64,000 nucleotides of DNA from positions 18,425,292 through 18,489,291 of the forward strand of contig OZ316898.1 in the NCBI GenBank assembly GCA_973895155.1. Direction: 5' to 3'. Under the pieces are notes generated by a model that was not told where the DNA came from, did no database searches, and saw nothing but the letters and a program-made list of their open reading frames with translations. This DNA comes from Marsupella aquatica. Lineage: Eukaryota; Plantae; Marchantiophyta. This document shows, one piece after another, positions 1 through 64,000 of this stretch; position 1 is the stretch's first letter; every line of letters starts with the position of its first letter. Made by a program: the position numbers and the translations under genes.

Positions 1-589
1 GCGTCTGATCTTGGCCAGGAGTGTTGTGGCTAGGGGCAGCAGGAAAGACTGGTCAGGCACCAAATGTAGATGCCAACCAATCACGCCCAAGAGATGTGAC
101 GGAAACTCAGGGCCAACTGCTACAAGGAGAGGACCCAATTTCAGTGTGTTTAAATGGGACTGAAATTATATCACAATATTTTATCAAAACCATTCACTCA
201 CTAAACGAGCCCTCTCAGAACCCCATTTGGCCTCACAACCCTGTCCTTATGCATCCTGGCAAGGGGACATGTCATCCTGGCATCAACACCCTTGGTCCAG
301 GCGTTACGATCTGACACCAAGTGTTCCTTGCACTCGACACCCTCGCCAATGCCAACTGACACCAATGCCCTCCCGACATGTCTCGATTATATGAATTTAG
401 ATTCAAAACTTGGGACTCACCCCATCCAAGCTCAAAGATTTGGATGGAGATCCCATCTAAGCTTGTAACTCCATTCCTTCCCATCGTTAATTCCTTTGTG
501 GAATTGAAACCAGATCAAGTTCAATCAAGAGATCTCTATCCAAACCCTTGAACTCTCCATGGACCTCAAAATGCTCGTCCTGTTAGGAT

Positions 590-925
590 TTACTCTTAGG
601 TCTAGAGTTATGACTGTACCGCAATTAGGGCTAACCTTAGTCACAGACTAGGTTAGGTTAGTCATGTTGTGCACACTCTATACCCAAACGGTGTTTGCTT
701 GGAGAAGGGAAACTTAGGCTCATTGTAACAAAGCCAGTTGAGAGATAAGGAGAGCTTGTGATGTGGATGTTTGATATGGCCAGTCGACCTAGAGTGCAGT
801 AAAGCTCTTGTGTGTTCCCGTGAACATAATCTCATGTGGAGGTGAACCATGTATATCTCGGTGTCGATACTTGTGAATTGGATGATTTATGGGCTTGTCG
901 TTACAATTGTCGTCTATGCTCAACA
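590..925. mobile_element. Degenerate LTR fragment (copia-like family; also at 32682 and 59891 in opposite orientation)
   Basis: Reverse complement aligns by eye to 32682-33015 and 59891-60290 (shared aagcccat..., tggttcac..., cactctagg, acaatgag, gtgtgcaacat...acctaac blocks). Ends in ...tgctcaaca at 925, matching the TGTT start of the other copies. The GTGGTTC...TACGTCCA motif resembles plant copia LTRs. Confidence 0.55.
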
Positions 926-1444
926 CTTTCAATGTATAGAAGTCCATGGGCTTAAATGAGTGCAATTCTTGAACTTAGAAACCATGTAAGACAAGTTATT
1001 GAACTTTTTGCCATGAGAACCCTATGTGTACCAACATCACTAATAGATGAACAAAATGCTATAATTGAACTTATTTTGCCCCAATTCATACACTAAGGTC
1101 TCTCTAATTTTGGCCAGACACCTGTCAAAAAATGAGTATCACTAATTCATTTTTATGTGAATTAACCCATGAGGGTTTTGGATTTTAGAGTAAATGAGAA
1201 TAGGAAGGGTCGCAAATGTCGTAGCCCCAGGGCCCTCACTTCTTTTCTTCTGACCCATTGCCTGCGAAGAAGTTAGGGTTTTTTTTTATTCAGTTGAGTG
1301 GAAGACTTTAAATTTTGTCGATAGAATATAGGAGTGTTTTTAATACAATTTTGAGAAAATAAGAACTAATAGATTTTTTTAATACCAAATATGAGAATAT
1401 TTCTAGAATATTCTATAAATTTAGAGGTTAAAAATAATACAAAT

Positions 1445-2476
1445 TTACTTAATTTTCTTAAATTTTAAGGTGTTTTTATTCGAAAACTTTGCCCATGATA
1501 CATGACCTCCCTTGGAATGAAGCCCCAGACATAGGTGACTGCCTATAAGTACCAAAGTTGAGGGCAACCCTTCGCAGAGTTTGACAAGAGTAGATACGTA
1601 AATCTTACATGACGGACGAACTTCATTCCGTAAAGCAAAAGCCCGGAATAGTTGGTCTGAGCTTTGTTCACTTAGCAATACCATAGGATACACATAGTCA
1701 TTTGTCATATTCTTCAATGCTTCAGAGTCTCTAGATGTTGCAACAAATCTACTATCTTTGTGCATGCAAATGTCCTTCTGTAAGATTTCGACTATCTCAA
1801 GGTCAATTTCATCGGAAGACACATTATCTATAACGACCAGTAGGCATTTTTCTTTCAGAAAACCCAACCCTTGTCCATTCTGCACAATTGGCCTTCCATG
1901 ATGATGGAGATGCTTTAAGATCAAGCTCTTTACTGAAGCTTGCCTGTGTTGAATGTCTTCGATGAAACAGGTGTATTCATAGCTGCAAGTGATTGAACAA
2001 CGCCTTGGCTAGAGTTGTCTTTCCGATCCCTCCTATACCGCTTAGGCCCAACCTACCGGTAGTAGCTTGACGAAGCTTGGTTTTGACTTTCTCGATGACA
2101 TTTTCAAGTCCTACGATCTCCTTGTGCAAGTATTGAAAATTCTCCGGACATTCATCTATCTGTATTTTAACCTGCATGACAATCAAACTCACTCAGTACT
2201 ATACTCAGTTAGCCAGCACCTACGCAAGAAGAAACGACTGATTGACAGATAAATAGATGTTGTATTCATTAGCCCGAGAAATAAATTAACATCTCGAGCA
2301 GAAAGTAATGACCTTGCAAGGCATCCCACCTTAGAGTTAATATCTTGCAGGAGTTGCACATCCATCATGGCAGGTGGCACACAATCGTGTTTAACTGATA
2401 GTCCTTTCCATCTTGCAATGTAACCTCTTGCAGGTGTACATAAGAGCTTCAGGTCTGCCTCACCTGATTGTGGCAA
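1445..2476 (-). pseudogene. NLR NB-ARC domain pseudogene
   Basis: P-loop GIGGIGKTTLAKALFN (ORF 1977-2192) is followed by a frameshift/stop. The other frame continues YEYTCFIED..., kinase-2 LLVVIDNV, RNBS-B FVATSRD and GLPL-like CEGLPSTL (ORF 1445-1924). Truncated by AT-rich DNA below ~1500. Confidence 0.85.
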
Positions 2477-3195
2477 TCCTGGAATACGAATATGAAACTT
2501 GAGAAATCACAGCCTGCAAATGTGAAACCAGTTGCTGAATGAGACCACATTCCACGTACACCTCCAATTTGTCATCAGACTGAGATCAAGCAGTAGTGCG
2601 TTAAAGGAGTTTGAGAGGCTGGAGAAAAACTTTGGGACTCACCTACCTTGTCCGTCCTTCGGATCCACCTTGATCCCCTCAGCTCCTGAGTCGGTCCATC
2701 AAGCAGATCGGGTCATTGACAGACTGTCATGGAAAACATCATCAACGTTGTCCCCCCAAAAAGCAGTAGAATCACTGATTCAATGCAACGAGAAACAACT
2801 TGGGACTCCGCGCGAAGTTTCTCAGTCTCTCTTAATTTCGGAAGTGCAATTCCACAACCTCAGACCCAATCTCAGACATTGAGAAGTGGATCGAACAGAC
2901 CATTTCTCTCTGATGCAATCGTCTGGAACGCCGATGGGACAGACCTATCAGTCAGAAACGGAGGCCACGAAATGGTGCTCGTAGTGGCTTCCCAGGTGCA
3001 ATCAACTCACAATGAGCATTCACAAAGCATTCACAAATTTGAACTCTAGGAAAAGTACATGTGATTTCCTGTCGTCAAAGGCATCCAAAAAGCTTTTTTG
3101 GAGCAGTGCTTGGGACACTCCGCAACAACCCATATGTCCCCTTTTCAGGGGTGGCGTTTTCCAAATGTTTTGGACCTATGAGTGGCAGTAAAACC

Positions 3196-3652
3196 AGAAG
3201 GGGCACACTTGGTTTGTAAGTTTCTTAATATCTATATTTTTCGTGTAGTTTGGGTTTGAGGTAGAAAAAGTGGTCATCCCCAAAAGTGTTAAATAATAAT
3301 TAGCCCCTCCTATTCAGACATGGTGACCTTCCCAACACTCTGGCAAGTATGTTGGCAGGTGATTTGCAATATTTGATAGATTTTTTGCTCATTGAGAATG
3401 GAGCAAATGATCTCAAAACAGTATCAAGAAGGGGCAGACTTGGTTTGTAAGTTTCTTGCCTATATTTTTCGTGTAGTTTGGGTTTGGGATAGAAAAAGTG
3501 GTCATTGATTTCCCAAAAGTGGTAATTAGCCCCTACTACTCAGACATGGTGTCCTTCGCAACACTCTGGCAAGTATGTTGGGAGTTGATTTATAATATTT
3601 GATAGTTTTTGTGCTCATTGAGAATTGAGCAATGATCTTAAAAAAGTATCAA
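3196..3652. repeat. ~231-bp diverged tandem duplication
   Basis: agaaggggca.acttggtttgtaagtttctt...gtatcaa occurs at 3196 and 3427. Confidence 0.85.
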
Positions 3653-6397
3653 ACATTCAGGAAATAGATTGAACATCAGTGAACATGTTGAAAAACTTGG
3701 AGAAGTGCACAAGTTTGCCAAAAACCCCCACTTCATGATTTGGGGTGCGGGGAAATTGTTAAGGGCGACCTTCTCAAAAGCAAAGCAACCAGCCAATGTT
3801 TATTTCTGGTGTAAACTGACTGATGACTTTACTAAGTCTAGGGGGAGATGGGTAGAACAAACCCCTCAGTCCATCTGGGCTTCATATTCTTTAATTAAGG
3901 TACAAGCCTGTTGCACAATTGTCATTTCAGTAGACTTCAAAATCCTTTTCATTTTTCTATTATTCAAATTTCTAAATGTCATGTGTGCATAGTTAGATTT
4001 TCATTGCAGCCCCACCTACCCATGATAAGCACATGTCAACTCAACTGTAAATGTCAAATAACCTTGATTTGTTTAAGGATATTAGTGCATGGGTCTAGGT
4101 GTGGGTGGAGGCGCATCTATGCCCCAAGAAAGGATCTGCTTTTCAATATTCTTTTCACGAGATCTCATGGCTTTGAAATTTTTTAAGATTTAAATCCAAC
4201 AGTGAGAATGAGTTCCCTCTAAAAGTGCATTTCCTAAGCAGACGGTGACAGAAAAAGATGGGATTGTACATTATAGATTGTAGATGTCACTTCTTCTTTT
4301 GTTTCACACAAAGAAACTCACCAATTCATTCCACACCATGAGAGGGACGAAAATCACTATGTGTGTCTCGATTCCTTTTTATTTCCAAGGAAACAAGAAG
4401 AAGCCAACCAATTTATTCCACTCCATGAGAGGGACAGGAATGACCAGGTGTGTTGCGGTTCCTTTTTGTTGTCAAGGAAACAGGAAGAATCCAACCCCTT
4501 TTTCACACTCTAAGAGGAAGGATAATATTTTCCCTCATGAAAGAATCAATTGATGGAAAGAGGGTCAATAAAAACAAGAAGGAAAGGTCTGTGAGGTACA
4601 ACAAAGACCAAAGAAAACAAAAGGAAACAGTGATATGAAAAACCTAAACAGAGTCAAACACTACAAAATAAACTTACGTTTCAAAGCTTAATAAACGCAA
4701 GGTTAATGTTTGGATGTTCCATGAAGCAACTGATGACACCAAAATATACCAAACATACATAAAGCTAGCTACTGGGTAGTACTTGAACAGAAAGTGATAT
4801 GTGATGTTTCATAGTGATCTAGTTGGGACAGTCCAGTGATCTATGGGGGTTCTTTGTCGCACACTGTCACAGGGAACAAGCCACTGTTGACACCCAAAAA
4901 TGCCACCATTCATTACAAGGCCAAGTACCTGTGTCTATGCAATGTATTAAGTGCTCCCCATGTCCATCCCTACTCACAAGCATACTAAGCCTAAATATAT
5001 TATATTGGGCATCTGTGAAATACTTCTCATTCAACAGCTTACCCCCTTCTGCACCCTTTTCTTATAGGTTGTCAGGCAATCAATTAAGTGACGAATTAAG
5101 GGAGTGTGCCCCTTCTTCACCAATGTCAGATTTCCCATTGCTGTTTTAAGGAAATTGACCCGCAGGGCCCGTACACTGTCAGCCAGGGTCCGGGACTTTG
5201 TTTTGTCGGACACCACAAAACCAAAATACTGTCCGACAAGGGCCGCCGGGGACTCACGCCGGTTTGTTTTCCCTCCCTCTCCACATGCCCCCCTCGGGCT
5301 TTCCCTTCGAGGAGGATAATGTGATGATGCTTTATATCGTGCGCAAACTTATTTGCCCCATGAAATCCTATTTGTTTTACTTTTAGAAAGGTTAATTGGT
5401 ATCAAATTGTTGGAATTTTTATACGTATCCCTTTCTGTCTCCAGAAAATATGTAGATAAGGATTCATTCTTATGTAATATTTACATTTTCGTTCGTGGGG
5501 GCCGGTTCGAATTTTTAGGTGTTTATTACCCCAGTTTGGTTATTTTCCGGATTCGACATTGTAAGAAATTCATAATGAGCCGGCGGCTCGTTCACTGGCG
5601 GAAATTGTTTCCCTTATGGAGCCGGCCAAGGCGGGTTGGAAGTCAGAAGGCCCGCAGTACCCAGCTAAACCTTCGCTTCGAGAAGGGGAAGGCACTGGAA
5701 ACACCAGTAATCGGGACCTTTTTCTAGCTCGATGTAAGCCGCTTTCAGGTTGGGTCGTCACTGTTGAACGAGGGGGCGCAGAATACCAAAATGTCCTTGA
5801 AATTTAAAATCTGAAAGTATTGCCCAGATGGACCGGGATGTTGTCCACCATGCCCCTGTGGACTGACACATCCATGGATTCGTGCAAAATATCTGAGTTC
5901 GCTCCAATAGCAAAATTCACATGTTCATGAGCTGATCCCTAGAATTATTTGTTTGCTTTATGTATCTTATATTCTGCATGTTGTTTGTTTGCGCAGAGTC
6001 TATTTTGATCAATTCATGTGTTCAAAGAAAAGGGGAAGACTGTCGCGGCCCCAGATTCTTGCTGCTGTTCACATGCTGTTCTAAGTACAAATCTGATTAG
6101 ACATCGTTTTAAAATTCCACGTATCACATGTGATCAGCTGCATAAAGATTGTCCATTCCATTACTATTTAGAAGGAGGAGCCCATGGGCAATAGCTTTCT
6201 TCACCTCCATGTAGAAGGGCTATAAGCTGCTGTAGGTATAAATCAAGGTCTGGGATACCCAGACTTTCGAAGTTCTGTCTTCGACGAAACGCAGGTCCTC
6301 AGTTGAGTACTCTCCCACACCCAAACAAAACCAATTTCTTTTGAAGCTGGGAGGAGATTCCTACATAGTGATCCAGGAATACCATGTATTGAACAGA

Positions 6398-6580
6398 TGG
6401 ATCCATCAGTCGAGTAGGTAGGAGTGCTATTGAACAAATCTCGCCTGTGGATTGTCAGTTAACTGCAAATCCGAAGGGATGAGGAGTGGATCCATCAATC
6501 GAGTAGGTAGGAGTGCTATTGAACAAACCTCGCCCGTGGATTGTCAGTAACTGCAAATCCCAAGCGATGAGAAGTGGAGG
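6398..6580. repeat. ~89-bp tandem duplication
   Basis: tggatccatca.tcgagtaggtaggagtgctattgaacaaa...ctgcaaatcc occurs twice. Confidence 0.85.
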
Positions 6581-7724
6581 AGAGCTCAAGAGCGCAACCA
6601 AAAGTGTAGGTAACCTGTCAGAAGAGTAAGAGTCAGGCAATACGGGAACGTAACTGAACGAATTTTCTCTTCAGTTTGGAGGACTTCCCAGCGGGAATAA
6701 GAATTGTCCACAATATGTACATGGGGACGTTCTCCTGTCTCAGGCCTGCAGAGTTGGGACAAAAAGAAAAGGCAAAACCAAAGACATAAACGATTATCTT
6801 CTGCTCAATAATCTTAATCATGTCTTTTGCGTAAATAACAAACAAATCTCACCATGTGCAGCTCTAAAAACCAATTGAGAAGATCGCTACCACAGGTTCC
6901 AGAGTTTGCAGCACAGGAAACGCACAACATGAAACTCGGGACAACCAAAACAAGCAAGCAAAGATATACAGTAGATAGAATGCCAGTACACCGTGAATCC
7001 ATGCAAATAGTCAGGGTTTCCGTTGGTTGCCCAAAGCCATTTCGTTGTTCGCCAAGGCTTGCACTGTCACCGCCCATAGGTCGTTCGAGTAATGACAAGC
7101 ACCCTAGGTTGAACGCTTTCAAACCTTACAATGTCAGAGAAAACACTCTCAGGAAGAATCCTGATCTACACTCTGAACTCGCACATGGGCGGTTCAAAAG
7201 AAGGAGGGATATGAGAAAATTGAAATTAAGAGTTCAGGCAAAGTTTTTCCAACTCGCGTTACAGTATGTACACAGACCCATAAGCACAATTGCCACAGAA
7301 CGATATAGGGCAGGGCAAGTTATCTAACATGTTGAAGTCCCCCTAAGTCAAAATGTAACTGGCGCCGTCCACTGGGTTCCAGTCGCATCGAACAACACAC
7401 AACGTAAACATCACACGACTGGGTGATTTTTTGCAATTCATCTCTCCAAAGAACGGTTTCAAATTCCGTCCACATCCCAAAGTAGCGTAGCATCCTTGCC
7501 AGGAACAGAGCTCCGTGTCGAGGAGCACACTGACCAGGCTGTACCAGAACGCGCACTAATCTCTCCATAAGTTACCACATGGAGATCTATAATTGCTTCG
7601 GGAAAGGATCTCAAGAGTTATCAACTCCATATGCCCAGAATCGCTTCGAAATTCTTCTTATCAGCATACTTTTGCCCTTCGTTGAAACCCTTCGCTGGGA
7701 ACTCGGTCAGTCAGACCTCGACTA

Positions 7725-7910
7725 TCACGAATGAGGGTCAGTATCCCCGCCCCGGCCGCCAGGCTTGCGGTACTGCTCTTCCATATGCTTGGCGATGGAG
7801 TAGCCCGTAGCAAACAGAGTCTGGATATTTGGCACGTTATAATTCTGTGCAACGTATACTCCAAAAATTGTTCCAAGCGTGAACGACAGGCTGCTCCGGA
7901 TGATCCCCAT
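7725..7910 (-). CDS. STMP1: Short transmembrane mitochondrial protein 1-like (DUF4535), 61 aa
   Basis: MGIIRSSLSFTLGTIFGVYVAQNYNVPNI...EEQYRKP matches the GxYxAQNYxVP family signature. The ATG is at 7910; the ORF-track start at 7949 is a TTG. Confidence 0.85.
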   Translation of the reverse strand: MGIIRSSLSFTLGTIFGVYVAQNYNVPNIQTLFATGYSIAKHMEEQYRKPGGRGGDTDPHS

Positions 7911-10589
7911 TGGAATTCTCCAACTCGTTTCCCCTTGTCGAGCCTTCAACCCAACTCAATTTTCCTCGCAGTGTTGAACCTCCTCGGTGCGAAATCACTG
8001 GAAGAAGGCAGAACTGCTCCCGAAAGCTGCATCAAGTGCGCTCTACAGTAATCGCTCCATCCTGAAGACAGATTAGGGCGAACCTTCACTCACCGCAATC
8101 CAATCCCATTCAATCCAACCCTGCATTTTCCAAACAGATGAATCTTCAGCAAGTTCACCAAACTCAACACATCCTCTCATCCATCCACTCAAATGACGGC
8201 AACCGAACACAAAACTGCGTCTGCGGAAAGAAATCATTCCAGCTTCAAAATGCCATCACAAGCGCTGCACTACGACAGAACGATGGTTTTGCACACGCCA
8301 TCCAGACTTCTCAATGTTGCGGAACTTCAAATGGCCAATCTGGAGAGGGGGGCAACTCACGAGAAGCTGCTAACTTACGGCACACTCAACCAGAGTACCA
8401 TAGTATCCGCTCACCCTTCTTCAGCTCCAGACTCTCCAGACTCTCCAGACTCTCCAGTCGCTTCAATTGCTTCAATCTTCAATCTCCAGACTCTCCCATT
8501 CGCTTCGATCTTCAATCTTCATCGTGGAATTTGTATACAAGTAACGCCCACTAGGGCATTGTGGGCTGCAAGAGCTTTCTCACCATGCATCCCAACCAGA
8601 CCACCATTTGAAAGTTTAAGGGAGTCGAGTCCTCCCTTAAACTGCCACCGTGCCCAAGGTAATGTACGTGAGGAGAAATTACTCGCTTTTTGCACACTTT
8701 TTGTTTCCTTAAACCACACCTGCCCATATAAAAGCCCCATTCCCTACCCTCCCACATGAAAGCCTCCTCCTCTAGAGTCTTCTCCTCCTCTAGAGTCTTG
8801 TCTTCTTGTGTGGTTCATTATGTAGAGTGAGGGTCTTATCCCCCTCTCTGTCATCACTGCCTTTTTTAGACAGCGGGTGTCTATTACTCTTCAGTGGGCA
8901 CAGGCCTTCACTATCTTTTGTAGGGGAGAGCCGGTTGGAGTTTGGGCATCTAGTGGAATTCCCTTGCTTGACCCTCCTATGCAGTTCATGCCTGAGCTTT
9001 ACCAGGCTTTTCAATTTGCCATTGGGTAGACTTTAGGTTAGTGTGTCTTTTGTTTTCCTTGCGTTGGACTTGTGCCTGGTTCTTTTGGCCTTTTGACTTT
9101 CTGACCTTTAATTTTCTTGTTCTCCCTTGATTGGGTTTTTGGCCTGTGGGATCATGTTTCTTGGGACAGCGCCCTGCTTTTTGGCAGTTTGATATATACT
9201 CTATTTCCTTACCCTCCCACATAAAAGCCCCATTCCCTACCTTCTTCTACTGGTCATTCTTGTCTGGTGGTGAACAAGGTGGAGCACTCACCACACAATG
9301 TGGAGCTCAAGCCCATTCCTAATGCGACTGAACCTGTGCACTTTAATGAGTGCTACAGGTAACCTGTAACACTTTATAAGTGTCCTTGTGGTTTAAGAGC
9401 ATTTTTGACTATGGCAACCTGGATTCAGCATATGAGTGGTGTAATATTTGTGGAGTCCCAAGGGCAAGGGCCACAAACTTCCTGGGCTTTGAATTGTTGA
9501 TCTCATAGTAAAACAAAAGCAGACTTTGTAGGGGAGCATATCCTGTTGTCCATCCAAATCTCCTTTTTGCCCAGGATTTCACAAGTGCTTAGAGCAGCTT
9601 TCTTCAGGACTGCCACACACAAGTTGGGCCTAAGAGTGAACCCTGGCTACTGGTCCACTTGTTCAAAAGCAATGTACACATTCGAGTTTGTGTGCAACCA
9701 TCTGCAGCTGTGGGATCCATGTGCTCACATCCAATCTTGAACGTCCAGGTAGGATGACTATTAGTCCAATCTTGGACATCCAGGTAAGATGACTATTAGT
9801 TGATGGGTGTCAACAGGCCTGCCCGTTGAGAGTAAGAGTGCAGAGGTCTAGTGGGGAAAAGGTTGGCCAGCCTGCCCTGCAATTTGCAATACAAATGAAT
9901 GGTGAGAGACCTTTTTTGGCTATGCATGCTCCCACCTGCTCTGTTTGGCAGACCCGTGGGAGTGCTCTAATGTCTCAAAACTCTAGAGCATTAGCCTAAG
10001 TTTTGATGTATTATTATTGACAATTATGCCCTGATAACAAGGGATGAATAGACTTTCATCCATGAAAGGTTTTATGGAACAGAGTAGGTCATGAACAACT
10101 TTGATTGCAAATCATTGTATAGATTTACCAAGAGACAAGTCGGTGACAAATTTCAAAATTCCCTCGTACAACCTATGAAGGACAGTCTCTTTTATAAGTT
10201 ATAAATTAAGCAAAATACAAAAAGAATAATAGGAGTCTAGACTATTAGGTTCACTCATAAATAAATTGAAACTTTAGTCCATTGGACAAAACTTTAGGTA
10301 GCGTTTGTGAAATGTGGGGAAAAAAATTACAATGCGGTCCTCTGAAATTTCTTGCAAATAAGGCCTTCAGTTTCTCCTATACTCCCCTCCGCCAGGCAGT
10401 GATAAAGTAGTCCAATAGGAGGTAAACTCAAATGAAACTAATGATCATTTATGTACAGTAGTGAGGGAATTGTTCAAAGCAGAATAGACTATGACATGAA
10501 GATCATTGTGAGGAGGCCTCTCTTAAAGCTGATGCCTCAAATGTATTTTAAGCAGATTTCTGCTCAAACAGTTTTCTTTCAAGGAAAAT

Positions 10590-10900
10590 TTCTTTGCAAT
10601 GGTGTCTTTGAAGGAGCTACCGAAGATTTGATGGTTGCATTGTTTTATTAGCCTTGCCGGACTCATTTGGGCGCCACTCTAAGCTTACAGGCTCAAAAAT
10701 TGACAGTTGTCCTTGTCTTCATAAACTGCCATCAACCTTCGTGCAAGTTAAGAAACTGGAACACCTTAAACTCTTAAACACAGCAGTGCAGAGTGTTCGA
10801 AAGTCGGAGAATCTAAGGTCACTCAAATTTCTCACGGTAGACTGGTGTTGAAAGCAACAAATTCCAAGTTCCCCTGAAAGTTTGGAGGGAGTGATCACAG
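10590..10900 (+). pseudogene. NLR-type LRR fragment
   Basis: LPDSFGRHSKLTGSKIDSCPCLHKLPSTFVQVKKLEHLKLLNTAVQSV...NLRSLKFLTVDWC has the plant NLR LRR pattern. It is bounded by stops. Confidence 0.65.
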
Positions 10901-12144
10901 AATAAAATTACACAAAGGGACTCTTTACCTTTCCTACCATGGGTGCAAGATTTACCTTCAGAAAGTGTGAACAAAAATTGAGCTGTACAAAAGAAGCTCA
11001 GATCTAAGTATGTACAGTAGATGTTTTGGGTGATGCCATCCTGAGTAGTTAATTAATAGCTTGTCTGGCTCTACTATCAACCTTTGTTGGGTTTTAATCC
11101 TTTGCGCCGCCCTCGATCGATCCTTTGCTTTGCAATATTGAGTTGTTTCGGCGCGCGTCAACTTCTGGGTAAAATTCTCCTCCTCAACGCCGAAGGTTAC
11201 TAAATATTATTCATATTGTGAAATGCACTTCGACATGATCGAGTATAAGTGTCGTCACAGAACTCGGTGGATGAAAATACGAGTTTACAGTTTAGCTGAG
11301 GGTGTCACTTCGTGAGCTCTCCATGGCAGAACATGAACAGGCCAATGAAGGAATACAGCATCTATGCAACTCCCCAGCCCTTACTCAACATGATTCACAA
11401 CCTGCGGCAGGATTACCCAGTAATGTCTGAAGTGAAGCGTATCCATTAGATGATGCCCGTCACCCTTTTGGAGTGAGGTGAAGTCAGACAAAAGGTCGAA
11501 CATCCTCGTTCCCACAAACCAGAAAGAACGCATTCTCCTCCAATGACCGTTTGTTGTACCTTTAGATCAAGAATCGCTAATGAGAAGGACATTAGCCACA
11601 TATCTCTTCCTAAGAGATCGAAGAAGTTGGTCCACCCACCGGGCAGTACCTCAAGAAGTCGGTAGGTGCTTAGAAGTCCTCACTTGACCCACAGTTGTCT
11701 CAGCTTATTGCTGTACCAAAAGATAACCGATATAACGTTCTCTTCAGATTAACACTCTACCTAAACCACCACTCGTCCCCTTTTCCAATCGAAAACCAGC
11801 TCTATCTAGAGTCCAGGAAAGTTCTGGCTTACTTTAGTCAGCAATGAGTTCTATCATTTGTCGTTAAGAAAGACCTCGGGATTTATTCAATCTATAAGAT
11901 ATACACTGCCACAGCAGACAACTGGCATCCGTATGGATGTAACCTTTGTAGGTACCATGATAAAGTCGGAATAACATGGGTTCCCATATGTCCGACTTCC
12001 TCCTCTGCAAACCCCAATCTATTCAAAAATTGTTACATCCGAGATGTTGCCCTGAAGTTTCGGGTTGCAATTGGCAACAATTGAAAGTGAATGACTCTGT
12101 TACAATAATACAATGGGAGCATTCCATATGCTTTTCATCTACTT

Positions 12145-15100
12145 CTAAGCTGTCCCAGTGATGAGCTTTTCTTGTTTATCTAACCTTTTAACTTTAAGTA
12201 ACCCCACAAGGACCTGAAAGCCGAACAGTGCGCTCACACTAAATCCAGCTAGAGCAGGCACCTGCGCACAAGCCATGCAGACACACAATCCTCAGCACAT
12301 GCTACAATTTTTTCACACGGCCTAGTTGCAGCAACAACCGCAAATCTCGATCTATCACTGTCTGCAAGAATAGACTTGAGGTTTTCAAGAAGCTTACCCT
12401 GAAAGAATTTATGTACAGCATTGTTCCAAGGTTCAAAGCTGTTGCCGAAAGAATAGCCTATCACCACCCACACAAAAACAATAAGAAACAAATCCGCTCT
12501 TAGACTTAGCATTGTTGTTTAAACAAAAGGAATAGCAAACTTCAGTCTCATCTGGAAGGGGAACCGTTGTCCTCTGCACTGGATTGGAAACTTCCGTTCA
12601 AAAGTACCTGTCCAATATTTTGTTGGACGACAGCAACTCGCTTGAATTGCCTCTCAGATTCCAGTGTCCTCACCCGGAGTTTTAGGTCACCTTGTTCCTG
12701 TGCGACACCAACAAAAATAGGTCAATCATTCATGTTTCAAAGTGGGAGATACGAGGTTTTGCTCCAATGATGGGAGATCAATCTCGAAGTTCTTTCAGTG
12801 TGAAAAGACCTGAATACTCACCAGGCGCTGAATCACATCAGCAATTTTTTCTACGCGATCTGATTGTCGAAATAAATTTGCAAATGCCCGTGCCTGCCGA
12901 TCCCAACGCTTTCTAATGTCCTGTTCACAAGCATCAGTAAACCGCGTGAGAAGCCTTTCGGCGTATGTAACGTTCAAAACTCCTAACCCTATGAAATGCA
13001 CGATGCTGCAGAATATAAATGTGTTCAGTCGATGGGCAATGTCATACTTTAACAAGAACTTCAACACCAGCCTCCCGGAACTTCAAAAGCTCCAAGGCAT
13101 ACCTGCAAATTGCCAGCAGCAACTTAAAAAAAAACCATGTTCCAATCAATCGAAAACCCTAGCAAATATCAAAAAGATGATAGATTCCGGAAACAAACAG
13201 AACGAGAAGGATGAGGAAAAGGATTCAAAGACATACGGCTTGGCAATCTCTGATATATCAAACTGCGGATCCAATCCCTTGCCAATTCCATCAAGAACTG
13301 TGTTTGACAAATAACAATGCCCACCATTAATGCCTTAAAAACGTTCTATGACTATATTTCGTCACTAATTTCATGTAGGAACCAATCATCTCCAGAGGAC
13401 AACCCTCGCTTCGAAGGTCCGATTCAAGAGTGTTCTTCGTCTCGTAATATACACAAATCACCCATCAAACTCTGGTCTTCACTCCATCGGCATAGCAATA
13501 GACTACTTACGTAAGCTATAGTCAGGAAAGGTCTAGAGTTTAAATCTGCTCAGCGTTAGACATCTCGAGGGAAAAAACCGTTACAGAGTCGGGAGACAGG
13601 TGGTACCTGAAAAGGCTCTGACCACAAACGTGAAAGTTGCAGGGAAGCGGAAAGGCTGGTCCACAGCAATGGCTAGAAGATCCTCTCCTGCAGTACTTCA
13701 AACATCAGCTTATGAAGTCCTCTGAACTTCTTCGAGAACATAACTAAGGATGATAACTACTTGACCATTACAACACAAACTGGGCCTAGACAAGGAGGTG
13801 GATTCTGGAGATTTACAAGAAGTTCAATTCTAGTGTCACGCCCCACAGGAAGAATATGCAATGAACTCTGGGTTCAGAAAGTTTATAAATTAAGCCTTAA
13901 ACCCATGCGGGAGTAAATGACTGCAAAATTACGGTCAAATATGACTTCTTCGCGACTTTTTTGCGTCAAACCAGAGGTGGTTACTACGCCAGAGACTATA
14001 GTTAGACACTAACAAATATTTTCATTGTAAATGGTTTTCTTAAATTTCAACAGAGGCGGTCACTTTGATACCCCATGCTGAGAGGTAACTCTAATATTCA
14101 CAATGAGTGCGGAGAACAGTACCATTATATGCGAACAAGCTACTTAAGTAACAGCTGATAATTGTTCAAGGTGTGATTTGAACAGTACGATCATGCGTAG
14201 CGAGCAGTTACTTGACTGCGCTTGTGGCACAAGAGCTTCGTACAGTACAAGAATGATTGTGATTACCCACTCCGTTTGGACCCACACAACCGCTCTACCT
14301 ACCTGCCTACACAGTGCGAAAAGAGAGAACATACCAATAGCTGCAAGACGCACTTTCTTTTTCTCTTCTCTTTCCTCCTTTGTCAAGGGCTTGGCAAATC
14401 CTAGCTCCACCTCCCTCTCCTCTTTTTCTCTTTGTTCTTTCTCCAGTCGTTGTGCTGCAAGACGATCTTCAAAGCTGCATGACAAAACACGAAATCTAGT
14501 TTTAAGACTGTGTACAGAACACACCCTACAAGGTCGAAAAACTGCCCAGAAGCGATGCCGACGCGCCAACCCTAAACCCTATGCTCATGATTCGTTTAGC
14601 TGACAATAAGATACCTGTTTAAGAAAAACTGCGCAGTACGACGCACAGCAGTCAAGTCTCCGGTGGGTACCAATACACCCATTTGCACCATGGCTTGAAG
14701 GACCTGCATCATCCAAAGAAATTATTCAGAATGCAGGGACGAGGTAACAACAAACATTCACACCGTCGAGTTGAGATCGTTACGCTTGAGGAAATACGCA
14801 TACCTTCCGTTCGGAGAGACAATTGGGATATATTCATGTCACAGATGACATCCAGACTTGGATAATAGATGATCGTATTTAACATTAGAATGAATCGCTA
14901 CTGCGCTCAGATCAACGAAAGAATCTGTTTCGCTGGAGAAAATTTCACCCTACCTTATCCGGGTCCTTCTCGTAGACTCCATAAAACGCTTCAAGCAGTC
15001 CTTCTCTGATATTAGGACTAATACTGTGGATCCGAGCACCAGAAATGTATTAGAAAATAATTGTTGTCTACGTTCGGTTCATGTATCTGCCAATTCTCGA

Positions 15101-18100
15101 TGTGAAATGTCTAATCTCCGCAACATTATCTCATCGAGCAAGATTTTCGTGAAACTTACCTTCCCATCATCCCAAAATCATAAAATATCAGGCGCCCACC
15201 ATTATAATCATCAACGGCGATATTTCCTGGATGCTGACATCCAAGCCGAATGACAAGCATTTCTTCAGTATGAGATACAGATCAATATCCCTAACCAAAA
15301 GGACCACTGTCTTCTACAGGTTCTTCTAGAATCACGGGCACAAAATTTCCATTGTATCTCAAATAGGAGCAAAAAGGACAGCTCACTCACAGGATCTGCA
15401 TGGAAAAACCCATGTCGAAGAATCTGCTCCAAGTAAGCCTCCACTGAGTACCTTGCCAACCTGAAAAATGTACGACCATGAATCTCATTAGACGATGCGT
15501 CAATCGTATATCCAAATCATGAAGAAATGTCTACCATACCTTTTAAGGAAACCACGATTAGTCCAAACAGTGGGAGCAAAACTTCGGACTAAAACTCAGG
15601 GGTCCTTACGAGACAACAATTACCCTGCTGTGTACACTGGGGGTGATCGACAGTCTGAAGGAAGAAAATGAGGGGGGAAAATGAAGAATACCGCGAATGA
15701 AGAGAATCTGCCCCTTCTTTCAAATGACAGATCTACAATAATCCCAAGGGATGACATGGCATGGGAGCCTACAAACTAGCTAAGAGCAGTCCATCTCTTT
15801 GGTTTGCCAAAAACTTGTTAAGGGCCATAATTTTCCCCGTACCTTTGTCGATCCACTCCCAGCTCGTCCAGAGCAATAATCCGATTGATCTTGATTCCAG
15901 GTACGTATTCCATTGTCAGCACCTGCGTGCATTTTCATGTTTTTCAGAAGTAGCTTACGAGCTCCGAGGGAATTGGGAAATTGTGAGGAACATTCCGAAG
16001 CATATGCATATAAATTCCATTCCTGAGACGGGCCTGCAACTTGGAACAGATCTGTGTCGTCACCAACCTGGGGGGTGGTCAATTCCCAATTAATTCTTGG
16101 GACCTTCACGTAATCCAGATCCTTGAAATTCCTGGCAAATAGTTCGGCATTTGCAGCCTCTTTACAGTAGTCGATTTCCTGAGAACCCCGAATGACCTAG
16201 TTTAGTAAAACATGAGGAGAATGCCGGCCATATAAGGCCAGCAGTTCACACTAAGTGGTCTAGAAGGGGTAGCTTTGTAGCAAAATGAACAAGAAGTCCC
16301 CCAGGTGTTCATTACCAGAAAGGCTTCAGAAGCGTCTTACTCACAGAAAAATAAAGTTTACCTGTCAGTAACTTTTTTTCATGAATTTAGAACCTACTAC
16401 ACTCACAGCTCTTCAAATTGAACTCACAATCTGGGAAACACTCGTACATCAGTCTGCCACTCCGATTGCACAAGACCAGAACACACACCTCGTACAGAAC
16501 TGCCGCACATTCGTCATAGATAGCAACCCAATCCCTCTTGGCACCATCCGACTTCGGGTCAATCTTTTGCAAGTTCTCAGCAATGACCTGGTTCGGGAGA
16601 AAGAGTGTCAGACCACACAATCGTAGCACAGCTTCCCCCTCATTCAAAGAACATATTGAATTGTAGAATTTGAAGGCATATGCAGTACCCATTGTTCCTA
16701 GAAGCCTCGAAGGAAACAACTTTCTGTACACTTCCCATTTCCAGTCTAAGCATGAACTTCAAGCATATCCTAAAATCCATATACTCGTCATAGTCATTAC
16801 CAATAAGGAGACGGAATCCAGGCCTGAGAATAAATTTCAAATATGCAATACTTTAGCTGCATCTCCTTGAGTAAGGTGCTCAGAAGCAAAGGAGCTCACC
16901 CGCAAATTTTTCAGATCAATGTCGAAAAGATCCTTCAGGCCAGGGCGTTGAACTTTGACAACAACCTCTTCGCCTTTCAGCCGAGCACGGTGGACTTGTC
17001 CTGGAATTCAATAAGAATTCGGCATTCTTCAGAACAACACCTTCCTTGATGCACATCGAACAGTCGTCCACAACTAAAGATACTAGGCAGTTCAGCTTCT
17101 TGTTGAATTTCTGGCAACAACTCAGAAAAACTAATGGGCTCTCAGCACTGGGAAAAAGGCTTTACCGAGACTTGCTGCTGCGATAGGATCGAAGTCAAAT
17201 CGTTCAAAAAACTGATCCACAGGTCCACCGAGTTCGTCCTCAACGATCTTCACTGCAACGTCTGAATCAAATGGAGGCACTTGATCCTGAAAACAAATTC
17301 TAAAATAGTCAATGTCGCAAATAAACTTCCGCTCGCTCAAACTGCCCACATCTTAAAACTGTCCAATCCCACCATGCATTTTTAAGCAGCTTTAGGCTTG
17401 ATGAATCCTGCTGCCAGGGTGCAGGGACGGGTATCGAAAAGGTACAATTCAAATGTTATGATATACGGTCCAAGATGCACATCTGTCGAAATAGGAATTT
17501 ATGGGCCATAGCTCAAGAGGGCGAACCTGCAGCTCAGCTAGCTGGTCAACATACTCCTGCGGGAGAATATCCACCCTAGTGGAGAACTGTTGGCCAATCT
17601 TGATGAAAGTTGGCCCCAGCCTCAGAAGACCCTCTTTTAGCCATTTTGCCAATGCTCGTCGTTTTACCTTCATTTTCTCCTCTGTTTTCCCACCTGAGGT
17701 TCACGACAGCACAGTGTGAAAGAATTACTATCCTGTGGAGATGCAATTAACGCACGAACTGCTCGAATCCACATTCCACGTCACATCCGGCCAGCCGGGG
17801 CCTAGATTGCTTGGCACACTTGAAGATGCGGACGACCCATCCAGGAAAAACAACTCGGAGACTCCTGTCTCCTAAATGATAGTGGGCACAGGCTGGGCAA
17901 GAGGAGTCGGTCACTCGCTTGATGTGGAGGGCCCAAAATTGCAGCCAAATCACTTAGGCAAATACGACTTGAATTCGAGAAATTGTAACACAGTTTCGTC
18001 CACTGAATATATAATATGTACACCAAGATTCGAGGCTGTATTCCAGGAGATACGGTTGGAAGTGGACACAAAGCTCCATACCTCGATACATGAACTTCTG

Positions 18101-19350
18101 GTTGTTCAGCCACCATTTGAACAGAAAGCTTATCACAAAGCCCCAGATCTCGAAGGTTCTTTGAATTGTTGAGTACGTCTTAAATCTGTTCCAACGACCG
18201 CCTGGAGCTACAGACACCTGAGAGAGGAAACTCGTTTCAGTAGATGGAAAATTCACCGATGTCACCAGCTTTGGGCTCATAACAAGCAGAGCGAGCGGGC
18301 CAATTCGAAAAGGCGGATGGAAGCAGAAGACAAGCACAAGTTTCAGAAGACCCTCAAAGCTATCATTCCCTCACCAATCAAGAACAGAAATAATAATTCC
18401 CAAATAACGCATTCGACGCAGTCGTACAGGTATCCCAAACGCAATTTGGGCCTTGCGAACTGACAGTCTAGTGACCGAATTAATGACCGTTGAGTGGCTG
18501 GCTAGCTAGAGATGAATCAGTGGAAATCCAAAAAAGTACAACCCTTCACTTTAACCAACAACTTTCCCACGACAATGGAGACTAAGAGGCTGACCGAATG
18601 TACCTTGACGTTTTCACGATTCCCCTGCTTAAACCAAGGATCTTCCTGACCAATGGCATCGACTTTGCCTGAACTGACTTCTGTCTGGAATGCGGGTCCA
18701 CTCTCAATCTTCTCAGCCACTACTTCAGCCACGAATTTCTCGTTTTTCTGGGCAACCGAGTCTTTCAGTTCAACAGCTGCGTTGCTGCTGCCATTGGATC
18801 CCATAGCAGCTCCGTTCGTGCTACTTCTGGTAGCTCCATTAGTAGTGCTCACGGTAGCTCCATTGACCGCTGTTGCTGCTCCATTTCCCCCGGTGGAAGA
18901 CTCGTACGCAGCACCATTGACCTGCCCGCCATTAGCCGCAGCACCATTCCCGTTCTCCAAGGCGACCTGCTTGAAACCTCCGTTCTCCTCGCCCTGTCCA
19001 CTTTCCCTGCTGGATTGCTCGACTGTCAGCTGCGCTACAGCCGACCTTCTCCTGCTCCTACTCCTTTCTGTTCCTCCAACCCTTCCCGGAAAAATGTTAC
19101 CAGCTCCTCCATCCCTAAACCCTGTTCTGAGCCTGTTTCTACCGGCAAATGCCCTCCGTTCGAATGTGAGGCGGTTGTGGTCGGGCCTAAAGAGAAGAGA
19201 TGCCTTGAGAGATGAGGAGGAATAATGTGCCGGAGTGGTGCAGGACGCCCTGGCTGAAGAGGAGTATCTGAGGAGCGGAACGCTTCCCAGACCAGCAGGC
19301 ACAACCGCAACACCACAACAGGAAGCAGAAGACACTGCGGCGGCTACCAT
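12145..19350 (-). CDS. ABC1K8: Chloroplast ABC1 atypical kinase (ABC1K8/OSA1 orthologue), 20 coding exons
   Basis: Exons with GT-AG introns reconstructed by eye: transit-peptide-like exon 1 (ATG 19350, MVAAAVSS...GQEDPWFKQ), [93 protein letters not shown], and C-terminus [10 protein letters not shown] (TAG at 12145-12147). Confidence 0.95.
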
Positions 19351-20487
19351 ACTGCCTGCAGTATGGTGTATGCTAGCCGCAGCTGCTCCGCCCTCCAATT
19401 AGAAGATCCACCTCTTTACTCCACCTCCGAAAATCATGAACTCAATTCCAATCCCTCCCTTCCTCTACCTTCCTTTGCTTTCCTCTGCCTTCCTCAGGGT
19501 TTCTCGGCCTTTCTCTGTCCGTTCCTTCCGCTCTTCCTGTTGTCCGAATGCCAGATCTATCCTCTGCTCCGGACCAATCTTGCGGTCCTCCTTGAGTACG
19601 ATTGTGTCTGTTGAGTTCTCTCGACCTTCGGGTCGGTCTCTCACAGCTCTCCTCGAGCTTGCTCTCTCGAGAAGAAATCTCTCTCCTGGTCGGGTGAGGG
19701 CATCTGATGAGGAAAGAAAAAGAAGAGAGTTCCTCTGGGCTGACAGTCTCCAAGAGCCCGAGTCGACAGGAAATCAGCCGATCGCCATGTCCAGCCAGAA
19801 AGGAGCTGAACAGCAAGCAATCCCTGAAATGAAGATGTCTCTTCTTTCCGCTCTGGGACCGAAGAAGAGGGGAGAGGAGCAGGGAAAAGAGTCGATTAAA
19901 TTATAACAAAAAAATCTCTCCAAACTTTAGGAAAGGACGAAATCAATCAATGCGCCAATCCCGTTGAAACGACAGATAAAAATCACCGCATTTCGAGTGT
20001 TCGCTGCTCTCTCATCCACAAGCTTGGATCGTCCGAACATCCATTCCTCTGTTCCTGGCACGAATCGAATCGGGAGGCGAACACGCGCCCAATCAGAGCG
20101 GACCTGAGCTGAGCCGAGAGCTCTGTTTCTCTGTCTCTGTATTTCGTCACTCGGCCCCTCCGTTTACAGACTCGTAACAAATCAGTGTCTCTCACCAGGG
20201 GTGAAACAGAGTGGGCCGAGAGGCCGAGAGCCACGAAGTCCGAGTTGGTGTACTGCGTTGTCCACTCAACGTCGTGCAATACCAGCCACAAGATTCAGCA
20301 CCGCACGGAGCGCCTCCGACCACAAGATCTGCCCACCGCGATACAAACTTAGCCAAGTGTCATTGCCCGATTCCCTCAAAAGCGTTCGCTCCCTAGACAC
20401 AGGGCTTACTTGTCATATCCAATAGTTAATTAATTATCATACCTACATGGATCCAGATCTTACGCAATACTTAATTATTATACCTAC

Positions 20488-20518
20488 ATGGATGGATGGA
20501 TGGATGGATGGATGGATG
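20488..20518. repeat. (ATGG)n microsatellite
   Basis: About 7-8 perfect ATGG units. Confidence 0.9.
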
Positions 20519-23299
20519 CATAAAGAAAAGTTAAATTGTAGTAGTGAGATGCACTCTACTGTAGTCTTGCATTTTCATAAATCAATGTGGACAAACGTAC
20601 CTGAAACCCACAGTAATTTTGATAAGCGATTTCTTCATGCGAAAGTAAACATTAGTATGTTGATGTCTAGGGATCAATTATCAAAATCACATTCTCATGC
20701 TTGCATGATGACAAAAATGTTTTTATGTGAGTACTAGTGACGATTCTAGATAAAACGTATCATTGCAAAAATGTTGTCAAGGGCTGAAGATGTTCATGCA
20801 AAACACTACAAGCCAAGTCCAGGATATGCAATTTTGGTAACTTTGGGTTAAAAGTATATATCCACCCTTTTTAAACCTTGTATATTGATCATCACATTTA
20901 CTGAATTGACTTTTAGAGAGTCCTTAGTTTATTAAATAGTTTTAGATGTGACTCGGTGCAATCCTCTTTTTTTTTTCTTTCTTTGGTCCCACATTTTTGG
21001 ATATGCTATGTTGTTCATTCTTTCATTTTTTACTTGCCTGAGTTCTTCAATAGAAAAAATTGTCTCTCAATGGACTCCGTGAATAAATGACGAGGAGATT
21101 CGTGTGCTTTGATGCTGGGCACTGTAAGGTAAGGTCGTAAGTCACTTCAGTCCCTTGGAGGTATACTCTATGGGAGGTATATTTAGACTGTGAAAATAAT
21201 CTATGCAATCAAAAGCTACTCCCTGGCCTTCTGTGAATACTCTAGAGAGTGAGTCTAATAAAGGCATAATTGAAAGTGAGGGGGAAGACAGAAAAGAGGG
21301 TTGGAGCAAAGATGAATTACTCTAAAGCTTGACTCGAAGGGGATGATTGAAAATTTGAAAGTGAGGACAGAAAAGAGTGTTGGGGACAAAGATGAAAGGG
21401 AAATGATAAGGATTTTCTTTCCCAAGCTCTTTGGTTGTCGTATGTTTATTTACTTTGAAGGAACTACCGTAGTAATCATGCTAGTCTATGTGATGGCCTG
21501 TTGTTCAGAATGAAGCGTGACTCTAGGGCGTAGCTGCATGTGGGGGTGCAGTTGAAAACGGACACGTTGGTACTCGGCATCCATTTATGAGCCAAGCTCT
21601 GCATTCAAGCTAGTATCAGTTCAAGTCAATGAATTGTGTGCTGTCGTGGTTGAAGGCACTAACTTTACCATACAGCAGTGTTACAAAGATTTTTAATCAG
21701 CAAAGTTGGATGCATTTCAAAGTTTCGGTCTCCGTAACTGCGCATCAAAAGACACCTAGTTATTTTCTTTAAATCAATGAATGCATATATTTATCTGTGA
21801 TTACCATATGTTGATGTGAAGTCCACCGGATAGATACTTTGGTGCAGTGGTGGTCAGATAAGCAGGTACATGACTTTTTTATGAGGATGAACATTTGCTA
21901 CGAATGGTAAAGGCGGCAGAAAAACAGAGCAAAAACCTCTACACATTCAAAAGCTATGCGGCAGAAAAACAGAGCTAAAACCTTTACACATGCAAAAGCT
22001 ATGCCCTATGAAGAGTTGATTCCCCGCTAGAGACTAACGAAAAGAGTGTTTCCAAGCCAGCCCTACTGTGTTCTCAACATGGTCGCAGAGATTATTGTGG
22101 ATGCTAACTACAGCTCGCTGCGACCAGGGCGCCCAACCAGGGTTCGCAAGATATCTAGCACAGAGCAGTGCTCACTGGCCTTAGCTAGTGACTTCGACTC
22201 TATATGGCTACTCAAATAATAAGTGCTAGCTCATCTCATCCAGACTGAGAGGCGGTGTGGAGGAAACGCTGGTTTTGATCTTAAGTGCCATGTGCTTAAC
22301 AAAAGCCACTTCAGAATTGCGGTGCCGTCAGCTCTTAATTTATGAATGGTGCCGTCAATGAATGATCCCGTCAATTAATGAATGATTTATATTCGATTCG
22401 TCAATGATTTAATGTTATCCATTGAACATCAAAAGTGGCATTCAAATAGTAAGTTCATCTTGCTGATAACACAGCCTTTCGAATTTTTGGATTCCTGACG
22501 ATGTTCATGAAGAAAGTAACTATGAGCAACAAGTGTATCAATAGAAAACGGACTGTCTAGACGTAATTAGTAAGTAGAAGCGTGGAAGTTGTATGAATTA
22601 AGAGTACTCTTGCTTGGCGCCGCACATCCTGATCAAATACTCTTTAGTAAGTTTGGAAATGCACAGACTGCTACATATATTTGCTACCGAACAGTTTCTG
22701 CCGGGGTGCCTGCCTATGCGTAACGATAGCTGTGATTTAACATGATTAGGTTCTGACTTATCTGAAAACAAAATATGGCACTTTTGCATAGAATGGGATG
22801 GGACGGTGCTTACCTGTCCAGATTCGGAAATATTCAGAAGTTGCTTTCCAGGTTAACAGCGAAATTCACGAGGTTCACTTTCACTCAGAAATCGGTGTCG
22901 ACTTCACATTATGTTGAAAATTCTTCAGTTTCCTCGGCTTGAGATACTGAAAGCAAAAGTTCACTTGTCACAATTACACGAGCTCCTATGTTGGGTGGTA
23001 GATAATAATCATTCAAGCTGTCAAGCTAGGCAAACGTAAAGACGACAGTATGCCGTAAGTGTTTCACCTCCTTCAGACTACCTCCTTCAGACTAGGCAGA
23101 GCACTGTAGCATCATGTATTATGGATTGCAATATTCAAGCATGATCTTTTCAAGTGATGCCGAGACCCCAGCCGAGACCATAATAAGCAAACTCGCCATT
23201 TCCAAGACAACCGAGATGTTGTATTTCGGAGGATACCGTTTTCCCGGAACGTTTTAAGCTTCATTGGGCAGAAAGTAGACGGAACATCTGGCCATGGAC

Positions 23300-23891
23300 T
23301 CAGTAATCACACGAACAAGAGAATTATAGGAGTAGACTTCTAGCTGGGAACTGAGTGAGGATTCATTGAAGGGCCGCCCATATACTGAGCGAACTGGCGC
23401 TGGAAAGGGAGCTCAGCGTCACCATTGACTTTATTGCCTGGAGTCAAGGAAAGTTTGCTTATTCTTGCACGTCACTTGCCAACCTTTTGGGGCTGGTTTA
23501 CATTGAATCTACGTCTCGGCACAATACTCTACTGCAATTAATTCCTCCGGCCCGAGTCGATGAATCTTTTACCTTTAAGACCTGCGCTAGGGGTTCATAT
23601 CTTCTTGTGAAGAAGGTCCTCGATCCGTCTCAGTCAAACGCATCTTCCATGGCGGATTGCGAATCGAGATACACGTTTGAAAGACTCAAGAGTGATGGAA
23701 GACATTTAGAATGCTCTGCCTATCATATAGGTAATTGGAATGAGTCCAGCAGTCAATTTAAACTGGAAGGAGTACGTGATCTGGGTGAGCAAGCTTTTGC
23801 AGTCTCAGATTCAGACTCCGCTCTTGAGTCCTCTCAGTCGAGCGGTCTGGAATCTAAAATTGAAGCACTGGTCTGTCTGGGTCTGAGCTAG
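23300..23891 (+). pseudogene. DUF295/KIB1-4 beta-propeller-like (F-box-associated) gene fragment
   Basis: In-frame DFIAWSQGKFAY...YLLVKKV...FKLEGVRDLGEQAFAV resembles the D-x-GKFY and V-x-LG-x-ALF motifs of DUF295. Upstream sequence is interrupted by stops. Confidence 0.4.
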
Positions 23892-26149
23892 CTTTTGTAC
23901 ATTTTTTTGCCTTGAAAACCCATAGCTGACTCATGACTCATTCATCCACAGACGATCAACTCAGGAGCATGCACCTCTGTAGGGTAGCTAGCCCACAAGG
24001 GGGGTAATGGGGTCATACCTAGGACCAGGAGGAAGAGAGGGTTGGACCACAGCCCAAAGCCTACCAGCCAGCCTTAAGAGAAACCGGTACTCCCACCACT
24101 ACACCCCACACACACACTCACCCTTCACAACCCACAACCCTCACAACCCACAACCCTTGCATGTGGAGGGATGATGCAGAGGTTGACTCTGTCCAGCAAT
24201 CAATCTAAGTAAACCAAGGCAACTTTTGCACACTCAAATGCCATAGTTGAGTCAGATCAGGCCATGGTCCTCAAGTCTTCTCCCCCGCCTCTCCCCTTCC
24301 CCCTTGCTCTGTCCCAACCCATGCTTCCCCTCTCCGCTGGAAATGTCCATTCAAGACTTCCCTCTTTTTACACATTCCATGGGCTTCCTTCCTCTACCAT
24401 GCCAGTCTACTCCACCAGTTCAGAAGAAAATTACTATTAATGGTGAAACCTGGTGGATCCAGGTTTGATGATGGACAGTGGCAATTTAATTATGATCCCA
24501 GTCCCGATGCTGATTTTCAAGATGCATGGTTCAAAATTCTAAGACCACATTTGATCATCATGATGCTGAATCTTACTACTTAGAGCCAGCCGTGTTGCCC
24601 TTTCAACTATACATGCATGTACTATATGTCTGATTTGAATTTGAATCTAACTGTGAGGCTCTGTGTTGTCGTGCGGCCACACGTGTATGGCTTGTTTGAC
24701 ACTAGAGCTAATGTTTATAATACTATGCATTCTTGTCAATGTATACAATGTCAATACACTGATTCACTCGGAACTGTGATCATAGTCAATGGAATTCAGC
24801 GACGCAGTTGGACACTGAAGAACAATAGAACATGTTGTGTTTACAATGACAATCTTGCATGATAAGGACTGCACACTGCGTTAGAAGAACATCTCACGCC
24901 GAATGATACCTCTGGTGGGCCGAAGGTCTATTGGGAGAGTTTTTTTCATCTTTTGGTTGGTTAAGTAGAAAGGTGTTTGGAGGTCCATTAAGTATAGATC
25001 TCCATAAAAGTTTGACTCGAAAAGGTACTGGCATATAGTACAGCATGCACATGTAAGTTGCACTCTAGAAGATAGCATATACCCAAGCCAGGGTACCGTA
25101 TTTCAGTAAGTTGCACTCTAGAAGGTAGCAAGAATATACCCTTGCATATACCCAAGGGCACCCAATTTCAGTCCATCCAATAGTACCAAAAACTCTAGAA
25201 AATCCTGAAAAAACATCTGATGGCTGAAGTTTTGGCTTTCCTTTCAAGTCTCTAACCAGACCATGGGGAGGAATTTAGGCAGGATTCTGTATTAAAGCAG
25301 TAGATGCAAGTGGCTGATTTGGGACTAATAGATCAAGCCCAGGGATTAAGTAACACACCCTACTTATAAGATTCAAACTGCGGCATTGGATTCCTACAAT
25401 GCCATTGAAAAATATATAAGCTGACCAAGATTTCAAGAGCCAATAGCCCATATATATTGGAAGGACGTCATTGGACACTTAAATCACCACAGTCACTCAT
25501 CACCTTCTGGTCATGCAAATTCCATAATAAGTACAATTTCTGATTAACAAAAAGTTAGGAAGAGGGGGGGAGGGGGGCGAGCTGCTTGTTTAAATCCCCT
25601 TTGGCACCCAAAATGCCAAAGAACAAGAAATGTACCCATTTTTTCCTCCATTGTTTACTTCTTTTAGGACTTTTATCATTTATTGTGGGGTTTTGACCTG
25701 ACTACGTACTGTAGACCTGAGGAGGGACACTGGTGGTTTCAGAGGTGGGTTAAACCACAACTGCTCATATACAAGGAGGAACTGTCCAAGACTTCTTCCT
25801 TTTTTCCACATTCCATTCATATTTTTCCTCTAGATACCAGTTTACTCCATGATTTCAGAATTAACTTCCTCTTAATAATGAGATTTGGATCTATGGGTAG
25901 ACCATAGCTCTTGAAGGGCAGCTTGGTCTAAGTATGAGTTTGTGTCAACATGGTAGGTAATTGGTCAAGCACACAGGGATGATGGGCACTCTCGGCCTAG
26001 TGTATTGTCATTTCTCAGTGTAGTGTGTTTGTCCAGCTCCTGGTTCAAGCAAGAAGAGTTACAATTTTAGTGCATAACCACCATTTTAGTGCGTAAGCAG
26101 TGCTGAGGGACTAACCTAGGTACACTGCCCAGGGGAACCCAGAGCAGTC

Positions 26150-26456
26150 TCTTGCACCAAAAGGGATTTGTCACTTAGGCAATGGCAAGTCAGTTTATGA
26201 GACAGTCTCGTGCATCAAAACAGATTTGCCACTTTGGGCGTGGCAAGTCAGTTAACCATACCTGCCTCGTGCAGCAAAAGAGACTTGTCACAAGTCACTA
26301 GTTCAAAAATACTTGCCTGCAGCAAAAGAGTCTTGTCACTTTGGGCAATTGCAGGTCAGTTTACCAGACACACTAAGTCACTAGTTCAAAATACTTGCCT
26401 GCAGCAAAAGAGTCTTGTCACTTTGGGCAATTGCAGGTCAGTTTACCAGACACACT
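26150..26456. repeat. Tandem array ending in an exact 83-bp duplication
   Basis: aagtcactagttcaaaaatacttgcctgcagcaaaagagtcttgtcactttgggcaattgcaggtcagtttaccagacacact at 26292 and 26375, preceded by diverged copies. Confidence 0.85.
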
Positions 26457-27358
26457 GGTGGCAGTGCCCTCAGTGGCCTTATATACAGAAAGCTTTGAAG
26501 AGCCCGACTCTTCTTCAGTAACTTCACTCCTCCTCTATCTTATCTTACTGATCATTTGTGAAGGGAAACTACTTTGAAGGTCTATGGTCTAGTAAAAGTG
26601 AAGCCTCTAGTCTACTTTAACACAAAAAATGTTTGAATTTATAATATTTTTATTGTATTTATAAATATGTCATATTTATTGTATCTAGTTCCCTTGGTTG
26701 CTTTGGTGAACTTGTCATCCATATACAAAAGTGTGACATTTTTGTAAATATGAAAAACTAATGTGACAATATTATCAATTAGAATATATTTAATGGCAAA
26801 ATACTTAAAAGACATTTTTGACAATTATTGTTAACAAGGACAACACTTAAAAAACGAGGGGTCCGTAAATAGGGACCCGAGAAAAGATAACAACAGTGAC
26901 ATTGACTCTAAATAAAATGAATCTACAGTAAACAAACAGAGACAAAAATGAAATAAGACATCGACTCCAAATAAATCTAAGTAAATACAAAAATGAAATA
27001 AAGGTGGACAAAAACGAGGATGGGAAAAGATGAAGGTGGAGCAAAGATGTAAGATAGAATTCTTGTATTTCAATATTATTTTTGTGTCTTCGTGTCTATT
27101 TAAGTTCAAGGATCGGGTAGTAGGCACAAAAGGCGGACATAGCTGTAACAGGACCCCACGTTGTTTCCGCTGCTCTGAACATCGTGATTGTGTTTTACCT
27201 CGCCGCAGAACTGCCAGCTCGGTGGTCGCCAATTGCATTTTATTGCTTTTCGTTTGAAAGATCGGGTTGATTTGAGTTGGAATCGCAACTCGAAGTAGCT
27301 TCTTTCGATCGACTTCTACCTCACCTTGGACCGGGCTCGCCGCACGTATCGATCAAAC

Positions 27359-27540
27359 GAAGCGAATAGAGATGGTCAGGTTTTACTTCTGTTGAAAGAA
27401 CTCGAAGCGAATAGAGATAGTCAGGTTTTGCTTCTGTTGAGAGAACTCGAAGCGCATAGAGATAGTCAGGTTTTGCTTCTGTTGAAAGAACTCGAAGCGA
27501 ATAGAGATAGTCAGGTTTTGCTTCTGTTGAGAGAACTCGT
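27359..27540. repeat. 45-bp minisatellite x4
   Basis: Unit gaagcgaatagagatagtcaggttttgcttctgttga(a/g)agaactc. Confidence 0.9.
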
Positions 27541-27567
27541 GGAGAAGTTTGGCAACGCATTTGGAAG

Positions 27568-27873
27568 ATGAGTTTACAAGGAATCCAAGACTGGGTATGG
27601 AGTTTGCACCACGAGGACGAAGATTACGAAGGATGGGGAAGCGGCTACGAGATTTTGTTCTGGGTGGTTGTGCTGGTGGTTCATTTCGCGCTGGTGTTTT
27701 ACGCGGCCTGGAACCTCGCGGTGAAGCACACTGAAGCTACCGGCAGCTCCGTGTTAGTACCAGTGAAGCCTGACGAAGTGTCTTCCACGGCGTCCGGTGA
27801 TTCCTCGCTTTTAGGCGGAGCAACTCGAAGGAAGAATAGAGGAGTCCTCTCGAGATTTTACCGGTCATCTTAG
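27568..27873 (+). CDS. Putative small single-pass membrane protein (101 aa)
   Basis: ATG start, acidic N-terminus, a clear hydrophobic helix ILFWVVVLVVHFALVFYAAW and a basic C-terminus, in CpG-rich context. No recognised family. Confidence 0.45.
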   Translation: MSLQGIQDWVWSLHHEDEDYEGWGSGYEILFWVVVLVVHFALVFYAAWNLAVKHTEATGSSVLVPVKPDEVSSTASGDSSLLGGATRRKNRGVLSRFYRSS

Positions 27874-29677
27874 TGGTCCTGTCGCCCTCGGGTATCGTCA
27901 CGACAGCGAAGCTCGTCATCGATATCAGATTAGATATTTGGTGATCTCATGACACCTCTTTGATGTCATAACTCGAGGGAGAAGAGGGACAAGGAAAAGG
28001 AAGCATGAGAATGCTATCGTCATGACTATTATGAGTCGTTTGGTGAGTGTTGTCACGAAACCGAGGCTGAGACTTTAGGTTGGTGGTTATAACGGAAGTC
28101 ACAGCGCGAAAGGAAAGGTTACACCAAATTTCTGTGATCACAGCTGGTCGCGCCAGGACAGGGACAACTGAGCTTACGGTGATGATTTTGGATACAGTAC
28201 GACTTCAGTGATGCAGACGTTTCTGCGTAGATATTGGATTTGAGGCGAATTCAGATGAATGATGGAGACGAACTGATGATGCGGAAGCTCTACGTCGATT
28301 ACTAGAGTCAAGTGCGAGCACAGCTGTTGAAGTGAAGACGACTCCGGGTGATGTAGAGCTCCTGCGTAATTGTGGGAGATAGAGCGACTGTAAATGACAG
28401 CCGCAGAAGTTCGTGCTCCCGTTCGTTCTGAGGCTGATCCACGGGCTTCTTTGGAAAATCAATAATTGTAGGTCGTCTTTTCGTGCTATTTAATCACAGA
28501 GAACGCGGCCCGGCTGGATTGTAGAATGAAAGATTCCTGTTCCACTCCAGCCGGCACTCAAGCGGCTCTCTTACATCCCGAGCTTGTAAACCGGACTTTT
28601 CAACTGAATATACTTGCAATAAATCGAACGTCGATAATATTTGACCGCTCTCTTACATCCCGAGTTCATTAGAATTCCAGTTGATTTCTATTTTTGTTCC
28701 ACCTCAGCCCGCTAGTCGCTATCGGAAGTGGAGATGCTTTCAGTGATCTTCACTTTCATTTTAACGGAGGCTCCGCCACGAGATTTCCAGGTATTTCTCA
28801 TTTAACCAAGGCAGGTCCTCTTTAAATTGTCAAGCAGAAGGCCTCAAATAGCTTGTTTGGCATCTCCTTCTTCGTTATGTAGTCAGTGATCTCACTGTCA
28901 CTTTCTGGAGCATGTCGACTTTGCGGGGGCATATCAAGTAATGCAATCTATAGTCGACTGCGGCGAGCTGTGACTCTGTCGAGCACATTGATTTTGAGGG
29001 GGCATATTGTCGACAATGTGACGATCGCCAAACGCAGCGATGAAGATTTTTGCTCCATGAACATTGAAGCTCGGTATGCGAATGGGGTTCGATTGATTTT
29101 GCCACAGCCGAAAACCTGGAGTGCTGAACCGAACGAGAGTGGGGACGGACTGCCGGACCGACTGCCGGACCGACCTGTCAACAAGTTTCGGGATAAAAGG
29201 GCGCGGTATATACGTGGGTATATACCGGATATCCCATATGTCAGAGAATATGTGTCCGGTATCCGTGGTACGACTTGTTGGAAACGCTTACGGACGTACT
29301 TCTCTGACCGATGGAAGATGCTGAGAAACGTTTATAATAATGGTCCCGAGATGGATTGGTAGTATAGGATTAGGGGCCTCCGGTGACCTTACCCTTATTA
29401 CCAGGTATAGGGCAACATAAACTTGACCCGCATATCCAAGAAGAAATATGGGAAACCATATACTCGTAAAGAATACATAGATATTTGATTGTATTTTCAG
29501 ATTATGTGCTTAGTTCTGATCGGGTCACATGGGCAACATAATCTTGACGGGTATATCCAAGAAGAGATATGGGAGACCAGATGCTTGTAAAGAATACATA
29601 ATTATGTATTTGATTCTATTTTCAGATCATGTGTTTAATTATGTATTTGATTCTATTTTCAGATCATGTGTTTAGTT

Positions 29678-29860
29678 AAGGACCCCACTAGAGGTCTCTT
29701 CCAAAATTCCTGGCTCCACAGTTTGCCATGTCATCATGACTCGATGCAAACAGGTACAAATTGGTTTACTTTAAATATTCGTGTTTGCGGCAGGATTTTG
29801 GTAAATTTGAGTACGCCATGCCTTAAATCTTCATGTAAAATGTACTCAAAAATAATTGTT
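29678..29860. repeat. Dispersed repeat, likely DNA-transposon end; inverted homologue at ~62500-62690
   Basis: ggacccca.tagaggtc..ttccaaaattcctggctccaca...attcgtgtttgcg...acgccatg is shared with the reverse complement of 62500-62690. Confidence 0.6.
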
Positions 29861-30474
29861 TTATTTACCCTGAGTAGGCCCGCCACTCAGTTTTATTTAC
29901 CGCAAATAACCAACTGCCCACCCTTTTTTGTGAATTGTGGTTTCAATTCCGTAATAAATAAGTAATTAAATGAAGCAACACAACATGGCCGTTAAGTACT
30001 CTTGCTCCATAGCGATGAGAAGTGATGCAACTAATGATAGAGAGACGACTTTGGATTGAACGAAAGAGAGGAGGGGAGGGAAACACCAAAACTAGCCAGG
30101 ATGTGATTGCGAAGGTAAAAGGATGGGAGCAATTGATCTCCAAGGATTCCAACGGGACTATGTGATCCGCAATTTATACCCGAAATCTGCAACAGGTGGA
30201 AAGAATGATTGAATAAACGGAAGAATTGAATGTGAAGGGGTCCAATGAAGTCATGAGACACCGAAGTCTCGAGACACCGAAGTCTCAAACAGCAATAATC
30301 GATGAAATGACGAAATGATTGTCCGAGGAGACCAACAATGTGTTTCAATCTCCAAGTGACAGGACAGACCCAATGGTCACCAAGTTCACGTGACTAAGTC
30401 ACTGCTAAATCAAATACTTCAACCACTCCACTTTCACAGCCGAGTGGGAGGACAAGGAGTGCGCTGAGACTATT

Positions 30475-30747
30475 CCTTGGAATGGTAGCCATTTTATAAA
30501 TATTTTCAGTTCCCCCGCGAAAAGCCCCACGGGGAGGGCACACAAACAGAACATATACTCGGCAGGAAGCCAAGACAGAACAGAGGACCTAACCTCATCC
30601 AACCCCATCCCTCATCAGGCAAGGAATTAACCTCCCTGGAGACACCTAACAGCAAAAGAGGATGACCAGCAACCCAAACACACACCACACAATCTCAAAA
30701 CCAGCTTGAGGGCAACAATGCCCCCAGAACCAGACATTCGTCGGTCT
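30475..30747 (-). mobile_element. 273-bp insertion with 17-bp TSD (probable 5'-truncated non-LTR retroelement)
   Basis: Perfect direct repeat agtgcgctgagactatt at 30458-30474 and 30748-30764. Strand is inferred from composition only. Confidence 0.6.
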
Positions 30748-32681
30748 AGTGCGCTGAGACTATTAAACGCTCTGGTTAGAATCTTCCTTGCTTCGCCTGC
30801 CGCCCCTCGCTCTCTCTTTCATTGCTGACCCGGGTTTATGCTTTGAGCCTCTCCTGGCCTTCTGGTAAAGAAACAATTCAAGGGTAACAATTTGCAGCTC
30901 AGCTAGAAATTCATCGATGATACACTCATGAGTTTTTTGGCAGCGAGCTCTGTTGAGAGATGCAAGAGTATGGCTATCTAAAAAATTAATAAATGGGCAT
31001 CCTAGTCCTCACCGTGCCCAAGATCAAACAAGTACAGGAAGGTTCCGAGATGACACAATTTCAAATGGCCACGTTGCGATCATCCCCTTACATAGGCTCC
31101 ATTCATCCGGAAGTATGATCAATCGCGCAATCTAGCTACTCAGATAAGAATTATTCTTGAGGACTTTAAATCCCCTTAGTGCAAAATTAAATGCCTCTCA
31201 ATCAACTCTGCCCACCACTGCTTGAAAAAAATCGAATCCTTCTAGGCATACAACAAATGCCCATTCTGTGGTAGCGTCGGTGTCCTGGTGACAGAGTACC
31301 ATGGTACAGTTCCCAGTAGTCAAAGCTGTTGTGACTACTAGAAAGTCTCCGTCGTGAATCTGTCGTGACCAAACCTTGACAACTATGCTAAACACTAGAC
31401 TTCCAGTGAACAAAGTTTTGCGAACTGACCATATTGAGATAAAGTGACAACCTAGACAATTCTATGGTTTAAATTGTGATGGCATCGTGGGTTCCACGGT
31501 GCCTCGCACTAGATGCGTACAAGGTAATTATTGCGAACCAACTCTGGCCACCACCGCTACCTACCAGACAGCAATCGCTTGAGACAAGCGAGAATTAATG
31601 TAGATGACCCTAAGCTTGACACATAGGTTTACTCACTCTAAACAATACCGTGGAGAAGTGTGTTGCATTACTTTCTAAAATCCATTGTTGAAATAGCTGG
31701 CTTTGGATTGTAGAAATAGCTGGCTTTGGATGAGTCAAAAAATTATTCTGGCAAGGAAATTGTTCAACTGCAGTTTGTCCGGTCTTTGTTCAAAGGTGTT
31801 CTAGATGATCCAAACGAGAGCTGTATTTTACGTCCTCGGGTGAGCTCTATTTCCATTCCAACCTGCAATTAGATCTTCAACTGTGCTCATGATTCCTAAT
31901 TGAAATACCTTTGCTGGCTCCAGAGCTGAACTCCCAAGCGATTGGGATTGCCTCAAGGTCAGAGCACCACGCTGCAGCTTCAGAACTAGTTGAGGTTTGC
32001 TCATATATTCAGCTCGGTCACTATTTTCAGCTGGCCTAGCTAGTCTCCAGATTCGATCCACCATGTAGTCTCAATAAAGATATGTTAATTGTCACACATT
32101 TTATAACACATTTATCTATTTCACATGTATTGTCCAACACATACCTCACATACAATCAAAACAGATAGGGGTCCACTAACTAATTTTGATTGGGTCACAT
32201 TAATTTTCACACTGTTTGCAATGCTTACAGCTACACAGTACTATATCTTGTCTAATCTATCTATCTATCTTCTAATGAGATAGAAAAAGGAATAGATGTA
32301 GAGGAATCAATGAATAAACACCATAATAAGGAGAACACATGACCTTAAAGTGTGTATTTAGATGGTAGAGGAATCAATATTGACAAACACCATAATAAGA
32401 CATAAGAAGAGAACACATTACCTTAAAGTGTGAGGTGGACCATAATTTCTAAATGATGCATCTGTTATGTGTAACTATTTATGGACTTGATATTTCTATA
32501 GTCTTTTGTTTAGGAGTAAGTTTTTTTGGAAAGTAATTACTATAATAGGTTTTTTTATTTTTATAAATTACTATAGTAGGTTGTTCCAAATCCATAAATT
32601 TTTCAGCTTGGATAGCGCTTGGGACTTGGATAGCAGTCGGGATTGTTATGGGTTGGGGCAACAGTCATAACTAGTCGGGCA

Positions 32682-33015
32682 TGTTGAGCAAAGACAACAG
32701 TCACAACGGCAAGCCCATGATCATCCAATACATAAGTAGTCAACACAAAGAGATACGTGGTTCACCTCAGTTGAGATTACGTCCATGGGAACACAAGAGA
32801 TTTCCTCCACTCTAGGTTTGTCTTTCATATCGAGTCTCCGTAATACAAAATCTCTCTATCTCTCAAGTGACCCCGTAACAATGAGCCTAAGTTCCTCCAA
32901 TCCAAATAAACAGTGTTTGGGTTATAGTGTGCAACATAGTTAGCCTAACTTAGTCCACGATTAAGGTCAGCTATAACTATGGTTACAGCCATAACCCTTG
33001 ACCTAAGAGTAAACG
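32682..33015. mobile_element. Degenerate LTR fragment (same family as 590-925)
   Basis: Starts tgttgagca and contains acgtggttcacc...tacgtcca. Homologous to 590-925 (inverted) and 59891-60290. Confidence 0.55.
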
Positions 33016-34756
33016 CCTAATACGGCACCGAATGTGAAGTGTCATGATCAAGTCTGGACCTCATGATGCCTTTGAATGTCGTTGATTGTCTCACGCTCCC
33101 ATTGGCTTTTGCTAGAGCCATAACATCACTTTCACAACAACAACATTAACCAAAATGGCTACACTTTTGCAACAAGTCACCCAACCAAAATGATGATAGT
33201 TCCATGACCGCACAGATCTAATATGACAACACTTCCTTGACTTGTCTACACTTCTTTGCCTCACCTCATCATCTAAACCCTAAAGACTCTGGCATTGTAG
33301 AACAAACAACAATCATGCAAACAATGGCCATTGGGCTAGTACACTATAAATAATTTTGGGTTCATTGTACCACCTAATTTGAATTGTGACATGTACACAA
33401 TTATTCATTGACCATTGAACTTCTGTCAGCCTCCCCCCTCCCCCACACAAAGCCTTAAGCCAGAGTAATGATTACCCTGAGTGTAATATTCTTTTAGGTT
33501 CTAACTTATATATGAAGGAAAGTCCTGTTTATAGGGCATTGTGTGTGTCATACTACCCCCAAAATGAGAGCTTTGGCTAGTATAGAGGGGCTGTTGTTGT
33601 CCAGAATATTTGGTACTACTACCTTCATACACTTAAATCACACCTTGTCACTTGCCTCTCCAACGGTTAATACGTGCAAACCGCACTTTTCTTCGCTTAA
33701 ACCGTTGGTATCGTATTACGGGGTCGTGGAGGGACGCTATTTGGATTCTTTTCACACCAGGATGAGTATTTTGGTTTCCGCTCCCGGAAATGTAGGTTTT
33801 GATCAAGTCTACCGACTACCCTCACCCCACAGCTTTTGATCAAGTCCTGCCGACTACCCCACTACACCTTCACTCGGAGTCACCCAAAGAGTGCTGTCAC
33901 CACCCCTACTCACAAGGCCGACTCAAACCAAGCAAGTTTCTTCAAATCATAGAACGGGAGAACACAATTCGGAAAGCGAAAAAGGGAGAAGGAACACACA
34001 ACAAAAGCCCATCAAGTCAAATGTACAGATCCATATCTCTTGGGAAAAACGATACACATTGCATGAGTAACCCGGCCTCCTGCCGTCTACTCAACTCCTG
34101 CCTCTCCGGACAATGAGTATGGCTCCCCCTCACTACTCTGAACACGCTTTCAAACTCCTCAGGCTCCACTCTATCCCTCCTTGCTAACTTCACACTGAGT
34201 CCCCCTAACTACTTCGGGGCTATCCCCCTAAATACTGAAAAATCACACCAAAGCACCCCTCACAGGGTCACAACGGTGGCGGCTACCCTAGCGGCGCCGC
34301 TAAAACCTTGCACTAAGAGAAATCCTTAAACTGAAGAGGAGCATGCGGCACACACATGCTGCTAAAACCCTAAACCCAAAACAAGGGGGCCGACGGTGCC
34401 TTCGACGGCGCCCCAACAGTACACGTGAACCCTGAAAGTGAGAGGCACCCCAAAATGGCCGAAACTAGGTGCCCTTCCAAGTGCACACCTGAGCTCACCC
34501 CTGGATAGCTCTTCTTTTCCTGCTTCCGAATCACTAAGTCGCTCCCTCAACGGACTCCAGACGCCTGAGTTATGGCCGTTTCCGTACCGCAAAAACATAA
34601 GTTCTCCAGGCCATAACTTGCTCATCCCGGCTCCGTTTGAGGAGCGCCGCCTCTTGTTGGAATCAGCTCCGCGAGCTCATCCCAACAAGCCCATGAGTGA
34701 CCCCCCACTAAAATGTTGGAAATCTGGAGGCCGTACACCCACGTCCGTACGCCTAT

Positions 34757-36613
34757 CTAATCCTCCTCTTCTTCTTCGCTCTCGGTGCCCGGACTTGTGC
34801 CCCGTGAGTGGTCCTCCTCCTCATCACTCACGGGAGTGAGTGCCACCGTACTTTTCTTCTTCTTCGACGGAGTACTCTTAGTGCTGCTGCTCCCGCGCTT
34901 CCTCAAAGCAGCCAAGGCCTGCCACGCCTTGATGTACCCCTCACCAATTGTGTCCTTCCAGAGGGTAGCCTCTTCTCCGGACCGCAACTCCAACGGTAGA
35001 ACTTGCCCCGTGGCCATGGGAGTCCCGGGGGTGACAGACCTGGGTGGCATCCCCGTACTGACCTGAGCCTCCCGTAACGATTTCCGTACCTCCCGGAGCT
35101 TCTTCTCCAAGCTCTTACTCTTCTCCTGACTCTTCTTGGCTCCATCCAACAAGGGTCCATACTTCCCACTAACCTCCTTCACCACCATCTCGATAGCTTG
35201 GGAGATCACATCCGGGGAAAGTGTGGAGCCAGGTGTGCCGGGACTCTTCCGTTTCCCTAGACTCAGGGCCTCACTTCTCTTCGCTCGTGTCTCAAAGGCT
35301 GCCACCTGACTCCGTAGTGCTCCCACCTGGTTCCTCCACTCCATCACTTCTCCAGAATTTTGCTTCTCTTTGGCCAATGCTTGCCTCAACGCTCCTACTT
35401 CTTCTGCTTCCTTGGCCTTGGTGGACAAAGCTCCCTTCAAGTTGGTGATCTCTACGTGAGCTGCATTGATGTGCCTGACCTTCTCATGAATGGTCTGCTC
35501 CTTGGTCTTGATCACCTCCTTCAGTGACAGGATGCTCTGCTCTAACGTCTCTACTTTGACTGTGGCGTGCTTGAGAGACTCCCTCAATGCGTGGACTAGC
35601 TTGAGTCCCTCGTGGACTCCCTCTCTGAAATCCCGTAGCTCTGCCAAGTAAACATCCGGAATGTTGTATTCCAGAGGCTGTTTCGGATCTCCCACGAGTG
35701 ATTCAAGCCACTCCAATGTGCAATCATCCTCCTGGTTCTCTTCTTCTCTATTATCCTCCCCACCAGCAGACAATGATTCCTCCGTGAGCTTCCCTAAAAC
35801 GGTAGTGGCAATACTCCGGATCTCCGTGGTGAGAGATGATCCCGTGTCTTCATGCCCCGGAGAACCAATCAACCCTTCTGCCCTGGCCAATACAAATGAC
35901 CCCATCAAATGTACAGCCCCACCTGGTTTCACACTCCCGGGCTCAGCGGCCAATAGCTTCTTCAATCCGTAGCACCACCATCCGTACACATGGGCTGGGT
36001 AGTTCTTGATGTCCATAGCTACCACGAAATGCTCCTCATTCAGCACTCCGGATTGCACGTTGCCAAGAACCCGTTGATGCACCTTGGCCAGGAAGCCCTT
36101 ATACTCAACATCCTTGACAGCAGAAAGAGGGATGGCGGTGGTGGAGGTAGGATTGGTCACCCAAGTGGCCACCATTTTCAACGTGAGTTCTCCCCTGATA
36201 TTCCGAGGTGTGAATGAGAATTTCTGATTCTCAAGAAACAATAGCTTAGCCAACTCCACATGGGGCACTACACGTTTGAGACATTCAAAGTAGATTCCCT
36301 CCGTTCGGAACTCCATCCCGGCCTCAATGTCCCAGCTCTTCCCTGAAGGGATGGTAATCTCCACCTTCATGAATTCTGTAAGCCCGGTGGCTTGGAAAAT
36401 GTTCCGACAATCCTCCATCACCTTGGTGGAGGTCTTGGGATAAATTCGACGAAAAATCTTCCTACCCACCGGTGAGGAACCCGCTGCCAATCCCGTGCTC
36501 ATCATAACTTCTCTCTCTTCCCTTTCCCGTGTAATCCGAGTCTCCACGTAGTCACGGTAAGCAGCCTTGTATCTCCGAATGCGTGACGCACTAAACTCTG
36601 GTTGATCTAGCAT
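34757..36613 (-). CDS. LTR-encoded 618-aa accessory protein, 3' LTR copy (coiled coil, NLS-like motifs; possibly remote Athila env-like/ORF1 homologue)
   Basis: Uninterrupted 1,857-bp ATG ORF in the same sense as gag-pol. Heptad region at ~aa 320-445; basic motifs GKRKSP and PSKKKKS; acidic tail. Confidence 0.8.
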   Translation of the reverse strand: MLDQPEFSASRIRRYKAAYRDYVETRITREREEREVMMSTGLAAGSSPVGRKIFRRIYPKTSTKVMEDCRNIFQATGLTEFMKVEITIPSGKSWDIEAGMEFRTEGIYFECLKRVVPHVELAKLLFLENQKFSFTPRNIRGELTLKMVATWVTNPTSTTAIPLSAVKDVEYKGFLAKVHQRVLGNVQSGVLNEEHFVVAMDIKNYPAHVYGWWCYGLKKLLAAEPGSVKPGGAVHLMGSFVLARAEGLIGSPGHEDTGSSLTTEIRSIATTVLGKLTEESLSAGGEDNREEENQEDDCTLEWLESLVGDPKQPLEYNIPDVYLAELRDFREGVHEGLKLVHALRESLKHATVKVETLEQSILSLKEVIKTKEQTIHEKVRHINAAHVEITNLKGALSTKAKEAEEVGALRQALAKEKQNSGEVMEWRNQVGALRSQVAAFETRAKRSEALSLGKRKSPGTPGSTLSPDVISQAIEMVVKEVSGKYGPLLDGAKKSQEKSKSLEKKLREVRKSLREAQVSTGMPPRSVTPGTPMATGQVLPLELRSGEEATLWKDTIGEGYIKAWQALAALRKRGSSSTKSTPSKKKKSTVALTPVSDEEEDHSRGTSPGTESEEEEED

Positions 36614-37035
36614 CCATGCATCCCGAAATCAATTTCTCAATCACCAATCCCGTCACCCGTGGCAATGTCAATTCCCTGGCCCGAAACAGCCCCCGTAGCC
36701 CGATCACTTAAATTCTCTCAATTTCCCGTCACTACTCCGTGCGGCCGCCACTAATGCCTGGAAGAATGACGCCAGCAAGCCCCACTAATCCACCATGAAA
36801 GAGAGAGCTTCAAAAATAATTAGAATCTGGAGAGAGCTTCCGGCAAGAGAGAGAAGAACCCCGTTTTTGCTTTCGGCAATGAGAGGGTCGTGCAAAAGGA
36901 AGAGGGAAAGAAAAAGGAAGGAAAAAAAAATAGAACCGAAAAAACTCCTGGCGCCTTCGCCATGCGCCCCGGCCCATTTCTCGGGCCTTACCCTTGCATC
37001 CTCCTGCGCGCGGCCCTATGCAGGGCGCGCGGCCA

Positions 37036-37407
37036 TTCCTCCCGGCTCGCGGGAGGCCCTTCAACTCCCCCCCGCTCGCGTGATCCTCCCAGCTCGCGGG
37101 AGGCCCTTTAACTCCCCCCCGCTCGCGTGATCCTCCCAGCTCGCGGGAGGCCCTTTAACTCCCCCCCGCTCGCGTGATCCTCCCAGCTCGCGGGAGGCCC
37201 TTTAACTCCCCCCCGCTCGCGTGATCCTCCCAGCTCGCGGGAGGCCCTTTAACTCCCCCCCCCCGCTCGCTTGCGCTCCTTCAGCTCGCGGAGCCTCATT
37301 AATTGCCCGGGCACGCAGCCCTATGGGCTCGCGAGGCAGCCCCTTCAGCTCGCGGAGCCCCATTAATCGCCCGGGCACGCAGCCCTATGGGCTCGCGAGG
37401 CAGCCCC
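37036..37407. repeat. GC-rich 47-bp tandem array (~5 copies) plus 64-bp x2 repeat inside the LTR (again at ~47779-48153)
   Basis: Unit gctcgcgggaggccctttaactcccccccgctcgcgtgatcctccca at 37045/37092/37139/37186/37233; then tcagctcgcggagcc...gaggcagcccc at 37281 and 37345. Confidence 0.95.
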
Positions 37408-37734
37408 TCTTTCTCTCGGACGGCCACTAATGGGACTCGCCCTCCTGAGGAGGGATTTATTTAAAAAAAAACCCCCCCCTCTCCTGACTTTGCAATGGGG
37501 GTCTCAACAATAGCTCTTGAAGCAAAACGGTAAGTCCTATGGGGCTGGTCCTGGCTAGTTTCAAGGTCCCAAAATATTTGCCCACTTAGGTCGCCGCAAA
37601 TCTTAGAACTATTATGAGAGAAAGAATATAAAGTCACCTGGGGCATCATCAACCTATAATGACGGAATTAACTAAAAATTAAAAAATGGCTTATTTACAT
37701 TGACTATTAACAAGGTATCGGCCTTTGCAACCAG

Positions 37735-40700
37735 TTATGTGTGACTTCCCGTGACGGGGTACCCGTCACATAGCTCCTCTCTTAATTGCGAAGCGCCCCC
37801 GCGAGCACCATACTCTTCCTCCGTGTAGTACTTCTTTAGGCGCTCTTGATTGATCCGTGTGTTGAGTAGTTGCCCCTCCAATGTCTTGAGTTGAACCGAG
37901 CCGTTGGAGTAGACGGCATCCACTACGTAGGGTCCCATCCACCGTGTATGCAACTTCCCGGGGAAATGCATGAAGCGGCTATCGTAGAGGAGCACCAAAT
38001 CTCCCTCCTCAATGGACACACGACGGAGACGGGAATCGTAATGTGACTTGCGTTTGCCTTGCTCCTGCTCCGTATGTGTCAAAGCCTCTTCTCGTGTCTC
38101 CGTGAGTTGCTCCAACTGTTGGATCCGTGAAGCGACACTTTCTTCTGCCCCTTCCCTTTCCCGTGTTAGGATTCGAATGGTTGGAACCTCAAATTCCACC
38201 GGCACAAGAGAGTGTTGTCCAAACACAAGGAAATAGGGGCTGTGGCCCGTGGTAGTCTTGTGAGCCAGGTTGTAAGCGTAAGTGGCAGCCAACAACTTCA
38301 AATCCCAATCGGTCTTGTGAGCGGATACCGTTTTGTTGAGGATCTTGCCCATGATCCCGTTGGCTCTCTCAGTGAGCCCGTTGGCTCGAGGGTGGTACGG
38401 AGTGGTCTTCCTATGTGAGATCAAGTAGTTCTCCGTCAAACGTTCAATCGTATGATTGAGGAAGTGAGTACCCCTGTCACTTACCAACTCCAATGGTGGA
38501 CCAAATCGTGTAAAAATCTGCTCATACAAAAAACGTGCCGTGGTGTTGGCATCATCCTTGGCAGTAGCTCGGGCCTCCACCCACTTGGTGGCATAGTCCG
38601 TTGCAAGAATGATGTAGCGCTTCCTCCCTCTTCGTGTGATGGGAGTGAAAGGGCCAATGAAGTCCACCCCCCACTTCTCAAAGGGTGCAAGAGGAAGTAT
38701 GGGCACCAATGGGTGTCGTGAGGAGGGCCCTGGTTTGCCTTGACGCTGGCACGGATCACATCGCTGGATGTACCGGTGTACATCCCGAAAGAGAGTTGGC
38801 CACCAATATCCAGCATCTAGTATTTTCCTTGCGGTGGTCTCCCGTGCAAAGTGGCCACCAGCTTCCTCCTCATGTAATGCTGCCATGACTGTACGTATCT
38901 CCGCTTCCTCCAAACAACGACGAAGTCGGCCATCCATGCCGTACTTGTGAAGTACTCCCTTCACAAGCAAGTAGGGACCTGTCTTACACAAAAACACTGC
39001 TGCTCTCTCCGGGCCCAAACGTGAGGGAACTCTAGCCGTGCGGAGAAATTCCAAAATTTCTCCATACCAAGTAGTGGCCTCTGTATTCACGCTGAACACT
39101 TCCTCATCCGGGAACCGATCATCAATCTCCTGGGAGTCAGATGCTCCCTCAATACGGGAGAAGAAGTCTGCATTGCTATGACTCTTCCCCGATCTTACTC
39201 TCACCTCATAGTTGAACTCTTGTAGCAACAAAACCCAACGTGCAATTCTCCCGGACAGATCTGGCTTGTTGACCATGTATTTCAAGCTGTTGTGATCCGT
39301 GTGGAACACAACCTTGTACCCCAACAAATAATGACGATACTTCTTACAAGCGTAGATGATACCAAGTGCCTCCCTATCGGTGGGTGAGTAGTTTTTCTCT
39401 GCCGGGGCCAACTGCCTACTGGCAAAGTAGATGGGATGGTCTCTTCCATCATCATCTAACTGACTCAAAACGGCACCGATGCAAAATCCTGATACGTCTA
39501 CGTAAACATGGAATTCCTTATTCCAATTGGGCGTAATGAGCACGGGGGCCTCTAGCAATCGTTTCTTCAATTCATCAAAAGCAGCCTGACGGGAAGGAGT
39601 AGGTTCAAACTCACTTCCTTTTTTCAACATGGAAGTGAGTGGCATGGCTACCTTGGCAAAGTCTTTGATGAAGCGTCGGTAGTAGCCAACACACCCCAAG
39701 AACCCTCTCACTTCCTTCACATTCTTGGGAAATGAGACTGCTACCCACACGGCGACCTTCTCACGATCAACTTCAATCCCTCGTGCAGACACTTTGTGGC
39801 CCAATAGGATTCCCTCCTCAATTCCAAAGAAACATTTCTCCGGATGCAGCTTCAGGCAAGTCTCCCGGCACCGCTGAAAAGTCAACCGTAAGTGTTCCGG
39901 ATGCTTGACTCGTTTGCCGTAGACAGCAAAGTCATCAATAAAGATCTCCAAGAACCTGCGTAAAAAGTCATGAAATATATTCATCATGAGCCGTTGGAAC
40001 ATGCCAGGGGCATTGCACAACCCAAAAGGCATTCTCCGGAATGCAAAAATCCCCCACTCTGTTGTGAAAGCCGTCTTGAGTTGGTCCTCCTCCCGTATCC
40101 AGATTTGGTTGTACCCAGAGTAGCCATCCAAGAAGCTGTATATCTCCCAACCTGCTACCATGTCCAACACGATATCCGTGAACGGTAGCGGGTAGTGATC
40201 CTTCTTGGTCGCATCATTCAACTTTCGAAAATCTTGGCACACCCGTATTTTCACCTTCCCGTCTGGCCCCTTTTTCTTGGGCACGATTACGATGGGTGAC
40301 ACCCACTCACTATGCATGACCGGATAAATGAATCCTGCATCCAACAAACGGTCAATCTCCTCCTTCACCATGAGTGAGTATTTGGGGTTGAGGCGGTATT
40401 GGCGTTGCCTCACAGGTCGTGCTCCTGACATCAGGTCAATGCTGTGCTCACCAAACTCAGGTGGCACTCCTTTCAAATCTTGGTGGCTCCACGCAAATAC
40501 GTCTTGGTACTCTTTCAACAATTCCTGAATCGTGCGTTGCTCCGTAGCATCCAACTTACTACCAATGTTGAGTGTCTTGCCCTCACCCACTTCCACCTTT
40601 GTGTACTGCTCCGGCCTGATCACGTCCAACTTGTTGCGTGTCTCCTCATCAAAGGTTTCTTCCAACCGTGCGAGCCTCATCCCTCCATACACCGGTGCAT

Positions 40701-43700
40701 CACTCTCCTCCTGGTCTGGTCGGGATGGAGGTGGATCCTTTGTCACATGGGCCATTATTTCTTCAACGTCAGATTCTTTGTAATGTGACAATAGCTCCTC
40801 TCTAAAGTCATCATCCAGGATGTCATTCAAAAACTGCTCTCTTTGCTCATCATCAAACATGATCGTGTGGGCTTGCATTTCCACCTCCTCGGGGTGATCC
40901 TCTGCCTCCCTATCATGAATCTCTAGAGGTTCAGCCTCCACAATTTTGCTTCGCTCGTCTTCCATCTCTTCTAGAACAGCGTGCACTTGGCTAACTGATT
41001 CCTCTACTGCATGCTCTTGAGTAGCAACTCCGGGGCCAAAAACATCTTCCTCCGTGAGGTGAGAAATCAGTTTCACCATGTATACTTCATCCTCGTCTTC
41101 ATCTGAGGTGACCTCTGAATCATATTCCTCCTCCATAGTCGTAGTCTCCCCGTGAGGTGACTCCGCTGACCATGGAATAGTGATAGTGGGGATACCAAAC
41201 CGAAACTGCCGTTTGCCCCAATCACTTGTGACCTTGGCCACATACAACCATGGCCTGCCAATTAAAATGGGAAAACCGTACGGCCGAACGGGTCGCATCA
41301 CCAAATAGTTGAGGGGGAAAGATTTTCCCCCAATCATTGTTGGAATCTTGGTGAGACACCCCAACGGCACCACCCGTGCACCATCAGCCAACCTCATGGC
41401 ACGTGCCGGTGGTTCTAACTCTGTATACCCCAACCGGTTTGCCGTCTCCTCAGTCATGATGTTGACTCCCGAGCCCCCGTCCACCGGTACAAACCGTATT
41501 GCACATCCATTGATGTCCACCGTGAGTTCTGGGGCACCCAAATCCTCCGTGACCCAGTTGACTTGTATGGGGTCAGCCCCAACTTTGGGTAACCTTCTTC
41601 TACGTCTCCTCCTCATGAGAATCTCCTTGACTTGGCGACGGTATAGGGAGCTATCCCGTAATAGTTGACCAATTGTGGCACTGACTGGGCAATCCAGAAT
41701 GTCTTGAGCAATGTTGTACGCGGTTGCAGGAGGTATGGGTGGGATGACCTCTTCTCCCGGTTTCCAACGAACAACCCTCTCCTCCGCTTTCTTTCTGGCC
41801 TTTGCCTCCTCCATGTCTTTGTCAATGGCCGCTTGCATGGCTTGTGCTTCTAGCTCCTCCAACTGCTTACGTACCTCTTCTCCCACCTTCGGATAGAACA
41901 ACTTGGGGTTGTCCCGATCAAAGTCACTATCCTCCATGGGTGGCACCTCCGGTTCGTGTGAGGTACCCGATGTGGAAGCTTGATGCACCTCCTTGTACTT
42001 CTGCTTGAGCTCGGACTTGCCCTTCTTTTTGCCGGATCGAGTGGAGACTCGGTAACAAGAGTAATGCCTTCTCTCCTCGTCGCTGTCTTCCTCCGGTAGA
42101 TTCTCAGCATGAGTCCACTCATGACTTGGGGGTGAGGGGTTAGCAACTTCAACTTCCGTAGATGTTGCAACAACAACCACCGGTATCTCAACAACTGGAG
42201 ATACTACAACGACTAGCGGTACCACCTCCTCCGTTATGGTGGTCATCCTTTGCTTGGGAATGTTCACTACGGTTTCTTCTCTTCTAGTGATTAGAGGGGT
42301 GTCGACTGCTTCCGTGGTGAGAAAGTTGACGCTAGCTTCTTTCAGAGGAGGTGGCGGCCCCTTCTTCTCTTGTGCCCCAATCGGTTGAGCCTTGAACGCC
42401 TCCAAGGTTGGGCAGTGTGGTGCAAGATGACCCTCCCCCTTGCATAGTTGACACAGCCGGGCAAAATCTCCATTGCCTTGACGGGTGGGCTCTGGGCACA
42501 CATTAGCGTAGTGGCCCGCCACTCTACAATTGTAACAAATAGGGATCTTCCTCACTCCAGGGTACGGTGGTCGATTCCCTGGGTTAGCGTTGGGATAGTT
42601 GGAGTATGCGGGTGCTCCGGCGTTTGTTGAAACTCCATGAATGCTCCGTGGTCCCGGGTTGAGAGGTTGTACACTATACACGTTGGCCTCTGGTGGCTCC
42701 TCCATGAAGTACTCTATTGGCCCTTCCGCTGCATATGAAGGATTTGAGTAGCTTGCCCCCTCAACATCCTCCTCCCGTACTTGGAAAACCTTGGCTGGTT
42801 CTCCCGCTGGGCACTCCTTCGGGGCATGACCAAACTTCATGCACTTGGTGCACCACACATTGGCTCTCTCCACCGGAACTTTTCTCCTCTCAGGTTTGAG
42901 TCCGGCAAAATGTACTTTCAACGCTTTCATTTGCTCCGTCAGCTCATCATATCTGGCCTCTTGCTCCTTCAGGCGTCTTGCCGTAGACAATGGTGTAACG
43001 GCCACCGTGGGTAGTATCACTTCACGGTGAGAGGACTTCTTGACTTTCTTTGACAACTTCTTCTTCTTCCTCCTTCGTCTTTCAGCTTCTGACTCCGTAG
43101 TGTCTGACTCTGTAGTACTCTCAGAATCCTCAGATTCATCACTACTATCTGAATCAGATCCACTCGACTCCTCACTGGAGGAACTGTCAACCGGCTTCAG
43201 CTTCTTTCTTCGGCAACGCTTGCTTGTGGCATCAGCTGCGGTGTATGACTCCGCTGCTGCAATAGCTTCAGCCAATGTGGTTGGCTTGGCTTGACGTACA
43301 AAGAACCCCATCTTGCTTGGTAGGGCAGCCACAAACCAGGCTTGACGCATAGCATCATCGGTACGGGCTTGGATCCGACGTACCAGCTTTTGGAACCTTT
43401 GCAAAAACCTCCGTAATGACTCCTTCTTCTTCATCCTGAGTTGGCCCACCTTTAATAGTGAGGTGGCCTCCACTCCTATGGATCTGAACTCCTTCAAGAA
43501 GGCTTGCTTGAACAGAGCCCAATCAGCTTTCACGTTGGCCAACAACGAAATGAACCATGGACCTGCCTCCCCTCTCATCATTCCAGGAATGATAGTGAGC
43601 TTATGTGCAGACTCCCCATTAGCTTCGGCAATCCCTTCAAACTCCTCAATCCATTCGTCTGGATCATCCTTTGGTCTCCCCTTGAAGGGTACGTACTGAA

Positions 43701-44133
43701 CACGGGTACGTTGTGCAGCTGCCATCGGTGCAGCCGGTGCCTGTATCAACACAGGTGGTAATGGCGCTTGTTGGGCCACCGGTAACAGCACCGATGATAG
43801 GTGTGAGATGATTTGTGGCAATGCAGTGAGCTCTGGGATCAGATTTTGTAACTCAGACTGCACCAACACAAAGGGCTCTCCTTCTTCTCGCTCGTGATCT
43901 ATGTCTGGCTCTTCGTCTGGGCATATGGCCTCATTACGTTGAGCCTCTTCCTGTTGCACACCAACTTGTTCTTCCAGCACCAGTGGCAACCTCCTCTCTT
44001 CTGCAAGCCGTAAGCGTTCTTCGGCAGCAACTCGTCGTCTGGTCCCAATCCAAGAGGGCCCCCCTTCTAGCTCTGATCTTGGGGTACGTGTGTGTTGGGG
44101 ACTTCCTCTACCTCCCCTTCTCCCTCTCGGCAT
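37735..44133 (-). CDS. Gag-Pol polyprotein, 2132 aa
   Basis: Retrotransposon gag core, three CCHC knuckles, protease VDGGSG, RT (CQDFRKLN, DGYSGYNQI, MPFGLCNAP, FIDDF), RNase H (HTDHNSL), integrase HHCC + D,D35E (GVDFIGP, SDRGTHF, ERAN) and GPY. No chromodomain. Confidence 0.97.
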   Translation of the reverse strand: MPRGRRGGRGSPQHTRTPRSELEGGPSWIGTRRRVAAEERLRLAEERRLPLVLEEQVGVQQEEAQRNEAICPDEEPDIDHEREEGEPFVLVQSELQNLIPELTALPQIISHLSSVLLPVAQQAPLPPVLIQAPAAPMAAAQRTRVQYVPFKGRPKDDPDEWIEEFEGIAEANGESAHKLTIIPGMMRGEAGPWFISLLANVKADWALFKQAFLKEFRSIGVEATSLLKVGQLRMKKKESLRRFLQRFQKLVRRIQARTDDAMRQAWFVAALPSKMGFFVRQAKPTTLAEAIAAAESYTAADATSKRCRRKKLKPVDSSSSEESSGSDSDSSDESEDSESTTESDTTESEAERRRRKKKKLSKKVKKSSHREVILPTVAVTPLSTARRLKEQEARYDELTEQMKALKVHFAGLKPERRKVPVERANVWCTKCMKFGHAPKECPAGEPAKVFQVREEDVEGASYSNPSYAAEGPIEYFMEEPPEANVYSVQPLNPGPRSIHGVSTNAGAPAYSNYPNANPGNRPPYPGVRKIPICYNCRVAGHYANVCPEPTRQGNGDFARLCQLCKGEGHLAPHCPTLEAFKAQPIGAQEKKGPPPPLKEASVNFLTTEAVDTPLITRREETVVNIPKQRMTTITEEVVPLVVVVSPVVEIPVVVVATSTEVEVANPSPPSHEWTHAENLPEEDSDEERRHYSCYRVSTRSGKKKGKSELKQKYKEVHQASTSGTSHEPEVPPMEDSDFDRDNPKLFYPKVGEEVRKQLEELEAQAMQAAIDKDMEEAKARKKAEERVVRWKPGEEVIPPIPPATAYNIAQDILDCPVSATIGQLLRDSSLYRRQVKEILMRRRRRRRLPKVGADPIQVNWVTEDLGAPELTVDINGCAIRFVPVDGGSGVNIMTEETANRLGYTELEPPARAMRLADGARVVPLGCLTKIPTMIGGKSFPLNYLVMRPVRPYGFPILIGRPWLYVAKVTSDWGKRQFRFGIPTITIPWSAESPHGETTTMEEEYDSEVTSDEDEDEVYMVKLISHLTEEDVFGPGVATQEHAVEESVSQVHAVLEEMEDERSKIVEAEPLEIHDREAEDHPEEVEMQAHTIMFDDEQREQFLNDILDDDFREELLSHYKESDVEEIMAHVTKDPPPSRPDQEESDAPVYGGMRLARLEETFDEETRNKLDVIRPEQYTKVEVGEGKTLNIGSKLDATEQRTIQELLKEYQDVFAWSHQDLKGVPPEFGEHSIDLMSGARPVRQRQYRLNPKYSLMVKEEIDRLLDAGFIYPVMHSEWVSPIVIVPKKKGPDGKVKIRVCQDFRKLNDATKKDHYPLPFTDIVLDMVAGWEIYSFLDGYSGYNQIWIREEDQLKTAFTTEWGIFAFRRMPFGLCNAPGMFQRLMMNIFHDFLRRFLEIFIDDFAVYGKRVKHPEHLRLTFQRCRETCLKLHPEKCFFGIEEGILLGHKVSARGIEVDREKVAVWVAVSFPKNVKEVRGFLGCVGYYRRFIKDFAKVAMPLTSMLKKGSEFEPTPSRQAAFDELKKRLLEAPVLITPNWNKEFHVYVDVSGFCIGAVLSQLDDDGRDHPIYFASRQLAPAEKNYSPTDREALGIIYACKKYRHYLLGYKVVFHTDHNSLKYMVNKPDLSGRIARWVLLLQEFNYEVRVRSGKSHSNADFFSRIEGASDSQEIDDRFPDEEVFSVNTEATTWYGEILEFLRTARVPSRLGPERAAVFLCKTGPYLLVKGVLHKYGMDGRLRRCLEEAEIRTVMAALHEEEAGGHFARETTARKILDAGYWWPTLFRDVHRYIQRCDPCQRQGKPGPSSRHPLVPILPLAPFEKWGVDFIGPFTPITRRGRKRYIILATDYATKWVEARATAKDDANTTARFLYEQIFTRFGPPLELVSDRGTHFLNHTIERLTENYLISHRKTTPYHPRANGLTERANGIMGKILNKTVSAHKTDWDLKLLAATYAYNLAHKTTTGHSPYFLVFGQHSLVPVEFEVPTIRILTREREGAEESVASRIQQLEQLTETREEALTHTEQEQGKRKSHYDSRLRRVSIEEGDLVLLYDSRFMHFPGKLHTRWMGPYVVDAVYSNGSVQLKTLEGQLLNTRINQERLKKYYTEEEYGARGGASQLREELCDGYPVTGSHT
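37771..37783 (-). other. Polypurine tract AAGAGAGGAGCTA
   Basis: Abuts the TG of the 3' LTR on the - strand and lies within the pol coding sequence (REEL). Confidence 0.75.
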
Positions 44134-44350
44134 CCCATTGAGACCTGCATTCCAAACTTACACCAATGTCTCAGAAAGCAATATTTGTAAACATCAACCG
44201 TCGCACGATGCGTTGTGGTTGACGTACAATAACAAAGTAACCAACAAACTTCTCACGTATCAACCGTCGCAAGTTGCGTTGTGGTTGATAGGTTTGAACT
44301 CCCAATAGACGTAGCTCCCCTCCTTCGTGTCGTCAAACAAGAAGAAGGAT

Positions 44351-44368
44351 TCCCCGGCAGCGGCGCCA
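44351..44368 (-). other. Primer-binding site TGGCGCCGCTGCCGGGGA (tRNA-Asp)
   Basis: 17/18 match to the canonical Athila PBS TGGCGCCGTTGCCGGGGA, which is complementary to the 3' end of plant tRNA-Asp(GTC). Confidence 0.85.
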
Positions 44369-44388
44369 AAAACAAAAGACCACACTTA

Positions 44389-47300
44389 TGTCACTTGCCT
44401 CTCCAACGGTTAATACGTGCAAACCGCACTTTTCTTCGCTTAAACCGTTGGTATCGTATTACGGGGTCGTGGAGGGACGCTATTTGGATTCTTTTCACAC
44501 CAGGATGAGTATTTTGGTTTCCGCTCCCGGAAATGTAGGTTTTGATCAAGTCTACCGACTACCCTCACTCCACAGCTTTTGATCAAGTCCTGCCGACTAC
44601 CCCACTACACCTTCACTCGGAGTCACCCAAAGAGTGCTGTCACCACCCCTACTCACAAGGCCGACTCAAACCAAGCAAGTTTCTTCAAATCATAGAACGG
44701 GAGAACACAATTCGGAAAGCGAAAAAGGGAGAAGGAACACACAACAAAAGCCCATCAAGTCAAATGTACAGATCCATATCTCTTGGGAAAAACGATACAC
44801 ATTGCATGAGTAACCCGGCCTCCTGCCGTCTACTCAACTCCTGCCTCTCCGGACAATGAGTATGGCTCCCCCTCACTACTCTGAACACGCTTTCAAACTC
44901 CTCAGGCTCCACTCTATCCCTCCTTGCTAACTTCACACTGAGTCCCCCTAACTACTTCGGGGCTATCCCCCTAAATACTGAAAAATCACACCAAAGCACC
45001 CCTCACAGGGTCACAACGGTGGCGGCTACCCTAGCGGCGCCGCTAAAACCTTGCACTAAGAGAAATCCTTAAACTGAAGAGGAGCATGCGGCACACACAT
45101 GCTGCTAAAACCCTAAACCCAAAACAAGGGGGCCGACGGTGCCTTCGACGGCGCCCCAACAGTACACGTGAACCCTGAAAGTGAGAGGCACCCCAAAATG
45201 GCCGAAACTAGGTGCCCTTCCAAGTGCACACCTGAGCTCACCCCTGGATAGCTCTTCTTTTCCTGCTTCCGAATCACTAAGTCGCTCCCTCAACGGACTT
45301 CAGACGCCTGAGTTATGGCCGTTTCCGTACCGCAAAAACATAAGTTCTCCAGGCCATAACTTGCTCATCCTGGCTCCGTTTGAGGAGCGCCGCCTCTTGT
45401 TGGAATCAGCTCCGCGAGCTCATCCCAACAAGCCCATGAGTGACCCCCCACTAAAATGTTGGAAATCTGGAGGCCGTACACCCACGTCCGTACGCCTATC
45501 TAATCCTCCTCTTCTTCTTCGCTCTCGGTGCCCGGACTTGTGCCCCGTGAGTGGTCCTCCTCCTCATCACTCACGGGAGTGAGTGCCACCGTACTTTTCT
45601 TCTTCTTCGACGGAGTACTCTTAGTGCTGCTGCTCCCGCGCTTCCTCAAAGCAGCCAAGGCCTGCCACGCCTTGATGTACCCCTCACCAATTGTGTCCTT
45701 CCAGAGGGTAGCCTCTTCTCCGGACCGCAACTCCAACGGTAGAACTTGCCCCGTGGCCATGGGAGTCCCGGGGGTGACAGACCTGGGTGGCATCCCCGTA
45801 CTGACCTGAGCCTCCCGTAACGATTTCCGTACCTCCCGGAGCTTCTTCTCCAAGCTCTTACTCTTCTCCTGACTCTTCTTGGCTCCATCCAACAAGGGTC
45901 CATACTTCCCACTAACCTCCTTCACCACCATCTCGATAGCTTGGGAGATCACATCCGGGGAAAGTGTGGAGCCAGGTGTGCCGGGACTCTTCCGTTTCCC
46001 TAGACTCAGGGCCTCACTTCTCTTCGCTCGTGTCTCAAAGGCTGCCACCTGACTCCGTAGTGCTCCCACCTGGTTCCTCCACTCCATCACTTCTCCAGAA
46101 TTTTGCTTCTCTTTGGCCAATGCTTGCCTCAACGCTCCTACTTCTTCTGCTTCCTTGGCCTTGGTGGACAAAGCTCCCTTCAAGTTGGTGATCTCTACGT
46201 GAGCTGCATTGATGTGCCTGACCTTCTCATGAATGGTCTGCTCCTTGGTCTTGATCACCTCCTTCAGTGACAGGATGCTCTGCTCTAACGTCTCTACTTT
46301 GACTGTGGCGTGCTTGAGAGACTCCCTCAATGCGTGGACTAGCTTGAGTCCCTCGTGGACTCCCTCTCTGAAATCCCGTAGCTCTGCCAAGTAAACATCC
46401 GGAATGTTGTATTCCAGAGGCTGTTTCGGATCTCCCACGAGTGATTCAAGCCACTCCAATGTGCAATCATCCTCCTGGTTCTCTTCTTCTCTATTATCCT
46501 CCCCACCAGCAGACAATGATTCCTCCGTGAGCTTCCCTAAAACGGTAGTGGCAATACTCCGGATCTCCGTGGTGAGAGATGATCCCGTGTCTTCATGCCC
46601 CGGAGAACCAATCAACCCTTCTGCCCTGGCCAATACAAATGACCCCATCAAATGTACAGCCCCACCTGGTTTCACACTCCCGGGCTCAGCGGCCAATAGC
46701 TTCTTCAATCCGTAGCACCACCATCCGTACACATGGGCTGGGTAGTTCTTGATGTCCATAGCTACCACGAAATGCTCCTCATTCAGCACTCCGGATTGCA
46801 CGTTGCCAAGAACCCGTTGATGCACCTTGGCCAGGAAGCCCTTATACTCAACATCCTTGACAGCAGAAAGAGGGATGGCGGTGGTGGAGGTAGGATTGGT
46901 CACCCAAGTGGCCACCATTTTCAACGTGAGTTCTCCCCTGATATTCCGAGGTGTGAATGAGAATTTCTGATTCTCAAGAAACAATAGCTTAGCCAACTCC
47001 ACATGGGGCACTACACGTTTGAGACATTCAAAGTAGATTCCCTCCGTTCGGAACTCCATCCCGGCCTCAATGTCCCAGCTCTTCCCTGAAGGGATGGTAA
47101 TCTCCACCTTCATGAATTCTGTAAGCCCGGTGGCTTGGAAAATGTTCCGACAATCCTCCATCACCTTGGTGGAGGTCTTGGGATAAATTCGACGAAAAAT
47201 CTTCCTACCCACCGGTGAGGAACCCGCTGCCAATCCCGTGCTCATCATAACTTCTCTCTCTTCCCTTTCCCGTGTAATCCGAGTCTCCACGTAGTCACGG

Positions 47301-48516
47301 TAAGCAGCCTTGTATCTCCGAATGCGTGACGCACTAAACTCTGGTTGATCTAGCATCCATGCATCCCGAAATCAATTTCTCAATCACCAATCCCGTCACC
47401 CGTGGCAATGTCAATTCCCTGGCCCGAAACAGCCCCCGTAGCCCGATCACTTAAATTCTCTCAATTTCCCGTCACTACTCCGTGCGGCCGCCACTAATGC
47501 CTGGAAGAATGACGCCAGCAAGCCCCACTAATCCACCATGAAAGAGAGAGCTTCAAAAATAATTAGAATCTGGAGAGAGCTTCCGGCAAGAGAGAGAAGA
47601 ACCCCGTTTTTGCTTTCGGCAATGAGAGGGTCGTGCAAAAGGAAGAGGGAAAGAAAAAGGAAGGAAAAAAAAATAGAACCGAAAAAACTCCTGGCGCCTT
47701 CGCCATGCGCCCCGGCCCATTTCTCGGGCCTTACCCTTGCGTCCTCCTGCGCGCGGCCCTATGCAGGGCGCGCGGCCATTCCTCCCGGCTCGCGGGAGGC
47801 CCTTCAACTCCCCCCCGCTCGCGTGATCCTCCCAGCTCGCGGGAGGCCCTTTAACTCCCCCCCGCTCGCGTGATCCTCCCAGCTCGCGGGAGGCCCTTTA
47901 ACTCCCCCCCGCTCGCGTGATCCTCCCAGCTCGCGGGAGGCCCTTTAACTCCCCCCCGCTCGCGTGATCCTCCCAGCTCGCGGGAGGCCCTTTAACTCCC
48001 CCCCCCCCCCGCTCGCTTGCGCTCCTTCAGCTCGCGGAGCCTCATTAATTGCCCGGGCACGCAGCCCTATGGGCTCGCGAGGCAGCCCCTTCAGCTCGCG
48101 GAGCCCCATTAATCGCCCGGGCACGCAGCCCTATGGGCTCGCGAGGCAGCCCCTCTTTCTCTCGGACGGCCACTAATGGGACTCGCCCTCCTGAGGAGGG
48201 ATTTATTTAAAAAAAAACCCCCCCCTCTCCTGACTTTGCAATGGGGGTCTCAACAATAGCTCTTGAAGCAAAACGGTAAGTCCTATGGGGCTGGTCCTGG
48301 CTAGTTTCAAGGTCCCAAAATATTTGCCCACTTAGGTCGCCGCAAATCTTAGAACTATTATGAGAGAAAGAATATAAAGTCACCTGGGGCATCATCAACC
48401 TATAATGACGGAATTAACTAAAAATTAAAAAATGGCTTATTTACATTGACTATTAACAAGGTATCGGCCTTTGCAACCAGTTATGTGTGACTTCCCGTGA
48501 CGGGGTACCCGTCACA
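44389..48516 (-). repeat. 5' LTR (4,128 bp)
   Basis: Copy of 33646-37770 at offset 10,743 (10,746 after a 3-nt poly-C expansion). Confidence 0.95.
45500..47356 (-). CDS. LTR-encoded 618-aa accessory protein, 5' LTR copy
   Basis: Translation identical to 34757-36613. Confidence 0.8.
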   Translation of the reverse strand: MLDQPEFSASRIRRYKAAYRDYVETRITREREEREVMMSTGLAAGSSPVGRKIFRRIYPKTSTKVMEDCRNIFQATGLTEFMKVEITIPSGKSWDIEAGMEFRTEGIYFECLKRVVPHVELAKLLFLENQKFSFTPRNIRGELTLKMVATWVTNPTSTTAIPLSAVKDVEYKGFLAKVHQRVLGNVQSGVLNEEHFVVAMDIKNYPAHVYGWWCYGLKKLLAAEPGSVKPGGAVHLMGSFVLARAEGLIGSPGHEDTGSSLTTEIRSIATTVLGKLTEESLSAGGEDNREEENQEDDCTLEWLESLVGDPKQPLEYNIPDVYLAELRDFREGVHEGLKLVHALRESLKHATVKVETLEQSILSLKEVIKTKEQTIHEKVRHINAAHVEITNLKGALSTKAKEAEEVGALRQALAKEKQNSGEVMEWRNQVGALRSQVAAFETRAKRSEALSLGKRKSPGTPGSTLSPDVISQAIEMVVKEVSGKYGPLLDGAKKSQEKSKSLEKKLREVRKSLREAQVSTGMPPRSVTPGTPMATGQVLPLELRSGEEATLWKDTIGEGYIKAWQALAALRKRGSSSTKSTPSKKKKSTVALTPVSDEEEDHSRGTSPGTESEEEEED

Positions 48517-49453
48517 CACCTGCCCCTATAAAGGGCTACGGGTAACCCGTAGCTCTCATTCTAAAGAGTATTCTAAAAGGTGCTGATTGCAAAACCTTTT
48601 TTTAGCAAGTACTCCACAAAAGGTGCTAGAGTTCCACCTTTTATGGTGAATAGTGAGACATGGAATGAAATTTTTATAGTGGCAGGTGTGGTTTAAAGGC
48701 CTAAGAGATTTTCATTTTTACTAGTTTTATTAAGAGAAAAAGTGAATTTTCCTAATGAGAGGTTTTAAATCTTCGCTGTGCAATTTTCTCTTTAGAATGC
48801 CCTGAAAATTACAAAGACACATTAACTCACTGAGGGCATTAAGTATTAACTATTCCTAGGTCTAGTTAGCATACTTTATTATTTTGTAGAATGATCCTAA
48901 CTCTGAACCAGTTATTTGCCACATCCAAAGCCAGGATGGACCCATGGGGAACATCTTCTCGCAACGCACAGATATTCACCTAATCATCATCATGGCTATA
49001 TTTTCACTATTTGGCTAATAGACCACTACATGACTAAGTACCTGTCCTCGGCTGCCTTGCTCCAGTCTTTAATCTGCCTTTGAAATATCCAGTACAAAAC
49101 TTTGCAATAGAGTTTGGGATAGACAGCTTGTTTGGGTCTCATTGCTGCTTTTTCTACCACCTCCAGAGGAAGTTTAATGGGTGACTGATCAATGAATAAT
49201 TACGAAGGCCCCTCCGTTGCTGCAACCTTTCAGCAAGGAAGGATTGACGACTGACTATGTTGCCAGACTTTGAGTATAAGAGGCCTTCTGGCCTCAAATA
49301 GTCCCATTGTTCTTCCACTCCATCGACAATCTCGATTAACCAAGATTGCAGGCAGGTCAATATCACTAGATTTGAGCTTTGGGGTAGAAAGTTGATATTC
49401 CTTACAATTGGAGTGAGCTGCTGAATTGGACGGCTTACAGGAAGACAAGTTTT

Positions 49454-50686
49454 GTGCTTACCCACATCAACGAGGATCCTCACGCTGTCACTAAGGCCAG
49501 AGATTTCAAAGATTTCATGCACACTCGTCTGGGGTCACTAGATCCTCTGTGTAGGACAATGGACGCACTTTCACTCAGTCCTTTCTCCAAGAAGATGAGC
49601 AGAGGCCGACGGAGTGATGAGATCCAAGTCTGTTCCCCCGTTCTAAAAAGCTCTGATCTCATCACAGAGCGGTATGTGGAGGATGGACAAATCCTTCTGA
49701 GTCTATCAAAATCTTCACCAGTGGAGCTCATTTCAATTGGGGACGGCATGATGGAATTGGGTGAAGATTCTGCATCCCCTGAAGAAACTGATTTTATAGG
49801 TAGTTTTCACGTTGTGAATTTGGATTCGAACGTTTCAGAAAACCAGCTTGAAGACCAGACACGGATGGAAACTGTTGGTCAAGAGAATTGTCCCAGCTCC
49901 CCAATTGTCGGAAAGCAAGAAAGGCCTAATGAGATTATACAGGAATATATTCAGGGCGGACAAATTCCTCCAGTGGCAATTACAAGTCTGTCAAAATCCG
50001 CACCAGTGAGTCTTAATGTTGCAGTGGATGGCGTCACAGTGGACTTGTGTGACGATTCTAACTCACCTAATAAGATAGAATCGATGAGTTCTGTTCGAAT
50101 TGATGTTTCAAGTTTGGATCCTGTGGCAGATCAAACAGGTGTGGAAACTGTGAAACCTTGCATAGAGAATGGGGCCTGTCAAACTCATTACGGTATCAGA
50201 TGTAACTGGTGTGGCAGGAATCCTATTATTGGACCGCTATTCAGGTCCTGCAATATATTAGGCTACAACTTGTGTCTCCAGTGTTTCCAAGCCACCGGGG
50301 CTAAGAGAGGGGAATACACTATGATCGATCTATTTTATTTTGAGAATCCAATTACATCCCTGGAGAGCCTAATGCCGACTTCCAGTCCTGAACGAGGTAA
50401 GTCAGATTCAGCTAAGACCAGAGGAGAAACTGTGGATAAAGAAACACATGAAACACGGCTTCCCATAGAGGCCCGCATAGAGGACTTCGCAGCAAAGTTG
50501 GGAGTGCTGGCCCTTGAGGATCTCGGGGAGGATCCATGTGAGGCCCACAAACCGAAGGCAGAGCTGTTCGAGAGTATCAATTTGAACTTGCACAAACCTT
50601 CAGAGGATCTGTGCGCAGTGGAAGGGTGGGATGCAATGATTGACGAGCTACAGGATTTTGGTTACTCCGACTCTGAGATTGAGTAA
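49454..50686 (+). CDS. NBR1-like derived protein (ZZ zinc finger + truncated UBA), possibly a pseudogene
   Basis: HYGIRCNWCGRNPIIGPLFRSCNILGYNLCLQCF resembles the plant NBR1 ZZ domain. EDLCAVEGWDAMIDELQDFGY resembles NBR1 DDLCGVSEWDPILEELQEMGF. The frame is open from 49388; the true start is uncertain. Confidence 0.65.
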   Translation: MLTHINEDPHAVTKARDFKDFMHTRLGSLDPLCRTMDALSLSPFSKKMSRGRRSDEIQVCSPVLKSSDLITERYVEDGQILLSLSKSSPVELISIGDGMMELGEDSASPEETDFIGSFHVVNLDSNVSENQLEDQTRMETVGQENCPSSPIVGKQERPNEIIQEYIQGGQIPPVAITSLSKSAPVSLNVAVDGVTVDLCDDSNSPNKIESMSSVRIDVSSLDPVADQTGVETVKPCIENGACQTHYGIRCNWCGRNPIIGPLFRSCNILGYNLCLQCFQATGAKRGEYTMIDLFYFENPITSLESLMPTSSPERGKSDSAKTRGETVDKETHETRLPIEARIEDFAAKLGVLALEDLGEDPCEAHKPKAELFESINLNLHKPSEDLCAVEGWDAMIDELQDFGYSDSEIE

Positions 50687-53130
50687 TAGTACGGATAGTA
50701 TCGTTTTGGTATCAGATCGTGAAAAGTGTAAATCACAAGTGCAGCTGAACAATGGAAAATGGCAAGCGGGATGGCGAGCAGTCCAGGATTCTCATGTAGT
50801 TTTAAATCGAAGAGAATAATAGTGCAATGACACGAATTGTAATGTACAGTATCTATTGTAACGGACAGTATTGAAATTCTTGCCTTACATAGATCAACTA
50901 ATGGTCTCATCACGAGGTTACTGCCACTGAGAAAACTCTGAAAATCATTTCATGAAGAAAGTGCAACATGTTATGAAACAGTTCATCAGTTTGGTCGAGA
51001 AACGTCGTTCGATACCCCGTTGGATGCACCCCTATATCGCAAGAACTCGACAATCATCCGTCTAGCTCCACGCTCTAAACCCCACCCCTCCGGACTTGAA
51101 GCTACTTTGAAGCTAACTTGCAGTTCAATTCAGTGTTGTAGGAGCTGAAACTGGTTTGACTGACATTTGCATCAGGGATAGGTGACCGATGTTGTTTCCT
51201 TGTTTACAGTGGTTGTTACCTAAGGTTCTCACCCGGAGGCTCGTCAAGGTCAACTTCATGAATGATTGCGATCAGGTACTGGCTTGGGTATGATCGTCAC
51301 GTCACGGTCGTCGTAAAGATGGCATTGAATGTACTGGATGCCATTTGATGACACGAAAGGGGCAATGTTCTCGTTCAGACTTTGTACACTTCCGTAGATT
51401 TGTAACTCGCTGCTGAATTATTGCAAAAATAGCCTCAGTGCCCTCTCCCCTTTGCATACGTACCGCAAGGCCAGTGTGACTCGCATGAAACTGTGGAATT
51501 AGTTCGAGGAGCCCAAATCTGGTCCGCATCAAACCACAGAAGACGCGTTGGTTTAAGACCACTGAAGTCTCGTTCGGAGTCAGAGCACGGCCTTGCCATC
51601 TGCAAATGGAACCTCAAAGCATAAATCGTGATCGACTAGCAAAAGATTGATGCCACCCTTGTCCTAGCAGGAATAGGAAGGAGCGTCCTTTGAACTATTA
51701 TAATAATTCTGCCCATCCGATATTCCGATTGGACCCACGCTACTCAGGAGAAAGTCCTCTCAGCTACAGTAGCCTGCTCTCGTGGCGTTGTTTCACAAAC
51801 TCTCAAATGCATTTCAGGAGGCGTGTGTGGCCCTACCTCTGGGCTGTTTTAATCCTGGCTAGTAGTCAGGCAGCTAGTTTCTGGTGGGCCAAGGTGCATT
51901 CAACTTCTCCAATTGGCTTCGACCGGAACTTCTAGTAGAGGAGATTTTGAGGTGAAACATCAAACGTCATCCCAACGATTGGCCCAGCTTTCAAGGAGTA
52001 GGGCATTGAGACGGATAATGCGTTGTGATCATTGCTTCGTTAACTTTGTCCAAGATCATCTAGGGCTTTCCACAGTCTGAGACATAGGCCGTGCCCACAA
52101 GGCTGGGTATGAAACGCAAACATTAATGAAACTCTTGCGACATGATGAAGTCCAATTGCGCAAATGACGGTGATTCGTACTTTCCCTGAATGTCTGGACC
52201 CTTGTAAAATACATTGACCCTGTGTGCAACATGTGTAATGAAACAGTCACACACTATCTAACGAACGACACTTAGAACAAAAACTGGGGATAAGTTCGCC
52301 ACTTCCCATAAAAAAAATACCATGTGTAGTGTAATAGGCACCCATTATCTAAACAGAACAAAAACAGGGGAGAAGGTCACCACTCTACTTAAACCCGCAT
52401 CTTTGGACTGGAATCCTTCATGCCCGAAGACTCCAGTAGGCGCGTAATACAACCCAGGATAGGAAGCACATCCTCCTTGAGCCAAGATTTGGTGTTGATT
52501 GTAAGCCTGGTTCAAGACAATGAACTCGCTCATGAAGACTCAGATTTGGAAGACGATACGTTCAATCTTTGTTACATTTCCTTGCATATAGTTGAAGGGC
52601 TCAATAGATATGAAGGTCACCTGTAGCTCCGGAATGCAAGGTACAAGTTATCAGGTTTTGGAGGTGAATGTGTCAGTCGGAACATAGTACTGAAACCGAT
52701 ACTAATTTAGTCTTCCAGTACATCCAGTTTAGTCATCTCACTGAGGCATCATCTCTTGGTTCTCCCAACATTTCAGCCAATTAAAGTGCTTTGTTGGACT
52801 TTAGAGGCTTCATCGAATTCAACTACAGCGTCAGGAAACCACACTAAAGGCAAACATCAGCAGACCCCGGATTTGTATATCAATCATATCAACCCTTGAG
52901 ATTTTTCCTCCAGGTGAGGAAAACCTTAAAATAAAATTGAGCTACAAAATGACTTTCTACAGGGAATCTTCACAACGTGATCACATCTGGCGAACTTCCT
53001 CCACAGGAATTCTCGGCCTTGGCAGAGATGAAACTACTCTGCTACATCAATTTCCTCGTCAGAATCTAGAACCACAGGCCAGCTTCGAATTGCTGCAGCT
53101 TCCTCCTGAGTCAGACAACTTGTTGGCTGT

Positions 53131-56100
53131 TCAACACCGCCCCTTAGCGGGCCTGCCCCTCTTACGTTTGGCAGGAACCTCGTACTCACTTTCTACATCA
53201 CTCGCCTCGTCATCCGAGTCTTTGGCAACCTTCCGTCCACGTTTCTTGGGGGCCTTAATGCCTACCTTTTTAGGAACTGTGGGAGTTTCCTTCACACTCT
53301 CCACGGTCAATACTTGCCCATTCACAACAGGCTCAACAAGCTTATCAAATGCCAGGCCGTTACTGTGCCCGTTATCACTGGGCTTTGAGTGGCCATTCTG
53401 TGTGGGCTTTAAATGCCCGTCATCAGAGAGCTTCGAGTGCCCATTTTCAGAGGGCTTGGAGGGCCCATTACTTGGAGGAACAGAAGGCCTTTCTGACTCA
53501 TCATCAGTATCTTTGACGATCTGTTCTCTAACCTCATCCGGACCTTCGGAATATTTTTCGGCATTGCTTGTTTCTGCTTTTGGATCTTCTTCGTCATCAT
53601 CTTCTGCAACGCTGCTCTTGAGCTTCTCAATAACATCTTCCATCTGCCGGTTGACCTGTGAAGAGAATAAATCACCTTTCAGAACACCGCCCAAGAAGAA
53701 GTTGCCAAAGCAACACAATGTATAAAGGATTACTCCTGAATTGGAGGCAACTCGCCAAATTCAAGTCCTATCGGACGGAATAGTTGGGCCGTATTTCTCC
53801 TTTAAGGAAAACTTATTGTAAACTTCCAACTGAAGGACCTAATAATACTACGCTTACTTGAGACATTAGAATTGCAAGGCTTGTGAGTACCTGTGGGCAG
53901 GAGATGAAATCGTAAATATCTCCTTTGCAAGTTGGGCATCGTTTAACTACTTTCTGAACACGTAAAGAACGCCCTCCAACAGCTTTTCGCTCCCTCGTGT
54001 CTTCTTGCCCGGAAAACAATCCCACTAAACATGGTTTGCAGAAGTTGTGACCGCAAGGCGTGGAGAGGGGCAGCTTCATCACCTTCCGACACAAGCTGCA
54101 TCCAAACTCTGTAAAAGATTCGTTTAGTAAAAGCTCAACGCATGGTAAACAAATATCGTCTCCAGACATAGTTGACTAACCCTTTGAAAGGCACCAGAGT
54201 GAAGCACCTTATTCAGACTACATAATGGTTATTAGCGACTACATAATCCAGGACTGCCATTCTGAAGAGCGCTGACACGCACTGAATAATCTATTTGTCA
54301 TCGGCAGCCTGACAACGAATCAGATGCATTCACAATTGACAAACAGAACCTTTCAGCAGTTTCTGTTGGGTACTGAGCTGCTTCCGTCTCGAGGACTTCT
54401 CTCCATTTCCACCAGTGGTCCCAGTCTTTCTACTCTCAGGTGGATCTTTTACCCATCCCCACTTTTCACTCTCCTCCTGTACAAATGGGACACAACACAG
54501 TGCTGAGGCAGAAGGATGATGTAACTCAAAGAGAGGTCAGGCAGAAAGATACATTGAGCTGCGCATCAGCAACCCTCATATCCGTTACAATCAACATGTC
54601 ATTCCAACCAAGGATGATTGTAGTTGCTGATTAGGTGAACTCCACAACATGTTTTACCTTCAGGTCCCAAGAAGGCTCAGTTTTCCTTTCATAAATGTCT
54701 GTGGCTTCTTTCAGCTCCTCAATGCTTGGAAGTGGGCGTTTGCGATCTCCAGTTTCATCACTGAAAAGAAAAGAAGGATAAGTCTACTGTAAGAGATACT
54801 TCATAGGAAAGAAAGGAATTCAGTCCTTGTCAGGGTTGCATTGGCCATAGCTCATCACATAGCTCAAGAAAAACCAAGCAGGAAATCCACAACACGAACT
54901 TCATAGACATCACGGCTCTTGTGTTCATACGTTGTCCAAGGGGCAGGCTCGTTGTCGCATCTGACAAAAAGATAACGGCAGACCTTGTGACCCTGAAAGC
55001 AAGATACATAATGGCATAAAGTTTATTAGGCAGATGGGAAACATACTTCAGTAAGAATAATCCAGAGACAAGAAATAGTTCATCAGGTAGGGAGCTGCAC
55101 TAAGCCCAACAGTTTCACAACAAGTATGCAAACTTGGAATCTCACTCAACTTCACCTGAATTCCCTTCTTCCGCCAACATTTCTCAATTCTATAGACACC
55201 GTCGTACCGTACACCTTTCTCTGGTGCATACGATGATCGCTTCTCTTTGTGCGACCTGCGGTTATACAACATTGGTCACTAGTAAATCAAAGCTGTAAAG
55301 CATAACCAGCATGGGAATTAAAAAATCACAAATATCAGCCAGAATTGACGTCCCACACGTTATTTGGGACAATACTGCAGGACAAATGGAAATTCTGAGA
55401 AAATGGAAAATGCAACAAGTCCCTTCCTCTCTTCTTCCATCTAACAGGATCTGATTTGAGACGAAGCTACTGCCTCTTCGCTCAGCTTCTATATGGGTGC
55501 AGCAAATTTCTTCCCTTATTAGAACCAGACTAGCAATGCCAAGTCTGTTAGGAAGAGTCATTTTAGCTGGAAGTTACTTTGGATAATAATTCTGCCCTCT
55601 TCGTCTAACTACTGGCACTCTAGCCTTGATACACATTGACACTTCACCACCAACTGAATATCTAAGCATGAAATTCGTTGTGATAACCAAGCACAGGGAG
55701 GTCTACAGTGTAGCATTTGAGGACCCAGAAGCTTAAGAAACAGGAGCTATGCACATCGACAAATTAGTCCAATTGGTAATTTAACCTATACCATCATCAG
55801 CCTTTGATTGAGTAAACCCTCGTGCAGATTGAGATAAGTACCGAACAACTCGGACGGGGTAACCCCGCTTACAACTGACTCGCAAGGCTTCATTTGACTT
55901 GTCAAATTTCTGGTCAAACGATTGCTCCTTGTTGGTCCGCTTATTCCCACTCAGGTCTCTACCGCCACTGCAATGGCCCCAAATTTGAAGTTAGTACCTC
56001 ATTACAATCTCACTCCCACCTTAATCAAGTGCCCACCGGCCACCCTCCAAAAATTCATTCAAGCATAGAGAAGAGGGCCAGAATTTCCACAACGTAGAGC

Positions 56101-58037
56101 CATCGAAGCACCAAAAAGTCCTTTACAAGTTCTTGTACAATAAACGATGTCTCTCACTTTATTTAATACATAAGAGCTTATCTGCAAGAATCGCATAGAA
56201 AGGAGGACCTTAGTTTTTAAACATGCTCGAACGCTGCTTGTGGATACTGAGCACTTCATGCACAGTTCGGTGCCGATAAAATGGTCATACAAGTACATTT
56301 AGATTTAGTGGACACCAGACAGAGCAAAGACTGCACGAAATCTTCGAAAATCTTCACAAGTTCTGCAACAACAAAAAACATGTACCTTCCTGTGTAGAGA
56401 AACCATTCTCCGTGATCTTCGTCATCTTCATAGCCACCGGAAAGAGCCACAGACTGTGCTCCAAAATCGGACTGTCCTGCTATCCCTGCAACATGAGGAA
56501 AGTGTGCTCCCCACTGTCGGCACTCCATTCGGTCCTCCCAACTTTCGCCCACCAGCACCCCTTGCCCACGTGAGGGATCATACTCAGAAGAGATGGGACC
56601 GAAATGATCAGGAGGAATGGTGACGAAGATTCGACCACTGCACGCATTAGCTTTCCCAGTTTTCACTGCCCGCTCGCTAGTGAAACATTTGTCCGGTCTC
56701 TTCTCGTTCTCGATATAATGGTAATGCTTTGGAGGTCCTTGAGCGCCACCCGAAGTTGCGGCTGCTTTCGCCCAACGAATTGCCATGACCAGAGCTGAAT
56801 TGATACGAGGTTGGTTGGCCATTGCGGCAGGGATGGGTGCTCGGCATTTCCCGCAGCTTTTCTTTCCTTGCCCGACCCACCGTTGGAAACATTTCAAACA
56901 AAAATTGTGTCCACATGGCGTCTGTAGGTAACAATGAGGTTAAATTAGTTTTTAAGGATATGAAATTCTGGGACCAACAGAGTCCCAACATAGACCTCTT
57001 CCAGACTTCTATCGCAATGGATTCCGGTGAGCTTGATACCTCTCGTTCTAGCTCTATCTTGAACAACTTTTGAGTTAGGTATCTCTCGGGCTACATGTTT
57101 TTTCATCAGAGCGTAGACTGCACAAGTACACTCAATGACGACGATCTAGCTCGATACAAATTCTAATGTGCCAGAATATGAAGAATGCCTCCCCACGGGG
57201 GAATTGAGAAGCCCAACCCAGTTGACACAGCCAAACAAGAACCCGTCTGGAAAGGTCAGTGGTCCTACTAAAAGGAATGACACGGACGACTGTCAAGATT
57301 CCAACAATGCATTCGTAGAATTCTATTCGTCTTTAAACGAAGAGATGATCTATAAGACTGCGACAATGCACCAGTAGAAATTCACAATTGAAAAGAAGAA
57401 TCAGATGAAGTGGAGCGCTGTTAAACAATCATAGAATAAAATGGACAATTCAGTACACTTTACAAATAGCTTCATAAGACGTTAGGGTAACAACATGAAG
57501 GTGGATGGTATTCTCAAGACTCACAGTGACGGGTCGCTCGGCGAGGTTCATGCAGAAGATGCAGTTGAGATTCTCATCTAGCATTTCCAAAGTCTCATTC
57601 CTCCTGGCGGGCTGAACTTTTGCGTTCGCCTGAGCCTTCTTCCCATTTTCAGCAGGGGCGGACTGACTTGCCATGAGCTCCTGCCTTTTCCGAGCTTTCT
57701 CTGCCTCAGTGAGAGAGGTATCTGCCTGAATTGAGCGGATTCTACTCATCATGTCATTCCCCGGTATTGTCGTAGTGCTCGGCACCGGGCCTGCAGCACC
57801 GGACCCCGCCGATGCTGAGACGTTGGCAGCGCCATTTGACGAGGAAGTTGGAGGAGCTGCAGGCATATCGCAATCGGGGCATTCCCAATCTCCCAGTGGC
57901 ACACTCGTCAGAGGAGGGTTCAAGCATTGCATGTGCCACGGACTGCTGCAGCTACAACAGAGCAGGACGCTCTCGTCCAGCGGCACCTCCTTGCACACCA
58001 TACACATGCCATCCGCATCACAGGGAAGATCTGCCAT
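53131..58037 (-). CDS. ORTH: E3 ubiquitin ligase ORTHRUS/VIM (UHRF1-like; PHD-RING-SRA-RING), ~9 coding exons
   Basis: MADLPCDADGMCMVC PHD; RING CIFCMNLAERPVT/TPCGHNFC; SRA GVLVGESWEDRMECRQWGAHFPHVAGIAGQS...SGGYEDDEDHGEWFLYTG and SYAPEKGVRYDGVYRIEKCW; second RING; acidic/AT-hook-like tail KRKRGRPAKG. Confidence 0.95.
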
Positions 58038-59130
58038 CGTTGTTTTCCTCCACCACCAAACCCCTCCGGTACTAACTACACCTCAGCTCAATGCGAAATC
58101 CCCAAACAAAAAACTCCACGCTGCTACTCTGCTTACCCAGGGAATCCAACCGGGTGCACCGCAAATGGCATCCGTCCGTCACAGCACTTCCGTCAGCCGC
58201 GAATTCACCCACACCATACAATCACAACTAGCCGATTGCATTATGCCAAAGGCATCGAGGGCTTCCTAAACCCTTTCCTTCTTCCATTCATCACAAGACC
58301 AGCTCCATTCCCAAACACAGACGCAATGAAAGGTACTAAATCCTTCCTCAATCCTTTCTAGCTTCTGTCCGTCGTTTCGCCAGCTCCACCAACGAAACAC
58401 AGAAACAGTTCAGCACCCATGTCGCAGTCCGAAATGTGGTCAGTGGCATACCACTCGTCACTATCCGAAATGCTTCCAGCTTCACACACTCTCCTCTGAT
58501 ACACTATCCCAACCCTTTCTCCTTGTGCCTATACCTACGATGGGAATATTCTTTCGCAGCAATCCCCAATGCACCCTCAATCCCAAACGATTCTTCAGAC
58601 CAAGACGAACCAAAACGAGAATCTGCTGAAAACCTTCGTCGCCACTCGACTGTAACTTCTACACCATCATCCGGAATTTGAAACCAACCCGTGCCTAGAC
58701 GATCTCACCGCTTCAATAATAGTTCGATCGATCGAGAGTTTCCGCAAAAATGCTGCCCTTCTTTTACACTAGAGCTTCGGCCATCACTCATTCCTTCGCT
58801 ACCAGTTCAAGCTATCTCCAAAATTCCGCAACCCTGATTACTGACCAGTGAATTGTGAACCAGCGACGGCGCGTTCTCGTTCATCAAGACGAGAACGCGT
58901 TGCCGCCACCGAAGATCAACATCGCCATCAAAATGCTCACTCCAGCATCCTAATAAACTCGTGCTGCTATCCTCGCCTTTCCTCTGCTCTGTTCCGCACT
59001 CTCACTGATCGGTGGAAATCCTTCCTCGCACTGTGACAATGTCCTCCTCACTCTCTCTACATGTGACTGTCGTCGTCCCCCTCAACTACTGAAGATCATG
59101 ACCGTGCTCAAACTCCGTGGACGCAAAAAA

Positions 59131-59571
59131 GCGCGAATTGAGCTCCGGCTTTCAAATGTCCTCCTCCGTGCGAAGCCTCTGAACTTCTGGAGTCATGAAC
59201 ACAATGGGCCAATGGCGAAGGGAAGGCGGGACCATCTTTCTCATTCTTCGTGTTTGAAGAAAAAATCAGACGAGCCTGAGAATGCGGATGTGGGAGGAAT
59301 GGCGGGAAGAATTTTCAATCCAAATTGAATCGCGACGTTTCATGAGCGAGAGCTCGATCGGCTCCTTTTCCTCTCGCACTCATCATCATTAATTTCTCAT
59401 TCTGTGTCGTGGTTTCGACTCTGTGTTGGGTCTGATCATCTGATGAGTGTTTCAGCTTCTGCTGTCATCGCAAACCCAGTTACCCCTGTCAGTGGGAATC
59501 TCTGTCGTGCAGCCGTCCGATCCTGTCATCGGAGGGTGGATATCGGTTACAATGACGGGTCGATTTCCCGC
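59131..59571 (-). promoter_or_regulatory. Cluster of E2F-type sites upstream of ORTH/VIM
   Basis: GCGCGAAT at 59131, GGCGGGAA at 59301 and TTTCCCGC at 59564 fit or nearly fit WTTSSCSS. UHRF1/VIM genes are cell-cycle/E2F regulated. Confidence 0.5.
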
Positions 59572-59890
59572 CTCAGGCAGTAACGCTGTCAGCAAACTTG
59601 CATTGCGGTGATGTGCCAAAGTGTCATATCTGTGCCAAACAATTAATTCCCGAGGTTACTCTAGTGAGAGCTATATATTAGAACTTTCAGAATGGTCACT
59701 CTATAGGACTAGAAAATGACTGCTTTAGTTTAGGGAAGGTCTTTTATGTCAAGAGCCCTTTCTTTTATGGCCCTTACAAGTCCTCACATCTTAGAGGTTT
59801 TTGATTTGAGGGCAAAACTCAAGTGCACCAACCCTGGGTAAAGAATATTTTACTCATACAAGTGAATAAGTAAGCAAATGTGATATATAT

Positions 59891-60430
59891 TGTTAACAAA
59901 ATAATATTCACAATGACAAGCCCATGAACATTCCACAAAGACATAGTCAACACACACAGTATGTTGTGGTTCACTGTAGCTAGCTGAGGTTACATACACA
60001 GGAACATGTAAGAGCATTATTGCACTCTAGGTTCATCAGTCATATCAAGTCTCCACAATACAAGTCCTCCCTATTTCTCAATTGGCTATGTAACAATGAG
60101 TCATAATTCCTCGTCACAAGTGCCTATTTCTCAATTGGCTATGTAACAATGAGCCATAATTCTTCGTCACAAGTAACAACTTGCTTGCACATATAGTGGG
60201 CGACATGACTAACCTAACGAAGTCTACCACTAGTTTAGACTAACTATAATAGCAATCATAACTATAGATCTAAAAATAATTGTCTAATAGTGTACCAAGT
60301 AGCAACCTGCTTGCACATATAGTGTGCAACATGACTAACCTAACCAAATCTACCACTAGTTTAGACTAACTATAATAACAATCATAAGTCACTATAGATC
60401 TAAAAATAATTTTTCAAATAGTGTAGCAAC
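59891..60430. mobile_element. Degenerate LTR fragment with internal tandem duplications (same family as 590-925)
   Basis: Starts tgttaaca; shares blocks with 32682-33015; two internal duplicated segments. Confidence 0.55.
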
Positions 60431-63400
60431 CAATCATCCTAAGGAGGTTCCAGGCTATAATTCCCATTGGCAGGTAGCTAGCCCTTTGGTTCAATCCATA
60501 CATCCCCAAGACTTTGCCTGGTTGTGCCCTATTTCCACCAAACACCTTTCACTTGTGTCTCATGACCCCCAAGCTAGGCTGTCCAGGGGTGCCCAAAGTA
60601 GCATGACCCCCGATTCAGGCCAGGGTATTATGGCTGATAACAGTGGAGCAAACCTACAAAGGAAAGCATGCATGAGGAGTTTACTATCTAAAAATGTGGA
60701 GACTTGCACCATCACTGTACAAGAATGTTTTCACAGGTTTAGCAGCAATGCATCAATCAAGCAAATTTGGAGGACACGTCCCTCAATTCAACTGGACATT
60801 GCTCTTTGAGCCCAATTCAGGTGTTCAAATAGCAGGCCTTGAAATTTTGAATAGTAAGCCTCAATTCAACTGGACATTTCTCTTTGAGCCCAATTCAGGT
60901 GTTCCAATAGCTCAGGCCTTGAAATTTTGAATAATAAGGTTTTTATGGAACCTGAGCCCTCTAAAGTAGGGTCTTATAGTTGAGATTGCATATTCGAAAG
61001 AAAAAATTGCATTCAAACACAAGGCCCATTCTCAAACACATGGCCTGAATATTCTATTATGCAGGGGCTTCCATTTAAGGAAAATAAACTATTTGATTGG
61101 CACACCCAGTTTCAAACTCAAAGCCCTTCTGTTGGGGAAGACAGCAAGTTCTCTACTAAGCAGGACTTTACAAGAAGTCGGGGGCACTTGGGAGTTTTTT
61201 CACCAAAAAAAACTGGAGGGCCATTGCACACACTAAATATAGTGTCCCGGGACTAAAAACATTTTTTGAATCCTTTTATTGCCCGCAAGGTCTTGTAAAG
61301 CCAAGTGCAGCCAATGGTGCCAGAGTAATTGACTAAAAGACAGATTGAGGACCCACTCCACCTGAATGTCACGTAATCTTTGGTTAAAGTATTTGTAAAT
61401 GTGAGAAAAGAAGATCTTATGAGGAACTTGTGGGTCCCTTTTTAATGCAAATGACTTAAAATGGAAATGGACCAAGAGGCCAAAAGAAGAGACCACCAAG
61501 AGAGGTGGTCTAAAATCTAGGACAAATTAATCCGTGTACCCCCATGTTACTTTAGAGACAGTTATCTAGAAACTGAAACCTAGATGGACCTCCAAATCTA
61601 AAGAAAAAATTTTCAAAAAATGGACAAGTCAATGTTTGACACTGGAAATAATTGTCAAACTTACCAAGATGACCATAATTAACATCAATCACAAAACAAG
61701 CTGCAATGTGAACTATTGTTTAATGTGTGGGCAGCTTAATTGCCCATTTCAGCAAAACGATGTTCGCCAGTTTCCTCCACGTTATCAAAGGGATGTTGGG
61801 TGTATTCAGATCGATTGCATCAAAAGTAATCACTTTTCAATTTCTACATGCAGATAGACAAAGAGAGAGAAATCATCGGTGTCATCAAATCACTAACCTT
61901 GCATAATTGTTTAAGACAAAAAAATGTATGGAAAAAAATTTCCAATTGTGAAATTCAGAATGGATCGAAAGCTAGAGAAATTTAGAAATTCATGACCACT
62001 TTAGTACTTGATAAAATCTCACAATGTCACACTAATTGGAAAGCTAGAGAACAATGGAAACTTATTATCTACTCAGAATTCAACTAAATCTATCAATGTT
62101 AAGTTCATTAAACAACTAAAGAAATTCTAAAATTCATAATCTCCTTAGTACTCGATAAAATCTATCAATTTTAGGTTCATTCTCATGGAAGGGGTCAACA
62201 TTTCAGGGGTTGTACAACAAAAATTTATATTCACGTTAGAGATTACAAAATCATGGGTAAATTTTATTTTTCAAATTATTTACTCGATTCTTATCGAATG
62301 ATGACAATTTTGAGCTCATCACGACCGTCTCTTCAAGATCTTTCCAACGCCATATTATATGTGAGTTTCCATTATGATTTGACTCAACAATGTCAAATCA
62401 AAAATTATTGTCAGGAAAATTTTATATTTTGAATGAAATCAAAAATGGAAATAAAACCGTTATTGAGAGCAATTTACCTCAATCTTTTTATCTTTTGATT
62501 TGCATGTCAATTTTTTTACATTATTTTTTACAACATGGCGTCCTAGTTTTTACAGCAAAGTTGTCGCAAACACGAATGTAGAAGATAATTTTATCCAAAA
62601 ACAAGTCCTTTCCTGTTTGTGACATGCCATGATGATGTGACGCAATGTGGAGCCAGGAATTTTGGAAAGGACCTCTAATGGGGTCCGTAAAGAGTGCTCC
62701 ACATAAGCAAAAATTGGGCCCCACTGCATTCCATGTAGGATTGGTATCAGGTTCGGTTGAAAGTGCCTCCAACGTTGTGTAAAGTGAACAGCAGCAGTTT
62801 CTCCCAAATGGATGGCTCTGATCAGATCTTGGAGACAAAAAAAGTGGCAAAACTGCCCCCAACTTCTTGTAAAGCCACCCTAAATAGCTTCTTAAATCTT
62901 TGGAAGGACTTTCGCATTCAATGAAGATGACAAGAAATATGTGTACAATCATACAGCTTGAAGATTTATCATAGACTTAAAAACCTAGAATTTATTTCTA
63001 AATATTTGCTCAAAAAGATCATTCTTAAATGGTTGATCTAACCGCCATTTTCTTCAACAAAGCCAATGAATGTATCACAAACAAGCTTGCAGGCATAATC
63101 TCAAACTATTCATTGACTCAAACTGTGCTCATAAGATACACGTGTGAGATCCTTACTATTAGGGTCAAAGGATGTTTACCCTAAATTCTCCTCCAGTCAG
63201 CAATGTCTTAAGTGTTCTCCAGAAGAAGGCCTCATCTAGCACTTATGCACCATGCCATACGAGTATATTAGCAGTTATAGATTCTTGCAAATTTATAAAA
63301 TAATGCACTTACACTTATAATTGCAGACTCAGTTTTGTGCAGTTTGTGACAAGTCTTTGGTGCTCTTCTCAATCATGTGCACAAAAGAGTAGGTAATATC

Positions 63401-64000
63401 AGTTTGGCAGCTGCACATGAGGTGAAATGCCACACAGAGAAGTTAATTTGAGTGCAACGTCAAGCAATTTTATTCGAGCATGTGGAAATCAGGTTAAACA
63501 ACATTGGACTGGTCCAAACCATACATTCAAATTGATTTGAACACACCTAAGCAAAATGCCTGGGTTTTTCATTCAAAGTGCCACTGACCATCTAGGAGGG
63601 GAAATGTCCAAGACTTGCCCCTTTTCCAATCACCTTCATTCCCATTCTGTGCCAGTCTGCTTTGCAATCTCAGAAAACAAGTACTACTAGTACATGACGA
63701 ATGGATCCAGCTTCTGTCATGACTAGTGGCAGCCTAAGTGCGAAGCAAACACAGTAGTTAGTCCAGATTGGACTGATACAACGTTACTATACTCAGTCTT
63801 CTTTCCCACAAAAAGCTCTAGCTACATTCTGCAGCTAGTCATGCTAATCAATCACTGTCTTGGCCTAAACATATAGCCACTTGCCATCCTGGAGAATCTG
63901 CCCATTCACTCAATGTTGAAGTGCATGTTTTAGTCAAGGTTTTAGTCAGCCTGTAAATAAGATGCACCTATCACTAAATGCCAAGTGTATACACTGTGCA

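Follow-up and report, generated by a model that had tools for sequence, protein, structure and literature searches.

Athila (PMC6317226) and the liverwort Tat lineages Z1/Z2, which lack archaeal-type RNase H (aRH) (PMC13468544), are described with a 5-bp target site duplication (TSD), an Asp/Asn-type primer binding site (PBS), a single GAG-PROT-RT-RH-INT frame without aRH or chromodomain, one extra open reading frame (ORF) and a size within 7.3-22.8 kb. The element reported here, which lies in a 64,000-nt stretch of Marsupella aquatica DNA (the window), is alike in all these respects, the likeness to Tat Z1/Z2 being one of description. In Athila the extra ORF is located between pol and the 3' long terminal repeat (LTR), LTRs typically measure 1-2 kb and the PBS spacer of Brassicaceae elements is 3-6 bp, whereas here the extra ORF is located in both LTRs, which measure 4.1 kb, a spacer between pol and LTR is absent and the PBS spacer is 20 nt.

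Reviews and REXdb place the extra ORFs of plant elements internally, before gag or after pol, name the plant mobile domain (PMD), Transposase_28 and Athila ORF-1 as the commonest extra-ORF domains in Ogre, Retand and Athila, and give LTRs of up to about 5 kb for non-chromoviruses, so that 4.1 kb is not new by size (PMC6317226). Half of the Retand elements possess tandem arrays after pol. The accessory proteins of Ogre (PMD, PF10536), Retand (Transposase_28, PF04195) and Athila (PF03078, PF20167) resemble the protein described below in having a coiled coil behind an N-terminal domain, basic motifs and tandem arrays nearby, but their described ORFs reside in the internal region, antisense in Retand, while the present ORF resides in the LTR and has no Pfam match at threshold. 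Retrosat2, RIRE3 and RIRE8 of rice (PMC3485330) likewise combine LTRs of more than 3 kb with one extra sense ORF; however, this ORF0 is found upstream of gag-pol, apart from the LTR, and the elements are grass-specific and of another lineage.

A complete accessory gene in both LTRs, which makes the LTR exceptionally long, is best known from sag of MMTV (PMC3026287), with an LTR of about 1.3 kb and a membrane-presented immune protein whose spliced RNAs begin in the 5' LTR or in env. Unlike sag, the ORF reported here is preceded by 1.16 kb of LTR DNA of its own and encodes a predicted soluble protein, and no homology is suggested. An accessory coiled-coil protein beside tandemly multiplied short motifs is, on the other hand, shared with VANC of VANDAL, a dicot Mutator-like DNA transposon. 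VANC binds short motifs amplified into tandem repeats, models show Athila-domain and VANC proteins as coiled-coil pentamers, and a structural likeness of VANC to the PMD protein MAIN has been reported (PMC5735166, PMC13547354). Binding and demethylation, shown for VANC, are possible functions here, and there is no sequence match to it. Literature searches retrieved no plant retrotransposon whose LTR contains a complete gene, although the main survey of extra ORFs, by Steinbauerova et al. 2011, could contain one.

Results

Element anatomy and lineage

The window harbours a complete Ty3/gypsy element of 14,871 bp on the minus strand (Table 1), with direct TG...CA LTRs amounting to 55.5% of its length, TSD, PBS, polypurine tract (PPT) and the domain order Gag-PR-RT-RH-INT; Pfam recognizes Gag, zinc knuckles, protease, RT, RNase H and integrase in the polyprotein. 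The limits assigned to the element in the earlier note, with its TG/CA ends, CACCT duplication and LTR lengths, hold at every coordinate. Four substitutions and an indel of 3 nt within a stretch of G residues distinguish the two LTRs, with the ORF free of differences; the divergence is 0.097%, and the element is very young.

Table 1. Features of the element and its flanks; positions are those of the window.
Feature	Position	Strand	Remark
5' LTR	44389..48516	-	4,128 bp; TGTGAC...GTGACA
3' LTR	33646..37770	-	4,125 bp; TGTGAC...GTGACA
TSD CACCT, left copy	33641..33645	+	repeated at right flank
TSD CACCT, right copy	48517..48521	+	repeated at left flank
PBS	44351..44368	-	differs by one base from the Athila tRNA-Asp/Asn PBS
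Spacer between LTR end and PBS, 20 nt	44369..44388	-	from sequence
Polypurine-tract-like sequence	37771..37783	-	abuts 3' LTR, within pol tail
gag-pol, single ORF, 2,132 aa	37735..44133	-	final 36 nt inside 3' LTR
Accessory ORF, 5' LTR copy, 618 aa	45500..47356	-	sense of gag-pol
Accessory ORF, 3' LTR copy, 618 aa	34757..36613	-	DNA-identical to 5' copy
Tandem array of 47-bp and 64-bp units, GC- and CpG-rich	47780..48154	-	upstream of ORF, 5' LTR
Same tandem array, 3' LTR	37037..37408	-	as in 5' LTR
T-rich stretch, putative plant 3'-end signal region	44717..44816	-	44% T, two TGTA
Purine tract, candidate relic PPT (weak, post hoc)	45249..45264	-	ends like the present PPT

The flanking DNA contains an inverted repeat, one arm of which has been split by the insertion. 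The uninterrupted far arm shares 11 of 12 nt with the left flank and 15 of 16 nt with the right, compared with 7 of 12 for the LTR end; as it fits both flanks better than the LTR end, the TSD is independently supported. A nested or tandem short-LTR structure, sought as internal copies of the LTR ends, was not found in the element. A PBS had been proposed near 44389 and is present, but instead of adjoining the LTR it begins after a gap of 20 nt on the internal side of the LTR end; it is identical at 12 of 13 nt to the published Athila PBS core. The purine tract expected to abut 37770 is located at 37783..37771, within the last pol codons and with no spacer between pol and LTR, as gag-pol extends into the 3' LTR.

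With respect to lineage, no Pfam match to aRH at E up to 1 was obtained in the intact polyprotein, whereby the aRH-bearing Tat lineages (TatI-III, Ogre, Retand) are rejected, and the chromoviruses are rejected as no chromodomain was matched by Pfam at the integrase C terminus. Phygy/Selgy, equally rejected, are characterized by a 4-bp TSD, a tRNA-Trp or tRNA-Ala PBS, a size below 10 kb and no extra ORF. The Athila traits of REXdb that are present are the Asp/Asn-type PBS, the 5-bp TSD and the lack of aRH and chromodomain; those that are absent are the short PBS spacer and the extra ORF lying in the interval from pol to the 3' LTR, traits that are common but not universal. A quick RT tree that included no REXdb references places the element with 24 other rows (99), separate from 45 angiosperm rows (99). 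By its sequence traits the element is classed as Athila-like, in a clade apart from its angiosperm relatives.

The accessory ORF and its protein

Both copies of the ORF could be read and are identical, in agreement with the proposal of an intact 618-aa frame per LTR in gag-pol sense. Among 1,000 shuffled versions of the LTR the longest ATG ORF comprised 306 codons (mean 122), compared with 618 here, and the codon usage of the ORF correlates with that of gag-pol (RSCU r 0.73; 0.47 and 0.24 for the shifted frames). The protein consists of an N-terminal domain (residues about 1-280), an acidic linker, a coiled coil (320-451, 467-520) and an acidic tail, with basic motifs at 454, 571 and 584. No transmembrane segment is present, the highest 19-residue Kyte-Doolittle mean being 1.1, and an env-like protein is rejected on this ground.

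No Pfam family passed the cut-off for the ORF or for the N-terminal domains of its homologues (E up to 1 or 10), and PF10536, PF03078, PF20167 and PF04195 gave no significant match to the ORF. AlphaFold2 models of the protein show long helices at low confidence (pLDDT 43-44); with such a model, Foldseek retrieved no match at E 0.001 and the VIA structure comparison only short-helix matches with Z at most 4.7. Atlas leads, all below its threshold of 0.9, were ATHILA PF03078 at 0.76 for the N-terminal domain and PMD PF10536 at 0.85, 0.80 and 0.80 for the Calypogeia homologue introduced below, for which 7 of the 10 best family matches belong to a single family or clan and alignment to a Transposase_32 model extends over 196 residues (TM 0.67 by target, under the bar of the tool). 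Comparison with profiles of three Transposase_32 segments yielded a probability of 1%, no higher than for unrelated and shuffled controls, the profiles being shallow. The sub-threshold Atlas leads converge on the PMD/Athila-ORF1/Transposase_32 group. The accessory protein looks like known plant retrotransposon accessory groups and not like an unprecedented gene, and is predicted to be a nuclear coiled-coil regulator of PMD/Athila-ORF1 type.

Among 1.84 billion representatives, six homologues of the ORF were detected at the protein level: five fragments with 43-59% aa identity and a full-length protein of 596 aa from the liverwort Calypogeia fissa (28% identity over 189 aa, E 1e-19), in which domain and coiled coil follow in the same order. 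The five fragments are short and some are evidently broken. Neither the ORF nor its 7-sequence alignment retrieved any protein in word-seeded searches, which are insensitive here and missed the 596-aa homologue as well, and the sole metagenome match to the ORF (L001) was rejected as a false positive in bacterial DNA. The homologues, including the full-length Calypogeia fissa protein with the same layout, point to old selection at the protein level, as judged by sequence conservation; neutral evolution of the ORF, which the earlier note had considered, is disfavoured by homologues at 28-59% aa identity. Of the 12 indels listed out of 80, one falls within the ORF and is 3 nt long.

Family-wide placement

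Contigs of the public runs X1, X2 and X3 cover positions 37420-47600, which leaves aside the tandem array and the outer edge of the 5' LTR. Depth ratios were derived from contigs with 0-1 differences, among 31 of 5,440 pieces, and the depths are contig means and not copy numbers; run X1 may share the source of the window itself. In X2 the ORF contigs have a depth of 6,189-6,330 (3 contigs) versus 2,729-2,934 for internal contigs (3), a ratio of 2.24, and the LTR start, at 5,631, reaches 2.0 times internal depth. In X1 the LTR start (1,524) and tail (1,572) compare with 687-724 for five internal contigs, a ratio of 2.19, while X3 gives a noisy 1.6. The ORF and both LTR ends are consequently at about twice the internal depth in runs from two studies, and one X1 contig with zero differences stops exactly at the LTR edge 37770. 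As the depth over the ORF is about 2.2 times that over gag-pol and a contig breaks at the LTR edge, the gene is likely located within the LTR throughout the young family and not in a single copy, which supports, for that family, the LTR-borne accessory gene of the earlier note.

A diverged 15.6-kb contig in X1 has a depth of 16, from which tens of near-identical copies may be deduced as likely, and at a ratio of 2.0-2.2 young solo LTRs can only be few. When all X2 contigs from 82% identity are summed, the LTR tail has 2.9 and the ORF only 1.6 times internal depth, so that older relatives may share the LTR tail without the ORF.

Candidate signals in the LTR

The tandem array contains 13 sense copies of CGCGAG, a motif with 0 copies in the internal region of the element, at a CpG o/e of 0.91. 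The LTR tail yielded no TATA-like box, an absence that weakens the case for genomic RNA starting separately downstream. The candidate relic PPT lies 250 nt past the ORF stop; two more copies of its motif are found elsewhere in the element and the motif occurs in 41 of 5,000 shuffled LTR tails.

Discussion

With a confidence slightly better than even, we consider the locus a young Athila-like element, the LTR ORF of which is family-wide and encodes a predicted nuclear regulator of PMD/Athila-ORF1 type that would sustain transcription. The accessory region usual in Athila/Tat between pol and the 3' LTR, a tandem array plus an extra ORF, would have been taken into U3 once priming of the plus strand had become fixed on a purine tract within the pol tail, and ordinary reverse transcription would then copy the absorbed region into both LTRs. 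The element would thereby be a plant case of a 3' accessory region absorbed into U3, parallel to MMTV sag. Transcription of the ORF would start in the 1.16 kb upstream and end near the T-rich stretch some 700 nt past the stop; with start and end both inside it, every LTR would form a transcription unit complete in itself, whether solo or paired. Least certain is the action of the protein, which may oligomerize through its coiled coil and, as either a trans-activator or an anti-silencing factor, act on the CpG-rich array of its own LTR, by analogy with VANC on the tandem repeats of VANDAL.

In its strongest form the LTR would be a self-contained anti-silencing cassette of promoter, array, 3' end and a PMD-like protein that recognizes the array, with solo LTRs keeping a working trans-activator, which we regard as doubtful. 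If true, each insertion doubles the gene, LTR-LTR recombination, the usual route by which the host deletes retrotransposons, leaves a trans-activator behind, and the element would be the first VANC-like system of a plant retrotransposon, with a function for Athila-ORF1/PMD accessory proteins. As gene and candidate target array are combined in one intact 4-kb unit, the anti-silencing idea is directly testable by a reporter.

The gene may instead be real and selected, while its protein acts on particles, RNA or integration, as scaffold, tether or in transport, and not on the chromatin of the array, a possibility we consider less likely than not. The long coiled coil would suit such a role, the ORF matches no DNA-binding family and the literature assigns no function to Athila-type ORFs, but the basic motifs, the Atlas leads towards PMD and the private motif array adjoining the gene argue against it, as does the missing membrane segment against an env-like variant.

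Rather unlikely is a location of the ORF in a very long R (or U5), with a single start upstream and early polyadenylation or splicing to select ORF or gag-pol mRNA. A GTAAG donor-like site at 47734 before the ORF, one of only three in LTR and leader, and acceptor-like sites at 47570 (before the ORF) and 44145 (TGCAG|GT, 12 nt ahead of the gag ATG) are compatible with this arrangement, and the CpG-rich, pyrimidine-rich upstream part is more promoter-like than the LTR tail. These splice sites are, however, consensus matches, both candidate acceptors are followed by out-of-frame ATGs, and the arrangement would require a strong-stop cDNA longer than 3 kb as well as transcription past the first 3'-end signal.

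That the ORF is a passenger, recently acquired by the LTR in a single, very young burst and preserved through the burst's youth alone, appears improbable. A divergence of 0.097% leaves too little time for decay, the summed X2 depth over the ORF is below that of the LTR tail and several homologues are fragmentary; on the other hand, homologues at 28-59% identity retain domain and coiled coil, the codon usage is like that of gag-pol and a useless 1.9 kb carried twice per element would be costly. The position in the LTR could nevertheless be recent while the gene is old, and to this extent the passenger explanation could be right. A one-off product of mispriming, recombination or misassembly in a family with short LTRs and an internal ORF is very improbable and already largely refuted: in its favour stand the single copy readable in full, the overlap between pol and LTR and a PBS spacer of unusual length, but near-identical ORF contigs at LTR-level depth, with both LTR ends at about twice internal depth in two studies, speak for the young family against the other copies with LTRs of about 1 kb that the earlier note had envisaged, as do the contig break at 37770 and the independently supported TSD.

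On the preferred reading of a family-wide LTR gene, the meaning of LTR and solo LTR is altered, as LTR-LTR recombination would delete gag-pol yet spare the accessory gene, and annotation pipelines would overlook the gene or label it a host gene.

No relative was found among viral contigs searched with P0006, the accessory ORF and a pol alignment. A distant relative from the prokaryote-genome search (L002) is a 5.7-kb contig with PBS, gag and partial pol but without an ORF homologue, and with only 480 nt of LTR on the contig; it has the identical 22 nt at the PBS, at a spacer of 3 nt from the LTR. Pol relatives exist at 78-81% RT identity. The pol of the relative P0006 ends about 25 residues earlier, directly past the integrase tail.

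An intact gene within the LTR

The LTR-borne gene of this minus-strand Athila-like Ty3/gypsy retrotransposon is real and intact. Self-comparison of the window gives a single long direct repeat, both copies of which start with TGTGAC and end with GTGACA on the minus strand, with CACCT adjoining the repeat on both outer sides. The insertion broke one arm of a flanking inverted repeat, and the split arm corroborates both the 5-mer duplication and the precise element ends. The TG/CA ends, CACCT target site duplication (TSD) and LTR lengths of 4,128 and 4,125 bp of the earlier note are borne out, as is its claim of an intact ATG ORF in gag-pol sense in each LTR; the ORF has 618 codons, and its DNA is identical in both copies. 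The ORF is far longer than expected by chance (longest frame in 1,000 shuffles, 306 codons) and shares its codon usage with gag-pol.

Between the LTRs there are four substitutions and one 3-nt indel (divergence 0.097%), which corresponds to an age of roughly 40-160 thousand years at assumed, not measured, rates of 1.3e-8 to 3e-9; this estimate may be too high, since one of the four differences is a common family polymorphism in the public sequencing runs X1 and X2 and may derive from recombination, conversion or assembly rather than from mutation after insertion. The insertion site itself is MITE-like, and two small hairpins adjoin it, one of them similar to a palindrome at the LTR start.

Non-chromovirus LTRs are described as reaching ~5 kb (PMC6317226), rice Retrosat2 as having LTRs >3.2 kb with ORF0 upstream of gag-pol (PMC3485330), bdelloid elements as carrying diverse captured ORF3s past pol (PMC5408684) and MMTV as encoding sag within the LTR (PMC3026287). 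The literature covered, mostly open-access papers, showed no plant retrotransposon whose LTR holds a whole gene.

Features of the element and its surroundings (positions in the window)
Feature	Position	Strand	Remark
Element	33646-48516	-	
5' LTR	44389-48516	-	4,128 bp
3' LTR	33646-37770	-	4,125 bp
ORF, 5' LTR copy	45500-47356	-	618 codons
ORF, 3' LTR copy	34757-36613	-	618 codons
LTR-LTR difference	44569 / 33826		family polymorphism
Spacer, LTR end to PBS	44369-44388		20 nt
PPT-similar tract	44312-44326		directly past PBS
Exact PPT copy	40792-40803		12 nt, in pol between protease and RT
Insertion site	48517-48695 and 33634-33645		one arm of an inverted repeat of ~23 nt that encloses ~140 nt
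ZZ zinc finger ORF	49517-50686	+	389 aa
PHD and SRA domain exons	56256-58037	-	~8 kb from element
Dispersed repeat, ~330 bp	589-925; 32682-33013; 59908-60112		72-76% identity

Layout across the family

The stretch is present in eight of 12 listed public runs (at least half of its words in six), none of which is recorded as RNA. Contigs of four runs were aligned to 37420-47600, with depths taken from the 31 of 5,440 pieces listed; the ratios use contigs with 0-1 differences, those with more being left out, as is a single internal contig of X3 that has one difference. Among these listed pieces, the ORF contigs of X2 (n=3) have depths of 6,189-6,330 against 2,729-2,934 for internal contigs (n=3), a ratio of 2.24, and its LTR start (5,631) stands at 2.0; in X1, LTR start (1,524) and tail (1,572) against internal contigs (n=5, 687-724) give 2.19, and the low and noisy X3 gives 1.6 (ORF contigs 69 and 35, n=2; internal 19-47, n=4), X7 being too sparse for a ratio. 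Contig depth is no copy number, the run types are not on record and X1 is possibly the window's own source; with these caveats standing, the ratio in runs of two studies is still that expected with the ORF twice per element. The roughly twofold depth in X1 and X2 speaks against the earlier note's counter-scenario of a one-off with the ORF internal in other copies, though older relatives may differ, and ratios of 2.0-2.2 leave room for few young solo LTRs. One X1 contig terminates exactly at 37770, as predicted where many flanks diverge; another, diverged and 15.6 kb long, has a depth of 16, and the X1 depth contrast suggests that near-identical copies number in the tens.

When the depths of all contigs with at least 82% identity are added up, tail and ORF reach 3.4 and 3.2 times the internal value in X1, and 2.9 and 1.6 times in X2. 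The X2 values count against a uniform family picture: there may be older relatives with the tail but without the ORF, or the non-coding tail simply splits into more overlapping contigs. One of the 12 listed indels (of 80) lies inside the ORF, in frame.

The protein and its relatives

A full HMMER scan of 1.84 billion representatives gave six homologues (E up to 0.001) of ORF residues 1-330. Five are unnamed pieces of 70-177 aa with 43-59% identity, some of which continue into unrelated tails, while the sixth is the 596-aa Calypogeia fissa protein CAM6083533.1 (28% identity over 189 aa, E 1e-19), in which a second aligned block runs into a coiled coil. Domain and layout retained at that distance would imply long selection on the protein. 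CAM6083533.1 may be a distant paralogue, whether of this genome or of a different one. A neutral ORF, the other doubt of the earlier note, is disfavoured by the homologues at 28-59% identity; that several of them are fragments counts the other way.

The ORF protein is without a membrane segment (hydropathy maximum 1.1). It has an acidic tail, basic motifs at 454, 571 and 584 and predicted long helices at 320-451 and 467-520. Pfam matches for it and its homologues were to coiled coils only, all sub-threshold. Atlas, a source of sub-threshold family and structure leads, places ATHILA PF03078 (0.76) within the top three for the window's ORF domain. The Calypogeia homologue led to clusters of the plant mobile domain (PMD, PF10536; 0.85, 0.80, 0.80) and to Transposase_28 (0.77); by structure, it aligned with a Transposase_32 model over 196 residues, under the bar (TM 0.67 by target, 0.28 by query). 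These leads, each weak, converge on three families described as predominant among the extra ORFs that Ogre, Retand and Athila elements carry (PMC6317226). An ORF profile matched three Transposase_32 segments no better than controls, and our structure models of the ORF domain were too poor for fold searches. On balance, the ORF protein probably belongs to this accessory group.

Lineage and priming sites

The gag-pol is a single 2,132-aa frame with Gag, protease, RT, RNase H and integrase domains, in which a Pfam search gave no aRH or chromodomain match. The PBS is identical at 12 of 13 nt to the Athila Asp/Asn core (bioRxiv 10.64898/2026.03.20.713144), and the 5-bp TSD, single frame and size agree with Athila while ruling out both Phygy and Selgy (PMC6317226 supplement 5). 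In an RT tree from a quick search, built on 105 of 121 proteins and without REXdb references, the element falls among 24 unnamed rows (support 99), separate from 45 angiosperm rows (99); 16 proteins were dropped for short coverage, among them a Riccia sorocarpa polyprotein with 60% to the element over RT-RH. Together with the Calypogeia homologue, this polyprotein makes it likely that the host is a liverwort. As aRH-less liverwort elements are described also as basal Tat Z2 (PMC13468544), the element is named Athila-like, not Athila.

The PBS starts 20 nt inward of the LTR end. With this spacer, in which family variants occur, the integrase would need much more trimming than usual, or priming differs. 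The distant relative L002 has the identical 22 PBS bases, yet 3 nt from its own LTR end, so that the 20-nt spacer is peculiar to the element's family. L002 (1-5724) is a plant-type gypsy fragment inside a cyanobacterial MAG, likely contamination; two overlapping unrelated frames, 170 and 179 codons long, stand between its PBS and gag. The PPT copy in pol and the similar tract past the PBS might prime additional plus strands or be due to chance; no PPT-type tract occurs across 98 kb of flank strands.

Origin of the layout and proposed action

In Retand and Athila, as described, a tandem array and an extra ORF sit between pol and the 3' LTR (PMC11963269, PMC7264820, PMC11728184), whereas in the element this interval is empty and pol overlaps the 3' LTR by 36 nt, which places the purine tract within pol; a CpG-rich tandem array lies upstream of the ORF within the LTR. 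The relative P0006 stops ~25 residues before the element's pol end. The simplest history would be that plus-strand priming moved into the pol tail, by which the accessory region would have become U3. A purine tract with a PPT-like end 250 nt past the ORF stop, found post hoc and with its motif at two further places, could be a relic PPT, and a T-rich stretch with two TGTA ~700 nt past the stop is a candidate 3'-end region. Alternatively, transcription might start ahead of the ORF, in which case R would be 3 kb long and gag would be reached by splicing; consensus splice sites speak for this model.

With respect to function, the favoured proposal is that the ORF protein would be a nuclear regulator working on the array of its own LTR, in which one hexamer has 13 sense copies against none in the internal region and two in the flanks. 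VANC, the anti-silencing protein of VANDAL transposons, is described as binding motifs amplified as tandem repeats (PMC5735166). It is also reported to be similar to MAIN, a PMD protein, and to form oligomers via coiled coils, as the Athila domain does (PMC13547354). Action on its own array is proposed by analogy with VANC and is rather less likely than not.

Neighbourhood

The ZZ zinc finger ORF, possibly NBR1-like, begins at a distance of 1 kb from the 5' LTR in head-to-head orientation to the element, and the PHD and SRA exons presumably belong to an ORTHRUS/VIM-type methylation reader gene. The dispersed repeat, with three copies in the window, is probably an old non-autonomous element.
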